NCBI GenBank assembly: GCA_963677745.1
Contig: OY782391.1
Span: forward strand, 864,001-928,000
Source: Candidatus Altimarinota bacterium
GTDB taxonomy: Bacteria; Patescibacteriota; Gracilibacteria; UBA1369
DNA: 64,000 nt
Direction of reading: 5' to 3'
The translations under genes were made by a program, and so were the position numbers. The notes under the pieces are model-generated. The model ran no database searches. It saw nothing but the letters and a program-made list of their open reading frames with translations, and was not told the origin of the DNA. This document shows positions 1 through 64,000 of this stretch, one piece after another. How positions within the stretch are numbered: position 1 is the stretch's first letter; every line of letters begins with the position of its first letter.

Positions 1-2078
1 GACTGCCTGAGGTGGATCTGGGATACGAGTCGGAACTGGAAAAAACTTACCGTGAACAAAAGAAGGAGGAAGAGCGGGAAGAAGAAGCCAGTCTGGCTGA
101 AAATACCCTGCCTGAAAACAGTATCCTGCCGGTAGGGGGACAACTGATTGAATCCGAAACACAGCCCTCAATAGCGGAAAAAATCAAAAAATGGCTGACT
201 GAGATATTAAACTCCTCCTTCACGGAAATCAGTGTGCTGGAAAGCCTTGAGGATTTGTCCGAATGGCTGGAAATCGAGGTCCCCAATGACCCCGGTCACG
301 GCGACCTGTCAACCAACACCGCGCTTAAACTGGCCAAGTTGCTCAATCAGCCTCCCCGCCCTCTGGCTGAAAAGATGGTGCAGGAACTACAGAAAAAGGC
401 CGAAAGTGAACCCGGCCTGATGGCAAAAGTTGAAGCGGTCGGTCCGGGCTTCATCAATTTCCATTTTGATCTGCAGTATTTCCAAAGCCGTCTGTCCGAG
501 CTGCTCCGGCAAAAAGAAAAATACGGCCGGCACAACCTGGGGCATGGTGAGAAAATAATGATTGAATGGGGTTCTCTCAATATAGCCAAGCCCTTCGGCG
601 CCCAGCATTTCATGACCACCATCATCGGCAATACGCTGGTGAACCTGTACAGAGTGATCGGCTACCAGGTGCTTTCTGCAGATTTTCCGGGGGACTGGGG
701 TACCCAGTTTGGCAAATCCATCTACGCCTATAAGCACTGGGGAGACAAAGACCAGGTTGAGAAAGATCCGGTTAATGAGCTTTTGAAGCTCTACGTGAAA
801 TTTCATGAAGAAGCGGAAAAAGATCCTGCTTTGGATCAAGCTGCCCGCGATGAATTCCGCAAAATGGAGGAAGGGGACCAGGACAATTTCAAACTCTGGC
901 AATGGATAGTCGAAGTGTCCACGCGGGATCTGTATTCTATTTATCAGACTCTGGGAGTCAAACACGACCGCAGTTATCCCGAATCAAAATACAATGAAGC
1001 CTGTCTGAGAATTCTGGAAAAGGGCAAACAGCTGGGGATAGTCACTCCCGGAGAGAAGGGAGCTTATATTGTAGATCTGGAAGCCGAACACCTGCCCCCT
1101 GCCCTGGTTCAGAAAGGCGACGGAACCACTCTCTATACCACCAGGGATTTGGCCAGCATCGAAGACCGGTTGACCGGCGACCCGGATTTGAAAAAACTTG
1201 TCTATGTGGTAGACGTCGCACAGACGCTTAGTTTTAAACAGCTCTTTGCCATTGCCAAACGCTTTCATCAGGCCGATCCGTCCTTTCCCACCGCCGAATT
1301 CAAACATGTGGCTTTTGGCAGAATGAGTTTTGGGGATAAAGGCATGAGTACGCGCAAAGGAAACATTATCCAGGGGCGTGAAATTATCAAAGAGGCGCAT
1401 GACCGCGCCGAAAAAATTGTCCGGGAAAAACTGCTGGAAAACGGGGCCAAGTTTTCGCCGGTGGAACTGAAAAACCTGATCCACGGTTTGGCCATCGGAG
1501 CCATTAAATATGCCATGATCTGCCAGTCTCCCGAATCCGATCTGGTTTTTGACTGGGACAAAGTCATTTCTTTCGAGGGCAACAGTGCCCCTTATCTGCA
1601 ATACAGCCTGGCCCGCGCCAGCAGTATTCTGCGTAAGGCCGATCACCCCCAACCTGACCCGGAAAGCCACCGGGAAGAGTCCAGCCCTCTTAAAACATCC
1701 AAACAGGTCAGCGAAGACCAGATCACTCTCTTTTCGCTGGAACAAACGCAAAAATACAGTCAGAAAGCCGAGGATCTGGCCGCCGCCGAAGCCGGCCAAA
1801 CGCCTTTCAGCCAGCCGCTCGAACAGGCCTTGCTCCGTCTGCTGGTGCAGTTCCCCGACAAAGTCGCGGCGGCGGCCCTCACCTACAAACCCAACACGCT
1901 CACTTCCTACCTCCATGAGCTGGCTCAGACCTTCAATTCTTTCTACACTGCTGTTCCCGTAATCAAGAGCAGCCGTCCCGAACTCCGGGAGGCCCGTCTG
2001 GAGTTGGTAAAAGCAGCTGTCCAGGTACTCAGAAGCGGCTTGCAGATATTGGGAATTGCCACTTTTGACCGTATGTAA
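1..2078 (+). CDS. argS: Arginyl-tRNA synthetase, 5' end possibly outside the window
   Basis: GDLSTN and GPGFINF N-domain motifs, GDWGTQFG, MSTRKG (KMSKS equivalent), FEGNSAPYLQY anticodon domain. The frame is open back to the window edge. Confidence 0.93.
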   Translation, partial: LPEVDLGYESELEKTYREQKKEEEREEEASLAENTLPENSILPVGGQLIESETQPSIAEKIKKWLTEILNSSFTEISVLESLEDLSEWLEIEVPNDPGHGDLSTNTALKLAKLLNQPPRPLAEKMVQELQKKAESEPGLMAKVEAVGPGFINFHFDLQYFQSRLSELLRQKEKYGRHNLGHGEKIMIEWGSLNIAKPFGAQHFMTTIIGNTLVNLYRVIGYQVLSADFPGDWGTQFGKSIYAYKHWGDKDQVEKDPVNELLKLYVKFHEEAEKDPALDQAARDEFRKMEEGDQDNFKLWQWIVEVSTRDLYSIYQTLGVKHDRSYPESKYNEACLRILEKGKQLGIVTPGEKGAYIVDLEAEHLPPALVQKGDGTTLYTTRDLASIEDRLTGDPDLKKLVYVVDVAQTLSFKQLFAIAKRFHQADPSFPTAEFKHVAFGRMSFGDKGMSTRKGNIIQGREIIKEAHDRAEKIVREKLLENGAKFSPVELKNLIHGLAIGAIKYAMICQSPESDLVFDWDKVISFEGNSAPYLQYSLARASSILRKADHPQPDPESHREESSPLKTSKQVSEDQITLFSLEQTQKYSQKAEDLAAAEAGQTPFSQPLEQALLRLLVQFPDKVAAAALTYKPNTLTSYLHELAQTFNSFYTAVPVIKSSRPELREARLELVKAAVQVLRSGLQILGIATFDRM

Positions 2079-2083
2079 AGTTT

Positions 2084-2113
2084 TTGACAAATATCAATAA
2101 AGAGTTATATAAT
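2084..2113 (+). promoter_or_regulatory. Sigma70 promoter TTGACA-N18-TATAAT
   Basis: Both consensus hexamers present, 33 nt upstream of ORF 2147. Confidence 0.75.
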
Positions 2114-2146
2114 CGGCACTCATTTTGATAAATTGTCTACTGTTAC

Positions 2147-3481
2147 ATGTCTTCCCCTTCCCAACATGACGGCTTGGCGGCTGACGGCCGGGATGAAATT
2201 TTCAGTTATGCTGTAGATTCATCACGTTCCACATCTGAAACACAGGAAATTGCGGATGAGGACCTGCGGGCTCTGTTTGCCCTCCGTATTGGAATGGCTC
2301 GCGGCCGCAGTCTGAAGATTTCCATGTTAAGGGATCAATTGGTCAGCCTGGAGCAGGATTATCTGCGCACCCGCGCCCTGGTGGACGGTCAGATGCAGGC
2401 TCAAAAGCGCCTGCGATTCGAGAATTTTTTGGCCATGGAATTCATCTCCGGCGATCCTCTCGCCCCGGAGGTTCAACTGCAAAAAGCCCGTTTTCTTTTC
2501 AGGCAGGCAGCTGTCTCCTGGCTTCTGGCCAATTATGAGGAAATCGAAAAAAAGTTCCGGATGGAGGCCAGTATTCTGGGTAAAGATGCGATTACCTATC
2601 AGGAGATCCTGAAAATGATTTTTAAAGAGATCCCCGCCCAGATCACCGAGCTGTTATCCTCCGAAACCTTATCTTTGCTTAAATCCTTTGTTGGTTCCCC
2701 CTTCGGCAACAGCTTCGATTTATATCAATTGTGTCAGGATTATCCTCATCTGACCGATTTGGAGGTTAATATTTACAACCGCGAGGATCTGGAAAGATTT
2801 CAGGGGCATTTATTGGGAACGCTCAGCGGAGTGGGTAAAAATGTCTGGGAAAACTATCAGCGCAAAAAGACTCAGCTGGCCAGGGAACTTAAGGAATACG
2901 GGGCGGACCGCTCTGCCCTGCCCGAGGCACATCATTTCGGCCGTTTGCGTGAACCGATGCGGATATTTCTGATCAGGGAACAGCTTCATGCCAGCGTCGA
3001 AAAGGCGGTCGCGGGCAACAACGGTGAAACTGAAAAAACAGTGGAAATACCCCGTCAACTCCTGGAACACTTCGATTATTTCGGCAGAAAAGCCGAGTCG
3101 GGCGAACTGGCCGAACGCTTCCACAGCCTGCCCGTCCAATCGGTATTCTGGGATGCCCTGCAGAGAGTTCTGGGGCAGGCCACACCCCGCCGGATGATTG
3201 CACAGCTGTCCGATCAAATCGAAAAAGAAGAGGCTCTCCTGGAAAAAATCTATCAATTAATGCAGCTGGTGAATTCATTGGAAAAGATGAGCGGCGCAGG
3301 CTTGTCCAATGACGAATGCCGTGGACTGGCCTCCATCTTCGGCCGGGATTTAAAACAAATCCTGGAAGGACTTAACAAACAAAAACAGCCAGCTGCCGAT
3401 CATCCTTTAAGCGTGGAGAGACAATTGGATGAAACACTGCAGCTGGCCGCCTATACTCACAAACAACTTCAAAACTCTTAG
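2147..3481 (+). CDS. Hypothetical alpha-helical protein
   Basis: 444-aa ORF behind a consensus promoter; no recognised motif. Confidence 0.7.
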   Translation: MSSPSQHDGLAADGRDEIFSYAVDSSRSTSETQEIADEDLRALFALRIGMARGRSLKISMLRDQLVSLEQDYLRTRALVDGQMQAQKRLRFENFLAMEFISGDPLAPEVQLQKARFLFRQAAVSWLLANYEEIEKKFRMEASILGKDAITYQEILKMIFKEIPAQITELLSSETLSLLKSFVGSPFGNSFDLYQLCQDYPHLTDLEVNIYNREDLERFQGHLLGTLSGVGKNVWENYQRKKTQLARELKEYGADRSALPEAHHFGRLREPMRIFLIREQLHASVEKAVAGNNGETEKTVEIPRQLLEHFDYFGRKAESGELAERFHSLPVQSVFWDALQRVLGQATPRRMIAQLSDQIEKEEALLEKIYQLMQLVNSLEKMSGAGLSNDECRGLASIFGRDLKQILEGLNKQKQPAADHPLSVERQLDETLQLAAYTHKQLQNS

Positions 3482-4392
3482 GACTGGGCGTGGTGAGTCG
3501 GGGTATGATGTTCTGCCGGAGCATGATGTTCTGGAGCCACATGATGGCTGCCGCGGAACTTCTCGACCTGTCCCTTCAGGCAGTATTGGAAGAGCGTATA
3601 AAAGGTACCAACAACTCCACCGGCAAAAGCACCGGCCAGAGAAGCAGCAGCTCTGCCCAAAACGGCGAAAACGGCACCCAGTACCCCGATCAGAATAGCT
3701 GAAGCAACAGCGCCAACCAGACCCATCAGTAAATAATTGCCAAAAATCGTCCAGGTCAGTCCATTGCAGAGTTCCAGACTTCTTTTCAGTGAACCGTCGA
3801 CTTCCGGTTTTTCAGCCGACCAGTAGATGGCATAGGACATCGAAGCGTTGATGATCTTGGTAAAGAAAAGCACCAAATAAACTATCACGGCCAGCGGAGA
3901 AAGCATCATCAGCATGCCGGAGAGAGCCGGCACAAAGGGGAGCAGAATTGCCGCAACCAGGAAATAGGCGATCATGATCCATCCACCGGTGTAAACAAAC
4001 AAATTGATGGCCAGTTTGATGGCATTGACGAAATGCGTTTGGACGAAGCTGAACAAGGCGGCAACATCCAGCTTTTTCCCGTCAAAAACATGGCTGGCGG
4101 CACGCATCACCATGCCAAAACCAAAGAAATTGATGATAACCGAAACCAGTGTCAGCAGCAGTCCCAGAATAATTACGACAATGGCGCCGGTATTATATAC
4201 TGCCGCCAAAATTGGCGGATAAAGATAACTTTCCAATAAGCCTGTAACCACCATCGGGGCCAGAAACAGGGCGATCAGCATCAATGGTTCTTTCTTGAGC
4301 AGTTCCCAGGCGGCCATAAACACCCCCTGAAACTTTACCATCTGCATCTGATTAATAACCTTATTTACATCAGGTTTTTGTGTGTGTTCCAT
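3478..4392 (-). CDS. Multi-pass membrane protein with His-rich C-terminal tail
   Basis: About 6 hydrophobic segments; ends HHVAPEHHAPAEHHTPTHHAQS. Confidence 0.75.
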   Translation of the reverse strand: MEHTQKPDVNKVINQMQMVKFQGVFMAAWELLKKEPLMLIALFLAPMVVTGLLESYLYPPILAAVYNTGAIVVIILGLLLTLVSVIINFFGFGMVMRAASHVFDGKKLDVAALFSFVQTHFVNAIKLAINLFVYTGGWIMIAYFLVAAILLPFVPALSGMLMMLSPLAVIVYLVLFFTKIINASMSYAIYWSAEKPEVDGSLKRSLELCNGLTWTIFGNYLLMGLVGAVASAILIGVLGAVFAVLGRAAASLAGAFAGGVVGTFYTLFQYCLKGQVEKFRGSHHVAPEHHAPAEHHTPTHHAQS

Positions 4393-4482
4393 TTTTATTA
4401 ATTTAATAATTATTCAAACTGGTCGGATTATATAGCAAACCGGCCGCAAACAGCAAATTGAACGGAATCAACTATTTTGAAA

Positions 4483-4558
4483 TGGAGGCGGCACCCGGGA
4501 TCGAACCGGGGAATGACGGTTTTGCAAACCGTTGCCTTAGCCACTTGGCTATACCGCC
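4483..4558 (-). tRNA. tRNA-Cys(GCA)
   Basis: Cloverleaf GGCGGTA...TGCCGCCT-CCA; anticodon arm ACGGT-TTGCAAA-ACCGT. Confidence 0.96.
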
Positions 4559-4573
4559 GTCCTCGTTACTTAA

Positions 4574-4666
4574 TGGCGGAGAGGGAGAGATTCGAACTCT
4601 CGCGAGGGGAAATCCCCTCCTACAGGATTAGCAATCCCGCCCCTTCAGCCACTTGGGTACCTCTCC
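4574..4666 (-). tRNA. tRNA-Ser(GCT)
   Basis: GGAGAGG acceptor, long variable arm, loop TTGCTAA, encoded CCA. Confidence 0.96.
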
Positions 4667-4803
4667 ACATATTATTTTCACGATTCATTTCTATGATCAC
4701 CGGCAGGCTTTCTGCCGCTTGGGCATATTAATATGAACCCCCCGAAAATGCAAAAACTTTTTCCCCGGCACCTTCGGGACCTCTTTTCGTGCACATACGG
4801 TCT

Positions 4804-4834
4804 TCATAAAGGTAAGATTTTCTTACTTTTATGA
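4804..4834. repeat. GTAAGA/TCTTAC palindrome, copy A
   Basis: TCATAAAGGTAAGA-TTT-TCTTACTTTTATGA; related to copies at 37632 and 43784. Confidence 0.6.
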
Positions 4835-5100
4835 TAAGTGACAGTCAGCCTCACCCCCCTGCCATACATATAAATGAATTTTACAAAATAGGTAAATTGG
4901 GTGTATAATCTTTAGATATGTTGAAGCCGCTTTTTGACACCCTTGAAAACCCGCATCAACAAGCCAAGCGGGGTTGACGAAAAATCTCATAAGTAGCCTG
5001 GTTAGCCAAAAACACCTCCGCCCCGTCCCGCCCGTTTTTGCCGATTTGACATGCCTGTCGGCGACTGGTATTCCAATGGTGAACTAACCCCCTTCTATCT

Positions 5101-5586
5101 ATGGATCAGCATCAACGACCAACCTGGGATGAATATTTCATGGCGGTGGCCGCCACGATTGCCGAAAGGGGGACTTGTGACAGGGCCAGGGTCGGCTGTG
5201 TAATCGCCAAGGACAAACAAATTCTGGTGACCGGATATAACGGCTCCCCGACCGGATTGCCGCATTGCGACGACGTGGGGCATCAGTTGAAAAAAATGAT
5301 CCATGAGGACGACAGTATCTCCCAGCATTGCGTCCGGACTGTCCATGGGGAACAAAACGCCATTTGCCAGGCTGCCAAGAGAGGCATTGCCATAGAGGGG
5401 GCAACGGTCTATTGCCTGATGACGCCCTGCCGTACCTGTGCCATGCTGCTGATTAATTGTGGTATCAAGCGGGTTGTTTGTGCCAAAAAATACCATGCCG
5501 GGGCCGAAACCGAGGCAATGTTCAAAGAAGCCGGTATTGAACTGGAATTCAGAGAAGACTCCGTTCTGAAATATCAGAACCAGTAA
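5101..5586 (+). CDS. dCMP deaminase / ComEB family
   Basis: RPTWDEYFM, TGYNG, HGEQNAI and PCRTC zinc motifs. Confidence 0.92.
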   Translation: MDQHQRPTWDEYFMAVAATIAERGTCDRARVGCVIAKDKQILVTGYNGSPTGLPHCDDVGHQLKKMIHEDDSISQHCVRTVHGEQNAICQAAKRGIAIEGATVYCLMTPCRTCAMLLINCGIKRVVCAKKYHAGAETEAMFKEAGIELEFREDSVLKYQNQ

Positions 5587-5653
5587 ACATTGGATAGCGA
5601 AAATCTGATAAGTGTGCTATTCTCTGGCAGTTCCAATCTTTAATAATACAAAT

Positions 5654-5881
5654 ATGAAACCAATTTCCATAATTGCCATGATTTTAGTCGTGGTCGGGGC
5701 TGTTAACTGGGGACTGACCGGTCTGGGGAATCTGATTTCCACCAACCTTAACCTGGTCAATCTGCTGTTTGGACAGTGGCCGGTCGTAGAAAGCGTGGTC
5801 TATCTGTTGGTCGGAATCTCGGGTTTGCTGCTGATTGGTTTGTTGGTTTCCAAGAAATGTCCGGTTTGCGAAAACAAGTAG
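5654..5881 (+). CDS. DUF378-type small membrane protein
   Basis: LVVVGAVNWGL...NLV..LFG...VYLLVGISG. Confidence 0.85.
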   Translation: MKPISIIAMILVVVGAVNWGLTGLGNLISTNLNLVNLLFGQWPVVESVVYLLVGISGLLLIGLLVSKKCPVCENK

Positions 5882-5908
5882 AGCTGATTCTCTATCAGTG
5901 AGTTTTTG

Positions 5909-5941
5909 AAAGCGCCCTGCCGTGCGGCAGGGCGCTTTTTT
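5909..5941 (+). terminator. Intrinsic terminator, possibly bidirectional
   Basis: AAAGCGCCCTGCC-GTGC-GGCAGGGCGCTTT followed by a T-run, between convergent units. Confidence 0.85.
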
Positions 5942-5952
5942 GCATATTAATA

Positions 5953-6042
5953 TGGCGGAGAGAGAGGGATTCGAACCCCCGAGGAGCTTGCGCCCCTAAC
6001 GGTTTTCAAGACCGTCGCTTTCGACCGCTCAGCCATCTCTCC
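5953..6042 (-). tRNA. tRNA-Ser(TGA)
   Basis: GGAGAGA acceptor, loop CTTGAAA, long variable arm, CCA. Confidence 0.96.
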
Positions 6043-6162
6043 CAGTCACGAAGCGCTGGCATATTAACCAACTTCCCGGCCGACTTCAAGAAAAATTTAC
6101 AAATATCTTAGCTTCCTTTCATCATGGACTGTTTATGGTGACGTCATAAATAAACAAATTCC

Positions 6163-6483
6163 ATGAACAGCTTTGATTTATCGGTTGAGACGCTTGGCAA
6201 CCTGCAGATATTCAGGGACCGGCATGTTATTGCCAACCAAAGCGGCCGGGAGGTTAAATTGCGCCGGCGCGAATTTCAGCTTTTTAATTTCTTATTTAAT
6301 AACATCAATTCGGTTGTCCACAAATGTGCTCTGTTGGAGCTGGTTTGGGACTTTGCCGATTTCTCCGCCAGCAATACGCTGGAGGTGCATTTAAGCACTT
6401 TACGCCGTAAACTGAAGGCACTGACAGACCGGGTGATCATCGAAACCGTGCGCGGAGTGGGGTACAGACTGGTTGCCGGTTGA
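6163..6483 (+). CDS. Stand-alone OmpR/PhoB-type winged-helix DNA-binding domain
   Basis: L.RREF.L...LLELVW...SNTLEVH...LRRKL...IETVRGVGY; no receiver domain. Confidence 0.85.
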   Translation: MNSFDLSVETLGNLQIFRDRHVIANQSGREVKLRRREFQLFNFLFNNINSVVHKCALLELVWDFADFSASNTLEVHLSTLRRKLKALTDRVIIETVRGVGYRLVAG

Positions 6484-6509
6484 GCCTAAAGAAACTACGG
6501 ACGAAGTGC

Positions 6510-7733
6510 TTACAATGTCTGCAGATATTTGACCGCCTCATCCAGTTGCCGGTCGAATTTATTGTCATAATCCTTGTCCTGCAGTTCCACGATCCGGTCG
6601 GGGACTATACCTTTTTCATTGATATCCCGCCCTTCCGGCGATAGCCAGCGGGCAATGGTGAAACGCAAACTGGAGCCGTCCGGAAGCGGATCGACTTCCT
6701 GTACCGTGCCTTTTCCATAGCTGGTTTCCCCCATCAGTATGCCTCTTTTGAGGTCCTGTACAGCCGCCGCCACGATTTCCGAGGCGGAAGCAGAGCCGTG
6801 ATTAATCAGTACCACCAGCGGCAGCTCGGGGAATTGGGCCTTACCTGAAGTTTTCAGTTTTTCATCCGATTTCTGATCGCGGTAATCGATTGACACCACC
6901 TGCTTTTCCCCGCGTATAAAAGCCGAAAGAATGTCCACCGCCCCGTCCAGATAACCGCCGCCGTTAAAGCGCAGATCCAGTATCATGGCCTTGGGATTTT
7001 TCAATTTTATTTCGTTCATGGTCCGGTTGAATTCCATCTTGGTGTCGTCGCTGAACTGATTGACAGAGACATACCAGATCCCCGGTTTGGTTTCTTCGGA
7101 GCTGACGCTCTCCACCGTGATGGTATCGCGTGTAATGGTCAATTCAAAAGGATCGGTTTTGTTTTTGCGGATAACCGAAAGCTTGACTGTGGTCCCTTTC
7201 TTGCCGCGTATCTTGTTGATGGCGTCAAAAAGTGACAGGTCCGCTGTATTCTGACCATCGATTCCCAGCACAACGTCATCCGGAAGCAGACCGGTCTTTT
7301 CGGCCGGCGATCCTTTCACCACGGCCACCACGGTCAGCAGCTGGTCGCGTACTGTCATTTCCGCTCCGATGCCTTCCAGTTCGGAATTCAGACTTTCGTT
7401 AAAATCAATCGTTTCCTGGGGATCCATAAATTCGCTATAAGGATCATCCAAGGCAGAAACCATGCCCTTAACCGCTCCATAACTCATGGCCTGGCCGTCC
7501 ATTTTTTCGGTGTGGATGTATTTTTTTTGCAGAAGATCTCTCACCATCCAAAAAGTTTTCAGACTGATTTCGGAAGAAACTTTATCTCCGCCGATCTCTC
7601 CCAAAACATTGGTGACATTGTCCGATTCCAACACCAGACTGTGGGTAGGCAGGGAATTGCCGACCAGCAGGCCGGTTGAAAATACCAGGCCAAAAATGGC
7701 TATATAACTGGCGATTCTTGTACTTGTTTTCAT
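6510..7733 (-). CDS. ctpA: S41 carboxy-terminal processing protease (PDZ + S41)
   Basis: LDDPYS, GIG, DLRFNGGG, SASASEI, SYGKG. Confidence 0.93.
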   Translation of the reverse strand: MKTSTRIASYIAIFGLVFSTGLLVGNSLPTHSLVLESDNVTNVLGEIGGDKVSSEISLKTFWMVRDLLQKKYIHTEKMDGQAMSYGAVKGMVSALDDPYSEFMDPQETIDFNESLNSELEGIGAEMTVRDQLLTVVAVVKGSPAEKTGLLPDDVVLGIDGQNTADLSLFDAINKIRGKKGTTVKLSVIRKNKTDPFELTITRDTITVESVSSEETKPGIWYVSVNQFSDDTKMEFNRTMNEIKLKNPKAMILDLRFNGGGYLDGAVDILSAFIRGEKQVVSIDYRDQKSDEKLKTSGKAQFPELPLVVLINHGSASASEIVAAAVQDLKRGILMGETSYGKGTVQEVDPLPDGSSLRFTIARWLSPEGRDINEKGIVPDRIVELQDKDYDNKFDRQLDEAVKYLQTL

Positions 7734-7759
7734 AATTTCAGATAATTCAGGTGGGCCGA

Positions 7760-8578
7760 TTATACACTAACCGGCTTGATTTGTATTCTATTAATTTTTT
7801 CGGGAAGTCCGCTTTGCTCATCAATATCCAGCAGCAGCGCGGAAAAAACCGCGTCGCCCTCCGCCATCCTGTGCCTGACCGGCATTTGCGTCAAAAACCC
7901 CTGGATTATCTCCTCCTTGGCCAGCCCGATAATCGAATCGATTGCTCCCACCATACCGACATCGGTGATGAAGCCGGTGCCGTGCGGCAGCAGTCTTTCA
8001 TCAGCCGTCTGCACATGGGTATGCGTACCGATAACCGCGCTTACCCGCCCGTCCAGATAATTGGCCAGCGCCGCTCTTTCGGAAGTGGTTTCGGCATGAA
8101 AATCAACAATAATGGCGGCCAGGCCCTGGCCCAGGCTCAGACCTTTCTCAGCCGTCTCTTCCAGTATCCGGTCGGCGGTCCGGAAAGGATCTTCCGGATG
8201 AAGGGGCATGTATACCCTGCCCAGCAGATTGATCACCAGTATTTTCTCCTTGCTTCCGGGCGGGCTGATCAGGGCCTGGCCGCGCCCCGGATTCTTTTCC
8301 GGATAATTGGCCGGCCGTATCAATGGATAGTCGGCCGTATCCAGAAAATTATAGATTTCCGGGACTTTCCAGATGTGGTTGCCGCTGGTAAAAAAATCAA
8401 TTCCGGCCGCTTTCATTTCCTGAATTTTTGAGTCGCTGACGCCTTTGCCGTGATGGATGTTTTCCACATTGGCTATCACCAGATCGATTTTTTCCTCCTC
8501 TTTGAGACGCGGCAGAACTTTCGTCACGGCCTGCCGTCCCGGCCTGCCAAAAACATCTCCAATAAATAATATGCGCAT
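7760..8578 (-). CDS. ymdB: YmdB-family metallophosphoesterase
   Basis: FIGDV.GRPG, TSGNH, RPANYP, DFHAE.TSE, GTHTHV. Confidence 0.92.
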   Translation of the reverse strand: MRILFIGDVFGRPGRQAVTKVLPRLKEEEKIDLVIANVENIHHGKGVSDSKIQEMKAAGIDFFTSGNHIWKVPEIYNFLDTADYPLIRPANYPEKNPGRGQALISPPGSKEKILVINLLGRVYMPLHPEDPFRTADRILEETAEKGLSLGQGLAAIIVDFHAETTSERAALANYLDGRVSAVIGTHTHVQTADERLLPHGTGFITDVGMVGAIDSIIGLAKEEIIQGFLTQMPVRHRMAEGDAVFSALLLDIDEQSGLPEKINRIQIKPVSV

Positions 8579-8732
8579 GAAATTTCCAGTTAAAGCCACA
8601 ATATGTTATCAGCAAAAACACTGTTAATCCAGAGCTGTCCTTTTTAGGATTTGTTAAGAAAAATTTTAATTTGGCGTCAGTTTGCCCGTGTATAAAAGAA
8701 ATATATTTTATCAACCTGTACAGGGTAAAATC

Positions 8733-8761
8733 TTGACGGTGAGTATTTGCTCACCTAAGAT
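8733..8761 (+). promoter_or_regulatory. recA promoter TTGACG-N17-TAAGAT with an inverted repeat in the spacer
   Basis: Near-consensus hexamers; GGTGAG-N6-CTCACC at 8738-8755. Confidence 0.65.
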
Positions 8762-8799
8762 TGGGCTAAAGTAAAAATTATTTAACTTTAATATATTTT

Positions 8800-9903
8800 A
8801 TGGCTATCTCATCAGAAAAACAAAAGGCAGTGGAACTGGCATTATCACAGATTGAACGTGCTTTCGGCAAAGGTTCAATCATGAAAATGGGTGAACAGCA
8901 CAATATCGCCATTGAGACTTTTTCCACCGGGGCGATGTCCCTGGACCTGGCACTGGGCGGTGGTGTTCCCAAGGGTAGAATTATCGAGGTCTACGGCCCG
9001 GAAAGTTCCGGCAAGACCACGCTTACTCTCCACATGATCACCGAAATTCAGAAGGCCGGCGGTATGGCCGCTTTTATTGATGCCGAACACGCGCTGGATC
9101 CCGAATATGCCCGCCGCATCGGTCTGGATCTGGATAATCTGCTGGTATCACAGCCCGACAGCGGAGAGCAGGCTTTGGAAATTGCCGAAACCCTGGTGCG
9201 TTCCAACGCTATTGATTTGATTGTAATCGACTCGGTGGCTGCGCTGACTCCCAAAGCGGAAATCGAAGGGGAAATGGGCGATTCCCACATGGGTCTGCAG
9301 GCCAGACTGATGAGTCAGGCCCTGCGCAAATTGACCGCCGCCATCAGCAAATCCAAAACCACCGTGGTCTTCATCAATCAGCTGCGCATGAAGATCGGAG
9401 TAATGTTCGGCAACCCCGAAACTACTACCGGCGGCAATGCCCTTAAATTTTATGCTTCGGTCCGTATGGAGATTCGTTCCATCGGCAAACTGGAGGAAGG
9501 TACCGGCGAGGAAAAGACTTATACCGGCCTGCGCGTGAAGGTAAAGGTGGTCAAAAATAAGGTTGCTCCGCCTTTCCGTACTGCCGAATTCGACATCATG
9601 TATAACCGCGGTATCAGCCGGGTAGGAGATATCCTGGATCTGGCCGCCAGATTTGAAATCGTCAAGAAATCGGGAGCTTTCTACAGTTTCGGCGAAACCA
9701 AAATCGGACAGGGACGTGACAACACCAAGGCCTTTTTGAGCCAGCCGGAAAACAAGAAAATTTTACAGGCTATTGAAAAGGAAGTTCTGAAATCGGCCAA
9801 ACTGGAAGCAGCTGCCAATCTGGGTGATGCCAAACCGATGGAAGCTGCCCCGGCGGTAGAAACACCTGTCAAAATCGCACGTTCCCTGGCAGAGAAAAAA
9901 TAA
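8800..9903 (+). CDS. recA: Recombinase A
   Basis: [33 protein letters not shown]. Confidence 0.99.
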
Positions 9904-9909
9904 AAGGTC

Positions 9910-10419
9910 ATGAACAAATTACAACAAAAACTGACACACTATTGCTACGATCTCCTGGCCCGTCGACGTTACTCCATTCACGAAATGGTTACCAAGCTGG
10001 AAGCAAAAAACCATCGATCGGCGGAGCAATGCACGGACCAGGAATTGCAGGAAATATTGGAGGCGTTGATTCAAGCCAACCTGCTCAATGATCATGACTA
10101 TGCCGGTTTTTATCTGGATAATCAGCTGCGCCGCAAGCCCGTTGGTAAGGCCAAAATAAGGCAGCAGCTGCGGGCCCGGGGGATTGATGAGACGATTATC
10201 AGCCGGACACTCAACCGGACCGATATTGATGAACTGGAACTGGCCCGGCAGCTGCTGCAAAAAAAGGCCAAAGCCTATACCGTCCGCCAGCTGGCCGACC
10301 AAAAAATTCAGGCGCGCCTGATGCGCTATCTTGCCGGCAACGGATTCAGGGGGGAAATTTGTTTTAAGGTTTTGAAGGAGCTTGGTCGGACTCCTTCATT
10401 TCATCCAGATACTTTTTGA
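9910..10419 (+). CDS. recX: Regulatory protein RecX
   Basis: LLARR..S..E, LND..YA, G..KI.QQL..RGI, RYL...GF; directly after recA. Confidence 0.88.
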   Translation: MNKLQQKLTHYCYDLLARRRYSIHEMVTKLEAKNHRSAEQCTDQELQEILEALIQANLLNDHDYAGFYLDNQLRRKPVGKAKIRQQLRARGIDETIISRTLNRTDIDELELARQLLQKKAKAYTVRQLADQKIQARLMRYLAGNGFRGEICFKVLKELGRTPSFHPDTF

Positions 10420-11032
10420 TCCGGCCTTCCAGCAAATGATAGGTGTTTTCATCTATTTTACCGGCCTTTAAACGGTCCTCTATCTGGTCTTCCAGTCTGT
10501 ACAGCTCGGCTTCGCAGCGTTTTGATTTCCATTTGTAGGAAGCGTAGACGTCATCAATTTCGTGAAGAAATTTTTTCAGGTATTTTCTTTTTTTCTTGTT
10601 GGCCAGCGAAAAACCGCTGACCGCCAGGAACAGTCCGACTACCGATACTATCAAAGCCAGCATCTGCACCCAGTATTCGCTGAACATTGACTGGATTTTT
10701 ACTCCCCAGCCCTTTCCATTATCTTTCCTGTCATTGGCGGCCTGAATAGTTCTTTTCAGAATATCGGGATTGATCACCACCGGCTTGATTGTTTCCGGGA
10801 CTTTGACCGTATCTGTGGTTGTTGAAGTTTCAGCCGTTGTAGCCGGTTCTGTGGTTAAGGCAGCCTTGTCGATGGTATTAAGTTTGATGGCCGTGCTGTC
10901 AAAAGTGCGTAGGGGCATTGCGGTCGTCTGCACTGGTTCAACCGCGTAACCCGCCTGAAAGAATCCTCCCGCCAGACAGAACAGGAACGACAGGGCCAAT
11001 GGCCGTAATATATTGAGTTTGTTGTTTTTCAC
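10364..11032 (-). CDS. Hypothetical membrane protein with signal peptide, Thr-rich linker, one TM helix and a cytoplasmic helical domain
   Basis: Hydrophobicity pattern; positive-inside KKKRK after the TM helix. Confidence 0.7.
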   Translation of the reverse strand: MKNNKLNILRPLALSFLFCLAGGFFQAGYAVEPVQTTAMPLRTFDSTAIKLNTIDKAALTTEPATTAETSTTTDTVKVPETIKPVVINPDILKRTIQAANDRKDNGKGWGVKIQSMFSEYWVQMLALIVSVVGLFLAVSGFSLANKKKRKYLKKFLHEIDDVYASYKWKSKRCEAELYRLEDQIEDRLKAGKIDENTYHLLEGRIKKYLDEMKESDQAPSKP

Positions 11033-11156
11033 AATAATTTTCTGGAAAAATACAATTGGGACTATACCCCCGGTTTGTTCTTTTTGGCAAACGGACTCTT
11101 CCTGTCAAGTGACCTTTACATCTGGCTTTAGATCAGGTAAATTTATAGTGCTATAT

Positions 11157-11174
11157 GGATCAAAATTTTGATCC
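11157..11174. promoter_or_regulatory. Perfect 18-bp palindrome upstream of nusA
   Basis: GGATCAAAATTTTGATCC. Confidence 0.4.
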
Positions 11175-11195
11175 TGGTATTTTAACGCGCACTGT

Positions 11196-12446
11196 ATGCA
11201 ATCACAATTTTTAGCCGCCATCAATCAGATTTGCGATGAGAAAAACATCCCGAGGGACCAGATAGTTGAGACTATCAAGGCCGCCGTACGGGCTGCTTAT
11301 CGCAAAGACTATGGAAACAAGGATCAGAACATCGATGTGGATCTGGACGAGAAAAGAGAAATGATCACCATCTATCTGGTCAAGGAAATAGTTAAAAAAG
11401 TGGAAAACCCCGATCTTCAAATTGCCCTCAAGGAAGCCCTTCGTTATAAAAAAGGAGCCAAAGTGGGCGGTTCGGTGAAAATTGATGTTACTCCTCTGGA
11501 ATACGGCAGAATCGCCGCGCAATCAGCCAAACAGGTGATTATTCAGAAAATTCAGGAAGCGGAACGCGACATCATGTACAACACTTTCAAGGACCGTGAA
11601 AACGAACTTCTGAATGCCATGGTGCAGCGTGTTGAATACGGCACGGTACACGTGAATCTGGATAACAAACTGACCACCATGCTGCCCTCCGATCAGCAGA
11701 TTCCCCGCGAAAGATATTATGCCGGACAAAGAATCAAATTGTATCTGGACAAGGTTATCAAAACCAGCCGCGGACCTCAGCTGATTATTTCCCGCAATCA
11801 TCCCAACCTGGTTAAAAAACTGATGGAATTGGAAATCCCGGAAATTAAAAACAACCTGGTGGAAATTAAAAACATTGCCAGAGAGCCCGGCGTACGTTCC
11901 AAAGTCGCTGTCTCCTCCAACGATCCAAAGATCGACCCGATCGGTTCCTGTGTCGGCCAAAAAGGCGTACGCGTGCAGAATGTCATGGATGAGCTGAACG
12001 GGGAAAGAATTGATATCATTCAATGGTCCGAAGATATTGAACAGTATATTCGCACGGCTCTGGCTCCCGCCAAGGTTGCCGCCATTGAACTCAGCAAAGA
12101 CGAAAGAAGAGCCAAGATATTTGTCAATCCCGATCAGAGACCTCTAGCCATCGGAAAAAACGGCCAAAATGTACGTCTGGCTTCCCGCCTGACAGGCTAT
12201 GAACTGGATATCATGGATATCGGGGAAATGACCGGCGCCGCCGAAGCCGCCAAAGAAGAGGCCAAGGTTCTGGAAATCAAGGATCTGCCAAATCTCACCC
12301 CGGAAATAGTCGAAAAACTGGCTGCCGCCAATCTGACCATGGTTCAGCAGCTCAAAGGACTTTCCATCGGTGATCTGGCCGGAATAGAAGGCCTTTCCGA
12401 AGATGATGCTTCCCTGATTGCCGAAGAAGTTTCCAAAGCCCTCTGA
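11196..12446 (+). CDS. nusA: Transcription factor NusA
   Basis: GRIAAQSAKQ, S1 and KH domains (AREPG.RSK, CVGQKG, AIGKNGQN). Confidence 0.97.
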   Translation: MQSQFLAAINQICDEKNIPRDQIVETIKAAVRAAYRKDYGNKDQNIDVDLDEKREMITIYLVKEIVKKVENPDLQIALKEALRYKKGAKVGGSVKIDVTPLEYGRIAAQSAKQVIIQKIQEAERDIMYNTFKDRENELLNAMVQRVEYGTVHVNLDNKLTTMLPSDQQIPRERYYAGQRIKLYLDKVIKTSRGPQLIISRNHPNLVKKLMELEIPEIKNNLVEIKNIAREPGVRSKVAVSSNDPKIDPIGSCVGQKGVRVQNVMDELNGERIDIIQWSEDIEQYIRTALAPAKVAAIELSKDERRAKIFVNPDQRPLAIGKNGQNVRLASRLTGYELDIMDIGEMTGAAEAAKEEAKVLEIKDLPNLTPEIVEKLAAANLTMVQQLKGLSIGDLAGIEGLSEDDASLIAEEVSKAL

Positions 12447-12465
12447 TCCAATCAATCTCACTCTG

Positions 12466-12498
12466 AAAGAACCGGCTGATCCAGCTGGTTCTTTTTTG
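12466..12498 (+). terminator. Intrinsic terminator after nusA
   Basis: AAAGAACCGGCTG / CAGCTGGTTCTTT hairpin plus T-run. Confidence 0.75.
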
Positions 12499-12539
12499 TT
12501 ATTTGTGCTAAAATATTGAGATATATTTATCAGTCAGTC

Positions 12540-14333
12540 ATGCCAGTAGATCCCCAAACAATCAAAGATCCCGCAGCATCTGCCGACGCAGCCCAGGCCG
12601 GCCAGCAGCCGGTTCAGCAGCTGACCGTGAGCAAGGCCGAACTGCAATCCACGGAGCAGACTCAGCAGACCGGGCAACCCGAGAAAACAGCAGAGCAGCA
12701 AAAAATGGAGAGCGGTTTGGAGAAAATCAACCGTGAAGCCAAAGAAAAGGCCACTCAGGAAAAGGCCGCTTCCATGAACATGAATTACGTCGACATTGCC
12801 GTGACCCCGGTCAATCCCGATCTGTTGAAAATCATCAGTGCCGAAACTGCCAAAAAGAATCTGATCATGCCGTTTTACCGGCTTGGTAAAAAGCTGCGCC
12901 TTACCGTGGCCCATCCCACCAATCCGTCAGTGCGGGAGGTAATTAATGAGCTGAAACAACAGGGCTACCTGATCAACATTAATCTTTCCTCGGAGGAGGG
13001 GATATTGGAAGCCCTCAAGCTCTATGAAACCGACCAGTACAAGGTCAAGAAAGAACTGGTCACCACCATGGACGAGGCCAAAATTAAGACTTACGAAAAG
13101 GAATTGGCCGAACTGTCCGGACTGGGCGCCAAAATCAAGGAAATTAATTCCGAAGAGGCTGTATATCTGATCGGAGTGGGGGCTTTGCGTGCCGGTTCAT
13201 CGGATATCCATCTGGAGGCCGAAGAGACTTACGTGCGGGCCAGATTCAGGATTGACGGTCTGTTGCATGAGGTTTTCCGCATCGACAAATCGGTCTGGCA
13301 GAATATCAGCAATCAGATCAAATATCTTTCCAAGATGCGTTTGAACGTCAACAATGTGCCCCAGGACGGACGCTACAATTTTCAGGTAAATGAACGCAAA
13401 ATCGACGTCAGAGTCTCGGTGCTGCCCACCGAATTCGGTGAAAGTTTTGTAATGAGACTCTTGGATTCTGGCAGACATTTGGTCAGCTTCGAGGAGCTTG
13501 GTTACAGCGGCCAGTATCTGCAAAAAATTGAAAATCTGACCAAAATCAGCCACGGCATGATCCTGATGACGGGCCCTACGGGCTCAGGTAAAACGACCTC
13601 CCTCTATACAATGCTTTCCAAATTCAATAATCCGGAATCAAAAATTATTACTTTGGAAGATCCGATTGAATACCACCTGGAAGGAATTTCCCAGAGCCAG
13701 ATTCATGAAAAGGGGGGATACACCTTTGGCAGCGGCCTGCGCTCGATTCTCCGCCAGGATCCCGAGGTGATCATGATCGGTGAAATCCGCGACCTGGAAA
13801 CGGCCGAAACCGCCGCGCAGGCCGCGCTGACCGGCCACGTCCTGCTGTCCACTCTCCACACCAATTCCGCCATTGAAACCATTCCGCGCCTGATCAACAT
13901 CGGTCTGCCCGCTTTCATGATTGCCCCTTCGCTGCATACCATTATCGCCCAGCGTCTGGCACGTAAGATTTGCCCCAATTGCCGCGAAGAAAAACCGGTT
14001 ACCAAAGCCGAGCTGGATGAGATTACCAGAGTGGTCGAGAGCATCAGGCGGGTCCGTCCCTCTGAGGAAATTGTCATACCGGCGACGCTTCCCGAAGCCA
14101 AAGGCTGCGAAATTTGCAGTCACACCGGTTACAAAGGCCGCGTGGCCGTCGTGGAAATGCTGGAAGTGGACTATGAACTGAAAGATCTGATCCTGAACAA
14201 AGCCAGTACCACCAAAATGATCGAATCGGCCCGCCGCAAGGGCATGATTACCATGAGGGAGGACGGAGTACTGAAAGTGCTTCAGGGCCTGACCAACCTG
14301 GAAGAAGTGCATCGCGTGACTTCCATCGGCTGA
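12540..14333 (+). CDS. Type IV pilus/T2SS assembly ATPase (PilB/GspE family)
   Basis: SDIH, PQDGR, GPTGSGKTT, EDPIE, LRQDP, STLHTN, CxxC...CxxC. Confidence 0.94.
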   Translation: MPVDPQTIKDPAASADAAQAGQQPVQQLTVSKAELQSTEQTQQTGQPEKTAEQQKMESGLEKINREAKEKATQEKAASMNMNYVDIAVTPVNPDLLKIISAETAKKNLIMPFYRLGKKLRLTVAHPTNPSVREVINELKQQGYLININLSSEEGILEALKLYETDQYKVKKELVTTMDEAKIKTYEKELAELSGLGAKIKEINSEEAVYLIGVGALRAGSSDIHLEAEETYVRARFRIDGLLHEVFRIDKSVWQNISNQIKYLSKMRLNVNNVPQDGRYNFQVNERKIDVRVSVLPTEFGESFVMRLLDSGRHLVSFEELGYSGQYLQKIENLTKISHGMILMTGPTGSGKTTSLYTMLSKFNNPESKIITLEDPIEYHLEGISQSQIHEKGGYTFGSGLRSILRQDPEVIMIGEIRDLETAETAAQAALTGHVLLSTLHTNSAIETIPRLINIGLPAFMIAPSLHTIIAQRLARKICPNCREEKPVTKAELDEITRVVESIRRVRPSEEIVIPATLPEAKGCEICSHTGYKGRVAVVEMLEVDYELKDLILNKASTTKMIESARRKGMITMREDGVLKVLQGLTNLEEVHRVTSIG

Positions 14334-14338
14334 TAAAT

Positions 14339-15433
14339 TCAATCGGCCAGTAATTTCCATTTTGAACCTTCCGTTTTTCCGATCACACCGGCAATTTCCA
14401 GTTTGCTGATGCTTTGCAGCAGTTCACTCCATTCCAGTTTGCCCATCATCAACAGTCCCTCGGCAGACTGCTCTTCCCGGCCCAGCAGGTCGATAATTCG
14501 CTTATCCGCCAATTCAAGATTAACGCCTGCACCGGCGCTCTGAGGCCGGGCGCTGATCAGCCGCCGGTCAGCCAAACTTTCCAATACATCGCCGACTGAA
14601 CAGACCAGCTGGGCCGGGCCCTTTTTAATCAGCTCATTGCAACCGCGGCTGGTTGGTTTGCCCGGATCACCCGGGAAGGCCAAAACGGTTTTTCCCTGTT
14701 CCAGAGCGTATTCGGCGGTTATCAGCGCTCCCGACTTTTTAGCCGCCTCAACGATCACCACGGTATGGGACAGAGCGGCGATAAGCCGGTTTCTCTCCAA
14801 AAAACGGTGTTTGAAGGCATCGGAAGTCACCGGATATTCGGAAATAATCGCCCCGCCCTTTTCCAGAATCCGGTCGGCCAGACCGGTGTGACTGGTCGGG
14901 GTTACTTTGGCTATACCGGAAGCCAGAATGCCGATTGTGAGTCCCCCGCTTTTGATCACCCCGGCATGGGCGGCCGCATCAATTCCGAAGGCCAGTCCGC
15001 TCACCACAGTCAGGGCGCGCTGGCCGCAGGCACCCGCCAGCGCAAAAGACAGTTTTTCCCCGGCGCCGCTGGACTTTCTGGTCCCGACTATCGCAATCCG
15101 GTTGGTCAGAACTGACAATTCCGCCCCTTTGCGGTAAATCAAAAAAGGCGGCGCCGTAATCTGCCCAAGTTCCTGCGGAAACTCCGGGCTGGCTCTGTCA
15201 ATCAGCTTTATATCCTGATCCCACAGCTTTTCCATGGCCCGTCCCAGATCGAGTTTCGCCCGAAGCTCCACCACCCGCCGGGAGTATACCTCTCCCAACC
15301 CCGCCGCCTCCAGCTCGGAGGCGGCGGCCCTTTCCCAGGCATACTGAAAATCCTGGAAGCGGCAGAAAATCTTCCATAGTTTTTGATAATCGGTATTTTC
15401 AACATGCCAGAAGGCATGAATATATTTTGCCAT
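14339..15433 (-). CDS. dprA: DNA processing protein DprA
   Basis: AIVGTR, VSGLA.GID, FLERNRLIA, SGALITA. Confidence 0.94.
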   Translation of the reverse strand: MAKYIHAFWHVENTDYQKLWKIFCRFQDFQYAWERAAASELEAAGLGEVYSRRVVELRAKLDLGRAMEKLWDQDIKLIDRASPEFPQELGQITAPPFLIYRKGAELSVLTNRIAIVGTRKSSGAGEKLSFALAGACGQRALTVVSGLAFGIDAAAHAGVIKSGGLTIGILASGIAKVTPTSHTGLADRILEKGGAIISEYPVTSDAFKHRFLERNRLIAALSHTVVIVEAAKKSGALITAEYALEQGKTVLAFPGDPGKPTSRGCNELIKKGPAQLVCSVGDVLESLADRRLISARPQSAGAGVNLELADKRIIDLLGREEQSAEGLLMMGKLEWSELLQSISKLEIAGVIGKTEGSKWKLLAD

Positions 15434-15547
15434 TTTCCTATAAGACAATTCAAATGAGCCGAGCCTTACCCAGCCTAGCAAAACATTATGATCCCGATAT
15501 AAAATTTTCTTAAAACCGGCCAACCGGCCGGTAATGCCAGATACGCT

Positions 15548-16222
15548 CTAAATATATTCGCTGGAGCCCTTGTCCCCGACAATTTTGCCGTTTTCCAGCT
15601 TTACCACCCGCCTTTTCAGCGAGTTGACGATCTCTTTGTTATGAGTGGTCAGAATTATGGAAATGCCTTTTTGATTGATATCCAGAAACAATTTGATAAT
15701 TTCCTGGGCGGTTTTCGGGTCCAGATTGCCGGTAGGTTCATCCGCCACCAGCAGTCCCGGCTGATGCACGAGTGCCCTGGCAATAGCCGTACGCTGTTTT
15801 TCACCGCCCGACAGCTGATTGGGGAAATGGTTGGCCTGATCCAGCAGTCCCACCACCTTCAGCACCTCATGCACCCTGCTCCGGATCATTGCCTTTTCCA
15901 CACCGCATACCTCCAGGGCAAAAGCCACATTTTCAAACACGGTTTTCTGCGGCAGCAGACGGTAGTCCTGAAACACCACCCCGATTTTACGGCGGTAATA
16001 TTGCATTTCTTTGTCGGTCATTTCTGTTATCCGGTAGCCGTCCACGGTGATGTTTCCACCCTGGATTTTCTCCGAGCCGATCAGCGCGTAAACCAGAGTG
16101 GATTTACCGGCGCCGGACGGGCCGATTACAGAAACAAATTCACCCGGCAGAATGGTCAGCGACACGCCGTCCAGAACTTTCTTGTTTTTATATTTTTTAA
16201 CTACCCGGTCAAAAATAATCAT
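15548..16222 (-). CDS. ftsE: Cell division ABC ATPase FtsE
   Basis: GPSGAGKS, RR.IGVVFQD.RLL, LSGGE, ADEPTGNLD. Confidence 0.88.
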   Translation of the reverse strand: MIIFDRVVKKYKNKKVLDGVSLTILPGEFVSVIGPSGAGKSTLVYALIGSEKIQGGNITVDGYRITEMTDKEMQYYRRKIGVVFQDYRLLPQKTVFENVAFALEVCGVEKAMIRSRVHEVLKVVGLLDQANHFPNQLSGGEKQRTAIARALVHQPGLLVADEPTGNLDPKTAQEIIKLFLDINQKGISIILTTHNKEIVNSLKRRVVKLENGKIVGDKGSSEYI

Positions 16223-16420
16223 GCGCAGTTTTTAACTGACATCATCTTAGCACAAACCTTATTCCGCACAAATTTTCACCACAAATCATACCGCAGCTGT
16301 CAATGACCGCTTTTGCTCACTTCGAACAACCCCTCTACAGGGCTTACACAAAGCCCTTAACAAGAGTCTGGATAATCAGCGAAGGACGACTGGCTAATCA
16401 ACAGATAAGGCGGAGCTGGA

Positions 16421-17380
16421 TTATTTGTGATATTTCTGATGAATTTCCTTCAACCGGCGATTAGTCAGGTGGGTATATATCTGGGTAGTCGTGATTGAGC
16501 TGTGGCCCAGCATTTCCTGAACGGAACGGATATCGGCGCCATTTTTCAGCAGTTCCGTGGCAAAACTGTGGCGCAGTTTGTGGGGAGTAACTCTTTTGAC
16601 CAGGCCCGCCTTGCGGGCATAATTGCGGATCAGATACTGAACCATGGTGGCAGTAATGCGGCGGTTTTCGTCACGTCCCACCACCGCCCGCTGCTTCTCG
16701 TCGAGAGATTTTCCGCGGCCGTGGCTGATAAATACCGGTTTCAGCGAGTCGCGGCGGGCAGCCAGATAATTGCCCAGTGCGGCAACAGCGTCATCGGACA
16801 GAAAAACAATGCGGTACTTGCCGCCTTTTCCAATTACCCGGAATTCGCGGGTTTCCAGATTTATTTGTTCGCAATCCAGGCCGACCAGTTCGCTGATACG
16901 CAGTCCCGTGGAATAAAGAGTCCGCAGTATGGCCAGATCCCTTTTTCCGTTCAACCCGGACAAATCCACGGCGGCAAACAACCTCTCCAGCTCCTCTCTT
17001 TCCAGAAAATCAACAGTGCGCTGCTGCGTCTTACCCAGCTCCACCTTTTCCGGCGCCAAAGTCTCAAAATCCTGCCGAGTCAGGTATTTCAAAAAAGCCC
17101 GCAGCGCGATAATATGATAGGCCTGCGTCTTGGCATTCAGCAGCGGTTTCCGGTCCTCGTCCTGCAACCTGTTCAGATATAACCGGTAACGATTGACCAA
17201 TTCCAGATCTATCTGCTTCACTTCCAGCTGTTCTCCGGCAAAAGAAGCGAATCGCTTAAGATAATGCCGGTAATTTTCCAGCGTTTTATCGGCCTGATTC
17301 CTGGTGATTTCGCAGTATTCCAGAAAGCGCCTGACGCCTTCGCCCAGAGTAATTTCCTGATTTGGAGAATTTTCTTTCAT
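16421..17380 (-). CDS. Xer-family tyrosine recombinase
   Basis: TGLRISE, GKG.K.R, TPHKLRHSFAT, LGH, TTQIYTH. Confidence 0.92.
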   Translation of the reverse strand: MKENSPNQEITLGEGVRRFLEYCEITRNQADKTLENYRHYLKRFASFAGEQLEVKQIDLELVNRYRLYLNRLQDEDRKPLLNAKTQAYHIIALRAFLKYLTRQDFETLAPEKVELGKTQQRTVDFLEREELERLFAAVDLSGLNGKRDLAILRTLYSTGLRISELVGLDCEQINLETREFRVIGKGGKYRIVFLSDDAVAALGNYLAARRDSLKPVFISHGRGKSLDEKQRAVVGRDENRRITATMVQYLIRNYARKAGLVKRVTPHKLRHSFATELLKNGADIRSVQEMLGHSSITTTQIYTHLTNRRLKEIHQKYHK

Positions 17381-17454
17381 GGCAGCGATATACTAGCACT
17401 TTTCAGCGGGCAAAAAAAATACTATACTTCGCAGGTAGTTAACGGCTGAAATCT

Positions 17455-17901
<447 letters not shown>

Positions 17902-18921
17902 TTAAACTCTGGGAACGTTCGGATCGGCTGGAATTGCCCCCGGTCCCTCGTTTCCACTTAGATCAACCTGCTTGAAATCCGGGCCGGCTTCTTCAGGAGT
18001 CGGTACAAGGGTATCAGCCTCAGCTGGCAGAGTATTCTGTTCAAAAGCCTTGGCTATCGCTTGAGCGGCTCTAAATTGTGCCAAAGCTTGATCTGCTTGA
18101 GCTTGTAGAGCAGGAGGTACGTTATTGCCTGCCTTGGCCAATTTCTGCTGTAAAACGCCGCTTTCCTGTCTGGCATTGGTTGCGTTGTCAACGGCCTCTT
18201 TTGCTTTTATGCCTCTATGTAATGACAAATCATCACTGACTTTTTTCAGAGATCCGCTTAAGCTGGTCAGATATGCATGATCTATTTTCATATCAGTCAG
18301 AATATCGTTAAATCTTTCTTTGACCAAAGGATCCTTTACTGCTTCAACTCCCTTGATCATCGCATCAAGATTGGCAACCCTTGCGTCAATGGAAGTCAAA
18401 GTATTGTCCAGATCTTTCTCGACAATATTTAGCGAGGTTACATCATTCGGTTTATCAAGCGGGAAGTCATTTGCAGTCAATTTTCCTAAGTCTTCCCCAT
18501 GTTTTTTGTCTTTTCCAATGGCATCCTGATCCAGCCTATATTCTCCGGCAACCTGAGTACAAGTAGTGACTTCTTTGGCTGTATTTTCCAGATTTTCCCT
18601 GGCGGCCAGAATATCATGTCTGGCTGCATCAACTGCATCTTTTATTGCGTTGATCGACCTTAACTGCTCTGCCGTCGAGGCAGAATCTCCCTCAACCTTA
18701 GTTTTATCAGGCAGTGCGCTCTCCACTTTGGTGATCGCATCCATTGCTTTTTGCTGTGCCTGTTCGGGCGTCATGCCGCCTGCGACATCCTTTTTTTCCT
18801 GTTCCTTGGCGGCCTCCAGCGCAGCCTTTTGGGCTGACTCATCTATTGGAGCATTTTCCAAATAAACAAATCTTTTTCCCAGCAGTTCCGGTTTCTCCAG
18901 ATTGAATTTGGTGTTTTGCAT
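17902..18921 (-). CDS. Hypothetical coiled-coil protein, paralog of the ORF at 18962
   Basis: Shares NTKFNxEKxxLxGKRFxY leader and a colinear helical body with its neighbour. Confidence 0.75.
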   Translation of the reverse strand: MQNTKFNLEKPELLGKRFVYLENAPIDESAQKAALEAAKEQEKKDVAGGMTPEQAQQKAMDAITKVESALPDKTKVEGDSASTAEQLRSINAIKDAVDAARHDILAARENLENTAKEVTTCTQVAGEYRLDQDAIGKDKKHGEDLGKLTANDFPLDKPNDVTSLNIVEKDLDNTLTSIDARVANLDAMIKGVEAVKDPLVKERFNDILTDMKIDHAYLTSLSGSLKKVSDDLSLHRGIKAKEAVDNATNARQESGVLQQKLAKAGNNVPPALQAQADQALAQFRAAQAIAKAFEQNTLPAEADTLVPTPEEAGPDFKQVDLSGNEGPGAIPADPNVPRV

Positions 18922-18961
18922 ATTGTAGTTCAAATTTTCTTTCGATGGATATCAATTCCAA

Positions 18962-19879
18962 TTAAGCCACCTTATTTGGATTGTCTTTATCCTGGTAGGC
19001 GGCAGCCACTGCCTGGGCGGCCTTAAATTCTGCATATGCCACATTAGCTTCTTCTTCCATTTTCGGAGTGACCGCACCGGCCTTTTTGGCGTTTTCCAGC
19101 TGGGTCTGCTTTGTTCCGCTGGCTTGCTGAGCTTCCAGCACTTTCTTTGCGGCTGCCTTCATCGATTCGCCTTTATAGGCATTCAAATCGGAAGAAACCA
19201 TGATCAGTTTTTCCTGGGTAAACTGCAAGACTTTTGCCTCGTTTGTAATTTCAGTCAACAAAGTACTGAACTTTTCTTTCATAGCGGGATCCTTGAGATT
19301 GGAAAGTGTTTCTCTCAGTGGAGTAAGGGCTTTTAGTCTGGCGTCTATAGTCGCGACTTGTTTGTCAATTCTGGTAACATTATTTGCGAGATCAGCCACA
19401 CCTTCTGGAGTATCCACCAGAAAATCTTCCCGTTTTAATTTTGACATACCATCGGCATCCGTTTTTTCAGTTGCTATCTCTGCTTTCATCGCAGTGAAGT
19501 TGCCTTCAGCGGCTGTGGCATCAGTTACATCTTTTTCTGTTACCTTTAAGCCGTTTCTGGCCTCTGATATTGCCCTTCTACAGGCATTGGCAGCGTCTTT
19601 AACCTGATTGAAAAGGCCCACCTGTTCTGCTTTTTCGGCGGCTCCTAAATCGGCATTCATCGGATCCGGTATAGACTTTATAATATTACTGATTGCATTT
19701 TGAGCATCAGTCTCTGCCTGATCGACAGATTTTCCGGTTTGGACAGCTTCTTTTTCCTGCTCCTTTACCGCTTCCAAGGCTGCCTGCTGGGCTGCCAGAT
19801 CAATCGGCTTATATTCCTGATAGATAAATCTTTTTCCGAACAGATCTAATTTTTCCTGATTGAATTTTGTGTTTTTCAT
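18962..19879 (-). CDS. Hypothetical coiled-coil protein, paralog of the ORF at 17902
   Basis: Same leader and helical body as the ORF at 17902. Confidence 0.75.
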   Translation of the reverse strand: MKNTKFNQEKLDLFGKRFIYQEYKPIDLAAQQAALEAVKEQEKEAVQTGKSVDQAETDAQNAISNIIKSIPDPMNADLGAAEKAEQVGLFNQVKDAANACRRAISEARNGLKVTEKDVTDATAAEGNFTAMKAEIATEKTDADGMSKLKREDFLVDTPEGVADLANNVTRIDKQVATIDARLKALTPLRETLSNLKDPAMKEKFSTLLTEITNEAKVLQFTQEKLIMVSSDLNAYKGESMKAAAKKVLEAQQASGTKQTQLENAKKAGAVTPKMEEEANVAYAEFKAAQAVAAAYQDKDNPNKVA

Positions 19880-19911
19880 GTTTGTTTTAATTATTTGTTA
19901 TTAATTAATTT

Positions 19912-20226
19912 TTAAATATTGTTCATTTGGTTGAGAAGCTTTTCTTCTTCGCCTTTATCTCTATCCACCTGGATTTTTTCCATTCTTTTTGAAGAATCTT
20001 TTTTCTCTGCTTTAACCAGATTGTTAAAATTGCTGACCTGTTTTTCCACCTCCTGGTTGAAATTATTGTTAATTTCATTGTGCAGATTGGCTTCTCTTTG
20101 AAAAATCCCGGCAAAGTCCTCCTGCAGCTGACCTTCTGCCTTTAGGATTTGCTGTTGCAGCTCCTTCGACATTGTCTTGAAGGCAGTCGAATTATTTATT
20201 AATTGTAGATAAACTGACTGATCCAT
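19912..20226 (-). CDS. Small hypothetical coiled-coil protein
   Basis: Q/E/K-rich ORF co-oriented with the paralog pair. Confidence 0.6.
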   Translation of the reverse strand: MDQSVYLQLINNSTAFKTMSKELQQQILKAEGQLQEDFAGIFQREANLHNEINNNFNQEVEKQVSNFNNLVKAEKKDSSKRMEKIQVDRDKGEEEKLLNQMNNI

Positions 20227-20338
20227 TTCTTGGGCTTTTAAAATATCTTTACATAATATCACAAATTATGGGTTTTGCCAAGAGTGCGGAAATATGTTAG
20301 AATAAATAGAAATCAATTATAAAGAGTCACAGAAAATT

Positions 20339-21322
20339 ATGAAAAAATACTTTCAACTGGTACTTCTGAGCGTTTTATTTTCCCTGCCGCTAATCGGCAA
20401 AGCGGCTGATACTGCTGCGGTATCCTGCCAGGTAGACAAAGTGGCAAAGCCTGTCTATTCAGGTCAACTGCTGTCTGTCATTGCTCCGCCTGTGGCGGAA
20501 CCCGGCCAGCTGGTGGGCATTTCCGTGAAAATTAAAAACACCGGCAATGCCACCTGGTTTTCCGGTGACGCTGAATGTCCTGGACAGTCGGCGACCTACC
20601 TGGGCACTACCAGAAATCAGGACAGAAACAGCGCCTTTCACGCTCCGCTGGTTTTCGGAGAAACAGCCTGGCTCACGGGAAGCCGCATCAAGATGAAAAC
20701 CGCCAGAGTAAATCCCGGCGATACTGCTGAATTTATTTTTAACGCTCATACTCCTTCCGAACCTGGCATCTACCGCGAATATTTTGCGCCGGTGATAGAA
20801 GGCAAGGCCTGGGTCAAAGATGCCGCCGAATTCAAATTTGACATGAAAGTGGGACAGCCTGTGGAGGACGAGCAGGTGCTCAAATATACCCGTGATATTC
20901 TGATGAGTATTAATCTGACCGATCCCAAATTTATCGGTGAAAAGAAAATCATTGTGGATCTTTCCACGCAGCGCATGACTCTCAAACTGGGGGACATTGC
21001 CCTCAAAAATTTCCCCGTATCCACGGGCACCAACAGTCATCCAACTCCCGTCGGTACAACCAAAATCCAGTTCAAACAGAACGTGAGGGTGGCCGGCAGC
21101 AGGCCCCATTACATCATGCCGCTGTTCATGCAGTTCCGCAAAGGCGGCTACGGAATCCACGCCCTGCCCAGCCTGGCCAATGACCGAGGAGTATACTGGA
21201 GAGAGGCTTTGAATCACATTGGGACCCGCCGCAGTCACGGTTGCATCCGCCTGCTGCCGGCCGATGCCGAATTTGCCTACAGTTTCGCCGATGTCGGCAC
21301 GGAAGTTCAGGTTGTCTGGTAG
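20339..21322 (+). CDS. Secreted L,D-transpeptidase (YkuD) with N-terminal Ig-like domain
   Basis: Signal peptide; IKNTG..TW; VDLSTQ, PVSTG, GIH, SHGCIRL. Confidence 0.88.
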   Translation: MKKYFQLVLLSVLFSLPLIGKAADTAAVSCQVDKVAKPVYSGQLLSVIAPPVAEPGQLVGISVKIKNTGNATWFSGDAECPGQSATYLGTTRNQDRNSAFHAPLVFGETAWLTGSRIKMKTARVNPGDTAEFIFNAHTPSEPGIYREYFAPVIEGKAWVKDAAEFKFDMKVGQPVEDEQVLKYTRDILMSINLTDPKFIGEKKIIVDLSTQRMTLKLGDIALKNFPVSTGTNSHPTPVGTTKIQFKQNVRVAGSRPHYIMPLFMQFRKGGYGIHALPSLANDRGVYWREALNHIGTRRSHGCIRLLPADAEFAYSFADVGTEVQVVW

Positions 21323-21457
21323 AGAGCCGGTAGGCGCAGCCAAATCACGATTCAGTCCGGTCTTCGCCGCAGAGAATATCTTCTGCGATTACGCAACAGC
21401 AATTTTTCCGGTAGTGGTTTATAATGCGGCCGCAGTAATTTTCTTGTCCAAATTTTA

Positions 21458-23710
21458 ATGACCAAAGACAGTCACCAGGATATGCTGGCGAATCTTAACG
21501 ACATGCAAAAGGAAGTGGTTTTGCAGCACGAAGGACCGATTCTGGTACTGGCCGGGGCCGGTTCCGGCAAGACCAGCGCGCTCACCACCCGCATTGCCTG
21601 GCTGATCCGGGAATATGGCGTTTCCCCCTGGAATATTCTGGCCGTGACTTTCACCAATAAGGCCGCCAATGAGATGAAAGAGCGCATCCTGCGACTGCTC
21701 AGAAAAGATGAAACGCATGCCCCCAATATCGGCACTTTTCATTCCACCTGCGTGCGGATTTTACGCAAGCAGATCCATCAGCTGGGTTACGATAACAGCT
21801 TTGTCATCTATGATACCGCCGACCAGCAGCTGCTGATGAAAAGGATCCTGGAAGAACTGCTGATCGACCCCAAAAAATTCAATCCCAAAGCCATTCTGAA
21901 TTTCGTTTCCGGTGCCAAGAATGAACTGGTCCCGCCCGAGGAATATGTGAAATTCGCCAATAATTATTTCACCGAAAAAGTAGCGGCTTGTTACACCCGC
22001 TATCAGCGTGAGTTGCAGCGCAACAACGCTCTGGATTTTGACGACATCATCATGAAAACCGTCGAGGTTTTCAGACAGTACCCCAATGTACTGGATTATT
22101 ATCAGGAACAATTCCGTTATATCTCGGTGGACGAATATCAGGATACCAACCACGCCCAGTACATTCTGACCAATCAGCTGGCTGCCAAATACCGCAATCT
22201 GTGCGTGATCGGCGATTCCGACCAGTCTATTTATGCCTTCCGCGGAGCCAATATCCATAACATCCTCAATTTTGAAAAGGATTATCCGGAGGCCAAGGTG
22301 GTTTATCTGGAGCAGAACTACCGTTCCACCCAGCTGATCCTGGACGCCGCCCATCATGTGATTGTCAAAAACACCCAGCGCAAGGATAAAAAACTCTGGA
22401 CCGAGCGGCAGGGCGGGGAGCCGATTACTATGAAGACTCTGGCCAATGAACGGGAGGAGGGGGAATACATTGCCAAGAATATCCTCTCCGGCATTGAGAA
22501 CAGCGAAGAAAAAGACTACCGCAATTTTGTGGTGCTATACCGCACCAACGCCCAGTCGCGCGTCTTGGAAGAATCTTTTCTCAAATATGCCATCCCCTAT
22601 AAAATCGTCGGCGGCATCAAGTTTTATGAACGCAAGGAAGTGAAAGACCAGCTGGCTTATCTGCGGGCCGTGGTTAATCCCAACGACTCAATCAGTCTGC
22701 TGCGGATTATTAATGTCCCGCCTCGCAAAATCGGCCAGAAGACCATCGACACCATTCAGCAGTATGCGGTGCAGAACGACCTCAGTTTCTGGCAGGCTCT
22801 CACACAGATCGACCGCATTGAAGCCATCCGTGACAGCAAGTCCAAAGCCCTGGAAGATTTCACCAAGTTGATTGTGGAACTGCAAAAGGTCAACCGTGAA
22901 TTTCCGGCCTCCGGGTTGATCAAGCATGCGCTGGAACTATCAGGCTATAAGCGGTTTTTGGATGATGGTACCGAGGAAGGGGAGAGCCGTTTGCAGAACA
23001 TTTACGAATTGATTTCGGTCGCCGGCAAATACGACCGGCTGCCGCCCGGGGAATCGCTGAGTATATTTCTGGAGGAAGTTTCACTGATCGCCGACATCGA
23101 CAAACTGGACGAGCAGGAAAATTCAGTCACGCTGATGACTATTCATTCCGCCAAGGGGCTGGAATTCCCCACCGTGTTTCTGGTGGGGCTGGAGGACGGC
23201 ATTTTTCCGCATTCCCGGTCGCTTTTGGAACGCACTGAAATGGAGGAGGAAAGACGACTGATGTATGTGGCGCTGACCCGCGCCAAGGACAAGCTTTATC
23301 TGCTCAATACCAGAAGCCGCATGCTTTACGGTGAAACCCAGTCCAATCCGCCCTCCCAGTTTTTGAAGGATTTGCCCGAGCATGTGCTGGAAACGGGTGC
23401 CAAAGATGAATCAACCGACACCACCTGGGAGAACACCCAGTATTTCCGCCGTGTGGCCGCCACCGGTAATATCACCGCCCGCGCTTTGCCTGAAGAAAGC
23501 GTCCAGGAAGGCCCGCGCCTGGTCCCCGAACCCGCCCAGTTTTCCGACGAATCGCCGGAACTCCATGAAGGAGACCGTGTCCATCACCAAACCTTCGGCG
23601 CGGGCACCATCCGCACCATCAAGGGCGGCGTGGCCACTGTCGAATTCGACGCCCTGCATTACGGCACCAAAAAACTGGCCCTCTCCATCGCACCGCTCAG
23701 TAAAATTTAA
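21458..23710 (+). CDS. pcrA: ATP-dependent helicase PcrA/UvrD
   Basis: AGAGSGKT, TFTNKAA, DEYQDTN, LEQNYRS, HSAKGLEF, EERRL.YV..TRA. Confidence 0.97.
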   Translation: MTKDSHQDMLANLNDMQKEVVLQHEGPILVLAGAGSGKTSALTTRIAWLIREYGVSPWNILAVTFTNKAANEMKERILRLLRKDETHAPNIGTFHSTCVRILRKQIHQLGYDNSFVIYDTADQQLLMKRILEELLIDPKKFNPKAILNFVSGAKNELVPPEEYVKFANNYFTEKVAACYTRYQRELQRNNALDFDDIIMKTVEVFRQYPNVLDYYQEQFRYISVDEYQDTNHAQYILTNQLAAKYRNLCVIGDSDQSIYAFRGANIHNILNFEKDYPEAKVVYLEQNYRSTQLILDAAHHVIVKNTQRKDKKLWTERQGGEPITMKTLANEREEGEYIAKNILSGIENSEEKDYRNFVVLYRTNAQSRVLEESFLKYAIPYKIVGGIKFYERKEVKDQLAYLRAVVNPNDSISLLRIINVPPRKIGQKTIDTIQQYAVQNDLSFWQALTQIDRIEAIRDSKSKALEDFTKLIVELQKVNREFPASGLIKHALELSGYKRFLDDGTEEGESRLQNIYELISVAGKYDRLPPGESLSIFLEEVSLIADIDKLDEQENSVTLMTIHSAKGLEFPTVFLVGLEDGIFPHSRSLLERTEMEEERRLMYVALTRAKDKLYLLNTRSRMLYGETQSNPPSQFLKDLPEHVLETGAKDESTDTTWENTQYFRRVAATGNITARALPEESVQEGPRLVPEPAQFSDESPELHEGDRVHHQTFGAGTIRTIKGGVATVEFDALHYGTKKLALSIAPLSKI

Positions 23711-24165
23711 AGCTTATCCGCCCGGGCGGCCTTTTCTTCACGGGCGCGGCGTTCGGCGTCGTATTTGTCGTCCTTGATTTTGTAGTATTGTTTGATGCTG
23801 CGCTCGGTGCCATAGGCAATATCGCAGGTGGGTTCGGCGCGGCGCCTGTCGCCCCTGTCCCTGCCTTTATCGTCTCCGGTCTCGGTCGCCGCCGTCGTGG
23901 CAGTCGCTTCCGGGGTTACGGCTGCACTTGCTGACTTGGCTTTCTGGCAGGCCTCAATTGGATATTTGAAATTAAAACTGGTGGGATGATAATCCACTAT
24001 CTGCTGGCAGGTCTTGCAGTAAAAAACAATGCCCTCCGGTACCGGAGTATTATCAACGGCCTGGCTGTTGGCTACCCGGGGACGTCCCTGACCACCTCCG
24101 GTTCGGCCTGGCGGGCCTCGGCGGCCTCCTCTGTCCCTTCTGCGTCTGTCGTTGTTTCTGGGCAT
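23707..24165 (-). CDS. Hypothetical protein with Arg/Gly-rich N-terminus and four Cys
   Basis: FYCKTC...C...CDIAYGTE. Confidence 0.65.
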   Translation of the reverse strand: MPRNNDRRRRDRGGRRGPPGRTGGGQGRPRVANSQAVDNTPVPEGIVFYCKTCQQIVDYHPTSFNFKYPIEACQKAKSASAAVTPEATATTAATETGDDKGRDRGDRRRAEPTCDIAYGTERSIKQYYKIKDDKYDAERRAREEKAARADKL

Positions 24166-24175
24166 TTGAAATTAA

Positions 24176-25207
24176 TTATAAATCCATTCTGTACATCTGG
24201 GGTTTCTTTTCTCCTGCGGGTTCGCTGCCTGCCGTTACGGGTCTGGCAGCGGCGGTTTTATGCAACATTGTTTCCAGCGTGGCCCCGACCTTCTGGGGTT
24301 TGGTTGCTGCAGAAGTGGAGATGATTTTTTCCTTGCCGAAATTGGCCGAAAAAGCATTGTTCTTAGCCTCCTTCGCCAGCAGTTTGCGTCTTTTCTCGGG
24401 AGTCAGAGTATCGCGTATCATGGTTTTCTTCAGATTTTCATAAAGTTTGGTTCTTTCATATTCCGTTTTCCCGACGGGGCTCCTCTCCGACATTCGTATG
24501 GCCTGCGCCAATGCCGGTACTACCGGAGCTGCCGGCATCTCCGTCATGGGCTCGGCTGCAATTTGTACAGAAGCCGCTTGCGCGAAAGCCGGTTCGGCAC
24601 TGATTACCGGGGCAGCTGCCATCACCGGTTCCGGAAATTGCCCGGCCGGAACAGCTGTACTCACCGGTGCCTGTGTTTCGGCTAAAACCGCTGCCGGTGC
24701 CGTCACCACCTGTCTGACCGGCAAAATAGCTTCTTCCTTCTCAAATTTCTTTCTGTAACTCACATATCCTCCCACGCAAATCATGACCGTGGCCACCAAA
24801 GCCAGCATCACCCCGATTTCCGATTTTTTGCTCATGATATTCAGACCGAACTGGGGATGAAAATAAACCGAATTGATAATCATCAGCAGATACATGGAGA
24901 AAAACCCCATTATCATCTGCTTCATACCCAGAGGACTTTCCTGCCATTTGGCCGTTACGCCACCTTTCAACACGGCATATAAAAGCGTTCCCGCGTTGAC
25001 CAGACAGAGGGCCAGGATTGATATCCCGACAAAATAAAGGGGGCCGTTCAATGCAGTATAAAAATCACCACTCCGGAATACGTCTTTATCGCTGTACCAG
25101 CCTAAAAAAAGGCTTACCACCAGTAAAATTGTCCCGATCAGGTTCAATTTTTGACCACTGGACAATTTACGCCAAAAGTTTTGATGCATATTATTGTTTC
25201 GTGACAA
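24176..25207 (-). CDS. Hypothetical 4-TM membrane protein with Ala/Pro-rich C-terminal region
   Basis: Hydrophobicity pattern. Confidence 0.7.
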   Translation of the reverse strand: MSRNNNMHQNFWRKLSSGQKLNLIGTILLVVSLFLGWYSDKDVFRSGDFYTALNGPLYFVGISILALCLVNAGTLLYAVLKGGVTAKWQESPLGMKQMIMGFFSMYLLMIINSVYFHPQFGLNIMSKKSEIGVMLALVATVMICVGGYVSYRKKFEKEEAILPVRQVVTAPAAVLAETQAPVSTAVPAGQFPEPVMAAAPVISAEPAFAQAASVQIAAEPMTEMPAAPVVPALAQAIRMSERSPVGKTEYERTKLYENLKKTMIRDTLTPEKRRKLLAKEAKNNAFSANFGKEKIISTSAATKPQKVGATLETMLHKTAAARPVTAGSEPAGEKKPQMYRMDL

Positions 25208-25271
25208 ACAGGAATAATTACATTAATATTCCCTCACTTGAAATTTACAAGAATTATCTTATTTGAACAAT

Positions 25272-26471
25272 ATGAAAATTGCCATAGATGTCCGTGAGGC
25301 CGATGGTCAAAAGACGGGCAAAGGCTTTTTCGCTTATGGACTGGTCAAGCAGTTGTTGGAACAGGACCTGAAAAATCACTATATACTCTACACCGACAAG
25401 GAAAAATCTCCTTTTGCCGAGTCATCCAATTCCGAAGTGCGCTTCATTGCCGGTGAAGGCCTCAAATGGCACTGGAATGTTTTAAAAGATCTCAAAACCC
25501 TGCGCCCCGACCTTTATCTGGCCCCGACCAGCTTCATCATTCCCGCCCTGGCGCCCCGCTGGCTCAAAGTGATTATCGTGGTGCACGATCTGGTGGCCTT
25601 CATGTTTCCCAGAAGCCATGCCAAAAAAGCCGTCATCATCGAGCGTCTGACTCTCCACTGGGCTCTCAAAAAAGCCCTCAAGGTGTTCGTGGTCTCCGAC
25701 AATACGCAGAACGACCTGATTAAAATTTTCCACTATCCGAAACCGTTGATGGTCAAGATTTCCTGCGCCCCGCACGCTCTTTACAAGGAGGAAATCAAAC
25801 CGGGCGAGTCCCAAAAAGTGCGCCAGAAATTCCATCTGCCGGAAAAATTTATTCTGGGTGTGGGAACTTTGGAACCCCGCAAAAACTTCAGCGCCCTGAT
25901 CAAGGCCTTTGTTATCCTGAAGCGGAAATTCCCCGAATATAAACTGGTGATTGTCGGCAAAAAAGGCTGGAAATATCAGGATATCGAACGGTCGGTGCGT
26001 GAGTTTGACCTGGAAAAAGACGTTATTTTTACGGGCTACATGTCGGACGAGGACCTGCATCATACCTATAATCTGGCTGAAGTGTTTGTCTTTCCGTCAC
26101 TCTATGAAGGTTTTGGGATTCCTCCTTTGGAAGCAATGGCCTCCGGTTGTCCGGTTATCTCATCCAATGCCGCTTCCCTGCCCGAAGTGGTGGGTGATGC
26201 CGGCCTGCTGATTGATCCCAACAGTTCGCACAAAATAGCCGATGCCGTGGCCAGCCTGATTGAAAATCCCCAGCTCAGAAACACCCTTTTGGAAAAAGGC
26301 TTTCACCGTTCCCGTAATTTCTCCTGGGAAGAGTCGGCCCGCAAAGTTCTGGAGGAATTTGATGCGGTTGAGCAGGCTCCCAGTCTCTCCAAAGAACCTG
26401 CCATCCAGCCGGAAAGCATCGCAGCGGTTTCAAAAAGCCAGGATGCAAATATCTCTAAAAAATCGGAATAA
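25272..26471 (+). CDS. GT4 glycosyltransferase
   Basis: [29 protein letters not shown]. Confidence 0.93.
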
Positions 26472-27159
26472 GATCAATAAACCATTGTAGCACCGGGCCG
26501 GGGAAACCGCTCAGGCTGCTTTGCCATAAAAACAGCAGCATTTGTCCGACAAATCCGGCTGCCAGAGGAACGGTCAGATTATCATCCAGTTTGCCTGTCC
26601 ACAGTTCCACCAGACTGGCCGTCATGGCCATCGGCAGGAAAATTCTCCAGTCACCGGGAATCACCAGCATTCCAACCACCACATTCATCATCAAACCGGC
26701 CAAAAAACCTTCCAGTGTTTTCTTTCTGAACATGCGTGTGCGGCCTACGCTCATTCCTACCAGCGCAGCCGTAATATCGCCGAAAATCGTGCAGAGCAGG
26801 GCCAGCAGGGCGATCGGGTAGTCGTAGGCCGCAAAGCATATGATGGTCGAAGCAATAAAGAAGATGTTCCCGGCAATATTGTCTTTTTCATGACGACGCA
26901 GAATATCGATCACCAGAGGCAGTCTCAGTTTATATTCCAGCCTGATGTATTCAATTTCCAGCAGTATTATCAGTAATACCGTCAAAGCCAGTATACCCAG
27001 TTTGGGGCCGTACAGACTGGCCAGCAGCGTGTAGGTGAGAAGCACCGGCAGCTCCAGAAGATGGACGAATTTTCTCAATAATTCTTTCCGGAGCGCCAGT
27101 CTGTGTTCCTCGGTTTTTTTCTGCATCAAAGCCTGTTTTTGTTCTACAGAGATCTTCAT
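26455..27159 (-). CDS. CTP-dependent polyprenol/diacylglycerol kinase (SEC59/VTE5/DGK1 family)
   Basis: RK.VH, GD..AA.VG, KKT.EG, DDNL.VP; overlaps the A2M stop codon (ATGA). Confidence 0.85.
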   Translation of the reverse strand: MKISVEQKQALMQKKTEEHRLALRKELLRKFVHLLELPVLLTYTLLASLYGPKLGILALTVLLIILLEIEYIRLEYKLRLPLVIDILRRHEKDNIAGNIFFIASTIICFAAYDYPIALLALLCTIFGDITAALVGMSVGRTRMFRKKTLEGFLAGLMMNVVVGMLVIPGDWRIFLPMAMTASLVELWTGKLDDNLTVPLAAGFVGQMLLFLWQSSLSGFPGPVLQWFIDLIPIF

Positions 27160-30100
27160 TCCGTGACATTAAACAGCTTGCCCGCGCTGCGTCCGAACAC
27201 TTCCGGGAAATATGTTTCCTGAGCCAGTGTGGGCAGATCGGCGAAGTTGCCGACCGAGGTGGCCCTCAGATAATAATCAATTTCATAGACTCCTCTGGGC
27301 AGATAGTCGGCAAAGTACATCACCCGGTCATCCCGCACCTCCGAATGGTTGAAATACCAGTCACCGTAACAATAATAACCGCAGCCTTTTCCATCGCCGC
27401 CTTTGCCGTCACCGGCCTGCAGATTCATTTCGGAAGTTTTCAGGTTAAAGTCTATGCCTTCCAGTCCGGCCGGCAGGAAATCCTCAATCATCACATAATG
27501 TCTGTCCTCCGGGACGATTATGGTCAGTTTGCCGTGCAGGTTCTGGCCGGCCTTGGCTGTTGTAACGGGAGTCTGCAGTTTGGAATCCTCAATCGTGAAA
27601 TATTCCTGCACCACTTCGATCCCTTCGTTTTCAGCCTTCTGATCCTTGAGAGGCAGATAGTATTCCAGATTCATGTCGAAGTAGAGCCGTCCGTCGCCGA
27701 TCTTCTGAGCCGCCACCTCATTGTCCAGATTGTTGGGCAACAAGTCGGTCAGGGGGATTTTGGTTTCCTTCACTTCAAAGAGATTTTTGCTGGTGAAATT
27801 GGTGTCGATGATATTCTTGCCGTTGATATCCACCAGGGCCTGATAAGCGGGGGTAAGTTCTTTCGATTTCTCCAGATATTCGATCATGGACAGCAGACCG
27901 ATGGCGGTCTCCTGGGTGGTGGAAAAATGTCCGCCTTTTCTTTCCCGCAGCAAGGCCTGTAGAATCTTGGGAATAAGCGGATTTTCAGGATTGACCCGGT
28001 TGAGGGCTTTCATGATAACCGCTGTGGTGCGGGTATTGGTATCAAACAAACTGTAATCCAGGTTTTTTTCCTGGAAACTGACGCCGCGCGGTGTCTGAAT
28101 TGAAGAATTTTCCAGATCCTTCCTGAGCGCCTCGATCTTATCGGAGGTGGACTTTTCCGAAGCCTTTTCGGAAAGCTGATTTTGGAAGGCCATCAACAGA
28201 TAGGAACGGGAAATCAGACGCAGCTGGTCTTTCTTTTCATAAAGGCTGTTGAGCATGCCCAGGTCGCCTTTGCCGGCTTCACCCAGCACATACATCACAT
28301 AAGCCTTGGTATTCAGACGGTAGTCTTCGCTTTCATTGGCATCGGCTTTCTGGGGCAGATAATTTTTAAGATATTGCAGCGCAGAGTCATAAACATCTTT
28401 ATCAATTTTATAGCCGGCCTTTTCAGCTTCGTTCATGGTGTTGACTACATAAGCCGTCAGATAGGCGCGCGGTTGGGAATTGATCCAGAGCCCGAAGCCG
28501 CCGCTGGCCTGTTGATTCTTGTAAAGTTCCTGTAAGCCGGTCTCGACATTCTTGTCCACTATGGCGGCGGTTACCCCCTCTATCTTGAATTTACCGGTAT
28601 TTAGCAGTCTCTTCGCCGCCACGTTGGGTAGAATGGCGGAAGTCAGCTGTTCGGTGCAGCCGTAGGGGAAACTGACCAGATATTTGAGACCTTCGCCGAT
28701 TGAACCGGCCAGCGTGGCGGCGGCTGTGATACGCAGCGAGCCGTCTTTCAGATTAAGTCCGATCGGCAGCCAGACCTGTTCTATTTCTTTGGCGTCGGTA
28801 GAAAGGACCTTGGCCATTGCCACGACTTCCGGGAAGCTGCTTTCCTTGACGGGCAGGGTCTGTTCGACGCTGTCCCCCCGCTCACCTCCATTGGCCACGG
28901 CGGTAAAGCTGATCTTGGCCTGATCGGCGGCACCAACCGTTACCTGCCAGTTGAGTTTCTGTGAACCCTTGGCGACTATCGTGGCGGATTTCTCCGTGCC
29001 GTCCAGTATCTGCAGTTCCCCGGATTCCAGAGTGACTTTCAGGGCCTGGTCGGTGTCGGTATAATTATGAACAATCGCCGAAATTTGCATCCGGTCGCCT
29101 TTGGTCATGAATCTGGGCAGAACTGGCCGGACCAGAATGTCCTTGTTGGACAGGAAAGAATATTTATTGCTTCCCACCAGGGCCCGGGCCGACTTGGTGT
29201 CATTGCTGATACCGATAGCCAGTACCTGCCAGGTAGTCAGATTATCGGGTAACTTGAATTCCAGCGTTCCCTCGCCATTGGCATCGGTATTGAGCGTGGC
29301 CTCAAAATAAGCCGTATCTTTGAAAGTGGCGCGTTTCTCGGTATCACCGCCGCCTCCGCCTTTCATTCCCGCCTCCACCTGTACATTGATTCTGGAAATG
29401 GCTTTGGTCAGGGTATGGGCAATGTTAACTCCCAGTAACCTCTTTCGGTAAAATATATTGAGCAAATCGGCTGTCACGCTTTCAGTCAGACTGAGCACGC
29501 TTTCGTCAACCACCGCCAGTGACAGTTCGGCCGCCACCGGTTGGGCGCCGGCGTCGGTTGTTTTTACGGTCAGTTTAACCGTCTCTCCCGGCGAGTAGCG
29601 GGCCTTATCACTCTTGATATCTATATTCAACCGTTTGCCTTCCGTATTGACCTGCAGAGTGGCATAGCCGACCTTGAAAGCCGCCACCTGCCGTTCGTCC
29701 GGCGCACCCTCCGCCGGCGCCGTCAGTCCCGCATCATAGGCATTGCCTTTCATCAGTACCACCGATACGAAAACGTTTGGTAAAAACTTTTCGGTAATCG
29801 GCACTTCAATGGTTTGTGAATTGGATTCCAGTTTGATCACTTTCTGATCCAGCACTTTGTCTTTCTCGTAGGTAACCAGCGCATAGACGTTCCGGTAAGG
29901 GGATTTGACCATTACCCTGGCGGTATCGCCGACTTTGTATTCCATCTTGTCGGTTACCAGTTCGATTTTGTCGTTGTTTTCACTGCCCCAGTTTACAAAG
30001 TCACCGGAACTGACATAGACGGTTGTGGAACTGACAATCTGGTTGTTTTTCTCATCTTTGCCGGTTGCTTCGACTTTGTATACCCCGCCCTTGGCAAATT

Positions 30101-33100
30101 TGAATTCCAAAGTGCCCAAGCCGTGTTCGGCGGTTTTGACGGTCTTCTTTTCCAGCAGTTTATCGTCGTAACTGTTTTCAAAATAATAATCTCCGTCCAC
30201 ATTCTTGCGTTTTACCGTGTTCCAGCTTCTTTCATAGAGCGCCACTTCCACTTCTTTCCCGGGCAGTTCCCGGCCGTCGCTGCTCACAGTGAGTACATCG
30301 AATTTGGCCGGCTTTTCCGTGTCGGCCAGATAGTCTTGACTGCGGATTCCCACATAGAATGATCCTTTGTGTACCGGGAAACTGATGCGGTTGGAGACGC
30401 TCTGATTATTGGCATCCGTTACGGAAGCTTCCAGCGTGTAGATTTGGCTTATTTTCTTGTCGCTGATATTGAGCGGCAAAGTCACCAGGGCCAGACCCTG
30501 TTCATCGGTTTTGCCTTTGCCCTGGCTGACTATGGAATTTTCTCCGACGCAGCCCCAGTAACAGAAATAACCTTCATCGGCGAAGCTGAACCAGCCTCCG
30601 GCCAGTTTGGCGGCCAGTTCTTCTGGCAGGATAAAATAATAATCCTGAGCCTTGAGAGTCCATCTGATTTCAGCGTCTTTGAGAGGTGCGCCGAAGAAAT
30701 ACCCGGCTTCCACCCTCACGTTGGCGCTTTGATTGTTCACATATTCTTTTTTGTCGCTGGAAAGATCCAGTTTGTATTCCGGCTTGCGGTATTCATAAAC
30801 CTTGAAGGAAGCGTAAAATTCCGTCATCCAGGAGGGACCTTTGGCATCCAGCAATTCAGTGTGAATCGAGAAGTCGCCGGTCGGAATTTTGTCCCCCAAA
30901 GTCAGTTTGCCGATAAAGGTGCCGTTGTTGCTGATGGCCAGCTCCTGCTGGTAAATCTGATTGCTCTGGGCATCGTTGATGGTAACTTTAACTTTTTTCA
31001 GGTCTGGCAGTTTGAATTTATAATCTTTTTCCTGGCGGACAATGCCCTTGAAATAGACCTCCTGTCCCGGCCGGTAAATCGGACGGTCGGTGTATTGATA
31101 CAGATAATATTCCGGGGAAACCGGTTCCGAATTGATATTGAAATTCCAGGGGGCGATTCCTTCGCTCCAGCTGGTATGGACAAAGCCCGTATCATTTTCG
31201 CGGTCGCCAAAAACCAGGAAATCTCTGTAAAAATCTCCGCTGGCCCCAGGCAGTTTGATTCTCGCCAGTCCGCTGGCATCCGTTTCTCCGCTGGCCGCCT
31301 CGGTATGCAGCGCGTCCATTACCGTGATTTTCTCACCGGCAACAGGTTTACCGTCCTTCAGATCGGTGGCCCAGACCAGCATTTCGGTCAAAGTGGTTTT
31401 GATGGCCAGTGAAGTCTTGCTGACCACGAAGAGAGTTTTCTCGATTTTCGGAACTTCATGACAACCCGGATTTTCTTTTGACTGCCACTCATAGACACAT
31501 TCGGTGGTGGTGACTTTGGGGTTGCCGAGTTCCAGATAGTAAAAACCGCCGGCCAGTTTACCGCCGCTCAGGGCATCCAGATCAAGGGCGGTGTGGCCCT
31601 TCTCATTGAAGCCCAGTGTGACGGCCAGTTTACCTTCAAAATCAAAATCTGTCAGAGACTTGAAGGTTTCATTATTATAATCGATATAACCCTCAGAATA
31701 TAATCTTGAAAACTGTTCCGGGGTCAGTTTCTTTAGTTTGAAAGCCGCATAATCGATATTGACCGATTTTACGTAAAACCTGCTGGCCTGATAGCCGTCC
31801 AGTACGCTCAAATCGGTGCCCTTTTCCAGATCCAGTGCCGGTTTGGAAGCGGGTGTCGTGAATTTCAGTTCGGTTTTTTCATTGTAACCGTTTCCGAAAT
31901 AATCTTTGACGCCCGGGTCGATCGTAATTGTATAGTCGGTGGAAGGCAGATAATTATATCCAATATGAACTGAAGTATCGGTATATGTAACCACCTCTAC
32001 CGGAACCGGACTGCCCTTTTCGTCCTTCTGGGAAGGCTCTATCCGCACCTTGCCGCGGAAGCTGCGCAGATCCAGGGGGTTGCTGTAGCCGAAAACCGGA
32101 TATATAGAATTTGGATCGTCATTGTTTTTACTGTCTGATGAAAGCAGTTTCAATTCACCCAGAGTTCTCATTTCATAATTGACATCATTACCGGTGGTAA
32201 GCGGTCCCTCCGCGCCTTTCAGACCTTTTCTGATTTGCAATGCATAATTGGTGTCCGCTTTCATTTTTTGGGAAGGTGAAATAACCAGCATTTTTTGCAG
32301 CTCATCTTCCTTGAGAACTTCAACCTTGTCACCTTCTCCCGAAGAAGCAGTGGTGGGGGCTTCCTTGATCTCTTCATATTGACTCATTTCCGTGATTTCA
32401 ATCAGCCGCTTTTGCTGCTCTTTCCAGTCATCGGCTGTAAAATATCTCACGGATATGCCTTCCTCATTGGTTTTATTGTCTTCAACCCTGTTCAGCTTAA
32501 TCAGTTCTTTGGCGCTGCCCAGATCCACCTTCTGGTTAAAACTAATCACAAACCGGCTGCCGGTGGAGACCTGATAGGAATTTTGCGTATCAGTAGTGTG
32601 CCAGTTCTGCGCTTCGGGCCGGAGTGTCTCAAAGCTGGAAGTAAACTCGCCTTCCGTATAACCGCCGTCCAGCACCTGTGTGCCCTGCGGGATAGTCACC
32701 TTATAAGCGGTGGACAGGGCCAGTTTGTCGGGAATGAACTGAATGGCCGAGGTGCCCAGCCACTTGAAGCGGCCCTGAACATAAGGTTCAATCTTGATAT
32801 TGGGGAAATTCTCCCGGCCCGCATCCAGTGTGGTCAGTCCGGTCAGGGGACGGTCAAACATGATATTGATCTTACTGTCTGCCGTTATCGCCTTGGAACC
32901 GTCATTGGGAGTCATCAGCACCACCTTGGGCGGGGCGACGATTTTATAGAATTCACTGTAATCGCCGGCCAGCGGTTTCTGGAGGAAACTGACAGCTTCC
33001 TTGCCGACGGTGATCTTGTAGGTATCGCCGATTTTCAATTGCTCGGCCGGCTTGAAGATCAGGCTGTTGCCCTGCCAGCTGAAAGTACCTTTGGTTTCCG

Positions 33101-33536
33101 GTTCAATGCGGAAAGCTTTTTCCACCGACGCGTTGTTCATCAATTGGTTGAAAGTGATTTTCAGCGGGGCATTGACCGAAATATTACGGGTACCGCCTTT
33201 CATCAGATAACCCTGAACGGTAGGGGCGGGAATCATTGGATAAGAAATTATTCCGGCCAGTACCACCACCACCAGTGTGCCCAGTGCCATTGCCCAGCCT
33301 CTGACCCTGAAATCGGACCACAGACTGAAACGTTTCTCTGTCTTTTCCTTTTTTGATGTATTCATAGTGTGGTGTTTTTCAAGTAATTGATTTTTTAAAT
33401 TTTGTGAAAACTGCCGGTCGGCCGGTTGCGGTCCGTTCGATTTAATGGCATCGGTTAGCTCGGACCATTGTGGGTCCTTCCCGCTGTTCTCCAGCCTTTT
33501 TTCCAGCTCCCTGATTTTTTTATTGGGTCGCAGCAT
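27156..33536 (-). CDS. Membrane-anchored alpha-2-macroglobulin with Ig-like repeats and a cytoplasmic N-terminal extension
   Basis: YTDRPIYRPG, EY.KP, LAVVDE, LPDNLTTW, thioester motif FPYGCTEQ, STTQE, TYFPEV.GR; TM helix around aa 82-100. Confidence 0.93.
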   Translation of the reverse strand: MLRPNKKIRELEKRLENSGKDPQWSELTDAIKSNGPQPADRQFSQNLKNQLLEKHHTMNTSKKEKTEKRFSLWSDFRVRGWAMALGTLVVVVLAGIISYPMIPAPTVQGYLMKGGTRNISVNAPLKITFNQLMNNASVEKAFRIEPETKGTFSWQGNSLIFKPAEQLKIGDTYKITVGKEAVSFLQKPLAGDYSEFYKIVAPPKVVLMTPNDGSKAITADSKINIMFDRPLTGLTTLDAGRENFPNIKIEPYVQGRFKWLGTSAIQFIPDKLALSTAYKVTIPQGTQVLDGGYTEGEFTSSFETLRPEAQNWHTTDTQNSYQVSTGSRFVISFNQKVDLGSAKELIKLNRVEDNKTNEEGISVRYFTADDWKEQQKRLIEITEMSQYEEIKEAPTTASSGEGDKVEVLKEDELQKMLVISPSQKMKADTNYALQIRKGLKGAEGPLTTGNDVNYEMRTLGELKLLSSDSKNNDDPNSIYPVFGYSNPLDLRSFRGKVRIEPSQKDEKGSPVPVEVVTYTDTSVHIGYNYLPSTDYTITIDPGVKDYFGNGYNEKTELKFTTPASKPALDLEKGTDLSVLDGYQASRFYVKSVNIDYAAFKLKKLTPEQFSRLYSEGYIDYNNETFKSLTDFDFEGKLAVTLGFNEKGHTALDLDALSGGKLAGGFYYLELGNPKVTTTECVYEWQSKENPGCHEVPKIEKTLFVVSKTSLAIKTTLTEMLVWATDLKDGKPVAGEKITVMDALHTEAASGETDASGLARIKLPGASGDFYRDFLVFGDRENDTGFVHTSWSEGIAPWNFNINSEPVSPEYYLYQYTDRPIYRPGQEVYFKGIVRQEKDYKFKLPDLKKVKVTINDAQSNQIYQQELAISNNGTFIGKLTLGDKIPTGDFSIHTELLDAKGPSWMTEFYASFKVYEYRKPEYKLDLSSDKKEYVNNQSANVRVEAGYFFGAPLKDAEIRWTLKAQDYYFILPEELAAKLAGGWFSFADEGYFCYWGCVGENSIVSQGKGKTDEQGLALVTLPLNISDKKISQIYTLEASVTDANNQSVSNRISFPVHKGSFYVGIRSQDYLADTEKPAKFDVLTVSSDGRELPGKEVEVALYERSWNTVKRKNVDGDYYFENSYDDKLLEKKTVKTAEHGLGTLEFKFAKGGVYKVEATGKDEKNNQIVSSTTVYVSSGDFVNWGSENNDKIELVTDKMEYKVGDTARVMVKSPYRNVYALVTYEKDKVLDQKVIKLESNSQTIEVPITEKFLPNVFVSVVLMKGNAYDAGLTAPAEGAPDERQVAAFKVGYATLQVNTEGKRLNIDIKSDKARYSPGETVKLTVKTTDAGAQPVAAELSLAVVDESVLSLTESVTADLLNIFYRKRLLGVNIAHTLTKAISRINVQVEAGMKGGGGGDTEKRATFKDTAYFEATLNTDANGEGTLEFKLPDNLTTWQVLAIGISNDTKSARALVGSNKYSFLSNKDILVRPVLPRFMTKGDRMQISAIVHNYTDTDQALKVTLESGELQILDGTEKSATIVAKGSQKLNWQVTVGAADQAKISFTAVANGGERGDSVEQTLPVKESSFPEVVAMAKVLSTDAKEIEQVWLPIGLNLKDGSLRITAAATLAGSIGEGLKYLVSFPYGCTEQLTSAILPNVAAKRLLNTGKFKIEGVTAAIVDKNVETGLQELYKNQQASGGFGLWINSQPRAYLTAYVVNTMNEAEKAGYKIDKDVYDSALQYLKNYLPQKADANESEDYRLNTKAYVMYVLGEAGKGDLGMLNSLYEKKDQLRLISRSYLLMAFQNQLSEKASEKSTSDKIEALRKDLENSSIQTPRGVSFQEKNLDYSLFDTNTRTTAVIMKALNRVNPENPLIPKILQALLRERKGGHFSTTQETAIGLLSMIEYLEKSKELTPAYQALVDINGKNIIDTNFTSKNLFEVKETKIPLTDLLPNNLDNEVAAQKIGDGRLYFDMNLEYYLPLKDQKAENEGIEVVQEYFTIEDSKLQTPVTTAKAGQNLHGKLTIIVPEDRHYVMIEDFLPAGLEGIDFNLKTSEMNLQAGDGKGGDGKGCGYYCYGDWYFNHSEVRDDRVMYFADYLPRGVYEIDYYLRATSVGNFADLPTLAQETYFPEVFGRSAGKLFNVTE

Positions 33537-33539
33537 CGG

Positions 33540-34133
33540 CTAAAATAGGTTATTTAAATCGGGTTTTATTTTGCGCAGGACGCGGTAGAGAATGATGCCT
33601 ACATTGCTTTCGGAGAGGTTTAGTGTCAGGGCAATTTCCCTGTTGGTCAGTCCGCTGAAGAATTTCATCTGCAGAATGGAAAGTTCCCGTTCGGGCAATT
33701 TATGCATTACCTCACGCACTTTTTCCTTAAGTTCACTTTCCTTGGCCTGGACGGCCGGCTGAAAATCCTTTTTTTCGTCTTTTATTTCCATTCCCTCTTC
33801 CAGCGGCAGATTTTCCGTCCGATGGTTTTTGGCATAGAAGTCGAAAACCACATTGCGGGTAACCGTGAACAGCCAGGCTGCAAACGGCAGCCCCCGGTCA
33901 TGGTAGCCGGGCAGGTTTTCCAGGATTTTCATAAACACGTCGCTGACAATGTCCTCCGCAGCCGATTGATTGCCGACTTTGGACATGACAAAGGCGTAAA
34001 CCCGGGGAAAATAAAAGTCATACAGTTGGGCGAAGGCTTCACTGTCGGTCTTGGCGCGTTCCACTATTTGCGGATCAAAATCTTTTTTTTGTTCCAAGGA
34101 CTGTATCACAAATTCCCTAAATTTATAAGCCAT
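33540..34133 (-). CDS. ECF RNA polymerase sigma factor
   Basis: AF.QLY, AED..S.VF, F.AWL...RN, region-4 HTH (EIA..L..S..NV); 197 aa. Confidence 0.93.
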   Translation of the reverse strand: MAYKFREFVIQSLEQKKDFDPQIVERAKTDSEAFAQLYDFYFPRVYAFVMSKVGNQSAAEDIVSDVFMKILENLPGYHDRGLPFAAWLFTVTRNVVFDFYAKNHRTENLPLEEGMEIKDEKKDFQPAVQAKESELKEKVREVMHKLPERELSILQMKFFSGLTNREIALTLNLSESNVGIILYRVLRKIKPDLNNLF

Positions 34134-34220
34134 TTATCAGCCAAAGACAAGTGGTTGCATCGGCTGCCGGCTAATAATCAAAACAGTCCCCCAAAAAAAG
34201 TATTACATATTTTCCCGGAT

Positions 34221-35156
34221 CTATTTCCAGAATCCTTTTCCTTTGTTTAAATCCAGCCCTGATTCCTGGGCCAGCTCCTGGTAAAGAGTTTTTTCTTTTT
34301 TGGAAAGTTTGTTCGGCACCACCACGTTGATTTTTACATAATGATCGCCTTTTTCATCGCTGTGTAGTTTTTGGACGCCGTAACCTTTCAGTTTGAAAAC
34401 TTTACCGGGTTGTGAACCGGCTGGAATCTTCAGCGTTACTTCACCCTGTAGTGTTTTTATTTTTATCTCGCCCCCCAATACCGCCATCAGCAGGCTGATT
34501 TCGGAGCTGCTATGAATATCAAAACCATTTCTGATAAATTCACGGTGCGGTGCCACGCGAATATGTACGTACAGGTCTCCGGCCGGTCCTCCGTTGCTGC
34601 CCGGGTCGCCTTTGCCGGACAATCTGACCACCGAATCGTTATCTACGCCCGCCGGTATCTTTACTTTAAGTGTTTCGGTGGTTTTCTCACCGCTTTTCTT
34701 GGGTCTGGTGATCACCAGTTCTTTATCGCAGCCGAAAACCGCTTCCTCAAATTCCACCCGCAACTCAAACTCCAGATTGCGGCCTTTGCGGGGGCCGTTG
34801 CTTCGCCCTCCGAAACCGGTGAAAAAGGCCTCAAAAATATCAGCAAAGCCCTGTCCGTCAAAATTGGTCTGATAACCGCTGAAGTCAAAACCTCCAAATC
34901 CTCCTCCGGCTCCACCACCGCCGCCTCCGCCAAAATTGCCGGCTGACTCGCCGAACTGATCATACATGGCCTTCTTCTGGGGATCACTAAGGGTCTGGTA
35001 AGCGTTGTTTATTTCCTTGAATTTTTCCTCGGCCGTTTTATCGCCTTTGTGTTTGTCGGGATGCCATTCCATGGCCAGTTTTCTGTAGGCCCGCTTGACG
35101 TCCGTTTCATTGGCATCTTTCTTGATGCCCAAAATTTCATAATAATCTTTTGCCAT
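34221..35156 (-). CDS. DnaJ-family chaperone, class II (no zinc finger)
   Basis: DYYEILG, HPD, G/F-rich linker, C-terminal domains; CxxCxGxG repeats absent. Confidence 0.92.
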   Translation of the reverse strand: MAKDYYEILGIKKDANETDVKRAYRKLAMEWHPDKHKGDKTAEEKFKEINNAYQTLSDPQKKAMYDQFGESAGNFGGGGGGGAGGGFGGFDFSGYQTNFDGQGFADIFEAFFTGFGGRSNGPRKGRNLEFELRVEFEEAVFGCDKELVITRPKKSGEKTTETLKVKIPAGVDNDSVVRLSGKGDPGSNGGPAGDLYVHIRVAPHREFIRNGFDIHSSSEISLLMAVLGGEIKIKTLQGEVTLKIPAGSQPGKVFKLKGYGVQKLHSDEKGDHYVKINVVVPNKLSKKEKTLYQELAQESGLDLNKGKGFWK

Positions 35157-35190
35157 ACCAAAATAAAAAAAGTTGGCCTCACCATTAATT

Positions 35191-35217
35191 CTAGCACTGA
35201 CTTTAGCAGATTGCTAA
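35191..35217. promoter_or_regulatory. CIRCE-like operator (HrcA site)
   Basis: CTAGCACTG-N9-GATTGCTAA vs consensus TTAGCACTC-N9-GAGTGCTAA (3 mismatches), 35 nt upstream of the DnaJ gene. Confidence 0.75.
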
Positions 35218-35327
35218 TTCAAGCTCAAGGCAATGTCAGGCAAAAAATTTTCTTGAAATAAATTCGTTTCTATAGCAATATCAGCGGGCAGGCCAAAGAT
35301 AGTTCCCGGCGTATGGTCTGCAATCGG

Positions 35328-35403
35328 GCAACCTTAGCTCAGTTGGTAGAGCGTCTCGTTGACGTCGAGAAGGTCAGAGGTTCGAATCCTCTAGGTTGCA
35401 CCA
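35328..35403 (+). tRNA. tRNA-Val(GAC)
   Basis: GCAACCT/AGGTTGC acceptor, TCTCG-TTGACGT-CGAGA, CCA. Confidence 0.95.
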
Positions 35404-35414
35404 TTTAAATATGC

Positions 35415-35489
35415 GGTCCCATCGTCTAGCGGTTAGGACGTCGCCTTCTCAAGGCGAAAACCGGGGTTCGATTCCCCGTAGGACTACCA
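35415..35489 (+). tRNA. tRNA-Glu(CTC)
   Basis: TCGCC-TTCTCAA-GGCGA, T arm, CCA; one C.A mismatch in the acceptor stem. Confidence 0.93.
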
Positions 35490-35539
35490 AAATAAAACCT
35501 TCACGGCCTCCAGGCCGCTTTTTATCGTTCCAACCAGAG

Positions 35540-35567
35540 TTGACAAAAGGGAAAAAGTTAGTATAAT
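35540..35567 (+). promoter_or_regulatory. Sigma70 promoter TTGACA-N16-TATAAT
   Basis: Consensus hexamers; implies start codon 35590 rather than 35569. Confidence 0.7.
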
Positions 35568-35589
35568 AATGCAAATTATTAATTTCAAC

Positions 35590-37578
35590 ATGTCTACAAA
35601 CAAGTCTTTTCCTCACAGCTCCGGCAACAACCCTGCTCTCACGGTAGGTAGTTCCGCTCTGGAATCACAAGGGCTGGATCAGCAGTCACTGCAACTTCTT
35701 CCCGCCTCTGCCCATCCGGTTTTGTCTGCCCGTGAGTTATTGGCCCAGGCTGTAAAAAACCTGGCTGAGAATGAGCAGAAACGGTCTGAAATGAATCGGC
35801 AGCAAGAGGCCCGGATGCGGCAGCAGCTGGAGGAAAGTCAAAAAGAAGCCCGTCGGCAATATGAACTGCAATTAGCCGCATATAATAATGCCAAAGCACA
35901 GGCTGTGGAACATCGTCAGAAATATAAAGAAACATGCGTTAAAGAAATTGCCAGAAGCTGTGAAAATCCGGTATTTTTTCAGGAACATGCCGTCAAATAT
36001 CTGGTTGAACACAAACAGGAAATCCTCGACCATTTGCGTCAAGATCTGATTGGCGGCGGAAGGGGTGTAATCGATTCGGATCACTTGACTGCCCATATTT
36101 TCAATAAATATATTTTTCCGGCAATTGCTTCTCAGGTTCAATTTCCAGATGCCAAGAGTTTCTCTGCTGACCATCTTTTAGCTGATGTTACCACCGTGGG
36201 GATATTTTTACGGCATGCCTTGACTGACTTTTTTGATGATCTGAAAAGAGGTGCGGGCACTCACAATCTTTCCGGCTATTTGCGTGAGCTCCAATTATCT
36301 GAAGCCACAGACCTGCAAGACCTTGGCAAACGGCTGCAGTCCTTTGCCAAAGAGCGTGGATGGGATAGCAGGAGTTTTAGTGATAATCGCCGTTCTGTCA
36401 CCGGTGGAAAAATTTTACAGGAATGTTCCAGGACTGAGATCCTGTCCAATCTTGGTTACTATATTTATGAAGGGACCAGCAGTTTTAACGTAACCAACCA
36501 GAATATTGACCTTAAAAACCCGGACAGTCTGGAAAATTATTATCAAAAACTTTTACAGTCAATGGTCCCCGTAACTCCGGCCATCGTCCCTCAGGCCCCG
36601 CCTCCTAAACCTGAGCAGGACATTGTACAGGGATCTCCAAAACCGCAAGTACCCAAAGAACAGGAAACTCTTCTGGATGCCAAAGATATCCTTCCCAACC
36701 TGGAAGGACTGCACAACTTAAAAAGGGAGATGGAGATTCATTTGATCCGGGTTAGCTTGCACGATCAGGCTGATGGAGCCTCTACCCCCGAAGCAATGAG
36801 TCAGGTGGACCGGGACTTCCTTTCCCAATTCAATGAGAGAGCCAATCCGGGAAATATCATCGAAGAATACAAAAACCTGCCGCCGCTCTTTGTCTTGATT
36901 TTAGCTTTGATGTATTACCGAGCCTATCTGTGGATTTATGGTAAAAGTTGGAAAGGTCAGTGTGCTGAAAAGGATCGAAGTCGTGTCAGCCGCCAAATCA
37001 GCCGCAGCCAGTGGCTGAAAAAAGAGCACACTACCACCGAAGGCGTGGCCGACCTCTACAATTTTATCAACTACGTCTACCGGATTTATGACCAGGGGAT
37101 GTCCTATATCAGGCATGGTTCGGACAGGCAGAAGCGCCTGGGGCGGGTACTGCTGGAAGTAGCCCGCATCAATGCCGACATGATCAAAGAAGTTACCGCC
37201 AACCTGGAAATCAAGATCAGACATGGCGATACCGAAGAATTTGCCAAAAGATTGCGTCTCTCCACCGCTAACGTCGCATCTCTTATCTCCGGCAGTCCGG
37301 AAGAGGTGATGGCCCTGATGGAAGCCGCCCAGGAAGGATTGCAAATTGGCAAGGAAATCAGTGAGGTGGCCGGTTCAAGCCGGGACCAGCTGGCCGGATT
37401 TGACCGGAGACTGGCTGAAAGTACCGCTGCCTTAACAATCACAGCAAAACCCGTTGGTAATGTTCGCGTTCAGAGCGCCGGAGATTCTCCAAGTGAGGAA
37501 GACACACAAGCTGAGGCAGAAGCCGAAGCAATGGCACAGGAAGAAGCTGCTGCCGCAGCCAGTCGTAATCTGATGTAA
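35590..37578 (+). CDS. Large hypothetical helical protein
   Basis: Coiled coil, central Pro-rich linker, acidic Ala-rich tail; no recognised family. Confidence 0.7.
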   Translation: MSTNKSFPHSSGNNPALTVGSSALESQGLDQQSLQLLPASAHPVLSARELLAQAVKNLAENEQKRSEMNRQQEARMRQQLEESQKEARRQYELQLAAYNNAKAQAVEHRQKYKETCVKEIARSCENPVFFQEHAVKYLVEHKQEILDHLRQDLIGGGRGVIDSDHLTAHIFNKYIFPAIASQVQFPDAKSFSADHLLADVTTVGIFLRHALTDFFDDLKRGAGTHNLSGYLRELQLSEATDLQDLGKRLQSFAKERGWDSRSFSDNRRSVTGGKILQECSRTEILSNLGYYIYEGTSSFNVTNQNIDLKNPDSLENYYQKLLQSMVPVTPAIVPQAPPPKPEQDIVQGSPKPQVPKEQETLLDAKDILPNLEGLHNLKREMEIHLIRVSLHDQADGASTPEAMSQVDRDFLSQFNERANPGNIIEEYKNLPPLFVLILALMYYRAYLWIYGKSWKGQCAEKDRSRVSRQISRSQWLKKEHTTTEGVADLYNFINYVYRIYDQGMSYIRHGSDRQKRLGRVLLEVARINADMIKEVTANLEIKIRHGDTEEFAKRLRLSTANVASLISGSPEEVMALMEAAQEGLQIGKEISEVAGSSRDQLAGFDRRLAESTAALTITAKPVGNVRVQSAGDSPSEEDTQAEAEAEAMAQEEAAAAASRNLM

Positions 37579-37631
37579 TCAATGCACCGACCCGGCGCAG
37601 CCGGGGCGGTGGGGGTTGGGACACAAGCGAA

Positions 37632-37666
37632 CTTCGCAAACGTAAGATTTTCTTACGTTTGCGAAG
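37632..37666. repeat. GTAAGA/TCTTAC palindrome, copy B (perfect 16-bp stem)
   Basis: CTTCGCAAACGTAAGA-TTT-TCTTACGTTTGCGAAG. Confidence 0.65.
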
Positions 37667-37919
37667 ATTAACATAGAACAAAATATCCCTTGGTGATCCT
37701 GTTGTAATTGCATTATTGGTTACGGCATCACAGTTGACCAGCCCCGTCACTTGATCATGGCAAAAAAAGTGCTATAAACATACTTTGTAACTTCGGATTC
37801 GGCCCTCCGGATAAATCCCGGAAAAAACCGCAAAAAGAAAATCAAAACCAGCAAAGTTGTTCCTGTCCACAACCTTCTGATTACGCCGATTGTAGACAAA
37901 AAGAACTTTACTAAACATC

Positions 37920-39011
37920 ATGAAAGCGTCTAATACGAGCACACCATTCAGGGAAGAAGTTGATTTCACAATGCAGATAGAGCCACGCCACAACCCTATG
38001 GAATGGGCAGACTTCCATAATAATTACCCCCCTTGTTCAGTCGCCATCGACGGCTATGTGAAAGGCGGTGTCCACAAAGACCTGGCCAAACCCATCGCCT
38101 CCTATGACCATCACCTGGATCCGGAAGAGCAGGATAAAAAAATGGTGGACCGGTCATCGATGAGGGCGACCATGGGCCAGATTATGATGGCTGTCCGCGG
38201 GGGATTTTATTCGGTTTTCCGCAATGAATACGGACCCAAGGTCAATGCCTTTTTCAAGGGCTGCGATGAAGATGATTGTTTCAGCAAACTGCTGCTGGCA
38301 GAACCGCAATTGATTTTTAGTGATGTGCGCGGCCGTCTGGAGCGCCTGGTGGGATTGGCCGAAAAAATGGACACCACCGCCGGAACTTATCAGACCTATC
38401 CGGATTCAAAACTTTACGAAGCTCTGGTTTGGGTCACCGATCCCTACCGGGAATTCCGGCAAAGCGGCCAGCTGGACCATCATATTGCCAAAGAATACGC
38501 CGACATCATGGACCAGGTGGGGACACGCATTAAACGCTTTATTAACGGAACCCACCGCCATCTCAAACCGGACACCAGCTATCTGGAACTGGGCGGCGGA
38601 CCCGGCTGGATTATGATCGAGGAAACCGGCAAACAGGGCCGCATGGGCGCCATTAACGACGGCTACCAGGCCATTGTCTCGGTCCGCCGCCTGCCCAACG
38701 GCAAGTACGCTTATGTTTTTACCAGACTCTCCGATTATATTACCTATTTTGATCTGCCCTTTTTTATCAGGACTCTCAACACTTTCGAATTGATGAACGG
38801 GAATTCGACACATCAATGGGGAGGCAGCGGGGATTTGGTTATGGGCAGTCCCTGGGGAGTCGGTACGGATTTGGACCCCGTAGCCATGGAAGCTCTCATT
38901 AACAAGATGATGACCCATGCAGTTCCAGCATCCCTGATTGAAAATCTGCCCCGCAACGGAAACGACAATGGTAACGATCATCACCATAAACGTTTGCAGA
39001 TTTGCCACTGA
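37920..39011 (+). CDS. Hypothetical protein, possible DHH-like phosphoesterase
   Basis: AIDG, YDHH, DEDD and WGGS...GSP motifs. Confidence 0.55.
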   Translation: MKASNTSTPFREEVDFTMQIEPRHNPMEWADFHNNYPPCSVAIDGYVKGGVHKDLAKPIASYDHHLDPEEQDKKMVDRSSMRATMGQIMMAVRGGFYSVFRNEYGPKVNAFFKGCDEDDCFSKLLLAEPQLIFSDVRGRLERLVGLAEKMDTTAGTYQTYPDSKLYEALVWVTDPYREFRQSGQLDHHIAKEYADIMDQVGTRIKRFINGTHRHLKPDTSYLELGGGPGWIMIEETGKQGRMGAINDGYQAIVSVRRLPNGKYAYVFTRLSDYITYFDLPFFIRTLNTFELMNGNSTHQWGGSGDLVMGSPWGVGTDLDPVAMEALINKMMTHAVPASLIENLPRNGNDNGNDHHHKRLQICH

Positions 39012-39050
39012 TGCGTATAATTACAACCGAAAACAAATAAAAAGAAGGTC

Positions 39051-39626
39051 ATGGACCTAAAACTTTCCTGGGATCTGTTCATCATTGTATTCTTTGCCAT
39101 TGTGACGGCATACAGCTTTATTATTGGCCGCAGGGAGACCCTCAAAATCATCATCGGTACCTATGTGGCCATCATCAGCGCCGACGGCCTGGGCAATCTG
39201 TTTGGCAAATATGTCGGCGGAACTTCTTTCTTTACCAAGCTGATGAAATTTCTGGGATTCGGCGGCGATATCGTCCAATTTTCTTCGATAATAAAAATTC
39301 TGCTGTTTATCTCCGTGATCGTCCTGCTGACTATTTTCGGTGATTATCATGTGGATGAACAACAGGACAGGAACGCTTTCTTTTCCTTGATCATTATTAC
39401 CGCTCTGTCACTGCTCAGCGGGGGACTGATACTCAGCACCATCATTGTTTTCGCCAATGGCGGCAGCCTGATTGACGGTACCGGATCAATCTCCGAGTCT
39501 TTCCGCATGGTTTATGACGAGTCGCGTTTCGTGCGGGGACTGCTGGACTGGCACGATATCTGGTTCGCCCTGCCGGGACTGGCTTTTGTACTGATCAGTA
39601 TTTTTCAGCGGAAACAGCAGCAATAA
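39051..39626 (+). CDS. Membrane protein, loosely CvpA-like
   Basis: WD..I...F......GR start, about 5 TM segments. Confidence 0.65.
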   Translation: MDLKLSWDLFIIVFFAIVTAYSFIIGRRETLKIIIGTYVAIISADGLGNLFGKYVGGTSFFTKLMKFLGFGGDIVQFSSIIKILLFISVIVLLTIFGDYHVDEQQDRNAFFSLIIITALSLLSGGLILSTIIVFANGGSLIDGTGSISESFRMVYDESRFVRGLLDWHDIWFALPGLAFVLISIFQRKQQQ

Positions 39627-39716
39627 CCGTCACCGTAAAATTTTCTTGATTTACGGGGCTTTCTCGAATAATATTGCCCCGCGCCGCAGATCAGGCGTAC
39701 ACCAACACATCAATAC

Positions 39717-39792
39717 GGGTCATTAGCTCAGTTGGTAGAGCGGCTCCCTTTTAAGGAGAAGGTCGCCGGTTCGAGACCGGCATGACCCACCA
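39717..39792 (+). tRNA. tRNA-Lys(TTT)
   Basis: GGGTCAT/ATGACCC acceptor, loop CTTTTAA, CCA. Confidence 0.95.
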
Positions 39793-39847
39793 TTGAATTC
39801 CAGTCAGGCTTCAAAAGTGTTATAATACAAAGATATTAAGTTTGATT

Positions 39848-41293
39848 ATGCTTTTTGGATTGTTGGGCAAAAAATCGGGAGAAAGTGAAAGACCGGCGAA
39901 ACACCGGGAGTCTGCTCGGAACAGACCTGATGCCGCCCCCATCGTGAACACTTCCCCGGCAGACAAATCTGCCGAAGCCGAACAGATAGATGAAAAGCGG
40001 CGCCAGTTAACGCAGGGTATTTTGGCTTTGATCGGTGCCGCGACTTTGGGAAAAGTTTTACCGGGCTGCACCACCTATGAGGATTACACCAAGAGATTTA
40101 AAAACAATTTTGATTACTGTCCGGACAAACAGTTTACCGAGGAAGATCTGGAAACGGCCAACAGCCGCAACAAAGTAAAAATGAATGCGGAGGATTGCCG
40201 TTGGATTTTCCAGAAGGCGATGGACGAACAATTGTCGGACCGGATCGACCTGGACGACATTTTTTACCTGCACGACTCAGAGGGGCTGGTTACTGCCACC
40301 AATAAAATTTTAAGTCCGGAAAGCCAGCAGGCCCTGATGAAGAAATACCCCTTTATCCAGTCGATCAAAGAGGTGGAAAGCCTTACTTATATCTTTAATT
40401 ATGAGTTCACCACCGATCATGGTTACCTCTATTTTTCGGTTAATAAAAGCAGGGTGGTGGTGAATGACTTTGGTCTGGGCTGCAGCATCGGCATGCTCTA
40501 TAACACCAGTGATCCCTATGTACAGACCAGCCCTGAATACCGGGATTATCAGCGCAGGGTAACCGTCTCCGGCCAGAATAAACAGGGGGGTAAATATCTG
40601 CGGGAACTTACCTGCGAAACCGGACATGGCGTCCTGGAACACCAGGGGTTGAGGGTGCAGGCCTTCTCCAGCGACCAGTTTCCCAGAGAACATATTTATG
40701 AAACGGAAACTTTTACCGAATTTCTCAGAAATACTCAAAGCACGCCGGTGGTGGACTCATTTCTTAAAAATGTAAAGGAACAGAATGAGCTGCTCCAGGA
40801 AGAAAAAAATGGGGTACCTCCAGCTCCTTCCGAATCAGCGTTCAGTTTGACCAATATCGAAAAGATTGATCAGTTGATTGAAATTTTCAGGTTATTGCCG
40901 GCTGATCCAAAAATGTACGGTTTGCTGCTCAGATCCTGTCTGCAGTACAAGCTATATGACAGGACTGTCAAAGATGAATTCAGAAATCCCGTCACCACTT
41001 TGCGCTCGGGATGGGCCGATTGCGATGATTTCGCCGTGATAAATTATTTCTGGGCTTTTCTGCACCGCTTCAATCCCAATATGACGGTAATCACAAATAA
41101 TCGAAATAACAGCCATCATGTTTTTATCTGGTACAGGGATGATCAAGACCGTTTTGTTGTTATGGACAACAATGACACACTGGAACTGGATTCAAGCTAT
41201 GACGTCGAAAAATATCTGCAGGACTTTAGCAGCAACTATCAAGGTGCAAAGAAAGGAGACAGTTACACCATCAATTATAATGATCCTGTGTAA
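39848..41293 (+). CDS. Putative exported protein/lipoprotein with C-terminal transglutaminase-like Cys-His-Asp domain
   Basis: RRQL + hydrophobic stretch + LPGC; P..TL..G.ADCDDFA, HVF, VMDN. Confidence 0.65.
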   Translation: MLFGLLGKKSGESERPAKHRESARNRPDAAPIVNTSPADKSAEAEQIDEKRRQLTQGILALIGAATLGKVLPGCTTYEDYTKRFKNNFDYCPDKQFTEEDLETANSRNKVKMNAEDCRWIFQKAMDEQLSDRIDLDDIFYLHDSEGLVTATNKILSPESQQALMKKYPFIQSIKEVESLTYIFNYEFTTDHGYLYFSVNKSRVVVNDFGLGCSIGMLYNTSDPYVQTSPEYRDYQRRVTVSGQNKQGGKYLRELTCETGHGVLEHQGLRVQAFSSDQFPREHIYETETFTEFLRNTQSTPVVDSFLKNVKEQNELLQEEKNGVPPAPSESAFSLTNIEKIDQLIEIFRLLPADPKMYGLLLRSCLQYKLYDRTVKDEFRNPVTTLRSGWADCDDFAVINYFWAFLHRFNPNMTVITNNRNNSHHVFIWYRDDQDRFVVMDNNDTLELDSSYDVEKYLQDFSSNYQGAKKGDSYTINYNDPV

Positions 41294-41478
41294 AGGCCGC
41301 TGCATGCTGTTGTGTTCACGAAAACTGCGATAAAAAAATTACCAAGCTCTCACCAAATTCTCTCACATCGTCAAGAGGCTTTTTCGCCCATCACTTGATT
41401 ATACGGAATGATTAACTAATATAGAAACGCAGCTTGCCGCTGATAAAATTTAATTAGTCATTTTAACTAGTCAAAACC

Positions 41479-41913
41479 ATGGCTGAAACCCTGTACACCA
41501 TCCAAGAAGCTGCTGAGGCAGCCGGTAAATCCATCCAGACCATCCGCCGCGCTTTGAAAGCAAAAAAGCTTACCGCCAAGAAACAGAAGACGCCACAGGG
41601 CTTCAACTATTTAATCGGGGAGGATCAATTGCTGGCCTTTTATAAAATCGAAAGACCGCACGGCAAAATCAAGGGCACGTCCGAAAAAGCCGAGCAGACT
41701 TCACTGATCACGGAATACGCTTCCAAGGAAGAAGTTGTCGAACAGAAAAGGGTTCTGGACAGACTGGTCGATGAAAACCGCAAAGACAAAGATACCTTCA
41801 TGAGATTCGTAAAAGTTTTCCAGGAAAGATTTACTTCTCTGGAAAGCCAGGTGAAATTGCTGGAAGAGCCCGGTAAAAAGAAAAGATGGTTTCAGTTCTG
41901 GAAAAGAGGCTAA
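41479..41913 (+). CDS. MerR-like HTH + coiled coil + amphipathic tail protein
   Basis: YTIQEAAE..GKS.QTIRR; C-terminal KKKRWFQFWKRG. Confidence 0.75.
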   Translation: MAETLYTIQEAAEAAGKSIQTIRRALKAKKLTAKKQKTPQGFNYLIGEDQLLAFYKIERPHGKIKGTSEKAEQTSLITEYASKEEVVEQKRVLDRLVDENRKDKDTFMRFVKVFQERFTSLESQVKLLEEPGKKKRWFQFWKRG

Positions 41914-41927
41914 AACACTCTCACTGA

Positions 41928-44504
41928 ATGTCCAAAAAATCTAAAAGACCGTTCTGGCATTGGCTGTTATTGGTGCTGGGATCTTTATTTTTATCGGTTC
42001 TGGCGGGATACCTGTATATTGCCTGGCTGCTGCCGCTGCCCGACAGTCTGGATCTGCGTCCCAGGCACGTTTCCACCAAGATTTATGACCGGAACGGTCA
42101 GTTGCTCTACGAGGTCTTGAGCAAGGGAGAAGGAAGGAAAACTTATTTAAGACTGGATGAAATGCCGCTGCTTTTTCAGAAAGCAATAATCGCCAGTGAA
42201 GACAGCGATTTTTATTCCCATGCCGGAGTTGATCCGGGAGCAATTGCCCGGGCGCTTTTTTATAATTATCTGGAACAAAAAGTCACCAGCGGGGCCAGCA
42301 CCATCACGCAACAGCTGGTCAGAAATTTGCTGGGGACCAACCGTGAGCGGAACCTCCAGGAGAAATTATTGGAAACCGTTTATGCCATCCGCATCAGTCA
42401 TGCCTACAGCAAGGAGAGGATTCTGGAAGAATATCTGAACACTGTTTATTTTGGCAATTTGTCCTATGGCGTGGCCGAGGCCGCCCGCAATTATTTCGGA
42501 AAAAATCTGTCCGATCTGGATCTGGCGGAAATTTCCATCCTGGCCGGTCTGCCCAAAGCCCCTTCCGCCTATAATCCGCTGGTAAATCCGGAAAAGGCCA
42601 AAAAAAGACAGCAGTATGTGTTGGGGCGCCTCGTGGCGCAGGGCGATATCACGGCCGCCCGGGCCGAAGAGGCGGCCGCCCGCGTGCTGCATTTCAAGAG
42701 CGGCAAAACCGCCATCGAGGCGCCCCATTTCGTCCACCACGTGCTGGCCCAACTGGAGGAAGAATACGGGCATGATTTTGTCTATAGCGGAATTTCCGTA
42801 CGCACCACTCTGGACCTGAATTTGCAGCAGGAAGCCCAAAAAATCGTCAACCGCCAGCTGGATCTGTTGAAACAGAAAAATGTCGGCAACGCCGCCCTCC
42901 TGGCCGCCACCGTGCCGGACGGGCAGGTACTGGTCTGGCTGGGCAGCCGAGATTATTTTGATGATTCCATCGACGGCCAGGTGGACATTATCGGCGCTGC
43001 GCGCCAGCCCGGCTCCGCCCTCAAACCGTTTCTCTACCTGCTGGCCTTGGAAAACGGCGACACTCTGGCCAGCCTGATCGAGGACTTGCCCATCAAGGTC
43101 AAGACGGAGGGCGGCGTCTATTCACCGCTCAACTATGATCTGGACTTCCACGGCCCGGTTCGGCTGCGTGAAGCTTTGGCCAATTCTTTCAATATTCCCG
43201 CGGTTAAAACCCAGGAAAAACTGGGCACTTCCCGTTTTCTGAATTTCCTGCGCCGCCTTGGTATGGATACCCTGGATCAGGATCCTGAATATTATGGTCT
43301 GGCCCTCACTCTGGGAGGAGGGGAAATCCGGCTGGCCGACCTGGCCAACGCTTATCTGACCTTGGCCGATTACGGTCGAAAAAAAAATTTCAGCACCATT
43401 CTGGAAATAACAGACGCTTCCGGCGGCACCATTTATAAATGGACTGCCCCGCTTTCCTCCCGTGTCCTTGGAGCCAACGGCGAACAGAATGCCTGGCTGA
43501 TTGCAGACGCACTTTCCGACCCCAACGCCCGTCTGAAAAGTTTCGGAGAAGGTAATGTCCTGGAACTCTCTGTCCCGGCCGCCGCCAAAACCGGCACCAC
43601 CCGTAATTTTCGCGACAACTGGACTTTTGGCTTCACGCCGCAGCTTCTGACAGCGGTTTGGGTTGGCAATTCCGATGCCACCCCCATGGAAAACATTTCC
43701 GGAATCGACGGCGCCGGCCCGATCTGGCACGATTTCATGACACTGGCCTACGAAAAACTCCCCGACACCCCCGTTTCCTCCACTGTCGATATTCGTAAAG
43801 GTAAGAAAAGTAAGAATAATCTTACAAATCTTACTTTTACCGACACCGCAAGTAGCCCGTTGCTCCCTCCCCCCCGCCTGATTGAACAGCAGATTTGTGC
43901 TGTATCCGGGCTGGCGGTCAGCGAAAATTGCCAGGAAAGCCTGAATGAATGGTTCATTGAGGGGACCCAGCCGCTTCAAAAGGATTATTTCTGGCAAAAA
44001 TACAGCTGTGGCGCGGTCAATAGCGGCACAGCTGCTCCGGCCGATGAGCCCGCCGGCAGCGTCCGGTATTTTATTAACTATCCTTTTGTGTATCAAAATT
44101 GGGCCAAGGAAAGGGGTTTCCTGCCCACTCCCGACTGCCGGCCGCTGCCTCCGGAAAACCTGCCGGCGGCGTCCGCCGATTTGCCGCCCCTGCAAATTGT
44201 TTCCCCGCTGGCCGGAGATTCCTTTCAGATAAACGCAAATCTGCCTCTGGACAGCCAGAAAGTCCCGCTTAAAATTATTGTCTACCCGGCCCGTTTTACT
44301 GACCAGTCCAATCCGCCTAGCCAAATTGAGCTGATTATCAACGGAAAAGTGATCAAAAGCCAGTCATTGAGCGGCTCCGCCGCTCCCCTGGAAATAAAGG
44401 AATTTTGGTTACCCGAACGCGGCCTGCAGCAAATAGAAGTCCGGATTACCTCAGAGAATAAGGCAGAACTGGCAAAAGACAGCGTGCAGTTCAGTGTGGA
44501 GTAA
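41928..44504 (+). CDS. pbpC: Class A penicillin-binding protein, PBP1C-like
   Basis: SED..FY.H.G, GASTITQQ, SALK, SFN, KTGT; C-terminal I.SP..G Ig-like domain. Confidence 0.85.
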   Translation: MSKKSKRPFWHWLLLVLGSLFLSVLAGYLYIAWLLPLPDSLDLRPRHVSTKIYDRNGQLLYEVLSKGEGRKTYLRLDEMPLLFQKAIIASEDSDFYSHAGVDPGAIARALFYNYLEQKVTSGASTITQQLVRNLLGTNRERNLQEKLLETVYAIRISHAYSKERILEEYLNTVYFGNLSYGVAEAARNYFGKNLSDLDLAEISILAGLPKAPSAYNPLVNPEKAKKRQQYVLGRLVAQGDITAARAEEAAARVLHFKSGKTAIEAPHFVHHVLAQLEEEYGHDFVYSGISVRTTLDLNLQQEAQKIVNRQLDLLKQKNVGNAALLAATVPDGQVLVWLGSRDYFDDSIDGQVDIIGAARQPGSALKPFLYLLALENGDTLASLIEDLPIKVKTEGGVYSPLNYDLDFHGPVRLREALANSFNIPAVKTQEKLGTSRFLNFLRRLGMDTLDQDPEYYGLALTLGGGEIRLADLANAYLTLADYGRKKNFSTILEITDASGGTIYKWTAPLSSRVLGANGEQNAWLIADALSDPNARLKSFGEGNVLELSVPAAAKTGTTRNFRDNWTFGFTPQLLTAVWVGNSDATPMENISGIDGAGPIWHDFMTLAYEKLPDTPVSSTVDIRKGKKSKNNLTNLTFTDTASSPLLPPPRLIEQQICAVSGLAVSENCQESLNEWFIEGTQPLQKDYFWQKYSCGAVNSGTAAPADEPAGSVRYFINYPFVYQNWAKERGFLPTPDCRPLPPENLPAASADLPPLQIVSPLAGDSFQINANLPLDSQKVPLKIIVYPARFTDQSNPPSQIELIINGKVIKSQSLSGSAAPLEIKEFWLPERGLQQIEVRITSENKAELAKDSVQFSVE
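43784..43845. repeat. GTAAGA/TCTTAC palindrome, copy C, in frame inside the PBP gene
   Basis: GTAAAGGTAAGA-AAA-GTAAGA-ATAA-TCTTAC-AAA-TCTTACTTTTAC flanked by TGTCG/CGACA. Confidence 0.6.
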
Positions 44505-44638
44505 AGCCGCGGCAAACGTTAATAGCATAACAATTCCCCAGCCTGTCATCTGAATTGCTGAAACGATTAGTCAGACTCAAAGTTAATATAAGTGCTTGCC
44601 AACGCGCAAAAAACAAAAAACAGCCAAAATTGGCTTAA

Positions 44639-44667
44639 TTGACATAAAATTCCCTCTTTGATAAAAC
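44639..44667 (+). promoter_or_regulatory. Candidate promoter for the S-layer leader (TTGACA-N17-TAAAAC, TG extension)
   Basis: Perfect -35, weaker -10. Confidence 0.5.
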
Positions 44668-44699
44668 ATCTCAGCCGGTCGTAATCAGCCAGCGTTTAA

Positions 44700-45065
44700 G
44701 TAGTGTGTTCCAGACTGCGGTTATCGGTAAGGTTGCAGTTCGAATCTGGAAAGTACCCTTCAGCGCATGGCGTAAACAAAAACGACGGAAATACGTTCAT
44801 TGAAAACCAGCGGGTAGTCGGAGTTAACCGGGCGTTCTCCCTCGGCCGCCTTAAAACGGCCCAAGACAGCGTAAGGCAAATTGTCCGACTACAGCAAGAG
44901 CATCATTGGGTTTCCACCCGGGAACAAACTTCATGATGGCTTTGCCCGAGTTTTCCAAATCAAGGACCCGTCCACAAGGTCCGGTGATTTTCAGGATACA
45001 ACACCTGGAAGTCCGGTTGGGTACTCCTCAAAAATTCTCCCAGAAAATGGCGTTATCCGCCAAAA
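44700..45065 (+). ncRNA. Candidate large structured RNA or 5' leader of the S-layer mRNA
   Basis: Multiple nested helices (see findings); no credible ORF. Confidence 0.55.
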
Positions 45066-45193
45066 CCCCAAAGTTTAAATTTAAACTTTAAGATCGCTTT
45101 TACTCAAGGTAAAAAAGCGGTCGCACTACTATGTACGTCAAGTTCAGACTTTATGTACATCGATGTTTATTTATCTATCTATTTATTCTAATT

Positions 45194-48100
45194 ATGGATT
45201 TATCCACAACATTTGCGTCAATTCGCAAACAAGTTGCTGGTCTTAGCTTGGTAGCACTCGTTGCAGGTCTCTTTGCAGCAGGTGTTGCTACAGCCGCAAC
45301 TGAGAATATTTTCTCAGATGTTCCAGCCGATGCGTGGTATGCAGGTTATGTAAATGACCTCGCTACTGCGGGAGTAATCGACTCCACAAAAGATATGTAC
45401 AGACCAGGTGACCTGGTCAACAGAGCTGAAATGGGCAAGTTTGCCTTCATGGTTTCCGGACTTCCTCTGGAGACTGCTTCAGCCGCTCCTTACAAGGATG
45501 TCGCTATGGGCCAATGGTATACAGATTATATCTATACCCTGACCAAGAACGGCATCGTCAGCGGAGACAAAGCCAATGGTGTCCCCACCGGTTATTTCAG
45601 ACCGGAAGCTCCTTTGAACAGAGCTGAGGCCGCCAAGATGCTTGTCAATGCTGCTGCCATGGCCGAAGACATTACAGGAAATCCTCATTTCCCTGATGTC
45701 ACTTCCGGCGCCTGGTATTTCAACTTTGTTGAAACAGCCTTCAATAACGGTGTTGTATCCGGCTATCCGGATGGCAACTACAGGCCTTCCAACAACATCA
45801 ACAGAGCAGAAGCCGCCAAGATGGTATTCCTGAGCATGAACCCGGTTGCTGCCGGCTTCACTCTGGATTCCGCCGCCGCTGCTTCCAAGACTACTGTTGA
45901 ACTGATCTTCTCGATGAACGTTGACTCCACTCTTGCTGCTGACGAAGCCAACTATCTCATCGAAGACTCAAGTGGTACCAAGCTCATAGTTTCCGCCGCT
46001 GAAGTAACAGCTGCCGACACTGTTATGCTGACTACCAGCACACAGACAGAGGGCAAAGTATATTATGTAACTGCCAAGAATGTGGAATCCGATGCCGGCG
46101 ATGCTCTCGCTAGCAGCGATTCCGTATCATTCCTCGGCTACGGTGCCGACGTCAGTGGTGGAGCTCTTGAAGTAGCTCTTTCCACACAGACTCCGGTTGC
46201 CGGATCCATTCCAAGTGGTGCTACAGGCGTAGTATTTACTTGTTGGGATTTCATGGCTGGTTCCAGCGATGTGACAGTTAAATCTGTTCACGTACATCGC
46301 GTAGGCCCAGGTTCACAAGGTGATTTTGACAATGTTTACCTGTACAATGGTGATCAGAGACTTACCACCGGAAGAACAATCAGCAGCGAAACTCAATTGG
46401 TTGAGTTCAACAACATCAACCAGGAGGTTGCCGCTGGTGACAACATGAAGCTCTGCGTAGTTGCAGATCTTAAAGCTGGTGCAAACGGAGGCGTACACGC
46501 TTTTGAACTTGCTTCAGCCGATTCAGTTATGAGCAACTCTTCAGACATGACTGGCTCCTTCCCGCTCCGCGGTGCCGATCAACTGATTACCTCTGCCCAA
46601 GTAGGCAAGAGCTACATCAGAAGAAACGGTACTCTGAACGAGGCCACCATTGGTGAAAAGGGTGTCAGAATTGCCCAGTTCGAGATCGAAGCTGACGGTT
46701 CAGAAGACCAGCAGCTCGAAAGAGTAGCTTTATATGTGAGAGGATCCATCAGCACAGGTGCAGTTTCCAACATGAAACTGTTTGTTGAAGGAGATTCCAC
46801 AGCTCTGGCCGCCACCGATGCCGTTGGTGCCAAAGAATTGGCTACCTTCTCTCTGGACAAACCATTCAAGATTGGACGTGGTATGAGAAAGATTTTCTAT
46901 GTCACGGGCGATCTGAATCCTGGCAAGAACGGTGATACTATCAAGATTTATCTTGATGAAACCACTGATCTTAACGTAACCGGAACAACTTACGGTTATG
47001 GAACCAGAGTCGACGCTACCAAATATGACGGTGGCGACGGTGCTGACCTTTTGGTCAACACATCTGATGATGAATATTCTTATGTCACCATCAAGGGTTC
47101 CGACTTCGTAGCTAACTGGACAGGTCCTTCCGCCTCCAATATTCCGGTAGGACAAAAAGCCGTAAGCTGCTTGGATCTGACCCTCACCAACTCTTCCGGT
47201 GAAGATCTCGAGATCAAAGACTGGGAAGTTGATGTAGCTGTTGCTCCAATCGTAGTAGCCGCCGATGGTGGTCTCTACAACGCGACAAACTCGACTCCAA
47301 ACTACACTCTCTTCAAGCTCGCCAGGATCAATGACGATGGAACCCTCGGTGGTTCCCTGCTTGGTCCAAACGAACTTCCAGGTGTAGTTGATGCTCTTCA
47401 AACCGTTAAACTTGGTGGAAGTGCCAACATCACTGCCGGTGAAACTGTCAAGGCCGCTGTCGTATTCGACATTGCCAACAACACTCTCATGAACGGTGAT
47501 AAAATCACTTGTACCCTGAAGGCCTTGAATGGCTCAGGCAAGGATTATATCCGCGATATCAATGGAGATGCCTTAACAGCTTCGTCCATTACTCCTTCTT
47601 CCGACATCGTCGGTAATCCTCTCAAAGTGGTAGATGCCGCTTTGAAGGTGAAGGTTGCTTCCACTCCTGCTTCTCAGACAGTTGTAAAGGGTGTAAGCGA
47701 TGTCAGCCTGCTCGGTATTTCTCTGGAATCCGGAGTTTTGGATTCCACACTGAAGACTATCAGCATTGCATCTGCTATCGATACAGCTCCAGCAGCTGTT
47801 CCAGCAGGTGATGCAGACGTTCTCCTGACACAAAGGGTTGAGAGCGGCAAGGCCACCAAGGATGTGGTCACCAACCTCAAACTTTATGATGGGGCAACTC
47901 AGGTGGGTACAGTGGAAAGCATCAATGATTCCACAGGAAAAGTAACCTTCAACAACCTCAGCGTATCTATTCCGAAAGGAACAACTAAACTGTTGGTTTT
48001 GAAAGGTAACATCTCCAACTCCACTTACACTGATACTCTGATCAAGTTTGGTGTTGTCGCTAATACAGACATCACTGCTCTTGATAACAACAGCCAGACA

Positions 48101-49492
48101 ATTTCCGGTATCAGCACAGTCAATGCCGAAAACGGCTTGAATGCAGGCGCAAACCTCATTCCAAGTGCTACCGGTACTACCATCACCATTAAGGATGCTG
48201 GTACTGTCAATGTTGCTTCTACCAGCCAATACACATCCAAACTGATTGGTGGTGGAGTAACTGCTGAAAAGATTGGCAACATCAAGTTCAACATGACTAA
48301 TGCTCCTGCCACGCTTGATGACTTCGTTCTGTCCGTATTGGGCGAACCAGCCGGTCTGCAAACTGTTTATCTGTTTGACTCCAGCTGTTCAACAGCCAGG
48401 GGCTCAGCCACAGGTTATTCTGTAACCGGTGGAACAGTCACCGTAACTGATGCCGCCATTGCTCTGCCAATTGGACAAACCACACTCTGTATCAAGGGTG
48501 ATTTTGCTCCGGTCAGCAGCACTCTGGTTGACCCACCAGTATCCGGTAAATTCGTTGCCATCGCTTTGACTGAAGTAAATCAGATCACATCCGGTGGTTC
48601 CGATATCAACGGTAACTTTGCTTCCTCAGTTGGTACAGAGACCGTTGGTATGACCGCTATTGCCACCAACCCCACCCTTTCCGGTGCTGTTGCTGCTGGT
48701 GACGTTGTTAAGATCGACGAAGAGTTGATGTATGTATCTTCAATCGGTCCAGTAGTAGTTATCAGAGGTTTTGCCGGTACAGCTGCCAATGCGCATTCCG
48801 CAGGCGCCGCCTACCAGGTATTGACCTCCGGAGTAACCAAACTGTTTGAATTGAATACTGCCACCTATAACAGGGGCACTGTTCTTTCCGATGGTACAAA
48901 CTACTTAATGTGTTTGAACCCAGTTTGCGCCGTAGCCGCTACAGATCAGTTGATCATCTCCGGTGTTACATTTAACCCAGCAGCTACCGCTCTGGATGTT
49001 AAATTTAACCAGGCAGGTGAAGCCTTCAAACTCAGAAAGGCTGCTCCAACTTTGGCTCTCTCCAACTCTGTAGTAGGAGGAAACACGCTCGCCACCTCGA
49101 CTCAGTTCGCTGTTGCAGCATTCTCCATTACAGCTGCAGGTGTGGGCGCAGTTGAATTCCAGCCAACCGATGCTATGAACTTTACAGTCGGCACCGGAAC
49201 AACTGTCAACTCTTGTGCTTTATACGGTCCAGGCGACCAGAAGTTATCTACCAACGATGCTTCACCAGCATCTATTGCTTTCGACAATGTAAGTGCATGG
49301 TCGATTTCAGCAGGTGAAACCAAAGTTCTCACTGTAAAGTGCGATCTGACCACAGTTGGTGGTGATGATTTCCAGATGACATTGGATAGTTTTAGCTACA
49401 GTGACGGAGTAGTTGCCAATATTACCGGCGACACCTCATTGATTGTTAATACTCTGCCAATCGCTGGCCCAACATTTACCAGACCCACATAG
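45194..49492 (+). CDS. S-layer protein with N-terminal SLH domains
   Basis: Signal peptide; three SLH repeats (FSDV...WY, NRAE x3); Thr/Ala/Gly-rich beta-sandwich repeats; distinct codon usage suggesting high expression. Confidence 0.9.
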   Translation: MDLSTTFASIRKQVAGLSLVALVAGLFAAGVATAATENIFSDVPADAWYAGYVNDLATAGVIDSTKDMYRPGDLVNRAEMGKFAFMVSGLPLETASAAPYKDVAMGQWYTDYIYTLTKNGIVSGDKANGVPTGYFRPEAPLNRAEAAKMLVNAAAMAEDITGNPHFPDVTSGAWYFNFVETAFNNGVVSGYPDGNYRPSNNINRAEAAKMVFLSMNPVAAGFTLDSAAAASKTTVELIFSMNVDSTLAADEANYLIEDSSGTKLIVSAAEVTAADTVMLTTSTQTEGKVYYVTAKNVESDAGDALASSDSVSFLGYGADVSGGALEVALSTQTPVAGSIPSGATGVVFTCWDFMAGSSDVTVKSVHVHRVGPGSQGDFDNVYLYNGDQRLTTGRTISSETQLVEFNNINQEVAAGDNMKLCVVADLKAGANGGVHAFELASADSVMSNSSDMTGSFPLRGADQLITSAQVGKSYIRRNGTLNEATIGEKGVRIAQFEIEADGSEDQQLERVALYVRGSISTGAVSNMKLFVEGDSTALAATDAVGAKELATFSLDKPFKIGRGMRKIFYVTGDLNPGKNGDTIKIYLDETTDLNVTGTTYGYGTRVDATKYDGGDGADLLVNTSDDEYSYVTIKGSDFVANWTGPSASNIPVGQKAVSCLDLTLTNSSGEDLEIKDWEVDVAVAPIVVAADGGLYNATNSTPNYTLFKLARINDDGTLGGSLLGPNELPGVVDALQTVKLGGSANITAGETVKAAVVFDIANNTLMNGDKITCTLKALNGSGKDYIRDINGDALTASSITPSSDIVGNPLKVVDAALKVKVASTPASQTVVKGVSDVSLLGISLESGVLDSTLKTISIASAIDTAPAAVPAGDADVLLTQRVESGKATKDVVTNLKLYDGATQVGTVESINDSTGKVTFNNLSVSIPKGTTKLLVLKGNISNSTYTDTLIKFGVVANTDITALDNNSQTISGISTVNAENGLNAGANLIPSATGTTITIKDAGTVNVASTSQYTSKLIGGGVTAEKIGNIKFNMTNAPATLDDFVLSVLGEPAGLQTVYLFDSSCSTARGSATGYSVTGGTVTVTDAAIALPIGQTTLCIKGDFAPVSSTLVDPPVSGKFVAIALTEVNQITSGGSDINGNFASSVGTETVGMTAIATNPTLSGAVAAGDVVKIDEELMYVSSIGPVVVIRGFAGTAANAHSAGAAYQVLTSGVTKLFELNTATYNRGTVLSDGTNYLMCLNPVCAVAATDQLIISGVTFNPAATALDVKFNQAGEAFKLRKAAPTLALSNSVVGGNTLATSTQFAVAAFSITAAGVGAVEFQPTDAMNFTVGTGTTVNSCALYGPGDQKLSTNDASPASIAFDNVSAWSISAGETKVLTVKCDLTTVGGDDFQMTLDSFSYSDGVVANITGDTSLIVNTLPIAGPTFTRPT

Positions 49493-49526
49493 TCTGTAGT
49501 GTTGTAGAAAACTAATTCTTAGTTTT

Positions 49527-49574
49527 AAGCCCGCATGGAACCCCGCTTCGGCGGGGCCCCCAGCGGGCTTTTTT
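49527..49574 (+). terminator. Intrinsic terminator of the S-layer gene
   Basis: AAGCCCGC...CCCCGC-TTCG-GCGGGG...GCGGGCTT plus T-run. Confidence 0.85.
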
Positions 49575-49589
49575 GTGCCTGTTTAACTA

Positions 49590-49618
49590 TTGACAAATAT
49601 ATGAAAATATTGTATCAA
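49590..49618 (+). promoter_or_regulatory. Promoter TTGACA-N17-TATCAA of lipoprotein gene 1
   Basis: Same relative position as the promoter in unit 2. Confidence 0.6.
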
Positions 49619-49697
49619 ATAGATGTCAAGTTGACCTTCGACATTTAGCTCCCGATTCCGAGGAGGGAAGAAGGGAGGAAAGGGAAAGGAAAAAAAC

Positions 49698-50609
49698 ATG
49701 AAGCGCTACGGATTTGGACTGTTTGTGGTGGCTGGCATGCTGATGCTGTCGGCGCTGCTGGGGCAGGCCTGTGTGTTGGATACATACGGGACACTGTTCG
49801 CTGACGGCGGCGCGGATGCCGGTCCGGACTGCAACGCTCTCTGCGAGGAAGCGGCTGCAGGAAGCTCCGGAAATGCCGGAACTGCCGGTCAGGGCACGCC
49901 CGATGTGGATGTGCCTGACACCTGCGACTGCGGAGATGCCGGAAGCGGTGGATCTGCCGGAGCAGGAGGTACTGGTGGAAGCGCCGGAACGGGCGGAGCC
50001 ACCGGCGGCACCGGAGGCTCGGCCGGACAAGGCGGAGCAACCGGAGGTACTGGCGGATCTGCCGGAAGCGGCGGAGAAGCTGGACAAGGAGGAACTGGCG
50101 GAGCAGCCGGAGGCGGCGGTCAGGCCGGACAAGGCGGAGCCGGCGGTTCGGGGCCAACCTGCGTAGTGGCAGGAGACGACGGAACTATCAACAAGATCAC
50201 CGCCGAAGCCATCCGGGTCTATCTGCACTATGCAGACGATTCCGAGACGTTTCTGTCCTACAGCCCGGTCAACTTCAGCTTCGATACCAAGCCGCTGTCC
50301 GCTCAGGCTGTTGTCTTGGGCAGCAATGGGCTGAGCTTCGGACTGTGGCATGATTCCACGCCTACACCCACTGTGCTCTATACAATTGATGAGGCAACCT
50401 TGCCGGCCGCAGAATGCACCGGAGTCGACATCAGGAGCATCGAGTGCAGCCGGATCTTGGCGAAGAGTTTCAGGTGCCAGTTCCCGCCCTACAACGAGGT
50501 GGTCGGCTGTCCAGCCAACGTTGCGTTCACCGCGCAGCTGGCCAGTGACAGCTATGCCGATCCGTCTGGGGGATACCAGATGGTACTCGCTGACATTTAC
50601 TGCCCCTAA
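49698..50609 (+). CDS. Gly-rich predicted lipoprotein with Cys-containing C-terminal domain (paralog 1)
   Basis: Signal peptide ending LGQAC; GGSAG/GQGG repeats; VYLHYAD...FRC domain. Confidence 0.8.
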   Translation: MKRYGFGLFVVAGMLMLSALLGQACVLDTYGTLFADGGADAGPDCNALCEEAAAGSSGNAGTAGQGTPDVDVPDTCDCGDAGSGGSAGAGGTGGSAGTGGATGGTGGSAGQGGATGGTGGSAGSGGEAGQGGTGGAAGGGGQAGQGGAGGSGPTCVVAGDDGTINKITAEAIRVYLHYADDSETFLSYSPVNFSFDTKPLSAQAVVLGSNGLSFGLWHDSTPTPTVLYTIDEATLPAAECTGVDIRSIECSRILAKSFRCQFPPYNEVVGCPANVAFTAQLASDSYADPSGGYQMVLADIYCP

Positions 50610-50646
50610 ACCCCAACCCCTCACCCGACTCAGAAAGGGAGTCAAA

Positions 50647-50784
50647 GTCGAAGTTCAACAACAGCTCGCCGACGCTTGAGTTGCCAAACAACCGCAAGGT
50701 AGTAGCAACGCAGGCCCAGGCGGAAAAGCAAGCCCCGCGCTGATCGTCCATACAGGACTTGATCGCGCGGGGCTCTTCGACGTG
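50647..50784 (+). ncRNA. Structured 3' RNA element, copy 1
   Basis: Repeat of 51725-51860 with compensatory changes. Confidence 0.7.
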
Positions 50785-50800
50785 TTTTTTTACGCCCAGA

Positions 50801-50828
50801 TTGACAAAATTAGAAAAAAACGTATAAG
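50801..50828 (+). promoter_or_regulatory. Promoter TTGACA-N16-TATAAG of lipoprotein gene 2
   Basis: Near-consensus hexamers. Confidence 0.6.
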
Positions 50829-50905
50829 TATAAGAGTAACATTGATCTTCGACATACACGCTCCCATCCCTGAAAAGGGACAATGGAAGGGAAAGGAAAA
50901 TTCCG

Positions 50906-51652
50906 GTGAACAACAAGTACAATCATTTCGTCTGGTTTTTCTGCCTGTTAACAGGCTGTCAGAGTGACGATGCCGCACTGTTCGGCGAAGGAGGAGCTCC
51001 CGCCGGCGGAAACGGCGGCGCTGGAGGTGAAACGGGCATCGCCGGACAGGGCGGCACCGCAGGAACGGCTGGAGCCGGTGGAATTGCCGGTTCGGATGCC
51101 GGCGGCGCTGATGCAGGTGCCGGAGGAACTGCCGGTAGCGGTGGAATCGCCGGCAACGGAGGAAATGGAGGCGCCGGCGGCGCTCTGCCTCTGGTCTGCA
51201 CTCCTGGTGCGGCCGACAACCCTGCCTCATGGTCGATCAACGGCGGGACCAAAGCATCGGTCTATCTGCGCTACGCAGACGGCACCGAGGGCTACAGCAC
51301 CGCCAACCCCAGTAACATCAACTTCCCGCTGGATTTCCCGGGACAACTGGTGGGGTCCACGGCCGACGGCATGACTATCAACCTGATCTACAACTCAGGC
51401 TCGGCGCCCGGCAACGACTTCTACCAGGTGACGACGGACAACGTACCGGAATGCGCCGGAACGAACTTCTACAGCCAGGCCTGCGACCAGAAGGTGGCCC
51501 AGGACTTTCGCTGCCTCTACTTTCCTGCAGAGGAAGCGGATTGCGGCAACGTCAAGGCGGCCTTCCTCTCGCTGGGGAAGCAGAAGTCGTACTCGGCGGC
51601 CTTCGCCGGCAACCGGAAAGTGCTGGTATCCGTCCGCTGTTCCTCGCCCTGA
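50906..51652 (+). CDS. Gly-rich predicted lipoprotein with Cys-containing C-terminal domain (paralog 2)
   Basis: Lipobox LTGC; GG.AG repeats; VYLRYAD...FRC domain. Confidence 0.8.
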   Translation: MNNKYNHFVWFFCLLTGCQSDDAALFGEGGAPAGGNGGAGGETGIAGQGGTAGTAGAGGIAGSDAGGADAGAGGTAGSGGIAGNGGNGGAGGALPLVCTPGAADNPASWSINGGTKASVYLRYADGTEGYSTANPSNINFPLDFPGQLVGSTADGMTINLIYNSGSAPGNDFYQVTTDNVPECAGTNFYSQACDQKVAQDFRCLYFPAEEADCGNVKAAFLSLGKQKSYSAAFAGNRKVLVSVRCSSP

Positions 51653-51724
51653 ACCGGTCCTGCCGCAACAGCATATTTCCCGCCGTCCCATGTCTCCCAC
51701 CGAACCCCGATTCCATCGGGAGCA

Positions 51725-51860
51725 GTCGAAGATCAATGGCATCTCGCCCAGGCTTGAGTCACCAGACAACCGCAAGGTAGTAGTGACGCAGGCCAAAGCG
51801 GAAAAAAAGGCCCCGCGTGATCGTCCTTCCGGACTTGATCGCGCGGGGCTCTTCGACGTG
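51725..51860 (+). ncRNA. Structured 3' RNA element, copy 2
   Basis: Repeat of 50647-50784. Confidence 0.7.
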
Positions 51861-52316
51861 CCTGCCCGGCTCCAGCCCCCGCCCGAGCCCTGCAAAGTAT
51901 TGCTGCATGCAAATCGCGCCAGAAAAAATTTAACTAAAATTAACCGAAACTTAATCCTGATTTGTCATGATTGCGTCAATTTATCATGTCATTTCCGCTG
52001 TATGCTGCCGCTTCTGACCTCTGTCCTGATCTGGCTGCTGTTTATGGCCGTTTCCGGCCATCCGCCGCTGTCGCCGGGTTGAACCATTCTGTCTGCCACT
52101 TTTGTGCCCGGGCCCAAATTTATCCCGAATTTATCTTCATTTCATGCCGGCCTGCCATAATCAGACCCGGTCAGCTGCCCTCACGGCCCGGGCCCGGCTC
52201 AATCTAAATGCCCTGGAATAGCTCCGCGCCCCGGGCAGCTGCTCAAAAGACAATTTTCTTGGTATACATTCCCCGGTTTGGCATCGGCGTTTTTTTGTAC
52301 TATATTCAGCTCAGTT

Positions 52317-53078
52317 ATGAATACCAAACAAAATCTGGAAATTGTGACCCAGCTGGTGCGCGGGGAGTTCAAACTCCGCTATAAATCCTCTTTGCTCGGC
52401 TACTTTTGGACCCTCTTCAAACCACTGATGTTGTTTGGGGTGATTTATCTGGTTTTTTCGGTTTTCCTGAAAAGTCCCATGGAAAATTATTCGGTTTATC
52501 TGCTGCTGGGTATCATCCTCTGGACCTTTTTCACCGAGGCCACCATGACCGGAATGAACAGCCTGATCAGCAAACGCGACCTGATCACCAAAATCTTTTT
52601 CCCGCGCGAAAACCTGGTATTTTCCGCCACTCTTTCCAGTCTGATCACTCTGCTTCTGAATCTGGTTATCTTTGCGGTTTTCTTTTTCGGCGCCGGCCTG
52701 CATCCGGGCTGGAGCGCCCTGCTTTTTCTGCCTTATCTGGTTTTGCTGTTTCTCTTCACCACCGGCATCTCTTTGATTTTGGCCAGTCTTTATGCCCGTT
52801 TTCATGATCTCTCCCATATCTGGGAAGTGATCCTGCAGATCCTGTTCTGGATCACGCCTATCGTCTATGATCTGTCTTTTGTGCCGGAGCAGTATCGCAC
52901 CTGGCTTTACCTCAATCCCATGACCCAGTTTATCTCCTTTTCCCGCCGGATTTTTTTGATTGACCAGGTGCCTTCCCTCAAACAGCACGCTGTGCTTTTG
53001 CTCACCAGTCTGCTGGTATTCGGTATCGGTTACTGGTTTTTTAAAAAACAGGAATACAAAGTAGCGGAAATGATCTAA
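52317..53078 (+). CDS. wzm: Glycan ABC exporter permease
   Basis: FKLRYK.S.LG..W..., TPI.Y, LNP. Confidence 0.92.
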   Translation: MNTKQNLEIVTQLVRGEFKLRYKSSLLGYFWTLFKPLMLFGVIYLVFSVFLKSPMENYSVYLLLGIILWTFFTEATMTGMNSLISKRDLITKIFFPRENLVFSATLSSLITLLLNLVIFAVFFFGAGLHPGWSALLFLPYLVLLFLFTTGISLILASLYARFHDLSHIWEVILQILFWITPIVYDLSFVPEQYRTWLYLNPMTQFISFSRRIFLIDQVPSLKQHAVLLLTSLLVFGIGYWFFKKQEYKVAEMI

Positions 53079-53083
53079 CCTCA

Positions 53084-53830
53084 ATGACCCACCAAATTAC
53101 CCTCCAAAATCTGTCCAAAAGCTTCCAGGTGCCGCATCAGCGCCGCACTACCCTCAAGGACAGTTTTGTCGATTTTCTGGCGGTGGGGCTGTGGCGGCGG
53201 CCCGTCAATGAGAAGTTTTTTGCTCTGCAGGAAATCAATCTGCAGGTTAGTCCGGGAGAATTTGTCGGCATTATCGGGGCCAACGGCTCGGGCAAATCCA
53301 CTTTGCTTAAAATACTGGCCGGCATTTACCGGCCGGATCACGGTCAGCACGAAGTCCATGGAACCATCGCTCCGCTGCTGGAACTGGGGATCGGTTTTCA
53401 GCAGGATCTGTCCGCCCGCGACAATATTTTCATCAATGCCGCTCTGCTCGGACTTTCCGCCCGGCAGACACATCAGCTGCTTCCGGAAATAGTGGAATTT
53501 GCCGAAATCGGACATTTTTTGGATCTGAAAATTAAAAATTATTCATCCGGTATGCGCCAGCGATTGGCTTTTGCCATCGCCGCTCACATCAATGCCGACA
53601 TCTACCTTTGTGATGAAGTCTTTGCGGTGGGAGACGAAAATTTCCAGGCCAAATGTCTGCGCGTTTTTCAACTGTGGCGCGAAGCCGGCAAAACCATACT
53701 GCTGGTTTCCCACAACACCACTCAAATTGCCACCATCTGCGACCGGGCCATCCTGCTGAAGGAAGGACGGATTGTGGCTGACGGCGGCGCACCGGAAGTG
53801 GTAGCCTGCTACCAGCAAAATATTTTATAA
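53084..53830 (+). CDS. wzt: Glycan ABC exporter ATPase, no C-terminal CBM
   Basis: GANGSGKST, YSSGMRQRL.F, DEV.AVGD..F; 248 aa. Confidence 0.92.
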   Translation: MTHQITLQNLSKSFQVPHQRRTTLKDSFVDFLAVGLWRRPVNEKFFALQEINLQVSPGEFVGIIGANGSGKSTLLKILAGIYRPDHGQHEVHGTIAPLLELGIGFQQDLSARDNIFINAALLGLSARQTHQLLPEIVEFAEIGHFLDLKIKNYSSGMRQRLAFAIAAHINADIYLCDEVFAVGDENFQAKCLRVFQLWREAGKTILLVSHNTTQIATICDRAILLKEGRIVADGGAPEVVACYQQNIL

Positions 53831-53990
53831 AATTTCCATTCCCGCCACCCCGACACCAGATAAATGAGTAGCCGTATTTTCGCGTTGGTAAGCAAGGATT
53901 TTACCTTTCCCGATCAATAAATTAGTGATAAATAATAAGCCTGAGTTGACTAATCAAAGGATTACCATCTGAATAGCCGGAAAGCTGCGC

Positions 53991-56900
53991 ATGATCAAAC
54001 AATCCAGAAAAATCCGTTTGCCCGCCGATCTGTATTCCCGCAATACGCTTTTTGGGCTGCTCACTGAATACATCCTCAAAGAAAGAAAACCGGAGGACAG
54101 CCGTCATAGTCTGGAAATTTTGGATGTGGGGGGGTATGAGGGCAAATTGGCCTGGTTTATGCCGCAACATACCCGCCTGACCATTCTGGACCGGAAGCCC
54201 TCGCCGCCGGACGGCAAAACCAGTTATATTCAGGGACAGGCGCAGCATCTGCCTTTTGCCGACAAAAGCTTTGATCTGGTGATCAGTTCGGACATGCTGG
54301 AACACCTGTCGCCGGAAGACCGGATGACGGCTGTCCGGGAAATGTTCAGGGTATCCAGGCGCCATGTGATTTTGGCCGCTCCCTTCAATACAATTTACAA
54401 TCAAAAAGCCGAGGAATATATAAATAAACAATTCCTGGACCACACCGGCCAGAATCATCCATTCCTGATCGAACACATTCAGAACGGATTGCCGGAACTG
54501 GAGGACTTGGAGCAGTATCTGGCCGAAAAAGCCTTTTCCTACATCAAGCTGGGGGAAGGGAATATCTACAATTGGTATCTGCAGCAGCTAACCACCGGGT
54601 CCAAACTCAACCAGCCCGAAACTCCCGGTCAGCCGCAGAGTTTCAATGATTTCTTTAATGAAAATCTGGATAAATTGGGGAATTTCCGCGCGCCGACCTA
54701 CCGCACGGTGCTCTTCTGCGATCAGCAGGAAGCCGTCGGTCGGCGCGCGCTGTTGGAACTGGTGGAAAACCACAATAATTTCCACACCACTACCTACCTG
54801 GAAGCCTATAAAAAAGCTTTTGACGAAATGCACTGGCTGCTCCGGCTGAAAGAACAGGAAATTATCAACAAAGAAGGCCGCAATCTGGAGATTTACCAGA
54901 AAATCAGCGATCTGGAAGAGCGTCTGGAAAACGAATGGGAACTTTCCAAACAGAAGGAAAGTAAAATCAAACTGCTCAATTCCCAGCTGAGCGAAGCTCA
55001 GTTGATTCTGCAGGAAAAGGATCAGCAGAATTTGAAACTCGGTGAACAACTTCAGGAGCAGCAGCAGCAACAGTCCGTGTTGCTCGGGCAGATCCAGGAA
55101 CATGCCCGCCAACTGGCCCTCTATGACACCCAGGTTCGCTCCCAGGATTTGCTTCTGGAAAGGCTTAAACAGGAGTTGGACAGCAGCCAGAAAAATGAGC
55201 AGGAATTGACCAATCTGATCGTACTGAAAGAACAATCCATCCATGAGAAAAATGAGGAACTAGACCGGAACAATTTGCAGGTTATCAATCTTCAAACCTC
55301 ACTGAACGAGTATAAGCGTGAGTTGGAAACCGTGCTGATGTCGCGTTCCTGGAAGCTGGTGCGGATTTACGGTACAATCAAAAACCTTATTTACGTCCGT
55401 CCCAAAAACCTTCTGCAAACTTCCTGGCAGGTTCTGCGTAAAATGGGTCCACGTGAATTTATTCGCCGCGCCCGCAGAAAAATTTTTAAATCAAAGCAGA
55501 CCGCTCTGCCGGCCTCCTCCGATTATCAGAGATATCTGGATGAAACAATTCTCTCCGGTTCCGACCAGAAAAAGATCCGGGAGGAAATCTCCGGTTTTGA
55601 ATACAAACCGCTGATTTCCATACTGGTACCGGTTTACAATGTGCCGGAAGTGTGGCTCAGGAAAGCCATAAAATCCGTGCAGGCCCAGCTGTATCCCAAA
55701 TGGGAATTGTGTCTGGTCGATGACGCTTCCACCGAACCGCATATCCGCACTGTTATGCAGGAGTTCGCCCATCAGGATAGCCGCGTCCGCGTCCATTTTC
55801 GTCCCCATAATGGCGGTATCGTCAAGGCTTCCAATGCCTGTTTGAAAATGGCCAGAGGTGCTTATGTGGGTCTTTTGGACAATGATGACGAACTGGCTCC
55901 GGAAGCTCTATATGAAGTTGTGAAAGCCCTGCAGGGCGCCCGCTACGATCTGATTTATTCCGACGAGGACAAACTGGAGATGGACGGCAGCCGGACGGAG
56001 CCGTTTTTCAAGCCGGATTTTGATCAGGATTTATTGTTTTCCAATAATTATGTCTGCCATTTCAGCGTTTTGCGGCGGAAAATCATGGAGGAAGTCGGGG
56101 GCTTCCGGGAGGGCACGGACGGGTCACAGGATTATGACCTGGTACTCCGTTTTACCGATAAAAAACGCCAGGTTCGCCATATCCCCAAAATACTTTATCA
56201 CTGGCGGAAGATACCGGGTTCCACCGCCGCCGAAGTCAATGCCAAGCCCTATGCCTATGAAGCGGCCAAAAAAGCCCTTCGGGACGCTCTGGTGCGCCGA
56301 AATATCAAGGGCGAGGTCACCGACGGTCTTTGGACCGGTTCCTACCGCCTGCGCCGGGAAATTCAGGGCGAGCCGCTGATCTCCATCATCATTCCTTTCC
56401 GGGATCAGGTAGAGGTATTAAAAAAATGTCTGGAAAGTGTTTTTGCCAAAACCACCTGGCAGAATTATGAGATTTTATTGGTCAATAATTCTTCCGAATT
56501 GTTGCAGACGCGTGAATACATGCGCGAAATCGAACATTGCCCGCGGGTCAGGCTGCTTCATTACAATGCCCCTTTCAACTATTCGGCCATCAACAATTTT
56601 GCCAGTCTCAAGGCCGCCGGGGAGTATCTGGTGCTTCTCAATAACGATACCGAGGTGATCGAACCCGACTGGTTGCAGAGTATGCTGGAACACGCCCAGC
56701 GGCCCGAAGTCGGTGCAGTGGGGGTCAAATTGATTTATCCGGACGAAACAATCCAGCACGCCGGCGTGGTGATCGGTATCGGGGGGGCGGCCAACCACGC
56801 TTTTGCTCATACTCACCGCGATCAGCACGGTTACTTCGGCCAGCTCAAAGTGGTACGCAGTTACAGCGCCGTTACGGGAGCCTGTATGATGGTCCGCAAA

Positions 56901-57200
56901 ACCGTTTTTGACGAGCTGGACGGCCTGGATGAGGAAAATCTGGCGGTTTCCTTCAACGACGTGGATTTCTGCCTGAGACTGCGGGAAAAGGGCTACCTGG
57001 TAATCTATACGCCTTTTGCCATGCTCTATCATCATGAATCACTGTCCCGCGGCTACAATGTCAGTTTCAATGAAGAATACTTTCTGCGCCGCCGTCACCA
57101 GGGAATTTTTGAAAAAGGTGACCCCTGTTACAATCCCAATTTATCGCGTGAAAGGCTGGACTTTAGTCTGAAAGTATTGGATAAGATAAAGGATGAATAA
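53991..57200 (+). CDS. SAM methyltransferase - coiled coil - GT2 - GT2 multidomain protein
   Basis: LDVGG, LPF.D.SFDLV...LEH; long heptad region; SRSWK; two GT2 domains (SILVPVYN/DDAS/DNDD and SIIIP/NND.E). Confidence 0.9.
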   Translation: MIKQSRKIRLPADLYSRNTLFGLLTEYILKERKPEDSRHSLEILDVGGYEGKLAWFMPQHTRLTILDRKPSPPDGKTSYIQGQAQHLPFADKSFDLVISSDMLEHLSPEDRMTAVREMFRVSRRHVILAAPFNTIYNQKAEEYINKQFLDHTGQNHPFLIEHIQNGLPELEDLEQYLAEKAFSYIKLGEGNIYNWYLQQLTTGSKLNQPETPGQPQSFNDFFNENLDKLGNFRAPTYRTVLFCDQQEAVGRRALLELVENHNNFHTTTYLEAYKKAFDEMHWLLRLKEQEIINKEGRNLEIYQKISDLEERLENEWELSKQKESKIKLLNSQLSEAQLILQEKDQQNLKLGEQLQEQQQQQSVLLGQIQEHARQLALYDTQVRSQDLLLERLKQELDSSQKNEQELTNLIVLKEQSIHEKNEELDRNNLQVINLQTSLNEYKRELETVLMSRSWKLVRIYGTIKNLIYVRPKNLLQTSWQVLRKMGPREFIRRARRKIFKSKQTALPASSDYQRYLDETILSGSDQKKIREEISGFEYKPLISILVPVYNVPEVWLRKAIKSVQAQLYPKWELCLVDDASTEPHIRTVMQEFAHQDSRVRVHFRPHNGGIVKASNACLKMARGAYVGLLDNDDELAPEALYEVVKALQGARYDLIYSDEDKLEMDGSRTEPFFKPDFDQDLLFSNNYVCHFSVLRRKIMEEVGGFREGTDGSQDYDLVLRFTDKKRQVRHIPKILYHWRKIPGSTAAEVNAKPYAYEAAKKALRDALVRRNIKGEVTDGLWTGSYRLRREIQGEPLISIIIPFRDQVEVLKKCLESVFAKTTWQNYEILLVNNSSELLQTREYMREIEHCPRVRLLHYNAPFNYSAINNFASLKAAGEYLVLLNNDTEVIEPDWLQSMLEHAQRPEVGAVGVKLIYPDETIQHAGVVIGIGGAANHAFAHTHRDQHGYFGQLKVVRSYSAVTGACMMVRKTVFDELDGLDEENLAVSFNDVDFCLRLREKGYLVIYTPFAMLYHHESLSRGYNVSFNEEYFLRRRHQGIFEKGDPCYNPNLSRERLDFSLKVLDKIKDE

Positions 57201-58227
57201 GCTTTCCCAACCTGTCGTTTCAGTGATTATTCCGGTTTATAACGGGATGAAATTCCTGCCCGAATGTCTGCCCAGTGTATTGGCTTTGGATTATCCGAAC
57301 CGGGAAATAATTGTTATTGATGATCATTCCGCCGACGGAACTTTTGAATACCTCAAAAAGCATTATCCCGATCTGACGGTGATCCGTCATGAAAAAAATC
57401 TGGGACTGGTGCGCGGTTTCAATGAAGGGTTCCGGATGGCCGGAGGAAAATACGTCTTTTATGTAAATCAGGACACTGTTTTTAGCCCTGACTACCTGAA
57501 AATATGCGTCCGAAAAATGGAAGAAGATTCGGGGGTGGCGGCCATTGCCGGAAAAATTTTAAAATATGATTTCGACGCGCACCGGCGCACCGGGATAATT
57601 GATTCGACGGGCTTGCAGATGCTTAAAAACCGCCGTGTATTGGACCACGGACAGGGGGAAGAGGACCGGGGACAACACCAAAAGGCCGGCCGCGTTTTCG
57701 GCATAACCGGCTGCTGCCCGCTCTACCGCCGCTCTGCCCTGGCCGAAATCGCCATTCCGCTGCCCGGCCGGCCCCATCCCGAACTGTTTGATGAGGATTT
57801 TTATATGTACAAAGAGGAAGTAGACCTGGCCTGGCGCCTGCGGCTTTTCGGCTGGCAGGCCTGGTACGAACCCGCGGCGGTGGCTTGGCACGGCCGCGCC
57901 ACCGCCGCCGTCAAACGCCCGGGTTATCTGGGTATTCTCCGCAACCGCGGCCGGCTTTCCGCTTTCCAGAAATATTATTCGATCAAGAACCGTTATCTGA
58001 TGCAGCTGAAAAACGAGTTGCCGGCTCTCTACTTTCGTCACTTTCCGCGTATTTTCTGGAACGATTTGCTTTATTTTATGTATAATTTGTTTTTTAATAT
58101 AAAAAACATCAAAGCCTACTTTGCCGCTCTGGCACAATTTCCCCAAATGCTGGTCAAAAGGCGCTGGATAATGAAACACCGCCGGGCCTGCAGCAGCGAA
58201 ATGCAGCAGTGGTTTAAAACCAAATAG
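57193..58227 (+). CDS. GT2 glycosyltransferase
   Basis: SVIIPVYN, IDD.S.D, N.D, FDE.F.MY.EE.DL..R. Confidence 0.92.
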   Translation: MNKLSQPVVSVIIPVYNGMKFLPECLPSVLALDYPNREIIVIDDHSADGTFEYLKKHYPDLTVIRHEKNLGLVRGFNEGFRMAGGKYVFYVNQDTVFSPDYLKICVRKMEEDSGVAAIAGKILKYDFDAHRRTGIIDSTGLQMLKNRRVLDHGQGEEDRGQHQKAGRVFGITGCCPLYRRSALAEIAIPLPGRPHPELFDEDFYMYKEEVDLAWRLRLFGWQAWYEPAAVAWHGRATAAVKRPGYLGILRNRGRLSAFQKYYSIKNRYLMQLKNELPALYFRHFPRIFWNDLLYFMYNLFFNIKNIKAYFAALAQFPQMLVKRRWIMKHRRACSSEMQQWFKTK

Positions 58228-58229
58228 TC

Positions 58230-60335
58230 ATGATCAAAAAAACAAACGGCAGCGACATGGTCCGACCGGCAAAAAAAAACGGTAACCACAGTCTCAAATC
58301 GGCCAAATCAAATCACAATGCCTGCAACTTCAAAGTTTGTGATGAGGATATCGTGAAGCAGGGGTTGTTGGACCGGTTTATTGAATGGCATATTTATCTG
58401 CTGATTGTGCTCATTCCCCTGGCCTTCTGGCTGGATACGCAGACCATCTTTACTCTGCCCAAACTGCTGATTCTCCGCACCGTCAGCCTTTCCGCCGCCG
58501 TTTTCATCCTGATGAAATTTTTCCGTGACCGCGAGGTCAAACTGGTTTTTCCGGGGCGCAGCCTCTTTCTTGGTTTCTGGCTGATCAGCCTGATTCTCAG
58601 TACTATATTTTCAATCAATCCGCTGACCAGTGTTTTCGGACAATACGGTCGTTACATCGGAATAATCACCTGTATCAATCTGTTTTTGATTCCCATTTAT
58701 CTTGCCACGTTTTTCCCCAAAGAAAAATTAAAAAAACTGCTCGGTCTTTCAGTAATAACCGCGGTCCTGGTCGGAATCTACGGACTTCTGCAATATGCCG
58801 ATTTCTTTGGTTTGTGGAAGCCTCCTTTTGAGTGGACCGATTCCCCCCAGAACCGCGTTTTTGCCACCATGGGACATGCCAATCATCTGGCCGCTTATCT
58901 GGCCTCACATTTTCTGATGCTGTCTTATTGCCTCTGTCTGCCGGAAAAAAAGCATGAAATCTGGCTTTTCCTGGGAAAATTACTAGGCATGGTCATTTTG
59001 GTGTGGGTGCTGATTCTGACAGCCAGCCGCGGCGCCATCCTGGCTCTCGTCGGCGCCACACTGCTGCTTATTCTGCTGCGCACCTGGAAATACCGGGCCA
59101 CCATGCGCAATCATATTAAAAGAATTGCGCTGATTACCGTAATCCTGGCGGCTATCGGTGGCACCTCTTATCTGATCTTTGCCGAGAAACTACAGGACTT
59201 GTCGCTTATTAAACGGACGGAGCAGACTATCACCTCCATTCAAAAAGGAGTTGTGCCCGAACGCATCAGTTTCGTTTACAGTTCCTGGTCCATGTTTCTT
59301 GATCATCCGCTGCTGGGTACGGGTTTGTCGACCTTCCGGGACGCTTATTCCACCTACCGACGCTCCGATTACTACATCGACGGGCCGGGTAATGCCCAGT
59401 ACATCACCATTCCCGAGTCGGCCCATGACGAATACGTAAATATACTTGCCACATTGGGACTGTTCGGGAGTATCTGTTATCTGGGAGTATTGATTGCCCT
59501 GTACAGTCTTTTGATCAAACAATACCTGAATGCCAAAACCGAACATGAGAATTATCATCTGGCGGTTTTGGGAGGTGTCCTGATTTTTTCCCTGCAGACC
59601 ATTTTCAATTTCGGTGAAATTGTGAACTGGTTTCTCTTTGCTTTATTTACGGGGGTGGCCTTCATGGAGGACACGCGCTTCTATAAATTGCAGTTTCGCC
59701 TGTCCAATTACGTTGCCTATCCTCTGACCATAATTCTGCTTTTCGGAATTATCTGGGGATTTAAATTCGGGGTTTTGTCGGAGGGGATTGCCGATTATTA
59801 TTACCGGCAGGCCAATCTGGCCAATGCACGCCAGCAGTATCAGTTGGCTGACAATTATTTTCAGGTTGCCACCTCGTCCAAACCGCTGGAATATCAGCTG
59901 TGGCAGTCCTATGGAGATTTTTCCATCAATGCTGCCGTAGCCGTGGCCAAAACCAGCGTTGATAATTACAAGTCCACCACTGAATACCTCAAACAGGCGG
60001 TTAATTCATATCAGGAAGCGATCCGGCTCAATCCCCATTATCCCAGCACTTACCACAATCTGGCCCTGGCCTATTTGCAGTTAAACCGCATTACGGGAAA
60101 AGGTGAGTATAAAACCGAAAGCTGGAAGAATTTCCAGTTATCGGTAAAGAAATCGCCCAACAATCCCCGTTATCTGTATGAATTTGCCCGTAAACTGCAC
60201 ACCGAATGGAACGATCGTCAGGGAGCAGTCCGCTTGCTGCGGCAGGCCCTGGACATTGCTCCGGGCTATCCGGAACCCCAGGATTATCTGGACTTCCTTT
60301 ATAAATACCATCCGGAATTGATGAACGTCAGATAA
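58230..60335 (+). CDS. O-antigen ligase-like (Wzy_C) oligosaccharyltransferase with C-terminal TPRs
   Basis: About 12 TM segments, G..N, T.SRGA, HP..G.G, SAH.E; TPR-like tail. Confidence 0.85.
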   Translation: MIKKTNGSDMVRPAKKNGNHSLKSAKSNHNACNFKVCDEDIVKQGLLDRFIEWHIYLLIVLIPLAFWLDTQTIFTLPKLLILRTVSLSAAVFILMKFFRDREVKLVFPGRSLFLGFWLISLILSTIFSINPLTSVFGQYGRYIGIITCINLFLIPIYLATFFPKEKLKKLLGLSVITAVLVGIYGLLQYADFFGLWKPPFEWTDSPQNRVFATMGHANHLAAYLASHFLMLSYCLCLPEKKHEIWLFLGKLLGMVILVWVLILTASRGAILALVGATLLLILLRTWKYRATMRNHIKRIALITVILAAIGGTSYLIFAEKLQDLSLIKRTEQTITSIQKGVVPERISFVYSSWSMFLDHPLLGTGLSTFRDAYSTYRRSDYYIDGPGNAQYITIPESAHDEYVNILATLGLFGSICYLGVLIALYSLLIKQYLNAKTEHENYHLAVLGGVLIFSLQTIFNFGEIVNWFLFALFTGVAFMEDTRFYKLQFRLSNYVAYPLTIILLFGIIWGFKFGVLSEGIADYYYRQANLANARQQYQLADNYFQVATSSKPLEYQLWQSYGDFSINAAVAVAKTSVDNYKSTTEYLKQAVNSYQEAIRLNPHYPSTYHNLALAYLQLNRITGKGEYKTESWKNFQLSVKKSPNNPRYLYEFARKLHTEWNDRQGAVRLLRQALDIAPGYPEPQDYLDFLYKYHPELMNVR

Positions 60336-60351
60336 ACCGGTTAGGGAGTTT

Positions 60352-61140
60352 TCACTTAATTACTGCCACCACAGCAAATCTGCCTGTCTGGCCTTTGTCT
60401 TTGCGGAAAGAAAAAAACTTGGCGCCATCCTCCGGATCGGCCGTGTCGATTTTGGCCACCTCGATTTTATTGGGTTGTATGCCGTGGGAAATCAGCTGAT
60501 GGCGGGAATATTCCCACATATCCAGATGGTTGTTTTTTACAAAAGGCCGGAACTCGGGTCCCAGTTCCTTTTCAGGATCGCTGAATTGGCTGTGAGCAGG
60601 TCCCAGGGAAGGGGAAATTCCCACCAGTATATGGGCAGGATTGGATCCCAGTTTTACCATTTCTTTAATAATTTCGGCGTTGATATCCTGCTTCAGACCC
60701 CTCCAGCCGTTATGCGCCAGTCCGAGAATTTTTTTACCCGGATCAAAAAACAGCACCACCTGGCAGTCGGCCACTTTCATCATCAGTCCGATGCCGGGTT
60801 GATTGGTTACAAAGCCGTCCGTCTCGTCCACTTCCACCGTGCGGTGTCCCGGACCGAAAATCTTTTCCCGGATTATTTGGTCCACCGTCAGAACATTTTT
60901 ACTGTGAATTTGATGGGCCGACAGACAATACCGCAGTCCCATTGCTCGTAAGATGCGGCGGCGGTTCTCGAGAACATTTTCGCGTTTGTCGCCGTTGTCA
61001 AAACTGACATTGAGGGAATTATAGGGGGCCGGGCTTACGCCGCCGCTTCTGGTAAAAACGGCATGGTCCAGATCTCCGGAAAACCCTTCGATCAGATGAA
61101 ACTGGAAACAGGGCAGTCCGCCCCTGGAAATTTTTTTCAT
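60352..61140 (-). CDS. YfiH/PgeF family protein
   Basis: FTR.GG.S, SLN, Q.HS, ADC, AH.GWRG, FFS.R. Confidence 0.9.
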   Translation of the reverse strand: MKKISRGGLPCFQFHLIEGFSGDLDHAVFTRSGGVSPAPYNSLNVSFDNGDKRENVLENRRRILRAMGLRYCLSAHQIHSKNVLTVDQIIREKIFGPGHRTVEVDETDGFVTNQPGIGLMMKVADCQVVLFFDPGKKILGLAHNGWRGLKQDINAEIIKEMVKLGSNPAHILVGISPSLGPAHSQFSDPEKELGPEFRPFVKNNHLDMWEYSRHQLISHGIQPNKIEVAKIDTADPEDGAKFFSFRKDKGQTGRFAVVAVIK

Positions 61141-61143
61141 TGT

Positions 61144-61998
61144 TTATTTTAAGATGTCTTTGACAATAAACGGGATTTCTTGGGCCAGGTCGCTGGAGGT
61201 GAAGGCATAGCCCTTGTTCTTCAGCAAACGGTCCCCGGCGCTGCCCATAATGAAGGCACCGCAGGCGCAGGCATCATAAGGAGTGAGTCCCTGCGCAATC
61301 AAACCGGCCACCAGGCCGGACAACACGTCTCCGCTTCCTCCGACCGTCATTCCGGCATTGCCGGTGTTGTTTTCTTCAACCCGTCCGTCCTCGCCGGCAA
61401 TAATATCGAGAGGGCCTTTCAATAAAATATTAATATTCAGATCCTTGGCCAAAGTCCGTATCACCCTGATTTTGTGATCTTTGAGATCCTGAATTTTGAA
61501 AGGTTTGCCGGTCAATTTTTCAAATTCCGTATGGTGGGGAGTAATCACCAGAGGCTGCTTGAGAGGCATCTTGTCGAGCATTTCCAATACCTGTATGGCC
61601 GTGGAGTCCAACACCGTGGGAATTGTAAACTGTTCTACCAGGTGTTTGAGCGTGCGCATGGTTTCCGTCCGGTCGCCCAGTCCTGGTCCCAAGATCACCA
61701 CATCGGCTTTTTTAGCCATAGCCAGTATGGTTTCCTGCGCGCGGGTAGTCAGAAATTCCCCGGGATATTTTCGGACAATCAAATCGGGCGCAAAGCTTCT
61801 GGTTACATCAAAATTGCACTCAGGCACGGCCATATAGACCATGTCGGCACCAGAATTCAACGCTCCCCAGGCCGAAAAAATCGGAGCACCGTGATAATCA
61901 ATGCTGCCCCCAACCACCAGCACCCTTCCGTTTTTGCTTTTGTAACTCTGGGGATTCCTTTTGGGAAGATTCTTCTTGATGTCGGAAAGTTTGAACAT
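61144..61998 (-). CDS. nnrD: ADP-dependent NAD(P)HX dehydratase
   Basis: G.VLVVGGS..Y.GAP, GPGLG, TPH..EF, LKG, GSGDVL.G. Confidence 0.92.
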   Translation of the reverse strand: MFKLSDIKKNLPKRNPQSYKSKNGRVLVVGGSIDYHGAPIFSAWGALNSGADMVYMAVPECNFDVTRSFAPDLIVRKYPGEFLTTRAQETILAMAKKADVVILGPGLGDRTETMRTLKHLVEQFTIPTVLDSTAIQVLEMLDKMPLKQPLVITPHHTEFEKLTGKPFKIQDLKDHKIRVIRTLAKDLNINILLKGPLDIIAGEDGRVEENNTGNAGMTVGGSGDVLSGLVAGLIAQGLTPYDACACGAFIMGSAGDRLLKNKGYAFTSSDLAQEIPFIVKDILK

Positions 61999-61999
61999 A

Positions 62000-63520
<1,521 letters not shown>

Positions 63521-63535
63521 TTAATAATCACTCAT

Positions 63536-64000
63536 ATGGAAATCAGCAAACTCAAGGATCAGGGACTGCTCATCAAAACCAAATCGGGCAATCTGGCCAT
63601 CAACCCTCTTCTCAAGGACGGGAAAATTCCGGCGGATGCCGCTAATTGTGATTTTATACTGTCCAGCCTGCCTGAACTGGAAATGGATAAATTTGCGCAA
63701 GACAAACGGATTTTTAGCTGGCCGGGAGAATACGAAATAAAAGGGATTGCCGTGCATTCCAAACCGGTCGCGGCTTATGGCCACGACAGTAAAGCTCCGC
63801 TGCTTTTTGTGATTTATACGGAAGAGGAAAAATGTTGCTATCTTCCCGAGATCCAGGGGCCACTCAGTTCGGAACTGATTGAAAATATCGGGGACGTGGA
63901 CGTGCTGATTTTTCCCGCTGTCGGGGATGAAAAACTCTGGCATTCCACTATCGAGGCAATCGAACCAAAGTCAATGATTCCGCTTTTTGAAGACGGGGGA
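63536..64000 (+). CDS. MBL-fold hydrolase-like protein, truncated at the window end and absent from the ORF track
   Basis: Manual translation MEISKL...SWPGEYEIKGI...IGDVDVLIFP...IEPK.MIP. Confidence 0.75.
   Translation, partial: MEISKLKDQGLLIKTKSGNLAINPLLKDGKIPADAANCDFILSSLPELEMDKFAQDKRIFSWPGEYEIKGIAVHSKPVAAYGHDSKAPLLFVIYTEEEKCCYLPEIQGPLSSELIENIGDVDVLIFPAVGDEKLWHSTIEAIEPKSMIPLFEDGG

What the first reader, a model, noticed from the sequence alone, without database searches (positions are those of the whole stretch)
27156..34133. ECF sigma factor coupled to an alpha-2-macroglobulin with an anti-sigma-like cytoplasmic domain: a candidate protease-sensing signal system
Seen in sequence: the sigma stop lies 3 nt before the A2M start. 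The A2M has no signal peptide or lipobox. It begins with about 80 charged residues (..WSELTDAIK..PQPADRQFSQNLKNQLL..), then one TM helix, Ig-like repeats and a complete A2M with intact CTEQ thioester and a minimal KGGGGG bait. Established: ECF sigmas are usually co-transcribed with a single-pass anti-sigma whose short N-terminal helical domain binds the sigma, and characterised bacterial A2Ms (E. coli YfhM) are lipoproteins encoded with pbpC. Inference: the P..F...L...L segment is an anti-sigma domain, so bait cleavage by a foreign protease could be transmitted across the membrane to release the sigma.
Basis: partly seen in the sequence, partly recalled or inferred. Interest (0 to 1): 0.8.

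Follow-up and report, generated by a model that had tools for sequence, protein, structure and literature searches.

The report
Protease-trap protein doubling as anti-sigma factor
In a tiny-genome (CPR) bacterium, a giant membrane-anchored alpha-2-macroglobulin protease trap carries at its inner end a small domain that very probably holds the neighbouring sigma factor captive, so the trap may control its own production.

Summary
An ECF sigma gene (33540-34133, minus strand) ends 3 nt before a 2126-aa alpha-2-macroglobulin (A2M, 27156-33536). The A2M has 83 cytoplasmic residues, one TM helix, Big_5 repeats and a full A2M core with CTEQ.

Five results support the N-terminus as an anti-sigma domain.
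- Of 80 full-length A2M genes in the same order, 57 have an ECF sigma directly upstream, and all 57 have a long cytoplasmic N-terminus.
- Of the 23 without sigma, 20 have the first hydrophobic stretch at residue 18 or earlier. One further gene is a caught-in-the-act sigma remnant.
- Sigma and long N-terminus were gained or lost together in 6 independent tree pairs.
- One related family has the same sigma, promoter and N-terminal domain on a free-standing 270-aa protein without A2M.
- Complex prediction scores 0.87 against 0.00 for controls. Helices 1-2 sit on sigma region 4 and helix 3 on region 2, as in the three-helix RsbN-BldN type.

A conserved promoter (TGTAATAC-N15/16-GTT) precedes every sigma gene of this clade. 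A start at Met58 is rejected.

The release trigger is not shown. Protease attack is plausible, but many sigma-linked A2Ms lack the thioester. I found no published description, so I call this a new variant of the ECF/anti-sigma kind.

The parts
34200..34207 (-). -35-like box TGTAATAC of the putative autoregulated ECF promoter
   Evidence: In 11 of 11 clade-A loci, TGTAAT(A/G)(C/G) followed by a T-run lies upstream of the sigma gene. A variant TGTAATA(T/A) is present in 3 loci of family f13. Coordinates.
34181..34184 (-). -10-like GTTT, 15 nt after the -35-like box
   Evidence: GTT lies about 15-16 nt downstream of the box in all 11 loci. It reads CGTTAC in the f13 loci. Promoter function was not tested.
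33540..34133 (-). ECF (group 4) sigma factor, 197 aa
   Evidence: Pfam r2 plus r4. NCBIfam sigma70-ECF above its cut-off; the best named model is the BldN family, at 127 bits and below its 206 cut-off. Best PDB sequence match is 6dxo_A, E 1.8e-16.
27156..33536 (-). Membrane-anchored alpha-2-macroglobulin, 2126 aa, proposed anti-sigma factor
   Evidence: Pfam domain set. Orthologues found in 33 of 41 related genomes.
33366..33536 (-). Residues 1-57: three-helix anti-sigma-like domain (helices about 6-16, 22-34 and 41-57)
   Evidence: Alignment A1: M1, L15, F43 and L47 invariant. AF2 secondary structure. Predicted contacts with sigma residues 29-71 and 132-197. No Pfam hit.
33288..33365 (-). Residues 58-83: charged, variable linker (begins at Met58)
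   Evidence: Poorly conserved and of variable length in A1. It is retained in the natural sigma-less variant L004, whose ORF starts near the Met58 equivalent.
33231..33287 (-). Single transmembrane helix, residues 84-102
   Evidence: Hydropathy scan, mean Kyte-Doolittle 2.21. Arg/Lys before it suggest an N-in orientation (inference).
32958..33227 (-). First of three Big_5 Ig-like stretches (residues 104-193), the stalk between membrane and A2M core
   Evidence: Pfam Big_5, E 2.7e-30, 3 stretches. The same domain forms the ectodomain of the free-standing f13 protein.
29322..29450 (-). Bait-region segment, residues 1363-1405 (includes KGGGGG)
   Evidence: Lies between Pfam A2M_BRD (1191-1350) and A2M (1408-1503). 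Conserved in orthologues. Coordinates.
28647..28658 (-). Thioester motif CTEQ, residues 1627-1630
   Evidence: CxEQ is present in 16 of 18 full-length clade-A genes.
27201..31424 (-). A2M core from bMG3 to bMG10 (residues 705-2112)
   Evidence: Pfam.
26455..27159 (-). 234-aa polytopic membrane protein, probable third gene of the operon (start overlaps the A2M stop by 4 nt)
   Evidence: Weak Pfam CTP_transf_1 match, E 3.9e-6. Found directly downstream of the A2M in 18 of 20 loci, with or without sigma.
34221..35156 (-). DnaJ/CbpA-like gene upstream (context only; it ends 14 nt before the promoter box)
   Evidence: Pfam DnaJ plus DnaJ_C. The same upstream neighbour is seen in close relatives, including sigma-less L004, L005, L007 and L009.

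Best explanation
The A2M is a bifunctional, single-pass membrane protein.

Outside the cell it is a protease trap, made of a Big_5 stalk and an A2M core with bait region and thioester. Inside, its first roughly 57 residues form a three-helix anti-sigma domain that sequesters the co-translated ECF sigma at the membrane. Helices 1-2 lie on sigma region 4 and helix 3 on region 2.

The free sigma transcribes its own operon from the conserved TGTAATAC-N15/16-GTT promoter. The operon holds the sigma, the A2M and a 234-aa membrane protein.

Shown here, in silico:
- tight gene coupling
- co-gain and co-loss of the sigma and the N-terminal domain
- modularity of the domain
- predicted binding
- a conserved promoter

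Inferred: the sigma is released when the ectodomain is destroyed or consumed. The likeliest route is truncation by attacking proteases or turnover of spent trap, followed by intramembrane cleavage by the genome's RseP-type site-2 protease. Protease attack would then raise the synthesis of new, single-use trap.
For: (1) Gene coupling. The junction reads TAG-CCG-ATG. The gap is 2-13 nt in 10 orthologous loci, with an overlap in one.

(2) Survey of the order. bMG10 (PF17973) matched 103 places in 97 of 205 genomes. I took the 80 distinct frames of 1600-2300 aa.
- 57 have an ECF sigma ORF ending directly upstream. The gap is -62 to +78 nt, with one of 222 nt. All 57 have their first hydrophobic stretch at residue 38 or later.
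- Of the 23 without sigma, 20 have it at residue 18 or earlier.
- Under a first-ATG rule, 79 of 80 are concordant.

(3) Tree of the ectodomain only. The sigma state changes at least 10 times. There are 6 independent pairs on supported branches. The long N-terminus goes the same way in 5.8 of them on average and never the opposite way (sign test p about 0.03).

(4) Decay intermediate. G014 keeps the promoter, a 44-codon sigma remnant and a half-eroded N-terminus.

(5) Modularity. Of 30 loci holding the N-terminal domain, 27 have sigma upstream, 2 lie at contig ends and 1 is the remnant. In family f13 the domain sits on 268-271-aa proteins with a TM helix and one Big_5 domain. These have the orthologous sigma and promoter and no A2M part.

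(6) Complex prediction. ipSAE is 0.87 (three runs, 0.86-0.87) against 0.00 for the best of 3 controls. Partner pLDDT is 76 and the runs agree in at least 84% of contacts. In the tool's calibration the mark was reached by 58 of 80 solved complexes and 2 of 110 mismatched pairs; the tool notes these counts hold only roughly because my own alignments were used. The invariant F43/L47/L51 helix contacts sigma residues 34-71. Residues 4-32 contact sigma residues 132-197.

(7) Related partners. hhalign of the N-terminus against the partner proteins of the nearest non-CPR sigmas (Caldilineaceae) gives probability 65% and E 6e-5 over 42 columns.

(8) Promoter. It is conserved upstream of 11 of 11 clade-A sigma genes and 3 f13 loci. 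It is absent upstream of the 5 sigma-less A2Ms.

(9) Sigma tree. The 57 A2M-linked sigmas fall into four clades that match the four N-terminal sequence types.

(10) Site-2 protease. The genome encodes an M50 protease with 2 PDZ domains.

(11) Coding evidence. Residues 1-57 are under purifying selection.
Against: - No sequence or fold match of the N-terminus to any described anti-sigma family. Pfam gave nothing. A PDB profile search gave nothing relevant. Foldseek gave 0 hits.
- A profile search of 1.84 billion representatives found only 7 proteins, all A2M-length or fragments.
- The complex score is a model's confidence. Sigma/anti-sigma complexes are in the PDB, so a pass may partly reflect likeness to solved complexes.
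- The hhalign support is modest (65%).
- Nothing shows what releases the sigma. The thioester is missing in 2 of 18 clade-A genes and in 5 of 6 fetched genes of the other sigma-linked types. Thioester chemistry therefore cannot be the general signal.
- No regulon beyond the operon was found. The one good extra promoter hit is not conserved in the sister genome.
- No expression data exist.
- Related genomes are not independent, so the 57 of 80 overstates the number of events. The tree-based count is 6-10.
Confidence: 0.72

Rival explanations
1. The A2M-like ectodomain is not sensing proteases. The anti-sigma function is real, but the signal is another envelope cue, such as cell-wall state, host-cell contact or a bound ligand. 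The A2M fold would serve as a large binding or conformational sensor.
For: Sigma-linked A2Ms of types B and C (4 fetched) and one of two of type D lack CxEQ, as do 2 clade-A genes. The same sigma/ASD pair works with a bare Big_5 ectodomain in family f13. The bait segment is unusually conserved rather than variable. Conserved neighbours are envelope genes: a PbpC-type PBP upstream in L010 and L019 and a polytopic CTP-transferase-like protein downstream in 18 of 20 loci.
Against: The window's protein has the complete type-I A2M domain set, with bait region and CTEQ. CxEQ is kept in 16 of 18 clade-A genes. That argues the trap function is under selection in this clade.
Confidence: 0.15
2. A purely homeostatic loop with no external signal. 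The N-terminal domain titrates the sigma one-to-one, so the operon limits itself. The sigma is freed only by ordinary turnover or by delay in membrane insertion of the very large A2M.
For: The only supported target of the promoter motif is the operon itself. The two genes are translationally coupled.
Against: This design is shared by signal-responsive ECF systems generally, so it does not exclude a signal. An RseP-type protease with PDZ domains is present. Repeated loss of sigma plus domain while the A2M is kept shows that the A2M does not need the loop for expression.
Confidence: 0.08
3. The N-terminal segment is not an anti-sigma domain. The sigma merely drives transcription of the A2M, and the cytoplasmic extension has another role, such as localisation or binding a different partner.
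For: No detectable homology to known anti-sigma domains.
Against: The sigma and the extension are gained and lost together. The domain is found only next to this sigma family, including on a non-A2M protein. The predicted complex has the canonical dual sigma-2/sigma-4 interface. N-terminal sequence types track the sigma clades.
Confidence: 0.04
4. The gene really starts at Met58, and residues 1-57 are untranslated leader.
For: Met58 exists. The natural sigma-less variant L004 starts near the equivalent position.
Against: M1 is invariant and residues 1-57 are conserved at protein level in 12 orthologues. dN/dS is below 1. The reading frame is open, while the other two frames carry stops. The first ATG lies 3 nt after the sigma stop in 3 genomes.
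Confidence: 0.01

Closest known systems
RsbN-BldN of Streptomyces venezuelae (class III anti-sigma domain; PMC6101532, passages read)
   Same: RsbN is a single-pass membrane anti-sigma with an N-terminal cytoplasmic domain of three helices. Helix 3 lies between sigma-2 and sigma-4, and helices 1-2 lie on sigma-4. Here, three helices are predicted with the same division of contacts. The sigma's best named NCBIfam model is the BldN family. Its best PDB sequence hit is 6dxo_A. That 6dxo is the BldN complex is recalled, not shown by a call.
   Different: No sequence similarity between the N-terminus and RsbN. The sigma scores below the BldN-family cut-off (127 against 206 bits). The paper describes RsbN homologues as confined to Streptomyces. 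The ectodomain here is a 2000-aa A2M. No structural superposition was possible.
Class I anti-sigma factors released by regulated intramembrane proteolysis (RseA-sigmaE, RsiW-sigmaW; general features from PMC7406223, passages read, and established knowledge)
   Same: Co-transcribed sigma and single-pass anti-sigma. Dual sigma-4/sigma-2 binding interface. Autoregulated operon. An RseP-type M50 protease with PDZ domains is encoded in the genome.
   Different: Class I domains have four helices, often with a zinc motif. Here three helices are predicted and the segment has no Cys. No Pfam zf-HC2 or RskA match. The site-1 event is unknown.
E. coli ECAM (YfhM) and Salmonella A2M, type I bacterial alpha-2-macroglobulins (abstract of PMC4498604 seen; other details recalled)
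   Same: MG domains, bait-region domain, thioester domain with CxEQ, and C-terminal MG10. Anchored to the cytoplasmic membrane facing outward. A PbpC-type gene is nearby in some relatives.
   Different: The anchor is an N-terminal TM helix behind an 83-residue cytoplasmic domain, not a lipobox. There are three extra Big_5 domains. The gene is transcriptionally and physically coupled to an ECF sigma. In this window pbpC is not adjacent: DnaJ lies upstream, and a class A PBP lies 8 kb away on the other strand.
Thioester-less bacterial A2Ms such as P. aeruginosa MagD (abstracts of PMC5764988 and PMC3735191 seen)
   Same: The sigma-linked A2Ms of N-terminal types B and C in sister families lack CxEQ.
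   Different: The window's own protein keeps CTEQ. MagD belongs to a multi-protein mag operon, and the abstracts seen do not report a sigma factor.
Large membrane A2M-domain proteins of the CPR bacterium Vampirococcus lugosii (PMC8080830, one passage read)
   Same: A CPR lineage with very large membrane A2M proteins (2368 and 1895 aa), proposed to defend against host proteases.
   Different: The main text of that paper does not mention a sigma factor (0 occurrences). I did not examine those genes.

Membership tests
ECF (group 4) sigma-70 factors | Only regions 2 and 4, about 200 aa | tested here: met
   Pfam Sigma70_r2, r4_2 and Sigma70_ECF; 197 aa. TIGR02937 above its cut-off.
ECF (group 4) sigma-70 factors | Own gene preceded by a conserved, group-specific promoter (autoregulation) | tested here: inconclusive
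   The motif TGTAATAC-N15/16-GTT is conserved in 11 of 11 clade-A loci and, as a variant, in 3 f13 loci. Activity and transcription start were not tested.
Membrane-bound anti-sigma factors (generic) | Encoded directly downstream of and co-transcribed with the sigma | tested here: met
   3-nt gap. 57 of 80 A2M genes in the order have a sigma directly upstream. Co-transcription is inferred from spacing.
Membrane-bound anti-sigma factors (generic) | N-terminal cytoplasmic domain, single TM helix, extracytoplasmic C-terminus | tested here: met
   Hydropathy shows a single N-proximal TM at residues 84-102. Orientation is inferred from flanking charges and from the extracytoplasmic nature of A2M domains.
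Membrane-bound anti-sigma factors (generic) | Binds sigma regions 2 and 4 and blocks core or promoter binding | tested here: inconclusive
   Prediction only. ipSAE 0.87 against 0.00 for the best control, with contacts on sigma residues 29-71 and 132-197. No experiment.
Class I anti-sigma domain (ASDI) | Four helices: a three-helix bundle on sigma-4 and a fourth helix on sigma-2 | tested here: not met
   AF2 predicts three helices before the linker. Definition taken from PMC7406223.
Class I anti-sigma domain (ASDI) | Match to Pfam zf-HC2, RskA or similar models, or the HxxxCxxC motif in the zinc-binding subgroup | tested here: not met
   No such Pfam hit at E up to 10. Residues 1-83 contain no Cys.
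Class III anti-sigma domain (RsbN type) | Three helices; helices 1-2 on sigma-4, long helix 3 on sigma-2 and sigma-4 | tested here: inconclusive
   The helix count and predicted contact pattern agree. There was no superposition on the solved complex, and there is no sequence similarity.
Type I bacterial alpha-2-macroglobulin (ECAM/YfhM-like) | MG domains, bait-region domain, TED and MG10 | tested here: met
   Pfam bMG3, MG2, bMG6, A2M_BRD, A2M, TED_complement and bMG10.
Type I bacterial alpha-2-macroglobulin (ECAM/YfhM-like) | CxEQ thioester motif | tested here: met
   CTEQ at residues 1627-1630.
Type I bacterial alpha-2-macroglobulin (ECAM/YfhM-like) | Lipoprotein signal peptide (lipobox) anchor | tested here: not met
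   There is no N-terminal signal sequence. The first hydrophobic stretch is at residue 84.
Type I bacterial alpha-2-macroglobulin (ECAM/YfhM-like) | Adjacent pbpC | tested here: not met
   The upstream neighbours are the sigma and then a DnaJ-like gene. A BiPBP_C-bearing gene precedes the sigma in relatives L010 and L019.
Regulated intramembrane proteolysis pathway | Site-2 protease (M50 with PDZ) present; site-1 cleavage of the ectodomain | tested here: inconclusive
   An M50 protein with 2 PDZ domains, 544 aa, is present. Site-1 cleavage and substrate status are not testable here.

The most novel reading that the evidence does not exclude
The A2M is both receptor and effector of a bacterial protease alarm. 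An attacking protease cuts the bait or the stalk of the trap. The spent or truncated ectodomain makes the TM segment a substrate of the RseP-type protease, and the three-helix domain is degraded. The freed sigma then re-induces the operon. Each consumed single-use trap would so order its own replacement. This module has radiated through Peregrinibacteria-like CPR bacteria into at least four co-evolving sigma/domain types. It represents a class III-like anti-sigma domain outside Streptomyces.
Probability: 0.35. Interest if true: 0.85.

Novelty: new variant of a known kind. Interest (0 to 1): 0.74.

Why it matters
ECF sigma/anti-sigma pairs are a major bacterial route for signalling across the membrane. 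For most of them the sensed signal is unknown. Here the sensor domain is a protein of well-understood biochemistry, a protease trap. That gives a concrete and easily testable hypothesis: add protease or methylamine and read a reporter.

If the hypothesis holds, three things follow.
- It would be the first anti-sigma factor that is itself the stress effector.
- It would link bacterial A2Ms to gene regulation for the first time.
- It would point to regulated surface defence in episymbiotic CPR bacteria, whose regulation is almost unexplored.

The four co-evolving sigma/domain types also offer a natural set of possibly orthogonal sigma/anti-sigma pairs. The natural sigma-less, domain-less variants serve as ready-made controls.

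Tried and rejected
Searches for homology of the N-terminus that found nothing useful:
- Pfam on residues 1-110 at E up to 10 gave only chance-level hits.
- A PDB profile search with A1 gave nothing relevant.
- Foldseek of the isolated AF2 model against the PDB gave 0 hits. The model has pTM 0.33, so this says little.
- The profile search of 1.84 billion representatives gave 7 hits, all A2M-length or fragments.
- The word-based search with residues 1-110 gave 7 A2M proteins.
- The ESM Atlas put a Chloroflexota cluster first, at score 0.87, in which 39% of members carry zf-HC2. A DUF5667 cluster came at rank 23. All scores are below 0.9, so this is a lead only and I did not use it as evidence.

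Regulon search. The pattern TGTAATA[CG]-N14-17-GTT gave 7 genome hits against about 5 expected from my own rough estimate. Two of them are intergenic and correctly oriented.
- The hit before a TMEM43-like gene (Pfam) is not conserved before the orthologue in G002, so I rejected it.
- The hit before a 618-aa putative lipoprotein was not followed up.

Other blanks:
- The search for related loci with the whole A2M in genome contigs found no relative. The second scan, with the sigma alignment, worked.
- Expression: no RNA holder was listed. Read laying was not used, because contigs cannot show transcript starts or levels.

Literature. These term sets found nothing that links an ECF or anti-sigma factor to an A2M:
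- 'anti-sigma' + 'alpha-2-macroglobulin' + 'ECF': 0 papers.
- 'anti-sigma factor' + 'macroglobulin': 4 papers, judged irrelevant from the listing.
- 'extracytoplasmic function' + 'macroglobulin': 4 papers, judged irrelevant from the listing.
- 'ECF' + 'anti-sigma' + 'A2M': 0 papers.
- 'macroglobulin' + 'candidate phyla radiation': 6 papers. I searched two of them for terms.
- The main text of the ECF re-classification paper (PMC7826278) holds 0 occurrences of 'macroglobulin' or 'Patescibacteria'.

Weaknesses in my own analyses:
- The automatic regex labels for N-terminal types were imprecise, because many B and C rows fell into the default 'A'. I read the types from the sequences instead.
- In one search the program left out 4 outgroup rows for poor coverage: L153, L161, L170 and L193.
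- In the survey I dropped 23 of the 103 bMG10 places. One was a second hit in the same frame, 19 had frames under 1600 aa (fragments at contig ends or split genes), and 3 had frames over 3800 aa.
- One of the 80 kept genes (L070) has only 35 nt of upstream DNA, so its lack of a sigma cannot be judged.
- The threshold of at least 35 residues and the first-ATG rule were chosen after seeing the data.

Full report
**What is there.**
All of these genes lie on the minus strand. An ECF sigma gene (33540-34133, 197 aa) has Pfam regions 2 and 4 and passes the NCBIfam sigma70-ECF model. Its stop codon is followed by three bases and then the ATG of a 2126-aa ORF (27156-33536). That ORF carries three Big_5 stretches and a complete bacterial alpha-2-macroglobulin set: bMG3, MG2, bMG6, bait-region domain, A2M, thioester domain and bMG10. 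CTEQ lies at residues 1627-1630, and a bait-region segment lies at 1363-1405.

The protein has no N-terminal signal sequence. Residues 1-83 are charged and free of Cys. The first hydrophobic stretch, and the only one near the N-terminus, is at 84-102. A 234-aa polytopic membrane protein gene (26455-27159) overlaps the A2M stop by 4 nt. A DnaJ-like gene ends just upstream of the sigma promoter region.

The window lies in a single-contig genome of 1.34 Mb. Record titles of relatives' contigs name Candidatus Peribacteria, Peregrinibacteria and Gracilibacteria, which are CPR bacteria.

**Is the N-terminal extension real?**
In 12 orthologues the first Met is invariant. Residues 1-57 align with invariant L15, F43 and L47 and near-invariant K7, P36 and L51, while residues 58-83 are variable. 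For codons 1-57, dN/dS is 0.25-0.54, although dS is saturated. Only the annotated frame is open. A start at Met58 is therefore rejected for this gene.

One relative, L004, has lost the sigma gene and residues 1 to about 57. Its ORF now begins near the Met58 equivalent, directly after DnaJ. It is a natural deletion variant.

**Does the extension go with the sigma?**
Among the first 20 loci, 12 have the sigma directly upstream and all 12 have the extension. Five have neither. G014 has a 44-codon sigma remnant, the promoter, and a half-eroded extension. Two loci are fragments.

Searching the order (205 genomes) with the N-terminal profile gave 30 loci. Of these, 27 have the sigma ORF directly upstream, 2 stop at a contig end and 1 is the G014 remnant.

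I then surveyed A2M genes independently of the N-terminus. bMG10 matched 103 places in 97 of 205 genomes. I took the 80 distinct frames of 1600-2300 aa and fetched their 5' regions.
- 57 have an ECF sigma ORF ending just upstream. All 57 have the first hydrophobic stretch at residue 38-103.
- 23 have no sigma. In 20 of these the stretch begins at residue 18 or earlier, which indicates a signal peptide or short anchor.
- The three exceptions are the G014 remnant and two ORFs over-extended from a TTG start.
- With a first-ATG rule, 79 of 80 are concordant.

Because relatives are not independent, I built a tree from the ectodomain part only. The sigma state changes at least 10 times. There are 6 independent contrasts on supported branches. 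The long N-terminus goes the same way in 5.8 of them on average and never the other way (p about 0.03).

**The domain is a module.**
In family f13 the same sigma is followed by a 268-271-aa protein. The sigma matches the profile at E about 1e-68, and the promoter is a variant of the same motif. The protein consists of the same N-terminal domain, a TM helix, one Big_5 domain and a coiled tail, with no A2M part. In the one f13 genome searched with the A2M query (G036), the only match at E up to 0.001 is this short protein.

The sigma-linked A2Ms of other families carry three further N-terminal sequence types, read. The sigma tree splits into four clades of 18, 6, 16 and 17 rows (SH-aLRT 97, 99, 91 and 100). 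These correspond to those types. All lie on one side of a branch (support 87) together with one paralogue of this genome, apart from 11 non-CPR sigmas and two other paralogues. This pattern is what co-evolving sigma/anti-sigma pairs would give.

The nearest sigmas outside the lineage, in Chloroflexota and others at 33-40% identity, are followed by ordinary short single-pass proteins and never by an A2M. The Caldilineaceae partners align to A2M residues 22-63 by profile-profile comparison, with probability 65% and E 6e-5.

**Predicted binding.**
With my own alignments of 11 sigmas and 12 N-termini, the complex predictor gave ipSAE 0.87 (three runs, 0.86-0.87) against 0.00 for the best of three controls. 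Partner pLDDT was 76, and the runs agreed in at least 84% of contacts. In the tool's calibration the mark was reached by 58 of 80 solved complexes and 2 of 110 mismatched pairs. The tool notes these counts hold only roughly with user alignments, and that likeness to solved complexes can raise the score.

The F43/L47/L51 helix contacts sigma residues 34-71 (region 2). Residues 4-32 contact sigma residues 132-197 (region 4). AF2 on the N-terminus alone predicts three helices: 6-16, 22-34 and 41 onward.

That is the dual interface common to anti-sigma domains (PMC7406223). In helix number and division of labour it resembles the class III RsbN-BldN complex (PMC6101532) rather than the four-helix class I. 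Two further hints point the same way. The sigma's best named NCBIfam model is the BldN family, though below its cut-off. Its best PDB sequence hit is 6dxo_A; that this entry is BldN is my recollection. There is no sequence similarity to RsbN, so I do not file the domain as a member of class III.

**Promoter and regulon.**
Upstream of all 11 clade-A sigma genes lies TGTAAT(A/G)(C/G) with a T-run, followed about 15-16 nt later by GTT. In the window these are at 34200-34207 and 34181-34184. The f13 loci have TGTAATA(T/A)...CGTTAC. The motif survives in the G014 remnant and is missing upstream of the five sigma-less A2Ms.

Genome-wide, the pattern occurs 7 times against about 5 expected by my rough estimate. 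The best extra candidate is not conserved in the sister genome. The only supported target is therefore the operon itself.

**How it most likely works.**
- Shown in silico: gene coupling, co-gain and co-loss, modularity, predicted binding, and a conserved promoter.
- Inferred: the sigma is held at the membrane by the A2M N-terminus and is freed when the ectodomain is cut down or the spent trap is turned over.

The genome has an RseP-type site-2 protease (M50 with two PDZ domains). It also has three other ECF sigmas, each followed by a single-pass protein, one of them with FecR and DUF5667 domains. Conventional ECF signalling is thus in place.

Because an A2M is a single-use trap, a loop in which each consumed molecule releases one sigma is attractive. 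It is untested, however. Against the specific idea that bait or thioester chemistry is the signal: 2 of 18 clade-A genes and 5 of 6 fetched genes of other types lack CxEQ, and the f13 form has no A2M at all.

**Comparison and novelty.**
Bacterial A2Ms are known as lipoprotein-anchored periplasmic traps, often encoded next to pbpC. Here the anchor is a TM helix behind an anti-sigma-like domain. In relatives L010 and L019 a PbpC-type gene (BiPBP_C) precedes the sigma, so the classical linkage persists with the sigma wedged in between.

Large membrane A2Ms have been noted in another CPR bacterium as possible defence against host proteases, with no mention of a sigma factor (PMC8080830). Five full-text searches found no paper that links ECF or anti-sigma factors with A2Ms.

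I rate this a new variant of a known kind. It is an ECF/anti-sigma system whose anti-sigma factor is itself a protease trap, and it is widespread in one CPR order.

**Limits.**
- Everything is computational.
- No expression data were available.
- The N-terminus has no detectable homology to described anti-sigma families.
- The trigger and the regulon remain open.

Noticed in passing
window 26455-27159 (-): A 234-aa polytopic membrane protein with a weak cytidylyltransferase-family (CTP_transf_1) match. Its start overlaps the A2M stop by 4 nt. It is found directly downstream of the A2M in 18 of 20 related loci, whether or not a sigma is present. It is a conserved A2M partner of unknown role.
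   Followed up: partly
L047 898-1704 (-), L048 883-1692 (-), L050 898-1713 (-): In family f13, the orthologous sigma and a variant promoter are followed by a free-standing 268-271-aa protein. It has the same N-terminal domain, a TM helix, one Big_5 domain and a charged coiled tail, with no A2M part.
   Followed up: partly
L005 / L072 (genome G014): A decay intermediate. The promoter box is intact, only about 44 codons of the sigma are left, and the N-terminal domain of the A2M is half eroded. The A2M core still has CTEQ.
   Followed up: partly
L004 / L091 (genome G024): A clean natural deletion of the sigma plus A2M residues 1 to about 57. The A2M ORF now begins near the Met58 equivalent, immediately after the DnaJ-like gene.
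   Followed up: partly
L051-L059, L093-L139 (sister families): Shorter A2Ms (about 1640-1940 aa) with three other N-terminal sequence types are also preceded by ECF sigmas. Four fetched genes of types B and C lack CxEQ. Of two type D genes, one has CVEQ.
   Followed up: partly
window 29322-29450 (-): The bait-region segment (...SRINVQVEAGxKGGGGG..KRxxFKDTA) is strikingly conserved across clade-A orthologues down to about 45% overall identity. Bait regions are usually variable (the latter point is recalled).
   Followed up: no
window 34134-34180 (-): Between the promoter and the sigma start, a short stretch (CTTGTCTTTGGC) is conserved in L001-L003 and, with changes, in L006, L008 and L011. It may be a leader element or an alternative upstream start region.
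   Followed up: no
window 41928-44504 (+) and 45131-49492 (+): A class A penicillin-binding protein (transglycosylase plus transpeptidase) and a 1453-aa protein with three SLH domains lie 8-12 kb from the A2M. The SLH protein suggests an S-layer-bearing envelope.
   Followed up: no
window 35569-37578 (+), 37920-39011 (+), 39842-41293 (+), 24176-25207 (-), 17902-18933 (-): Five sizeable ORFs (343-669 aa) with no Pfam match at the thresholds used.
   Followed up: no
genome G000:C1 692097-693900, 439646-442311, 547297-548698 (outside the window): Three further ECF sigma genes, each followed by a single-pass membrane protein. One partner has FecR plus DUF5667. Another has an N-terminus of similar pattern (...DPSFSSKLRLSIIDKA), and its sigma groups with the A2M-linked sigmas.
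   Followed up: partly
genome G000:C1 about 782729-784647 (-) (outside the window): A promoter-like TGTAATAC-N16-GTTAT lies upstream of a 618-aa putative lipoprotein (LSAC lipobox) with no Pfam match. Conservation was not checked.
   Followed up: no
L010 8603-9355 (-), L019 7456-8211 (-), L015 7802-9151 (-): In several relatives a PBP gene lies directly upstream of the sigma, or of the sigma-less A2M. It has a BiPBP_C domain in L010 and L019 (PbpC type) and a transpeptidase domain in L015. This echoes the classical pbpC-A2M linkage.
   Followed up: partly

What the first reader, a model, noticed from the sequence alone, without database searches (positions are those of the whole stretch)
49630..51738. 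Two tandem genes whose 5' UTR pairs with their own 3' UTR, closing the CDS in a panhandle, with covariation between copies
Seen in sequence, unit 2: CATTGATCTTCGAC (50840-53) is the exact reverse complement of GTCGAAGATCAATG (51725-38). Nested inside are GCTCCC/GGGAGC (50860-65 / 51718-23), GGGACAATGG/CCATGTCTC (50877-86 / 51688-96) and GGGAAA/TTTCCC (50889-94 / 51676-81). Unit 1: GTTGACCTTCGAC (49630-42) pairs with GTCGAAGTTCAAC (50647-59) with one mismatch, then GCTCCC/GGGAGT, TTCCGAG/CTCAGAA, and G-tracts facing C-tracts after the stop. The outer pair covaries (G-C in unit 1, A-T in unit 2) and G.U pairs are tolerated. The helix starts just after each predicted promoter and reaches the ribosome-binding region. 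Inference: a selected mRNA architecture for translational silencing, end protection, processing/circularisation or export. It is reminiscent of the 5'-3' long-distance pairing in type I toxin mRNAs (hok, aapA) but encloses 250-300-aa lipoproteins.
Basis: partly seen in the sequence, partly recalled or inferred. Interest (0 to 1): 0.88.

Follow-up and report, generated by a model that had tools for sequence, protein, structure and literature searches.

The report
Lipoprotein mRNAs closed by 5'-3' pairing
Two neighbouring surface-lipoprotein genes of an uncultivated Peribacteria bacterium, and their relatives in other genomes, keep the start of their message complementary to a stretch behind the stop codon, which most likely folds the mRNA into a closed loop that controls its stability and translation.

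Summary
Both inverted repeats sit at the stated coordinates. The 14-nt perfect one is the longest upstream/downstream complement among 1003 crude ORFs of this 1.34-Mb genome.

Whole-transcript folds close the 5' UTR onto the proximal 3' UTR in both units. The genes are 30%-identical paralogous lipoproteins of a Candidatus Peribacteria (CPR) genome. They lie between an SLH-domain gene and an ABC-2 exporter.

Nine testable homologous units from seven sources keep the complementarity with different arm sequences. The cognate 5'/3' pair is best or second best in every row and column, and 0 of 20,000 permutations match the cognate sum. One unit is bicistronic, and its arms enclose both genes.

No invertase, no inverted copies and no extra genomic copies were found. 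The 3' UTR also carries a covarying hairpin element with a conserved U·G wobble on the sense strand.

Best reading: a selected mRNA 5'-3' UTR helix that buries the 5' end and part of the ribosome-binding region. This resembles icaR and hbs in Firmicutes and type I toxin mRNAs. The genome has RNase J, Y and III but no RNase E/G.

No RNA data exist, so the transcript level and the function are inferred. It is a new variant of a known kind.

The parts
49591..49619 (+). Unit 1 promoter-like site: TTGACA (49591-96), 17-nt spacer, TATCAA (49614-19); predicted start near 49624-49626
   Evidence: Read. TTGACA/G-N16-17-TAxxxx is present at the same place in all 11 units with upstream sequence. Not listed by the consensus scan.
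49625..49697 (+). Unit 1 5' UTR. The outer 5' arm is 49630-49645; pairing with the 3' UTR is predicted over about 49625-49686. Purine-rich SD region.
   Evidence: 30 of the first 45 nt pair with the 3'-arm window at p>0.5.
49698..50609 (+). Gene 1: 303-aa lipoprotein (signal peptide with Cys, Gly-rich linker, Cys-rich C-terminal domain of a small Peribacteria family)
50610..50664 (+). Unit 1 proximal 3' UTR. C-rich anti-SD-like stretch directly after the stop; 3' arm at 50644-50659.
50665..50728 (+). Unit 1 distal 3' UTR element. Motif CTCGCC-N-GCTTG (50665-78), covarying hairpin 50680-50709 with a conserved loop, then CAGGC..GGCGG.
   Evidence: (4 of 5 stem pairs compensatory, 100% paired, 0/500 shuffles)
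50732..50791 (+). Unit 1 terminator-like hairpin 50732-50773, then CTCTTCGAC (50773-81), which is a direct copy of the 5'-arm core and the complement of the 3'-arm core, then a T run 50785-91
   Evidence: D6: 30 nt 100% identical between units; the 3' UTR folded alone pairs GUCGAAG with this CUUCGAC
50801..50828 (+). Unit 2 promoter-like site: TTGACA (50801-06), 16-nt spacer, TATAAG (50823-28); predicted start near 50835
50835..50905 (+). Unit 2 5' UTR. Outer 5' arm 50840-50853. Inner blocks 50860-65, 50877-86, 50889-94. CCGGT at the start codon pairs with ACCGG after the stop.
   Evidence: 19 nt at p>0.5
50906..51652 (+). Gene 2: 248-aa paralogous lipoprotein (GTG start, lipobox LLTGC), 30% identical to gene 1 over 164 aa
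51653..51741 (+). Unit 2 proximal 3' UTR with pyrimidine-rich blocks and the 3' arm 51725-51738
51743..51806 (+). Unit 2 distal 3' UTR element: motif CTCGCC-N-GCTTG (51743-56), hairpin 51758-51787, CAGGC..GCGG
51810..51857 (+). Unit 2 terminator-like hairpin 51810-51849 followed by CTCTTCGAC (51849-57). No T run follows.

Best explanation
Each gene is transcribed from its own strong sigma-70-like promoter into an mRNA. The first ~45-60 nt of that mRNA, starting 2-5 nt from the predicted 5' end, base-pair with the part of the 3' UTR between the stop codon and a conserved structured 3' element. The coding region (0.75-1.4 kb, or two genes in one relative) becomes the loop of a panhandle.

The outer helix buries the 5' end. 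The inner, purine-rich / C-rich part reaches the Shine-Dalgarno region and in several units the start codon.

Inferred function: post-transcriptional control of an abundant surface lipoprotein. The closed form should resist the 5'-end-dependent RNase J and RNase Y of this organism, and it is poorly accessible to initiating ribosomes. Ribosomes that load while the 3' UTR is still untranscribed, or that terminate next to the inner helix, would keep it open. The long duplex is also a potential RNase III substrate.

Shown: the complementarity, its conservation by covariation, its thermodynamic dominance in whole-transcript folds, and the presence of the nucleases.

Inferred: that both arms are on one RNA, that the helix forms in cells, and what it does. 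My split is about 0.9 that the complementarity is under selection and about 0.7 that it acts in RNA. Within RNA I put about half on stabilisation with translational gating and the rest on pure repression.
For: Arms and nested blocks are present and beyond chance. MFE and centroid folds of both units close the 5' with the 3' UTR.

Homologs of the C-terminal domain occur in 8 of 205 genomes of the order and in 4 metagenome loci. All 11 units with upstream sequence have TTGACR-N16-17-TAxxxx, followed after about 9-12 nt by the 5' arm in 7 of 9 units.

Key test (9 units). The first 45 nt of the leader were paired with the 45 nt upstream of the conserved TTGCC..GCTTG motif. The cognate duplex is best in 5 rows and second in 4, and best in 8 columns and second in 1. 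0 of 20,000 permutations reach the cognate sum. With one unit per source (7 units), only the identity permutation of 5040 reaches it. The arm sequences differ completely between some units (for example u2, G004 and SWBW).

Whole-transcript partition-function folds place the outer helix at p>0.5 in 7 of 8 contiguous units, with 9-30 nt paired. In leader-swap controls 8 of 10 give 0 pairs.

In the bicistronic SWBW unit the leader of gene 1 pairs behind gene 2 (1/200 shuffles).

The two arms have unequal internal spacing (6x1, 5x4 and 3x0 loops). This fits an RNA helix and not two equivalent protein-binding sites.

The same 3' UTR holds an RNA-type structure. A hairpin has 4 of 5 compensatory stem pairs. 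A GCUUG/CAGGC helix has a U.G wobble that would be a C.A mismatch on the other strand; it is present in 9 of 12 units, with a U-A version in a second G015c helix.

Anti-SD-like CCTC/CTCC occurs in the proximal 3' UTR of 7 of 9 units, against 223 of 1003 ORF downstream regions genome-wide.

The genome encodes RNase J, RNase Y and RNase III but no RNase E/G. This is the nuclease set for which a 5'/3' UTR helix protects hbs mRNA (PMC5737220, abstract). 3'-UTR/SD pairing represses icaR (PMC3868564, abstract).
Against: There is no transcript evidence. No listed sequencing run is RNA, so the start sites, the 3' ends and co-linearity of the arms are inferred from promoter-like and terminator-like sequence only. 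The consensus scan did not list the promoters.

Wobble statistics do not single out the sense strand for the panhandle. There are 4 G.U against 3 A.C single mismatches. The reverse-complement version folds as well or better, which I attribute to composition.

Unanchored tests were not significant for G003, G015a and Ga02, and in at least one of the two tests for G002a, G002b, G024 and SWBW. G002a's outer helix is absent from its whole-transcript fold. G015a has the conserved 5' motif but no convincing 3' partner.

The inner helix is only marginally cognate-specific (1071/20,000). In unit 1 it leaves the SD nearest the ATG unpaired.

The anchors of the key test were chosen after seeing the sequences. 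The units are few and related.
Confidence: 0.6

Rival explanations
1. The arms are DNA inverted repeats at which the whole gene (or gene pair) is inverted relative to its fixed promoter. This would be an on/off phase-variation switch for a surface lipoprotein.
For: The arms lie between promoter and CDS and behind the CDS, as such a switch needs. The bicistronic unit encloses both genes. The products are surface proteins whose coding part varies between strains while the flanks stay the same. Covariation of inverted repeats is also expected if recombination homogenises them. The wobble statistics do not favour RNA.
Against: The genome has no serine recombinase. It has three tyrosine recombinases. 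The nearest is 33 kb away and scores as Xer-like, below the cut-offs for invertase or integron integrase.

All units found are in the promoter-proximal orientation. No strand-changing joint was seen in contigs of 4 runs from 2 studies; this is weak evidence, because contigs drop rare forms.

The arms are interrupted by unequal loops and differ completely in sequence between genera. That is hard to reconcile with one recombinase recognising both arms. The complementarity continues in gapped form to the start and stop codons.
Confidence: 0.12
2. RNA-level pairing whose purpose is silencing only. The full-length mRNA is translationally inert, as in hok/aapA1 or icaR, and needs 3' processing or RNase III cleavage to be activated or destroyed. 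End protection is incidental.
For: Predicted pairing reaches the start codon or within 4 nt of it in u2, G002a, G002b and G024. Anti-SD-like motifs occur in 7 of 9 proximal 3' UTRs. RNase III is present. In genus g1 a decoy CTTCGAC behind the terminator hairpin can take the 3' arm away from the 5' arm, giving a two-state arrangement reminiscent of metastable toxin mRNAs. Precedents: PMC3868564 abstract; PMC5416894 abstract and passages.
Against: The strongly covarying part is the 5'-terminal helix, not the SD part. Unit 1 leaves its ATG-proximal SD free. Near-consensus promoters and long SD tracts suggest high expression, not silencing (inference).
Confidence: 0.15
3. A relic without function: an old inverted duplication of the leader behind the gene, or paired binding sites of a DNA-binding regulator, kept by descent.
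For: The 5' motif GATCYTYGAAAT + AGCTCC is conserved in sequence even in units without a detectable 3' partner (G015a, G015b). So part of the similarity among the arms is shared ancestry or another constraint.
Against: Neutral decay would erase 15-30-nt complementarity between genera. Instead the cognate pairs stay the best partners although the sequences changed. The proteins have diverged to 30% identity while the arms remain matched. Arms of this length 1 kb apart are too short for efficient gene conversion (established knowledge, recalled). A regulator site would not need to change in concert on both sides.
Confidence: 0.06

Closest known systems
icaR mRNA of Staphylococcus aureus (5'-3' UTR pairing; PMC3868564, abstract read)
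   Same: A 3' UTR segment of an ordinary protein-coding mRNA pairs with the 5' UTR/SD region of the same mRNA. The partner is a C-rich anti-SD-like motif. The duplex is an RNase III substrate in icaR, and RNase III is encoded here.
   Different: In icaR a short UCCCCUG motif pairs with the SD. Here a 40-60-nt gapped helix starts at the 5' end, and its best-conserved part is 5'-terminal, not the SD. The evidence here is comparative only. There is no sequence relation. The organism is a CPR bacterium.
hbs mRNA of Bacillus subtilis (14-bp 5'/3' UTR interaction that modulates RNase Y cleavage; PMC5737220, abstract read)
   Same: A long-range 5'/3' UTR helix of similar core length (13-16 bp here). 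The organism has RNase J and RNase Y and lacks RNase E/G. The gene is presumably highly expressed and has a strong SD.
   Different: hbs is a short mRNA. Its helix overlaps an RNase Y site inside a structured leader. No cleavage sites are known here. The helix here is longer and extends toward the start codon.
Type I toxin mRNAs hok and aapA1 (5'-3' long-distance interaction; PMC5416894, abstract and passages read)
   Same: The full-length transcript is closed by pairing of its 5' and 3' ends with the SD sequestered. Alternative pairings are possible; here that is the CTTCGAC decoy in genus g1.
   Different: Toxin mRNAs are about 250-400 nt, encode peptides of 30-50 aa and come with an antisense RNA. 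Here the loop is a 248-450-aa lipoprotein gene, or two genes. No antitoxin RNA is evident and no toxicity is expected.
Long-range anti-SD-like repression in B. subtilis mRNAs (Gill et al. 2025 preprint, PMC12697547, abstract read)
   Same: Pyrimidine-rich anti-SD-like sequences hundreds of nt from the RBS can pair with it and lower expression. CCTC/CTCC tracts follow the stop codon in 7 of 9 units.
   Different: That work reports such sequences as depleted from genes. Here they are retained and embedded in a larger covarying helix.

Membership tests
Bacterial mRNAs with intramolecular 5' UTR-3' UTR pairing (icaR / hbs type) | Complementarity between the 5' UTR and the 3' UTR of the same gene, stronger than chance | tested here: met
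   Conserved by covariation in 9 units. Whole-transcript folds recover it in 7 of 8.
Bacterial mRNAs with intramolecular 5' UTR-3' UTR pairing (icaR / hbs type) | Both arms lie on one transcript (start upstream of the 5' arm, 3' end downstream of the 3' arm) | not testable with these tools
   No RNA run holds the sequence. Only promoter-like and terminator-like sequence is available, and the scan tool did not list the promoters.
Bacterial mRNAs with intramolecular 5' UTR-3' UTR pairing (icaR / hbs type) | Pairing covers the Shine-Dalgarno region or start codon (icaR), or a nuclease entry site (hbs) | tested here: inconclusive
   Predicted pairing reaches the start codon or within 4 nt of it in u2, G002a, G002b and G024, but not the proximal SD of u1. 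Cognate specificity of the inner part is marginal (1071/20,000). The 5' end is buried from about +2 to +5 in 7 of 9 units.
Bacterial mRNAs with intramolecular 5' UTR-3' UTR pairing (icaR / hbs type) | The nucleases that act on such helices are present in the organism | tested here: met
   RNase J, RNase Y and RNase III are present. No RNase E/G match was found. The genome is 97.9% complete.
Type I toxin mRNA (hok, aapA1) | Small hydrophobic toxin ORF (about 30-60 aa) and a cis-encoded antisense RNA antitoxin | tested here: not met
   The enclosed ORFs are lipoproteins of 303 and 248 aa. No antisense promoter or terminator pair was noted. No Rfam match was found.
Invertible DNA segment (inverton) | A dedicated invertase/recombinase, and both orientations present in a population | tested here: not met
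   No serine recombinase. The nearest tyrosine recombinase is 33 kb away and Xer-like. All assembled units have one orientation. No strand-switch joints were seen in contigs of 4 runs. Raw reads were not available, so rare inversions are not excluded.
Integron gene cassette / attC | IntI integrase, attC with RYYYAAC...GTTRRRY cores, promoterless cassettes in an array | tested here: not met
   The integron-integrase models score far below their cut-offs (130.5 vs 265 bits). The arm cores GTCGAAG/CTTCGAC do not fit the attC consensus (consensus recalled). Each unit has its own promoter. The locus is syntenic across genera.
MITE / transposon terminal inverted repeats | Many copies in the genome, target-site duplications, variable insertion sites | tested here: not met
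   The arm motifs occur in intergenic context only at this locus. The 3' element matched in 3 of 41 relatives, always behind the homologous gene. Neighbours are conserved: an SLH-gene terminator upstream and an ABC-2 permease downstream.

The most novel reading that the evidence does not exclude
A bacterial 'closed-loop' mRNA with self-coupled translation. In 4 of 6 close units the helix places the stop codon within 1-4 nt of its 3' strand and the start codon within 0-13 nt of its 5' strand. A terminating ribosome would therefore melt the inner helix and free the ribosome-binding site of the same message for re-initiation. An untranslated message snaps shut into a nuclease-resistant dormant form. 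In genus g1 the extra CTTCGAC behind the terminator hairpin would act as a decoy that sets the open/closed balance. This would be a ribosome-economy device in a CPR bacterium with a minimal translation apparatus.
Probability: 0.1. Interest if true: 0.85.

Novelty: new variant of a known kind. Interest (0 to 1): 0.66.

Why it matters
Intramolecular 5'-3' UTR pairing in bacterial mRNAs rests on a handful of single-gene experiments (icaR, hbs, type I toxins). Here the evidence is comparative: the two arms change together across genera of an uncultivated CPR lineage, and the helix spans one or two whole genes.

If confirmed, it would show three things. First, mRNA end-to-end closure is an evolutionarily maintained design outside Firmicutes and Proteobacteria. 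Second, it would be a first post-transcriptional control element for Peribacteria surface proteins. Third, it would provide a natural, portable pair of UTRs for testing how 5'-end burial and RBS occlusion set mRNA life-time in RNase J/Y organisms.

My full-text searches found no paper on such a structure in CPR bacteria or on bacterial mRNA 'panhandles' (0 papers each). The Peribacteria genome paper does not contain the words UTR, untranslated or inverted repeat.

Tried and rejected
Unanchored statistics (full leader, or its first 42 nt, against 400 nt of tail) were noisy. Purine-rich leaders pair with any C-rich stretch. G003, G015a and Ga02 were not significant, and G002a, G002b, G024 and SWBW failed at least one of the two tests. 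I replaced them with the anchored cognate/non-cognate test.

Genome-wide RNAduplex energies of ORF flanks did not discriminate: units ranked 46th and 59-60th of 1003, and my crude ORF caller picked an antisense ORF for gene 1. The longest-perfect-complement screen was used instead.

Sense versus antisense duplex energies and G.U counts at first suggested a better antisense helix (G.U 4 versus 26). Strict 1x1 mismatch counts show that this is a composition effect. I draw no strand inference from it.

Sequence and family searches that led nowhere:
- The search for homologous proteins found only the query itself.
- The class-wide profile search with A6 added only low-complexity Gly-rich hits.
- Rfam gave nothing, at gathering or at E<=1.
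- Pfam and NCBIfam gave nothing for the two proteins.
- The ESM Atlas gave no usable hit.
- Foldseek against the PDB gave no match (best E 0.26).

RNAalifold on the 8-row distal-element alignment recovered only the terminator stem, because the insert is variable.

No RNA holder is listed among the sequencing runs. Contigs of X1-X4 showed no inversion joints, but contigs cannot show rare forms or transcript ends.

The integron-cassette and MITE readings were considered and rejected (see membership tests).

Units dropped before the count: G015a (no TTGCC anchor), G015b (3' end cut by the contig end), G015c (5' end cut), G017 (divergent, start codon uncertain, no motif) and L023 (same sequence as the 3' part of L022).

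The SWBW unit assumes that loci L021 and L020, two pieces under one record name, are adjacent across a gap in the Gly-rich repeat.

Supplementary files of the papers were not consulted.
Full report
WHAT IS THERE. The window lies in a 1,335,835-bp single-contig genome (47% G+C, 97.9% complete). Its closest relatives in the species collection carry record titles 'uncultured Candidatus Peribacteria bacterium', so it belongs to the Candidate Phyla Radiation.

The finding covers two tandem genes on the + strand, 49698-50609 (303 aa) and 50906-51652 (248 aa, GTG start). Both products have a signal peptide with a lipobox cysteine, a Gly-rich linker and a Cys-rich C-terminal domain of about 155 aa. 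They are only 30% identical over 164 aa and match no Pfam or NCBIfam model.

Upstream lies a 1453-aa SLH-domain protein with its own terminator (49527-49570). Downstream lie an ABC-2 permease, an ABC ATPase and a large glycosyltransferase. This is a cell-envelope locus.

The repeat finder reports the arms 50840-53/51725-38 (14 nt, perfect) and 49630-45/50644-59 (16 nt, 88%). Against dinucleotide shuffles of the 3' region, the 5'-terminal 42 nt of the leaders score 0/200 (unit 1) and 4/200 (unit 2). The full leaders score 1/100 and 0/100 by duplex energy.

Among 1003 crude ORFs of the genome, the 14-nt perfect complement between upstream and downstream flank of gene 2 is the longest. The rest of the distribution looks like chance. 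The arm motifs occur in non-coding context nowhere else in the genome.

RNAfold of each whole unit puts the 5' UTR on the proximal 3' UTR, in both the MFE and the centroid structure.

NON-CODING PARTS ARE BETTER CONSERVED THAN THE GENES. The proteins are 30% identical. By contrast, the 3' UTRs share a 94-nt block at 82% and a 30-nt block at 100% identity, the 5' arms share 13 of 14 nt, and the promoters are alike.

Contigs of other sequencing runs show strains in which gene 1 carries another C-terminal allele. It is joined 9 nt before the stop codon to an otherwise identical 3' UTR. None of the 12 listed single-base differences falls in the promoter, the 5' UTR or the 3' UTRs.

RELATIVES. A profile of the C-terminal domain finds the gene in 8 of 205 genomes of the order: 7 in the same family (counting this genome), and one weak hit elsewhere. 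It also finds 4 metagenome loci. A search of 1.84 billion representative proteins gives only 46 hits, so the family is small and lineage-specific.

In all 11 units that have upstream sequence, a TTGACA/G, a 16-17-nt spacer and a TAxxxx hexamer precede the gene. They are followed by a leader that usually begins with a GATCYTYGAAAT-like motif and an AGCTCC-like motif.

Behind the gene the order of elements is conserved:
- a C-rich stretch;
- the 3' arm;
- a motif YTYGCC-N-GCTTG;
- a variable hairpin;
- CAGGC..GGCAG;
- a terminator hairpin.

COVARIATION. I took the first 45 nt of each predicted leader and the 45 nt upstream of the TTGCC..GCTTG motif of each unit (9 units) and computed all 81 duplex energies. 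The cognate pair is the best in 5 rows and second in 4, and the best in 8 columns and second in 1. The competitor in the second-place cases is the generally sticky tail of unit 2.

None of 20,000 permutations of partners reaches the cognate sum (-250.9 against -140.8 +/- 18.2). With one unit per source (7 units), only the identity permutation among all 5040 does. The arms of unit 2, G004 and the metagenome unit SWBW share no sequence, yet each pairs with its own partner by 10-14 contiguous base pairs.

In SWBW two lipoprotein genes follow each other with an 18-nt spacer and no terminator. There the leader of the first gene pairs behind the second. So the partner tracks the end of the transcription unit, not the end of the first gene. 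This assumes that the two pieces L021 and L020 of one record are adjacent.

Partition-function folds of eight whole predicted transcripts (929-1811 nt) contain the outer helix at p>0.5 in seven, with 9-30 paired nt. G002a is the exception. When leaders were exchanged between units in silico, 8 of 10 chimeras formed no such pair, and two formed 6 and 15 pairs.

WHICH PART IS SELECTED. The outer, 5'-terminal helix carries the signal. The inner part (SD region against the first 45 nt after the stop) is a purine-rich tract facing a C-rich tract. Its cognate specificity is marginal (1071 of 20,000 permutations reach it), although CCTC/CTCC occurs there in 7 of 9 units against 22% of ORF downstream regions genome-wide.

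Predicted pairing runs to the start codon or within 4 nt of it in u2, G002a, G002b and G024. In unit 1 it stops 13 nt before the ATG.

RNA OR DNA? No RNA run holds the sequence, so this rests on argument.

For RNA:
- The helix begins 2-5 nt after the predicted start in 7 of 9 units and ends at the start and stop codons.
- The arms are interrupted by unequal loops (6x1, 5x4, 3x0).
- The arm sequences differ freely between genera.
- The same 3' UTR holds bona fide RNA-type structure. One hairpin has 4 of 5 stem pairs changed on both sides in four sequences, is 100% paired, and is reached by 0/500 shuffles. A GCUUG/CAGGC helix has a conserved U.G that would be a C.A mismatch on the other strand.

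Against a DNA switch:
- There is no serine recombinase.
- The nearest of three tyrosine recombinases is Xer-like and 33 kb away.
- All units are assembled in one orientation.
- No strand-switch joints appear in contigs of four runs.

Neutral: wobble counts in the panhandle are 4 G.U against 3 A.C. The apparent advantage of the antisense duplex is a composition effect.

Integron-cassette and MITE readings fail their defining features (see membership tests).

MECHANISM. The genome encodes RNase J, RNase Y (one full match and a second, weaker one) and RNase III, and has no RNase E/G match. This is the Bacillus-type decay machinery.

In B. subtilis hbs mRNA a 14-bp 5'/3' UTR helix modulates RNase Y cleavage that gives RNase J1 access (PMC5737220, abstract). 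In S. aureus icaR a C-rich 3' UTR motif pairs with the SD, blocks initiation and creates an RNase III substrate (PMC3868564, abstract). In aapA1 and hok a 5'-3' interaction makes the full-length toxin mRNA stable and untranslatable until its 3' end is processed (PMC5416894, abstract and passages). Distant anti-SD-like sequences repress B. subtilis mRNAs by pairing with the RBS (PMC12697547, abstract).

I therefore read the structure as a selected mRNA panhandle that buries the 5' end and partly the RBS. The closed form would be nuclease-resistant and poorly translated. It would be kept open by ribosomes that load before the 3' UTR is made, or that terminate beside the inner helix. This step is inference.

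In genus g1 (both units here and G002b) the terminator hairpin is followed by CTCTTCGACGT. When the 3' UTR is folded alone, this CUUCGAC pairs with the GUCGAAG of the 3' arm. It is therefore a possible competitor of the 5' arm. I cannot say whether this is used.

Read-through transcripts could also pair the leader of unit 1 with the tail of unit 2 (-40.6 against -42.9 kcal/mol for the cognate pair).

NOVELTY. The kind of mechanism is known. This case differs in five ways:
- length, a 40-60-nt gapped helix from the 5' end to the start codon;
- the size of the loop, 0.75-1.4 kb or two genes;
- the attached conserved 3' element;
- its support by covariation across genera;
- its host, a CPR bacterium.

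Full-text searches for bacterial mRNA panhandles and for UTR or mRNA-stability work in CPR bacteria returned no paper. The Peribacteria genome paper does not mention UTRs or inverted repeats (term search only). Supplements were not available. I rate it a new variant of a known kind, interest about 0.66. It is real and unusually well supported for a purely computational case, but it has no transcript data and no tested function.

Noticed in passing
window 50665-50728 and 51743-51806; also L002, L003, L009, L020, L022, L017: A conserved structured 3' UTR element: yTGCC-N4-GCUUG-[variable hairpin]-CAGGC-N3-4-GGCAg. The framing GCTTG...CAGGC/CAAGC is present in 9 of 12 units. In four close units the inner hairpin has a conserved loop with a CC-GCAA-GG mini-stem and 4 of 5 compensatory stem pairs. 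There is no Rfam match. It could be a protein-binding or processing module.
   Followed up: partly
window 50773-50781 and 51849-51857; L002 about 1505-1515 (- strand): In genus g1 only, the terminator hairpin is followed by CTCTTCGACGT. This is a direct copy of the 5'-arm core and the complement of the 3'-arm core. The 30 nt ending in it are 100% identical in both units (D6). Folded alone, the 3' UTR pairs this copy with the 3' arm. It may be a decoy or switch; unexplained.
   Followed up: partly
window 50145-50606 (C-terminal domain of gene 1): The ~155-aa Cys-rich C-terminal domain has 5 invariant Cys in 36 sequences. It folds with high confidence (pLDDT 94.4, pTM 0.89) into a beta-rich fold with a helical insert. 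The fold has no significant PDB match (best Foldseek E 0.26, TM below 0.3). The family has only 46 representatives among 1.84 billion proteins.
   Followed up: partly
window 50018-50600: Contigs of runs X3 and X4 join 50018 to 50600. A contig of X2 carries a different C-terminal coding sequence that meets the reference at 50600, 9 nt before the stop. So the coding part of gene 1 is polymorphic between strains while the UTRs are unchanged. This may reflect diversifying selection or recombination at conserved flanks.
   Followed up: no
G000:C1:969225-969271 (- strand; outside the window), locus L005: A third copy (90% over 47 nt) of the same long terminator hairpin (GCCCCGCGC-GATCGTCC-loop-GGAC-TT-GATCGCGCGGGGC) lies behind an unrelated gene. 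It lacks the CTCTTCGAC tail.
   Followed up: partly
window 49527-49576: The terminator of the upstream SLH-domain gene is a nested hairpin followed by a T run. It is conserved in sequence (CCGCATGG...CCAGCGG-T run) upstream of the lipoprotein promoter in G002, G004, G024 and G015. This shows that the whole junction is syntenic.
   Followed up: no
L009 (G004) about 1963-2220: In G004 about 260 nt of C-rich, G-poor sequence with several CCTCC motifs lie between the stop codon and the part of the 3' UTR that pairs with the leader. The origin of this sequence is unknown; it may be a decayed coding remnant or extra anti-SD sites.
   Followed up: no

Follow-up and report, generated by a model that had tools for sequence, protein, structure and literature searches.

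An attached life on other cells is presumed for CPR bacteria, yet hardly any of the molecules through which they make this contact are known. The lipobox of bacterial lipoproteins follows the consensus [LVI][ASTVI][GAS]C. In Bacteroidota and similar bacteria that are poor in Shine-Dalgarno (SD) sequences, a few genes keep strong SD-like leaders and the 16S rRNA anti-SD is retained, with a bS21-based mechanism operating in Bacteroidota. Part of one report describes Peregrinibacteria as frequently lacking bS21 (PMC9297842), and part of another describes Peribacteria as having large, very Cys-rich extracellular proteins with a mean length of ~1655 aa (Anantharaman et al. 2016, PMC4736985). Here, we describe two genes, ORF1 and ORF2, in a window of 64,000 nucleotides (the whole stretch of DNA analysed) from a 1.34 Mb genome with 47.4% GC. 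The organism is a CPR bacterium, as initially assumed, its sole named relatives being 'Candidatus Peribacteria' MAGs. The two genes are probably old paralogues encoding surface lipoproteins restricted to the Peribacteria lineage (CPR/Patescibacteria), and residents of an envelope locus rather than a recent import.

Both reading frames were confirmed at the coordinates given in Table 1, with ORF1 starting at an ATG and ORF2 at a GTG. They are placed between an S-layer-type gene, whose true start is likely the ATG at 45194, and a glycan-export cluster in which wzm and wzt are followed by glycosyltransferases, in agreement with the position assigned by an earlier sequence-only reading of this DNA. 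An S-layer-like gene occupies the same upstream position in L016 (G582) and L021, and wzm comes after the lipoprotein gene or genes in G582, G556 and L021. Wherever the context was read, the order of S-layer gene, lipoprotein gene(s) and wzm/wzt was shared, with G550 read in its upstream part only. A recent genomic island would be expected to be absent from relatives, or non-syntenic in them, whereas G582, G556 and L021 share the layout.

Table 1. Features of the lipoprotein locus, in window coordinates.
Feature	Position	Strand	Description or basis
S-layer-type gene, SLH domains (context)	45131..49492	+	Pfam SLH, 3 stretches, E 7.1e-32; leader without SD
S-layer gene terminator hairpin, then T-run	49530..49580	+	Sequence; homologous hairpins ahead of the lipoprotein promoter in G556, G550, G582
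ORF1 promoter-like site	49590..49618	+	TTGACA (49590-49595), 17-nt spacer, TATCAA; read from sequence
ORF1 5' leader	49625..49697	+	TGACCTTCGAC box, GCUCCC...GGGAG hairpin, purine tract 49660-49696, AGGA at -11..-8; alignment A8
ORF1, 303 aa	49698..50609	+	Signal peptide to Cys25, N-terminal Cys motif, Gly-rich tandem linker ~49932-50147, six-Cys C-domain 50145-50606
3' element copy 1	50640..50790	+	P0 GUCGAAG/CUUCGAC, P1 GCUUG/CAGGC, covarying P2, terminator hairpin, T-run; covariance model 161.6 bits
ORF2 promoter-like site	50802..50830	+	TTGACA (50802-50807), then TATAAG/TAAGTA -10 region; sequence, alignments A1 and A8
ORF2 5' leader	50840..50905	+	GATCTTCGAC box, GCUCCCAUCCCUGAAAAGGGA hairpin, purine tract, AGGA at -12..-9; sequence, alignment, folding
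ORF2, 248 aa	50906..51652	+	Signal peptide, lipobox LTGC (Cys18), Gly/Ala linker, six-Cys C-domain 51179-51649
3' element copy 2	51718..51866	+	Same architecture, P2 GUCAC/GUGAC, no T-run; covariance model 153.4 bits
wzm (ABC-2 permease) and wzt (ABC ATPase), downstream (context)	52278..53830	+	Pfam PF01061, PF00005; glycosyltransferases next

ORF1 and ORF2 are paralogues with 30% identity over 164 aa (BLASTP, E 2e-8), and their pairwise alignment shows VYL.YAD, EC.G, C, FRC and a terminal C to be invariant between them. Each N-terminus (MKRYGFGLFVVAGMLMLSALLGQAC in ORF1, MNNKYNHFVWFFCLLTGC in ORF2) reads as a charged n-region followed by a hydrophobic h-region, a signal-peptide layout common to most full-length relatives, and each protein continues through a Gly/Ala-rich linker, partly tandem in ORF1 with periods of 39 and 45 nt. 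While LTGC of ORF2 fits the lipobox consensus, GQAC of ORF1 does not; relatives carry the variants VAGC, VSGC, VTSC, LPGC and AQGC. The description of both genes as lipoprotein-like, with a Gly-rich linker and a shared Cys-patterned domain, stands, the lipobox being canonical in ORF2 and less so in ORF1. Since the genome encodes three copies of Lgt (PF01790, above cut-off) and one of LspA (PF01252), a point singled out for checking at the outset, both proteins would be expected to be lipid-anchored in the membrane. In X3 and X4, alongside contigs identical to the window, we observed a joint from 50018 to 50600 (side 30, 'between: not known'), which may represent an alternative allele of the ORF1 C-domain and is too weak to serve as evidence.

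The C-domain of ORF2 was predicted confidently by AlphaFold2 (pLDDT 93.8, pTM 0.88). Comparison of this fold with the PDB gave no match at E <= 0.001 in Foldseek (best TM-score 0.21) and none with Z >= 5 among 48,161 chains in VIA-align, where the best match below that value was the FedF lectin domain (Z 4.2, 75 residues, rmsd 2.7); BFVD likewise held no match at E <= 0.001. At the sequence level, neither protein has a significant match in Pfam or NCBIfam, and a profile search of PDB sequences returned matches confined to the low-complexity linker. The collagen-like Scl2/SclB adhesin model NF038329 reached 14.9 bits with ORF1 against a cut-off of 325, through the linker only.

A phmmer search of 1.84 billion representatives yielded 38 proteins at E <= 1e-3 (15 at <= 1e-10), in libraries without taxonomy, meaning that other phyla are possible among the 38. 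The 24 aligned relatives share one architecture: in most, a signal peptide that closes with Cys leads into a low-complexity linker and from there into the C-domain, and five Cys are invariant throughout; CGNG..E.CDG-type Cys repeats occur in some family members. The family tree has two principal clades (support 93/89), with ORF1 in clade II and ORF2 in clade I. The distribution is patchy: of the 35 other genomes in the same family, 4 have homologues, and there are none in 169 genomes from other families of the order and none in 400 genomes sampled from the phylum. Scanning GTDB with one genome per species for one clade-II motif confirmed only two loci, both in 'Candidatus Peribacteria' MAGs. 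When the ORF1 C-domain was used as query in a word-index homology search, it was itself the sole match among 141 candidates, and none of 28 pattern-matching stretches in viral contigs was confirmed. Compared with G000, the lipoprotein C-domain is just 30–41% identical, against 78–90% for wzm, 73–79% for wzt and 81% for the glycosyltransferase, and 3' elements across genomes are 69–74% identical to copy 1. Divergence is much quicker in the coding parts than in either the neighbouring genes or the untranslated ends, which fits surface proteins under diversifying selection, or recombinational allele replacement.

Both genes are visibly richer in GC than their neighbours, as had been noticed by eye, with values of 0.65–0.70 at 49700-50149 and 0.62–0.66 at 50900-51649 against 0.44–0.50 in the flanks, and together they form a 58–70% GC island in a 47% GC genome. 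In the linkers, this is due to Gly/Ala codons, which raise positions 1 and 2 (GC1/GC2 ~0.77–0.82), and GC3 is native at 0.51, close to the genome mean of 0.53. Raised GC3 is found in the C-domains only (0.714, z 2.6 in ORF1; 0.815, z 4.0 in ORF2), so that the atypical synonymous-site composition expected of a recent island, which had been proposed as a check, is seen in the C-domains and not in the linkers. Orthologues have ~57–62% GC within genomes of 42–49% GC. A more distant homologue in G558 has a GC3 of 0.29 and no purine leader.

The promoters of the island are AT-rich, as first described, and TTGACAA is invariant in all seven aligned upstream regions, across which promoter and leader are homologous; a strict consensus promoter scan did not list the ORF1 site. 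The leader hairpin is predicted in six of six folded leaders. Its stability does not differ significantly from that of shuffled sequences (z -1.15 to +0.26 in the six leaders), and we therefore claim it solely as a conserved arrangement.

The motif ..AAGGGAAAGGAAAA.. precedes both starts, whereas the leaders of recA, nusA, pcrA/uvrD and the S-layer gene are A/T-rich and have no SD. Genome-wide, an SD motif (GGAG, GAGG or AGGA at -18..-5) is present at 3.7% of 1067 longest-ORF starts, compared to 12.0% of 6394 internal ATG controls, which bears out the noted contrast between these leaders and a genome poor in SD. In the organism's own 16S rRNA, CCUCC is intact and the 3' end reads ...GGAUUACCUCCUUUCU (also given as ..CCUCCUUUCU), and a purine motif complementary to this tail lies ahead of both starts. 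The predicted duplexes of leader and anti-SD, at -10.4 kcal/mol for ORF1 and -10.5 kcal/mol for ORF2, are in the top 0.75% of the 1067 genes (genome median -1.3), giving a positive answer to the question of whether the organism's own anti-SD could serve these genes. SD-like leaders were found in 10 of 17 high-GC3 genes and in 16 of 1050 others (Fisher p 1.9e-13), with ORF1 scored separately from the 10/17 count because a longer antisense ORF had displaced it from the gene set. This link is not compositional, as 215 of 2498 internal windows carry the motif compared with the 10 of 17 starts (p 2.5e-7). Several members of the high-GC3 class are secreted and Cys-rich with MopE-type repeats (PF11617), a model matched by two other high-GC3 genes of the genome.

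Each gene is followed by a structured element of ~150 nt. Copy 1, which has a conserved 20-nt loop (CAAACAACCGCAAGGUAGUA) and closes with a GC-rich terminator hairpin, folds with an MFE of -70.5 kcal/mol (z -5.65), a value that none of 200 shuffles equalled. Copy 2 is 80.5% identical to it in alignment A7 and 85% identical by BLAST. The hairpin is followed by TTTTTTT in copy 1 and stands without a T-run in copy 2; a simple terminator scanner listed neither. Among 34 predicted pairs, eight show compensatory changes, including all five pairs of P2, and G581 contributes an additional compensatory variant. The full element is present in G000, G582, G556, G581 and L021, and strong matches to the covariance model occur beside these genes only, or at a contig end (G581). 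In Rfam, the gathering score was reached in the whole window by six tRNAs only, and over the element the best hits in E-value mode had 16.5–17.3 bits, where the gathering score is 50 (best E 0.083, at 17 bits).

Other candidate occurrences of the element were rejected. A third genomic match (G000:C1:969210-969331, minus strand) has the terminator hairpin alone in common with it. In a pattern scan of metagenomes, 31 of 32 stretches had neither P2 nor the flanking parts and are put down to chance, L021 being the sole genuine one. A regulon defined by the CTTCGAC box was also discarded, since 17 of its 213 occurrences are intergenic, which is about the 9% non-coding fraction and hence no enrichment. 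Separately, P0015, P0019 and P0024 have 'VGQ(Q/K)T.S..RS' in common in their read-through tails, which, judging from the protein sequences, may be translated 3' element.

How the island came to be here can be weighed against these data. Wrong joining of a GC-rich stretch from another organism during assembly would account for the abrupt shifts in composition at 49.6 kb and 51.9 kb, but is scarcely credible, because independent contigs from four runs and two studies bridge the boundaries. Contigs of X1 (48800-50241, 50212-52315) and X2 (48800-50629, 50600-52648) cross them with zero differences, and those of the second study likewise cover the region, which excludes the misassembly that had been named as a possible refutation at the contig level. 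Relatives moreover have the same gene arrangement, and the promoters and leaders inside the island are AT-rich and homologous to theirs. The sequence-only reading itself, in which these are recent host-derived or host-mimicking Myxococcota genes whose mRNAs are tuned to host ribosomes, is very improbable in our judgement. In its favour, Gly-rich lipoprotein linkers and Cys-rich modules may resemble myxobacterial proteins, and the homologue P0018 does approach the Myxococcus cysteine-rich repeat model TIGR02232 (14.4 bits, below the cut-off of 20.8). However, ORF1 and ORF2 match neither this model nor any in Pfam, and an origin from Myxococcota or a host is disfavoured by the distribution of homologues in the genomes sampled, by the two Peribacteria loci of the GTDB-wide scan and by the synteny of the locus in several Peribacteria, complete with homologous leaders, 3' elements and promoters of the organism's own type. 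There is no sign of mRNA export, and tuning for a host is needless: as the organism's own 16S rRNA retains CCUCC and pairs with both leaders, a host ribosome is not required.

An older horizontal acquisition is an unlikely alternative. It holds that the family, together with other high-GC3, SD-bearing genes, came into an ancestor of this Peribacteria family from a GC-rich, SD-using donor, possibly a host, and that donor-like codons and SD were kept because expression depends on them. The GC3 of the C-domains and the high GC of the orthologues, which simple vertical descent under host mutation bias does not predict, leave room for such a donor, and the non-compositional concentration of SD-like leaders in high-GC3 genes, several of them encoding secreted Cys-rich proteins with PF11617 repeats, could be read as a shared foreign-like signature. 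Nor did a GC-rich potential donor appear within the family, where samples of 25 genomes, at 3.7–20 kb each (20 genomes) or 58–100 kb each (5 genomes), have GC of 0.29–0.52. On the other hand, no donor homologue was found outside the lineage in the word-index, same-family, order, phylum, phmmer and GTDB-wide motif searches, within protein libraries that carry no taxonomy and with one clade-II motif scanned across GTDB. Homology between genera extends to the promoters, leaders and 3' elements, all of them specific to Peribacteria. The linkers have native GC3, and at 30–41% protein identity foreign GC3 would be expected to have decayed.

We therefore favour resident, lineage-restricted lipoproteins, for which the following model is suggested. 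A Sec/SPII-type signal peptide would be cut at the lipobox Cys, and the low-complexity Gly/Ala/Ser linker would act as a flexible spacer through the wall and S-layer, displaying at the cell surface a compact C-domain of ~155 aa stabilised by its six conserved Cys. This domain would most likely serve in binding, whether to a partner cell, to the S-layer or to a glycan. Each gene would form its own transcription unit, running from a TTGACA-type promoter through a leader with a CUCCC/GGGAG hairpin and purine tract to a 3' element with a terminator hairpin. Pairing of the purine tract with the 3' tail of the organism's own 16S rRNA could provide SD-dependent and possibly regulated initiation in an otherwise SD-less genome, and the 3' element is probably a terminator that also stabilises the mRNA, or else the source of a 3'-derived small RNA. 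A bolder version, which we put forward as speculative and doubt more than we believe, is that Peribacteria have two initiation regimes, with nearly all genes SD-less and a small, GC3-rich, mostly secreted or surface set using SD pairing. The leader hairpin, in which an anti-SD-like CUCCC would mask an SD-like GGGAG, and the 3' element would then be dedicated cis-RNA devices, and the conserved ends would be recombination anchors for swapping C-domain alleles, resulting in a switchable, exchangeable partner-contact protein with an unseen fold.

The locus thus offers a candidate surface protein family whose domain is confidently predicted and has no clear structural match, along with a new, covariation-supported RNA motif linked to it. 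SD-like leaders are tied statistically to a compositionally distinct gene class in an otherwise SD-less genome, a link relevant to translation start in SD-poor bacteria and to the expression of foreign or specialised genes there. The story of genes stolen from a myxobacterial host is unsupported here.

Compared with known SPII lipoproteins processed by Lgt and LspA, ORF1 and ORF2 share the signal peptide leading to a lipobox Cys, the flexible linker and the globular C-terminal domain, but differ in a C-domain that lacks a Pfam, NCBIfam, PDB sequence or clear structural match, and in the atypical lipobox of ORF1. Proteins with TIGR02232 or PF11617 repeats are alike in general style, being secreted and combining disulfide-rich modules with a spacer rich in Gly, although neither model matches ORF1 or ORF2. 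The Peribacteria Cys-rich proteins, as far as the cited part of PMC4736985 describes them, come from the same lineage and are likewise exported, Cys-containing, strain-variable and adjoining S-layer and glycan genes, whereas ORF1 and ORF2 are 248–303 aa long and contain ~3% Cys, with a six-Cys domain of their own. The 3' element resembles structured 3'-UTR or terminator elements and 3'-UTR small RNAs in lying directly after the stop codon, ending in a GC-rich hairpin and folding stably; it departs from known ones in its specific P1/P2 domain, its conserved 20-nt loop, its lack of an Rfam match at threshold and its occurrence only beside this gene family. Finally, SD-poor bacteria of the Bacteroidota type also combine a few strong SD-like leaders with an intact 16S anti-SD, but here high GC3 is what marks out the SD-bearing genes, among which those for secreted proteins are enriched.

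The genome under study, G000 (Peribacteria, CPR; one contig, 1,335,835 bp, 47.4% GC; the window covers G000:C1:864001-928000), carries two lipoprotein-like genes, ORF1 and ORF2, flanked on one side by an S-layer-type gene and on the other by wzm/wzt and glycosyltransferase genes. Their products are homologous (30% identity across 164 aa, E 2e-8) and match nothing in Pfam or NCBIfam; the genome has no further copy of the gene. Each protein begins with a signal peptide closing with a cysteine (GQAC in ORF1, LTGC in ORF2), followed by a Gly/Ala-rich linker, partly tandem in ORF1 (39-nt and 45-nt periods), and a shared six-Cys C-terminal domain (C-domain) of ~155 aa. The linker and common Cys-patterned domain described in the sequence-only reading, motifs included, are present, as is a lipobox, less canonical in ORF1 than in ORF2. 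Elsewhere in the window, a bacterial alpha-2-macroglobulin and a nearby class A penicillin-binding protein are members of a large cell-envelope neighbourhood.

Features of the lipoprotein locus, its surroundings and related regions (window coordinates unless prefixed)
Feature	Position	Strand	Description
Alpha-2-macroglobulin	27156-33536	-	2125 aa
Class A penicillin-binding protein	41928-44504
S-layer-type gene	45131-49492		1453 aa, SLH domains
Antisense ORF	49626-50645	-	339 aa, overlaps ORF1
ORF1	49698-50609	+	303 aa
ORF1 N-terminal module	49770-49935		after lipobox
Contig joint in ORF1	50018 to 50600		linker repeats to stop codon
ORF2	50906-51652	+	248 aa, GTG start
Second conserved non-coding block	52100-52255		between ORF2 3' element and wzm; TTTTGTGCCCGGGC...GGCTCAATCNAAATGCCCTGGAA...
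High-GC, high-GC3 island	G000:C1:511747-515760		outside window
High-GC, high-GC3 island	G000:C1:850296-852698	-	outside window
High-GC, high-GC3 island	G000:C1:1307222-1311527		outside window
High-GC, high-GC3 island	G000:C1:99043-100053		outside window
High-GC, high-GC3 island	G000:C1:1031471-1032010		outside window
Low-GC ORF of G556	L015 3637-4173		178 aa, inserted between 3' element and wzm

The same reading called the genes foreign-looking and of myxobacterial style, and took them to be host-derived or host-mimicking. GC content does rise as it had noted, from 0.44–0.50 in the flanks to 0.65–0.70 within the genes; the linkers, however, are GC-rich because of their Gly and Ala codons (GC1 and GC2 0.77–0.82), with a GC3 of 0.51 at the level of the genome mean (0.531, sd 0.071, n=1068 ORFs), whereas the C-domains reach 0.714 (z 2.6) and 0.815 (z 4.0), so that the synonymous-site anomaly is real in the C-domains only. 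GC3 of the S-layer gene is 0.453. In the longest-ORF gene set, ORF1 was supplanted by a spurious antisense ORF arising from the GC-rich repeats. Orthologues of the two genes have 57–62% GC within genomes of 42–49% GC, and sampled GC in 25 family genomes spans 0.29–0.52, so no GC-rich donor within the family was seen in these samples. Logan contigs from four runs in two studies span both boundaries of the island with no or few differences, which rules out misassembly to the extent that contigs can tell. In two runs of a second study, a contig joins the linker repeats of ORF1 to its stop codon, while the same runs also hold contigs identical to the window; this is only a hint of a possible alternative C-domain allele.

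Searching 1.84 billion representatives with phmmer yielded 38 proteins at E <= 1e-3, 15 of them at <= 1e-10. The 24 aligned relatives have a common layout of signal peptide with cysteine, low-complexity linker and C-domain, with five invariant cysteines, a sixth kept in most and extra CGNG..E.CDG repeats in some. The C-domain occurs in 4 of 35 other whole genomes of the same family, in none of 169 from the order's 18 remaining families and in none of 400 sampled across the phylum; scanning a single genome of each species for a motif confirmed two of 35 candidate stretches, both in Peribacteria. Named records with a homologue are exclusively 'uncultured Candidatus Peribacteria bacterium' MAGs, no viral contig was confirmed for this family, and the genomes of relatives from its order and class are all ~1–2 Mb; on these grounds G000 belongs to the CPR.

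The locus is conserved as well. In G582, of the same genus, in G556 and in L021, a 93-kb metagenome contig, wzm lies downstream of the one or two lipoprotein genes, and in G582 (locus L016) and L021 an S-layer-like gene lies upstream of them; a terminator hairpin homologous to that of the S-layer gene precedes the lipoprotein promoter in G556, G582 and G550, the last represented by the upstream part of the locus only. G582 has two genes in tandem; G556, G550 and L021 have one. In the family tree, ORF1 and ORF2 fall into separate main clades (support 93/89) and are therefore old paralogues rather than a recent duplication. An N-terminal module of ORF1 (C.LD..G.LF, then D.G.DC..(L/I)CEE, then ..CDCG) is common to the homologous proteins P0008 and P0003 and the first G582 gene, and is therefore found in both clades. 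The G556 locus contains an inserted low-GC ORF, which by eye we take to be PIN-like. Identity to G000 is 78–90% for wzm, 73–79% for wzt and 81% for the large glycosyltransferase, but only 30–41% for the C-domain; in the same comparison the S-layer C-terminus gave no match. A fast-diverging C-domain amid conserved flanks fits diversifying selection on surface-exposed proteins, or allele replacement by recombination.

Conservation extends to both RNA ends. The upstream regions of seven genes can be aligned; TTGACAA is invariant in them, and they have a purine tract, a GCUCC motif and a TGATCYTCGAM box in common. Each of the six leaders that were folded pairs CUCC(C/U) to a GGGAG or GGAGG within its purine tract, with a stability no greater than that of shuffles. 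Downstream of the genes, ~150 nt are conserved far above the coding sequence and form a structured 3' element, whose two copies in the window are 80–85% identical (copy 1: -70.5 kcal/mol, z -5.65), those of other genomes having 69–74% identity to copy 1. The consensus of five instances (G000 twice, G582, G556 and L021) contains 34 pairs, eight with compensatory changes; in stem P2 all five pairs are compensatory (GUUGC/GCAAC, GUCAC/GUGAC, GCUGU/ACAGC, GCCGC/GCGGC, AUCGC/GCGAU), enclosing a loop of 20 conserved nt, CAAACARCCNCNRGGUAGUA. With a covariance model, strong matches turned up in four of the 36 genomes from the family (G000 at 161.6 and 153.4 bits; G582, 107.4; G556, 105.5; G581, 63.9), the G581 match lying at a contig end with a further compensatory change in the loop stem. 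The first G582 gene is followed by a degenerate, weak copy, and another G000 match was rejected, having the terminator hairpin alone in common with the element. Since Rfam returned nothing at threshold, the element is apparently a cis-RNA that has not been described before and goes with this gene family. A second conserved block before wzm, also without an Rfam match, recurs in L021 and G582; its outer stem reads CAGCUGCCC/GGGCAGCUG in G000 and, by a compensatory change, CAGCCGCCC/GGGCGGCUG in both of these.

The two genes also have unusual leaders. SD-like motifs (GGAG, GAGG or AGGA within -18..-5) precede 3.7% of 1067 longest-ORF starts in G000, compared with 12.0% of 6394 internal ATGs, and G is depleted to ~0.1 upstream of starts; the family is SD-poor elsewhere too (3–15% in larger samples from five genomes; 9 of 241 genes in pieces of 3.7–20 kb from 20 further genomes). 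As the sequence-only reading had observed, recA, nusA, pcrA and the S-layer gene have A/T-rich leaders without SD, whereas ORF1 and ORF2 carry ..AAGGGAAAGGAAAA.., with AGGA 7–8 nt ahead of the start. It had further suggested that these mRNAs are tuned to a host's ribosomes; yet the organism's own 16S rRNA ends in ...GGAUUACCUCCUUUCU, so its anti-SD is intact, and the predicted leader duplexes with this tail (-10.4 and -10.5 kcal/mol) rank in the top 0.75% of genes (median -1.3). Duplexes of <= -8 kcal/mol are predicted for 10 of 17 genes with GC3 >= 0.70 and 16 of 1050 others (Fisher p 1.9e-13). Only 215 of 2498 internal windows (8.6%) within these 17 genes reach that value (binomial p 2.5e-7), which means that composition does not explain the excess at the gene starts. 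The strongest SD-like leaders in G000 belong to high-GC3 genes and are almost confined to GC3 >= 0.70, a pattern for which the available parts of the literature on SD use in this group gave no prior description. Members of the high-GC3 class include two proteins with MopE motifs and secreted lipoproteins rich in Gly and Cys; a Pfam scan of ten members left most without a match. Outside the window, other high-GC3 islands (GC 0.63–0.69) code for secreted proteins, namely one of 1337 aa with 20 MopE-type motifs (PF11617), one of 800 aa with Cys repeats, lipoproteins rich in Gly, and a Pro-rich one whose tail is collagen-like; SD-like leaders precede most of them.

A family seen in relatives only, a conserved locus and bridging contigs together argue against recent import and a myxobacterial source, for which we found no positive evidence. 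What the sequence-only reading observed is confirmed; its interpretation by host derivation, Myxococcota and host ribosomes is not supported. The best-supported reading is that of a native, lineage-restricted family of surface lipoproteins whose mRNAs have conserved RNA devices at the 5' and 3' ends and start translation in an SD-dependent way, in an SD-poor genome. A live minority alternative is that the whole high-GC3/SD class is of old foreign origin, having come from a donor that was GC-rich and used SD, with the signal retained by selection. The same link between high GC3 and SD use could reflect GC bias from recombination at a hypervariable locus, or a functional need of GC-rich, structured mRNAs for an SD; these three explanations are not separable here.

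An AlphaFold2 model of the ORF2 C-domain (26-sequence alignment; mean pLDDT 93.8, pTM 0.88) contains eleven strands and two adjacent helices (residues 94–98 and 100–114). Foldseek found no match at E <= 0.001 in the PDB (best TM-score 0.21) or BFVD, and VIA-align found none with Z >= 5 among 48,161 representative chains, its best, weak hit being the lectin domain of FedF, the F18 fimbrial adhesin (Z 4.2, 75 residues, rmsd 2.7). Beta-sandwich lectin, carbohydrate-binding or adhesin-like domains make up most of the weak leading hits, which is compatible with a putative binding role and proves nothing. G000 encodes three Lgt and one LspA; for Peribacteria, PMC4736985 describes at least four Lgt copies, S-layer genes and exported, strain-variable Cys-rich proteins weakly similar to Myxococcus repeat proteins, and on that account the 'myxobacterial style' is a known trait of the lineage.
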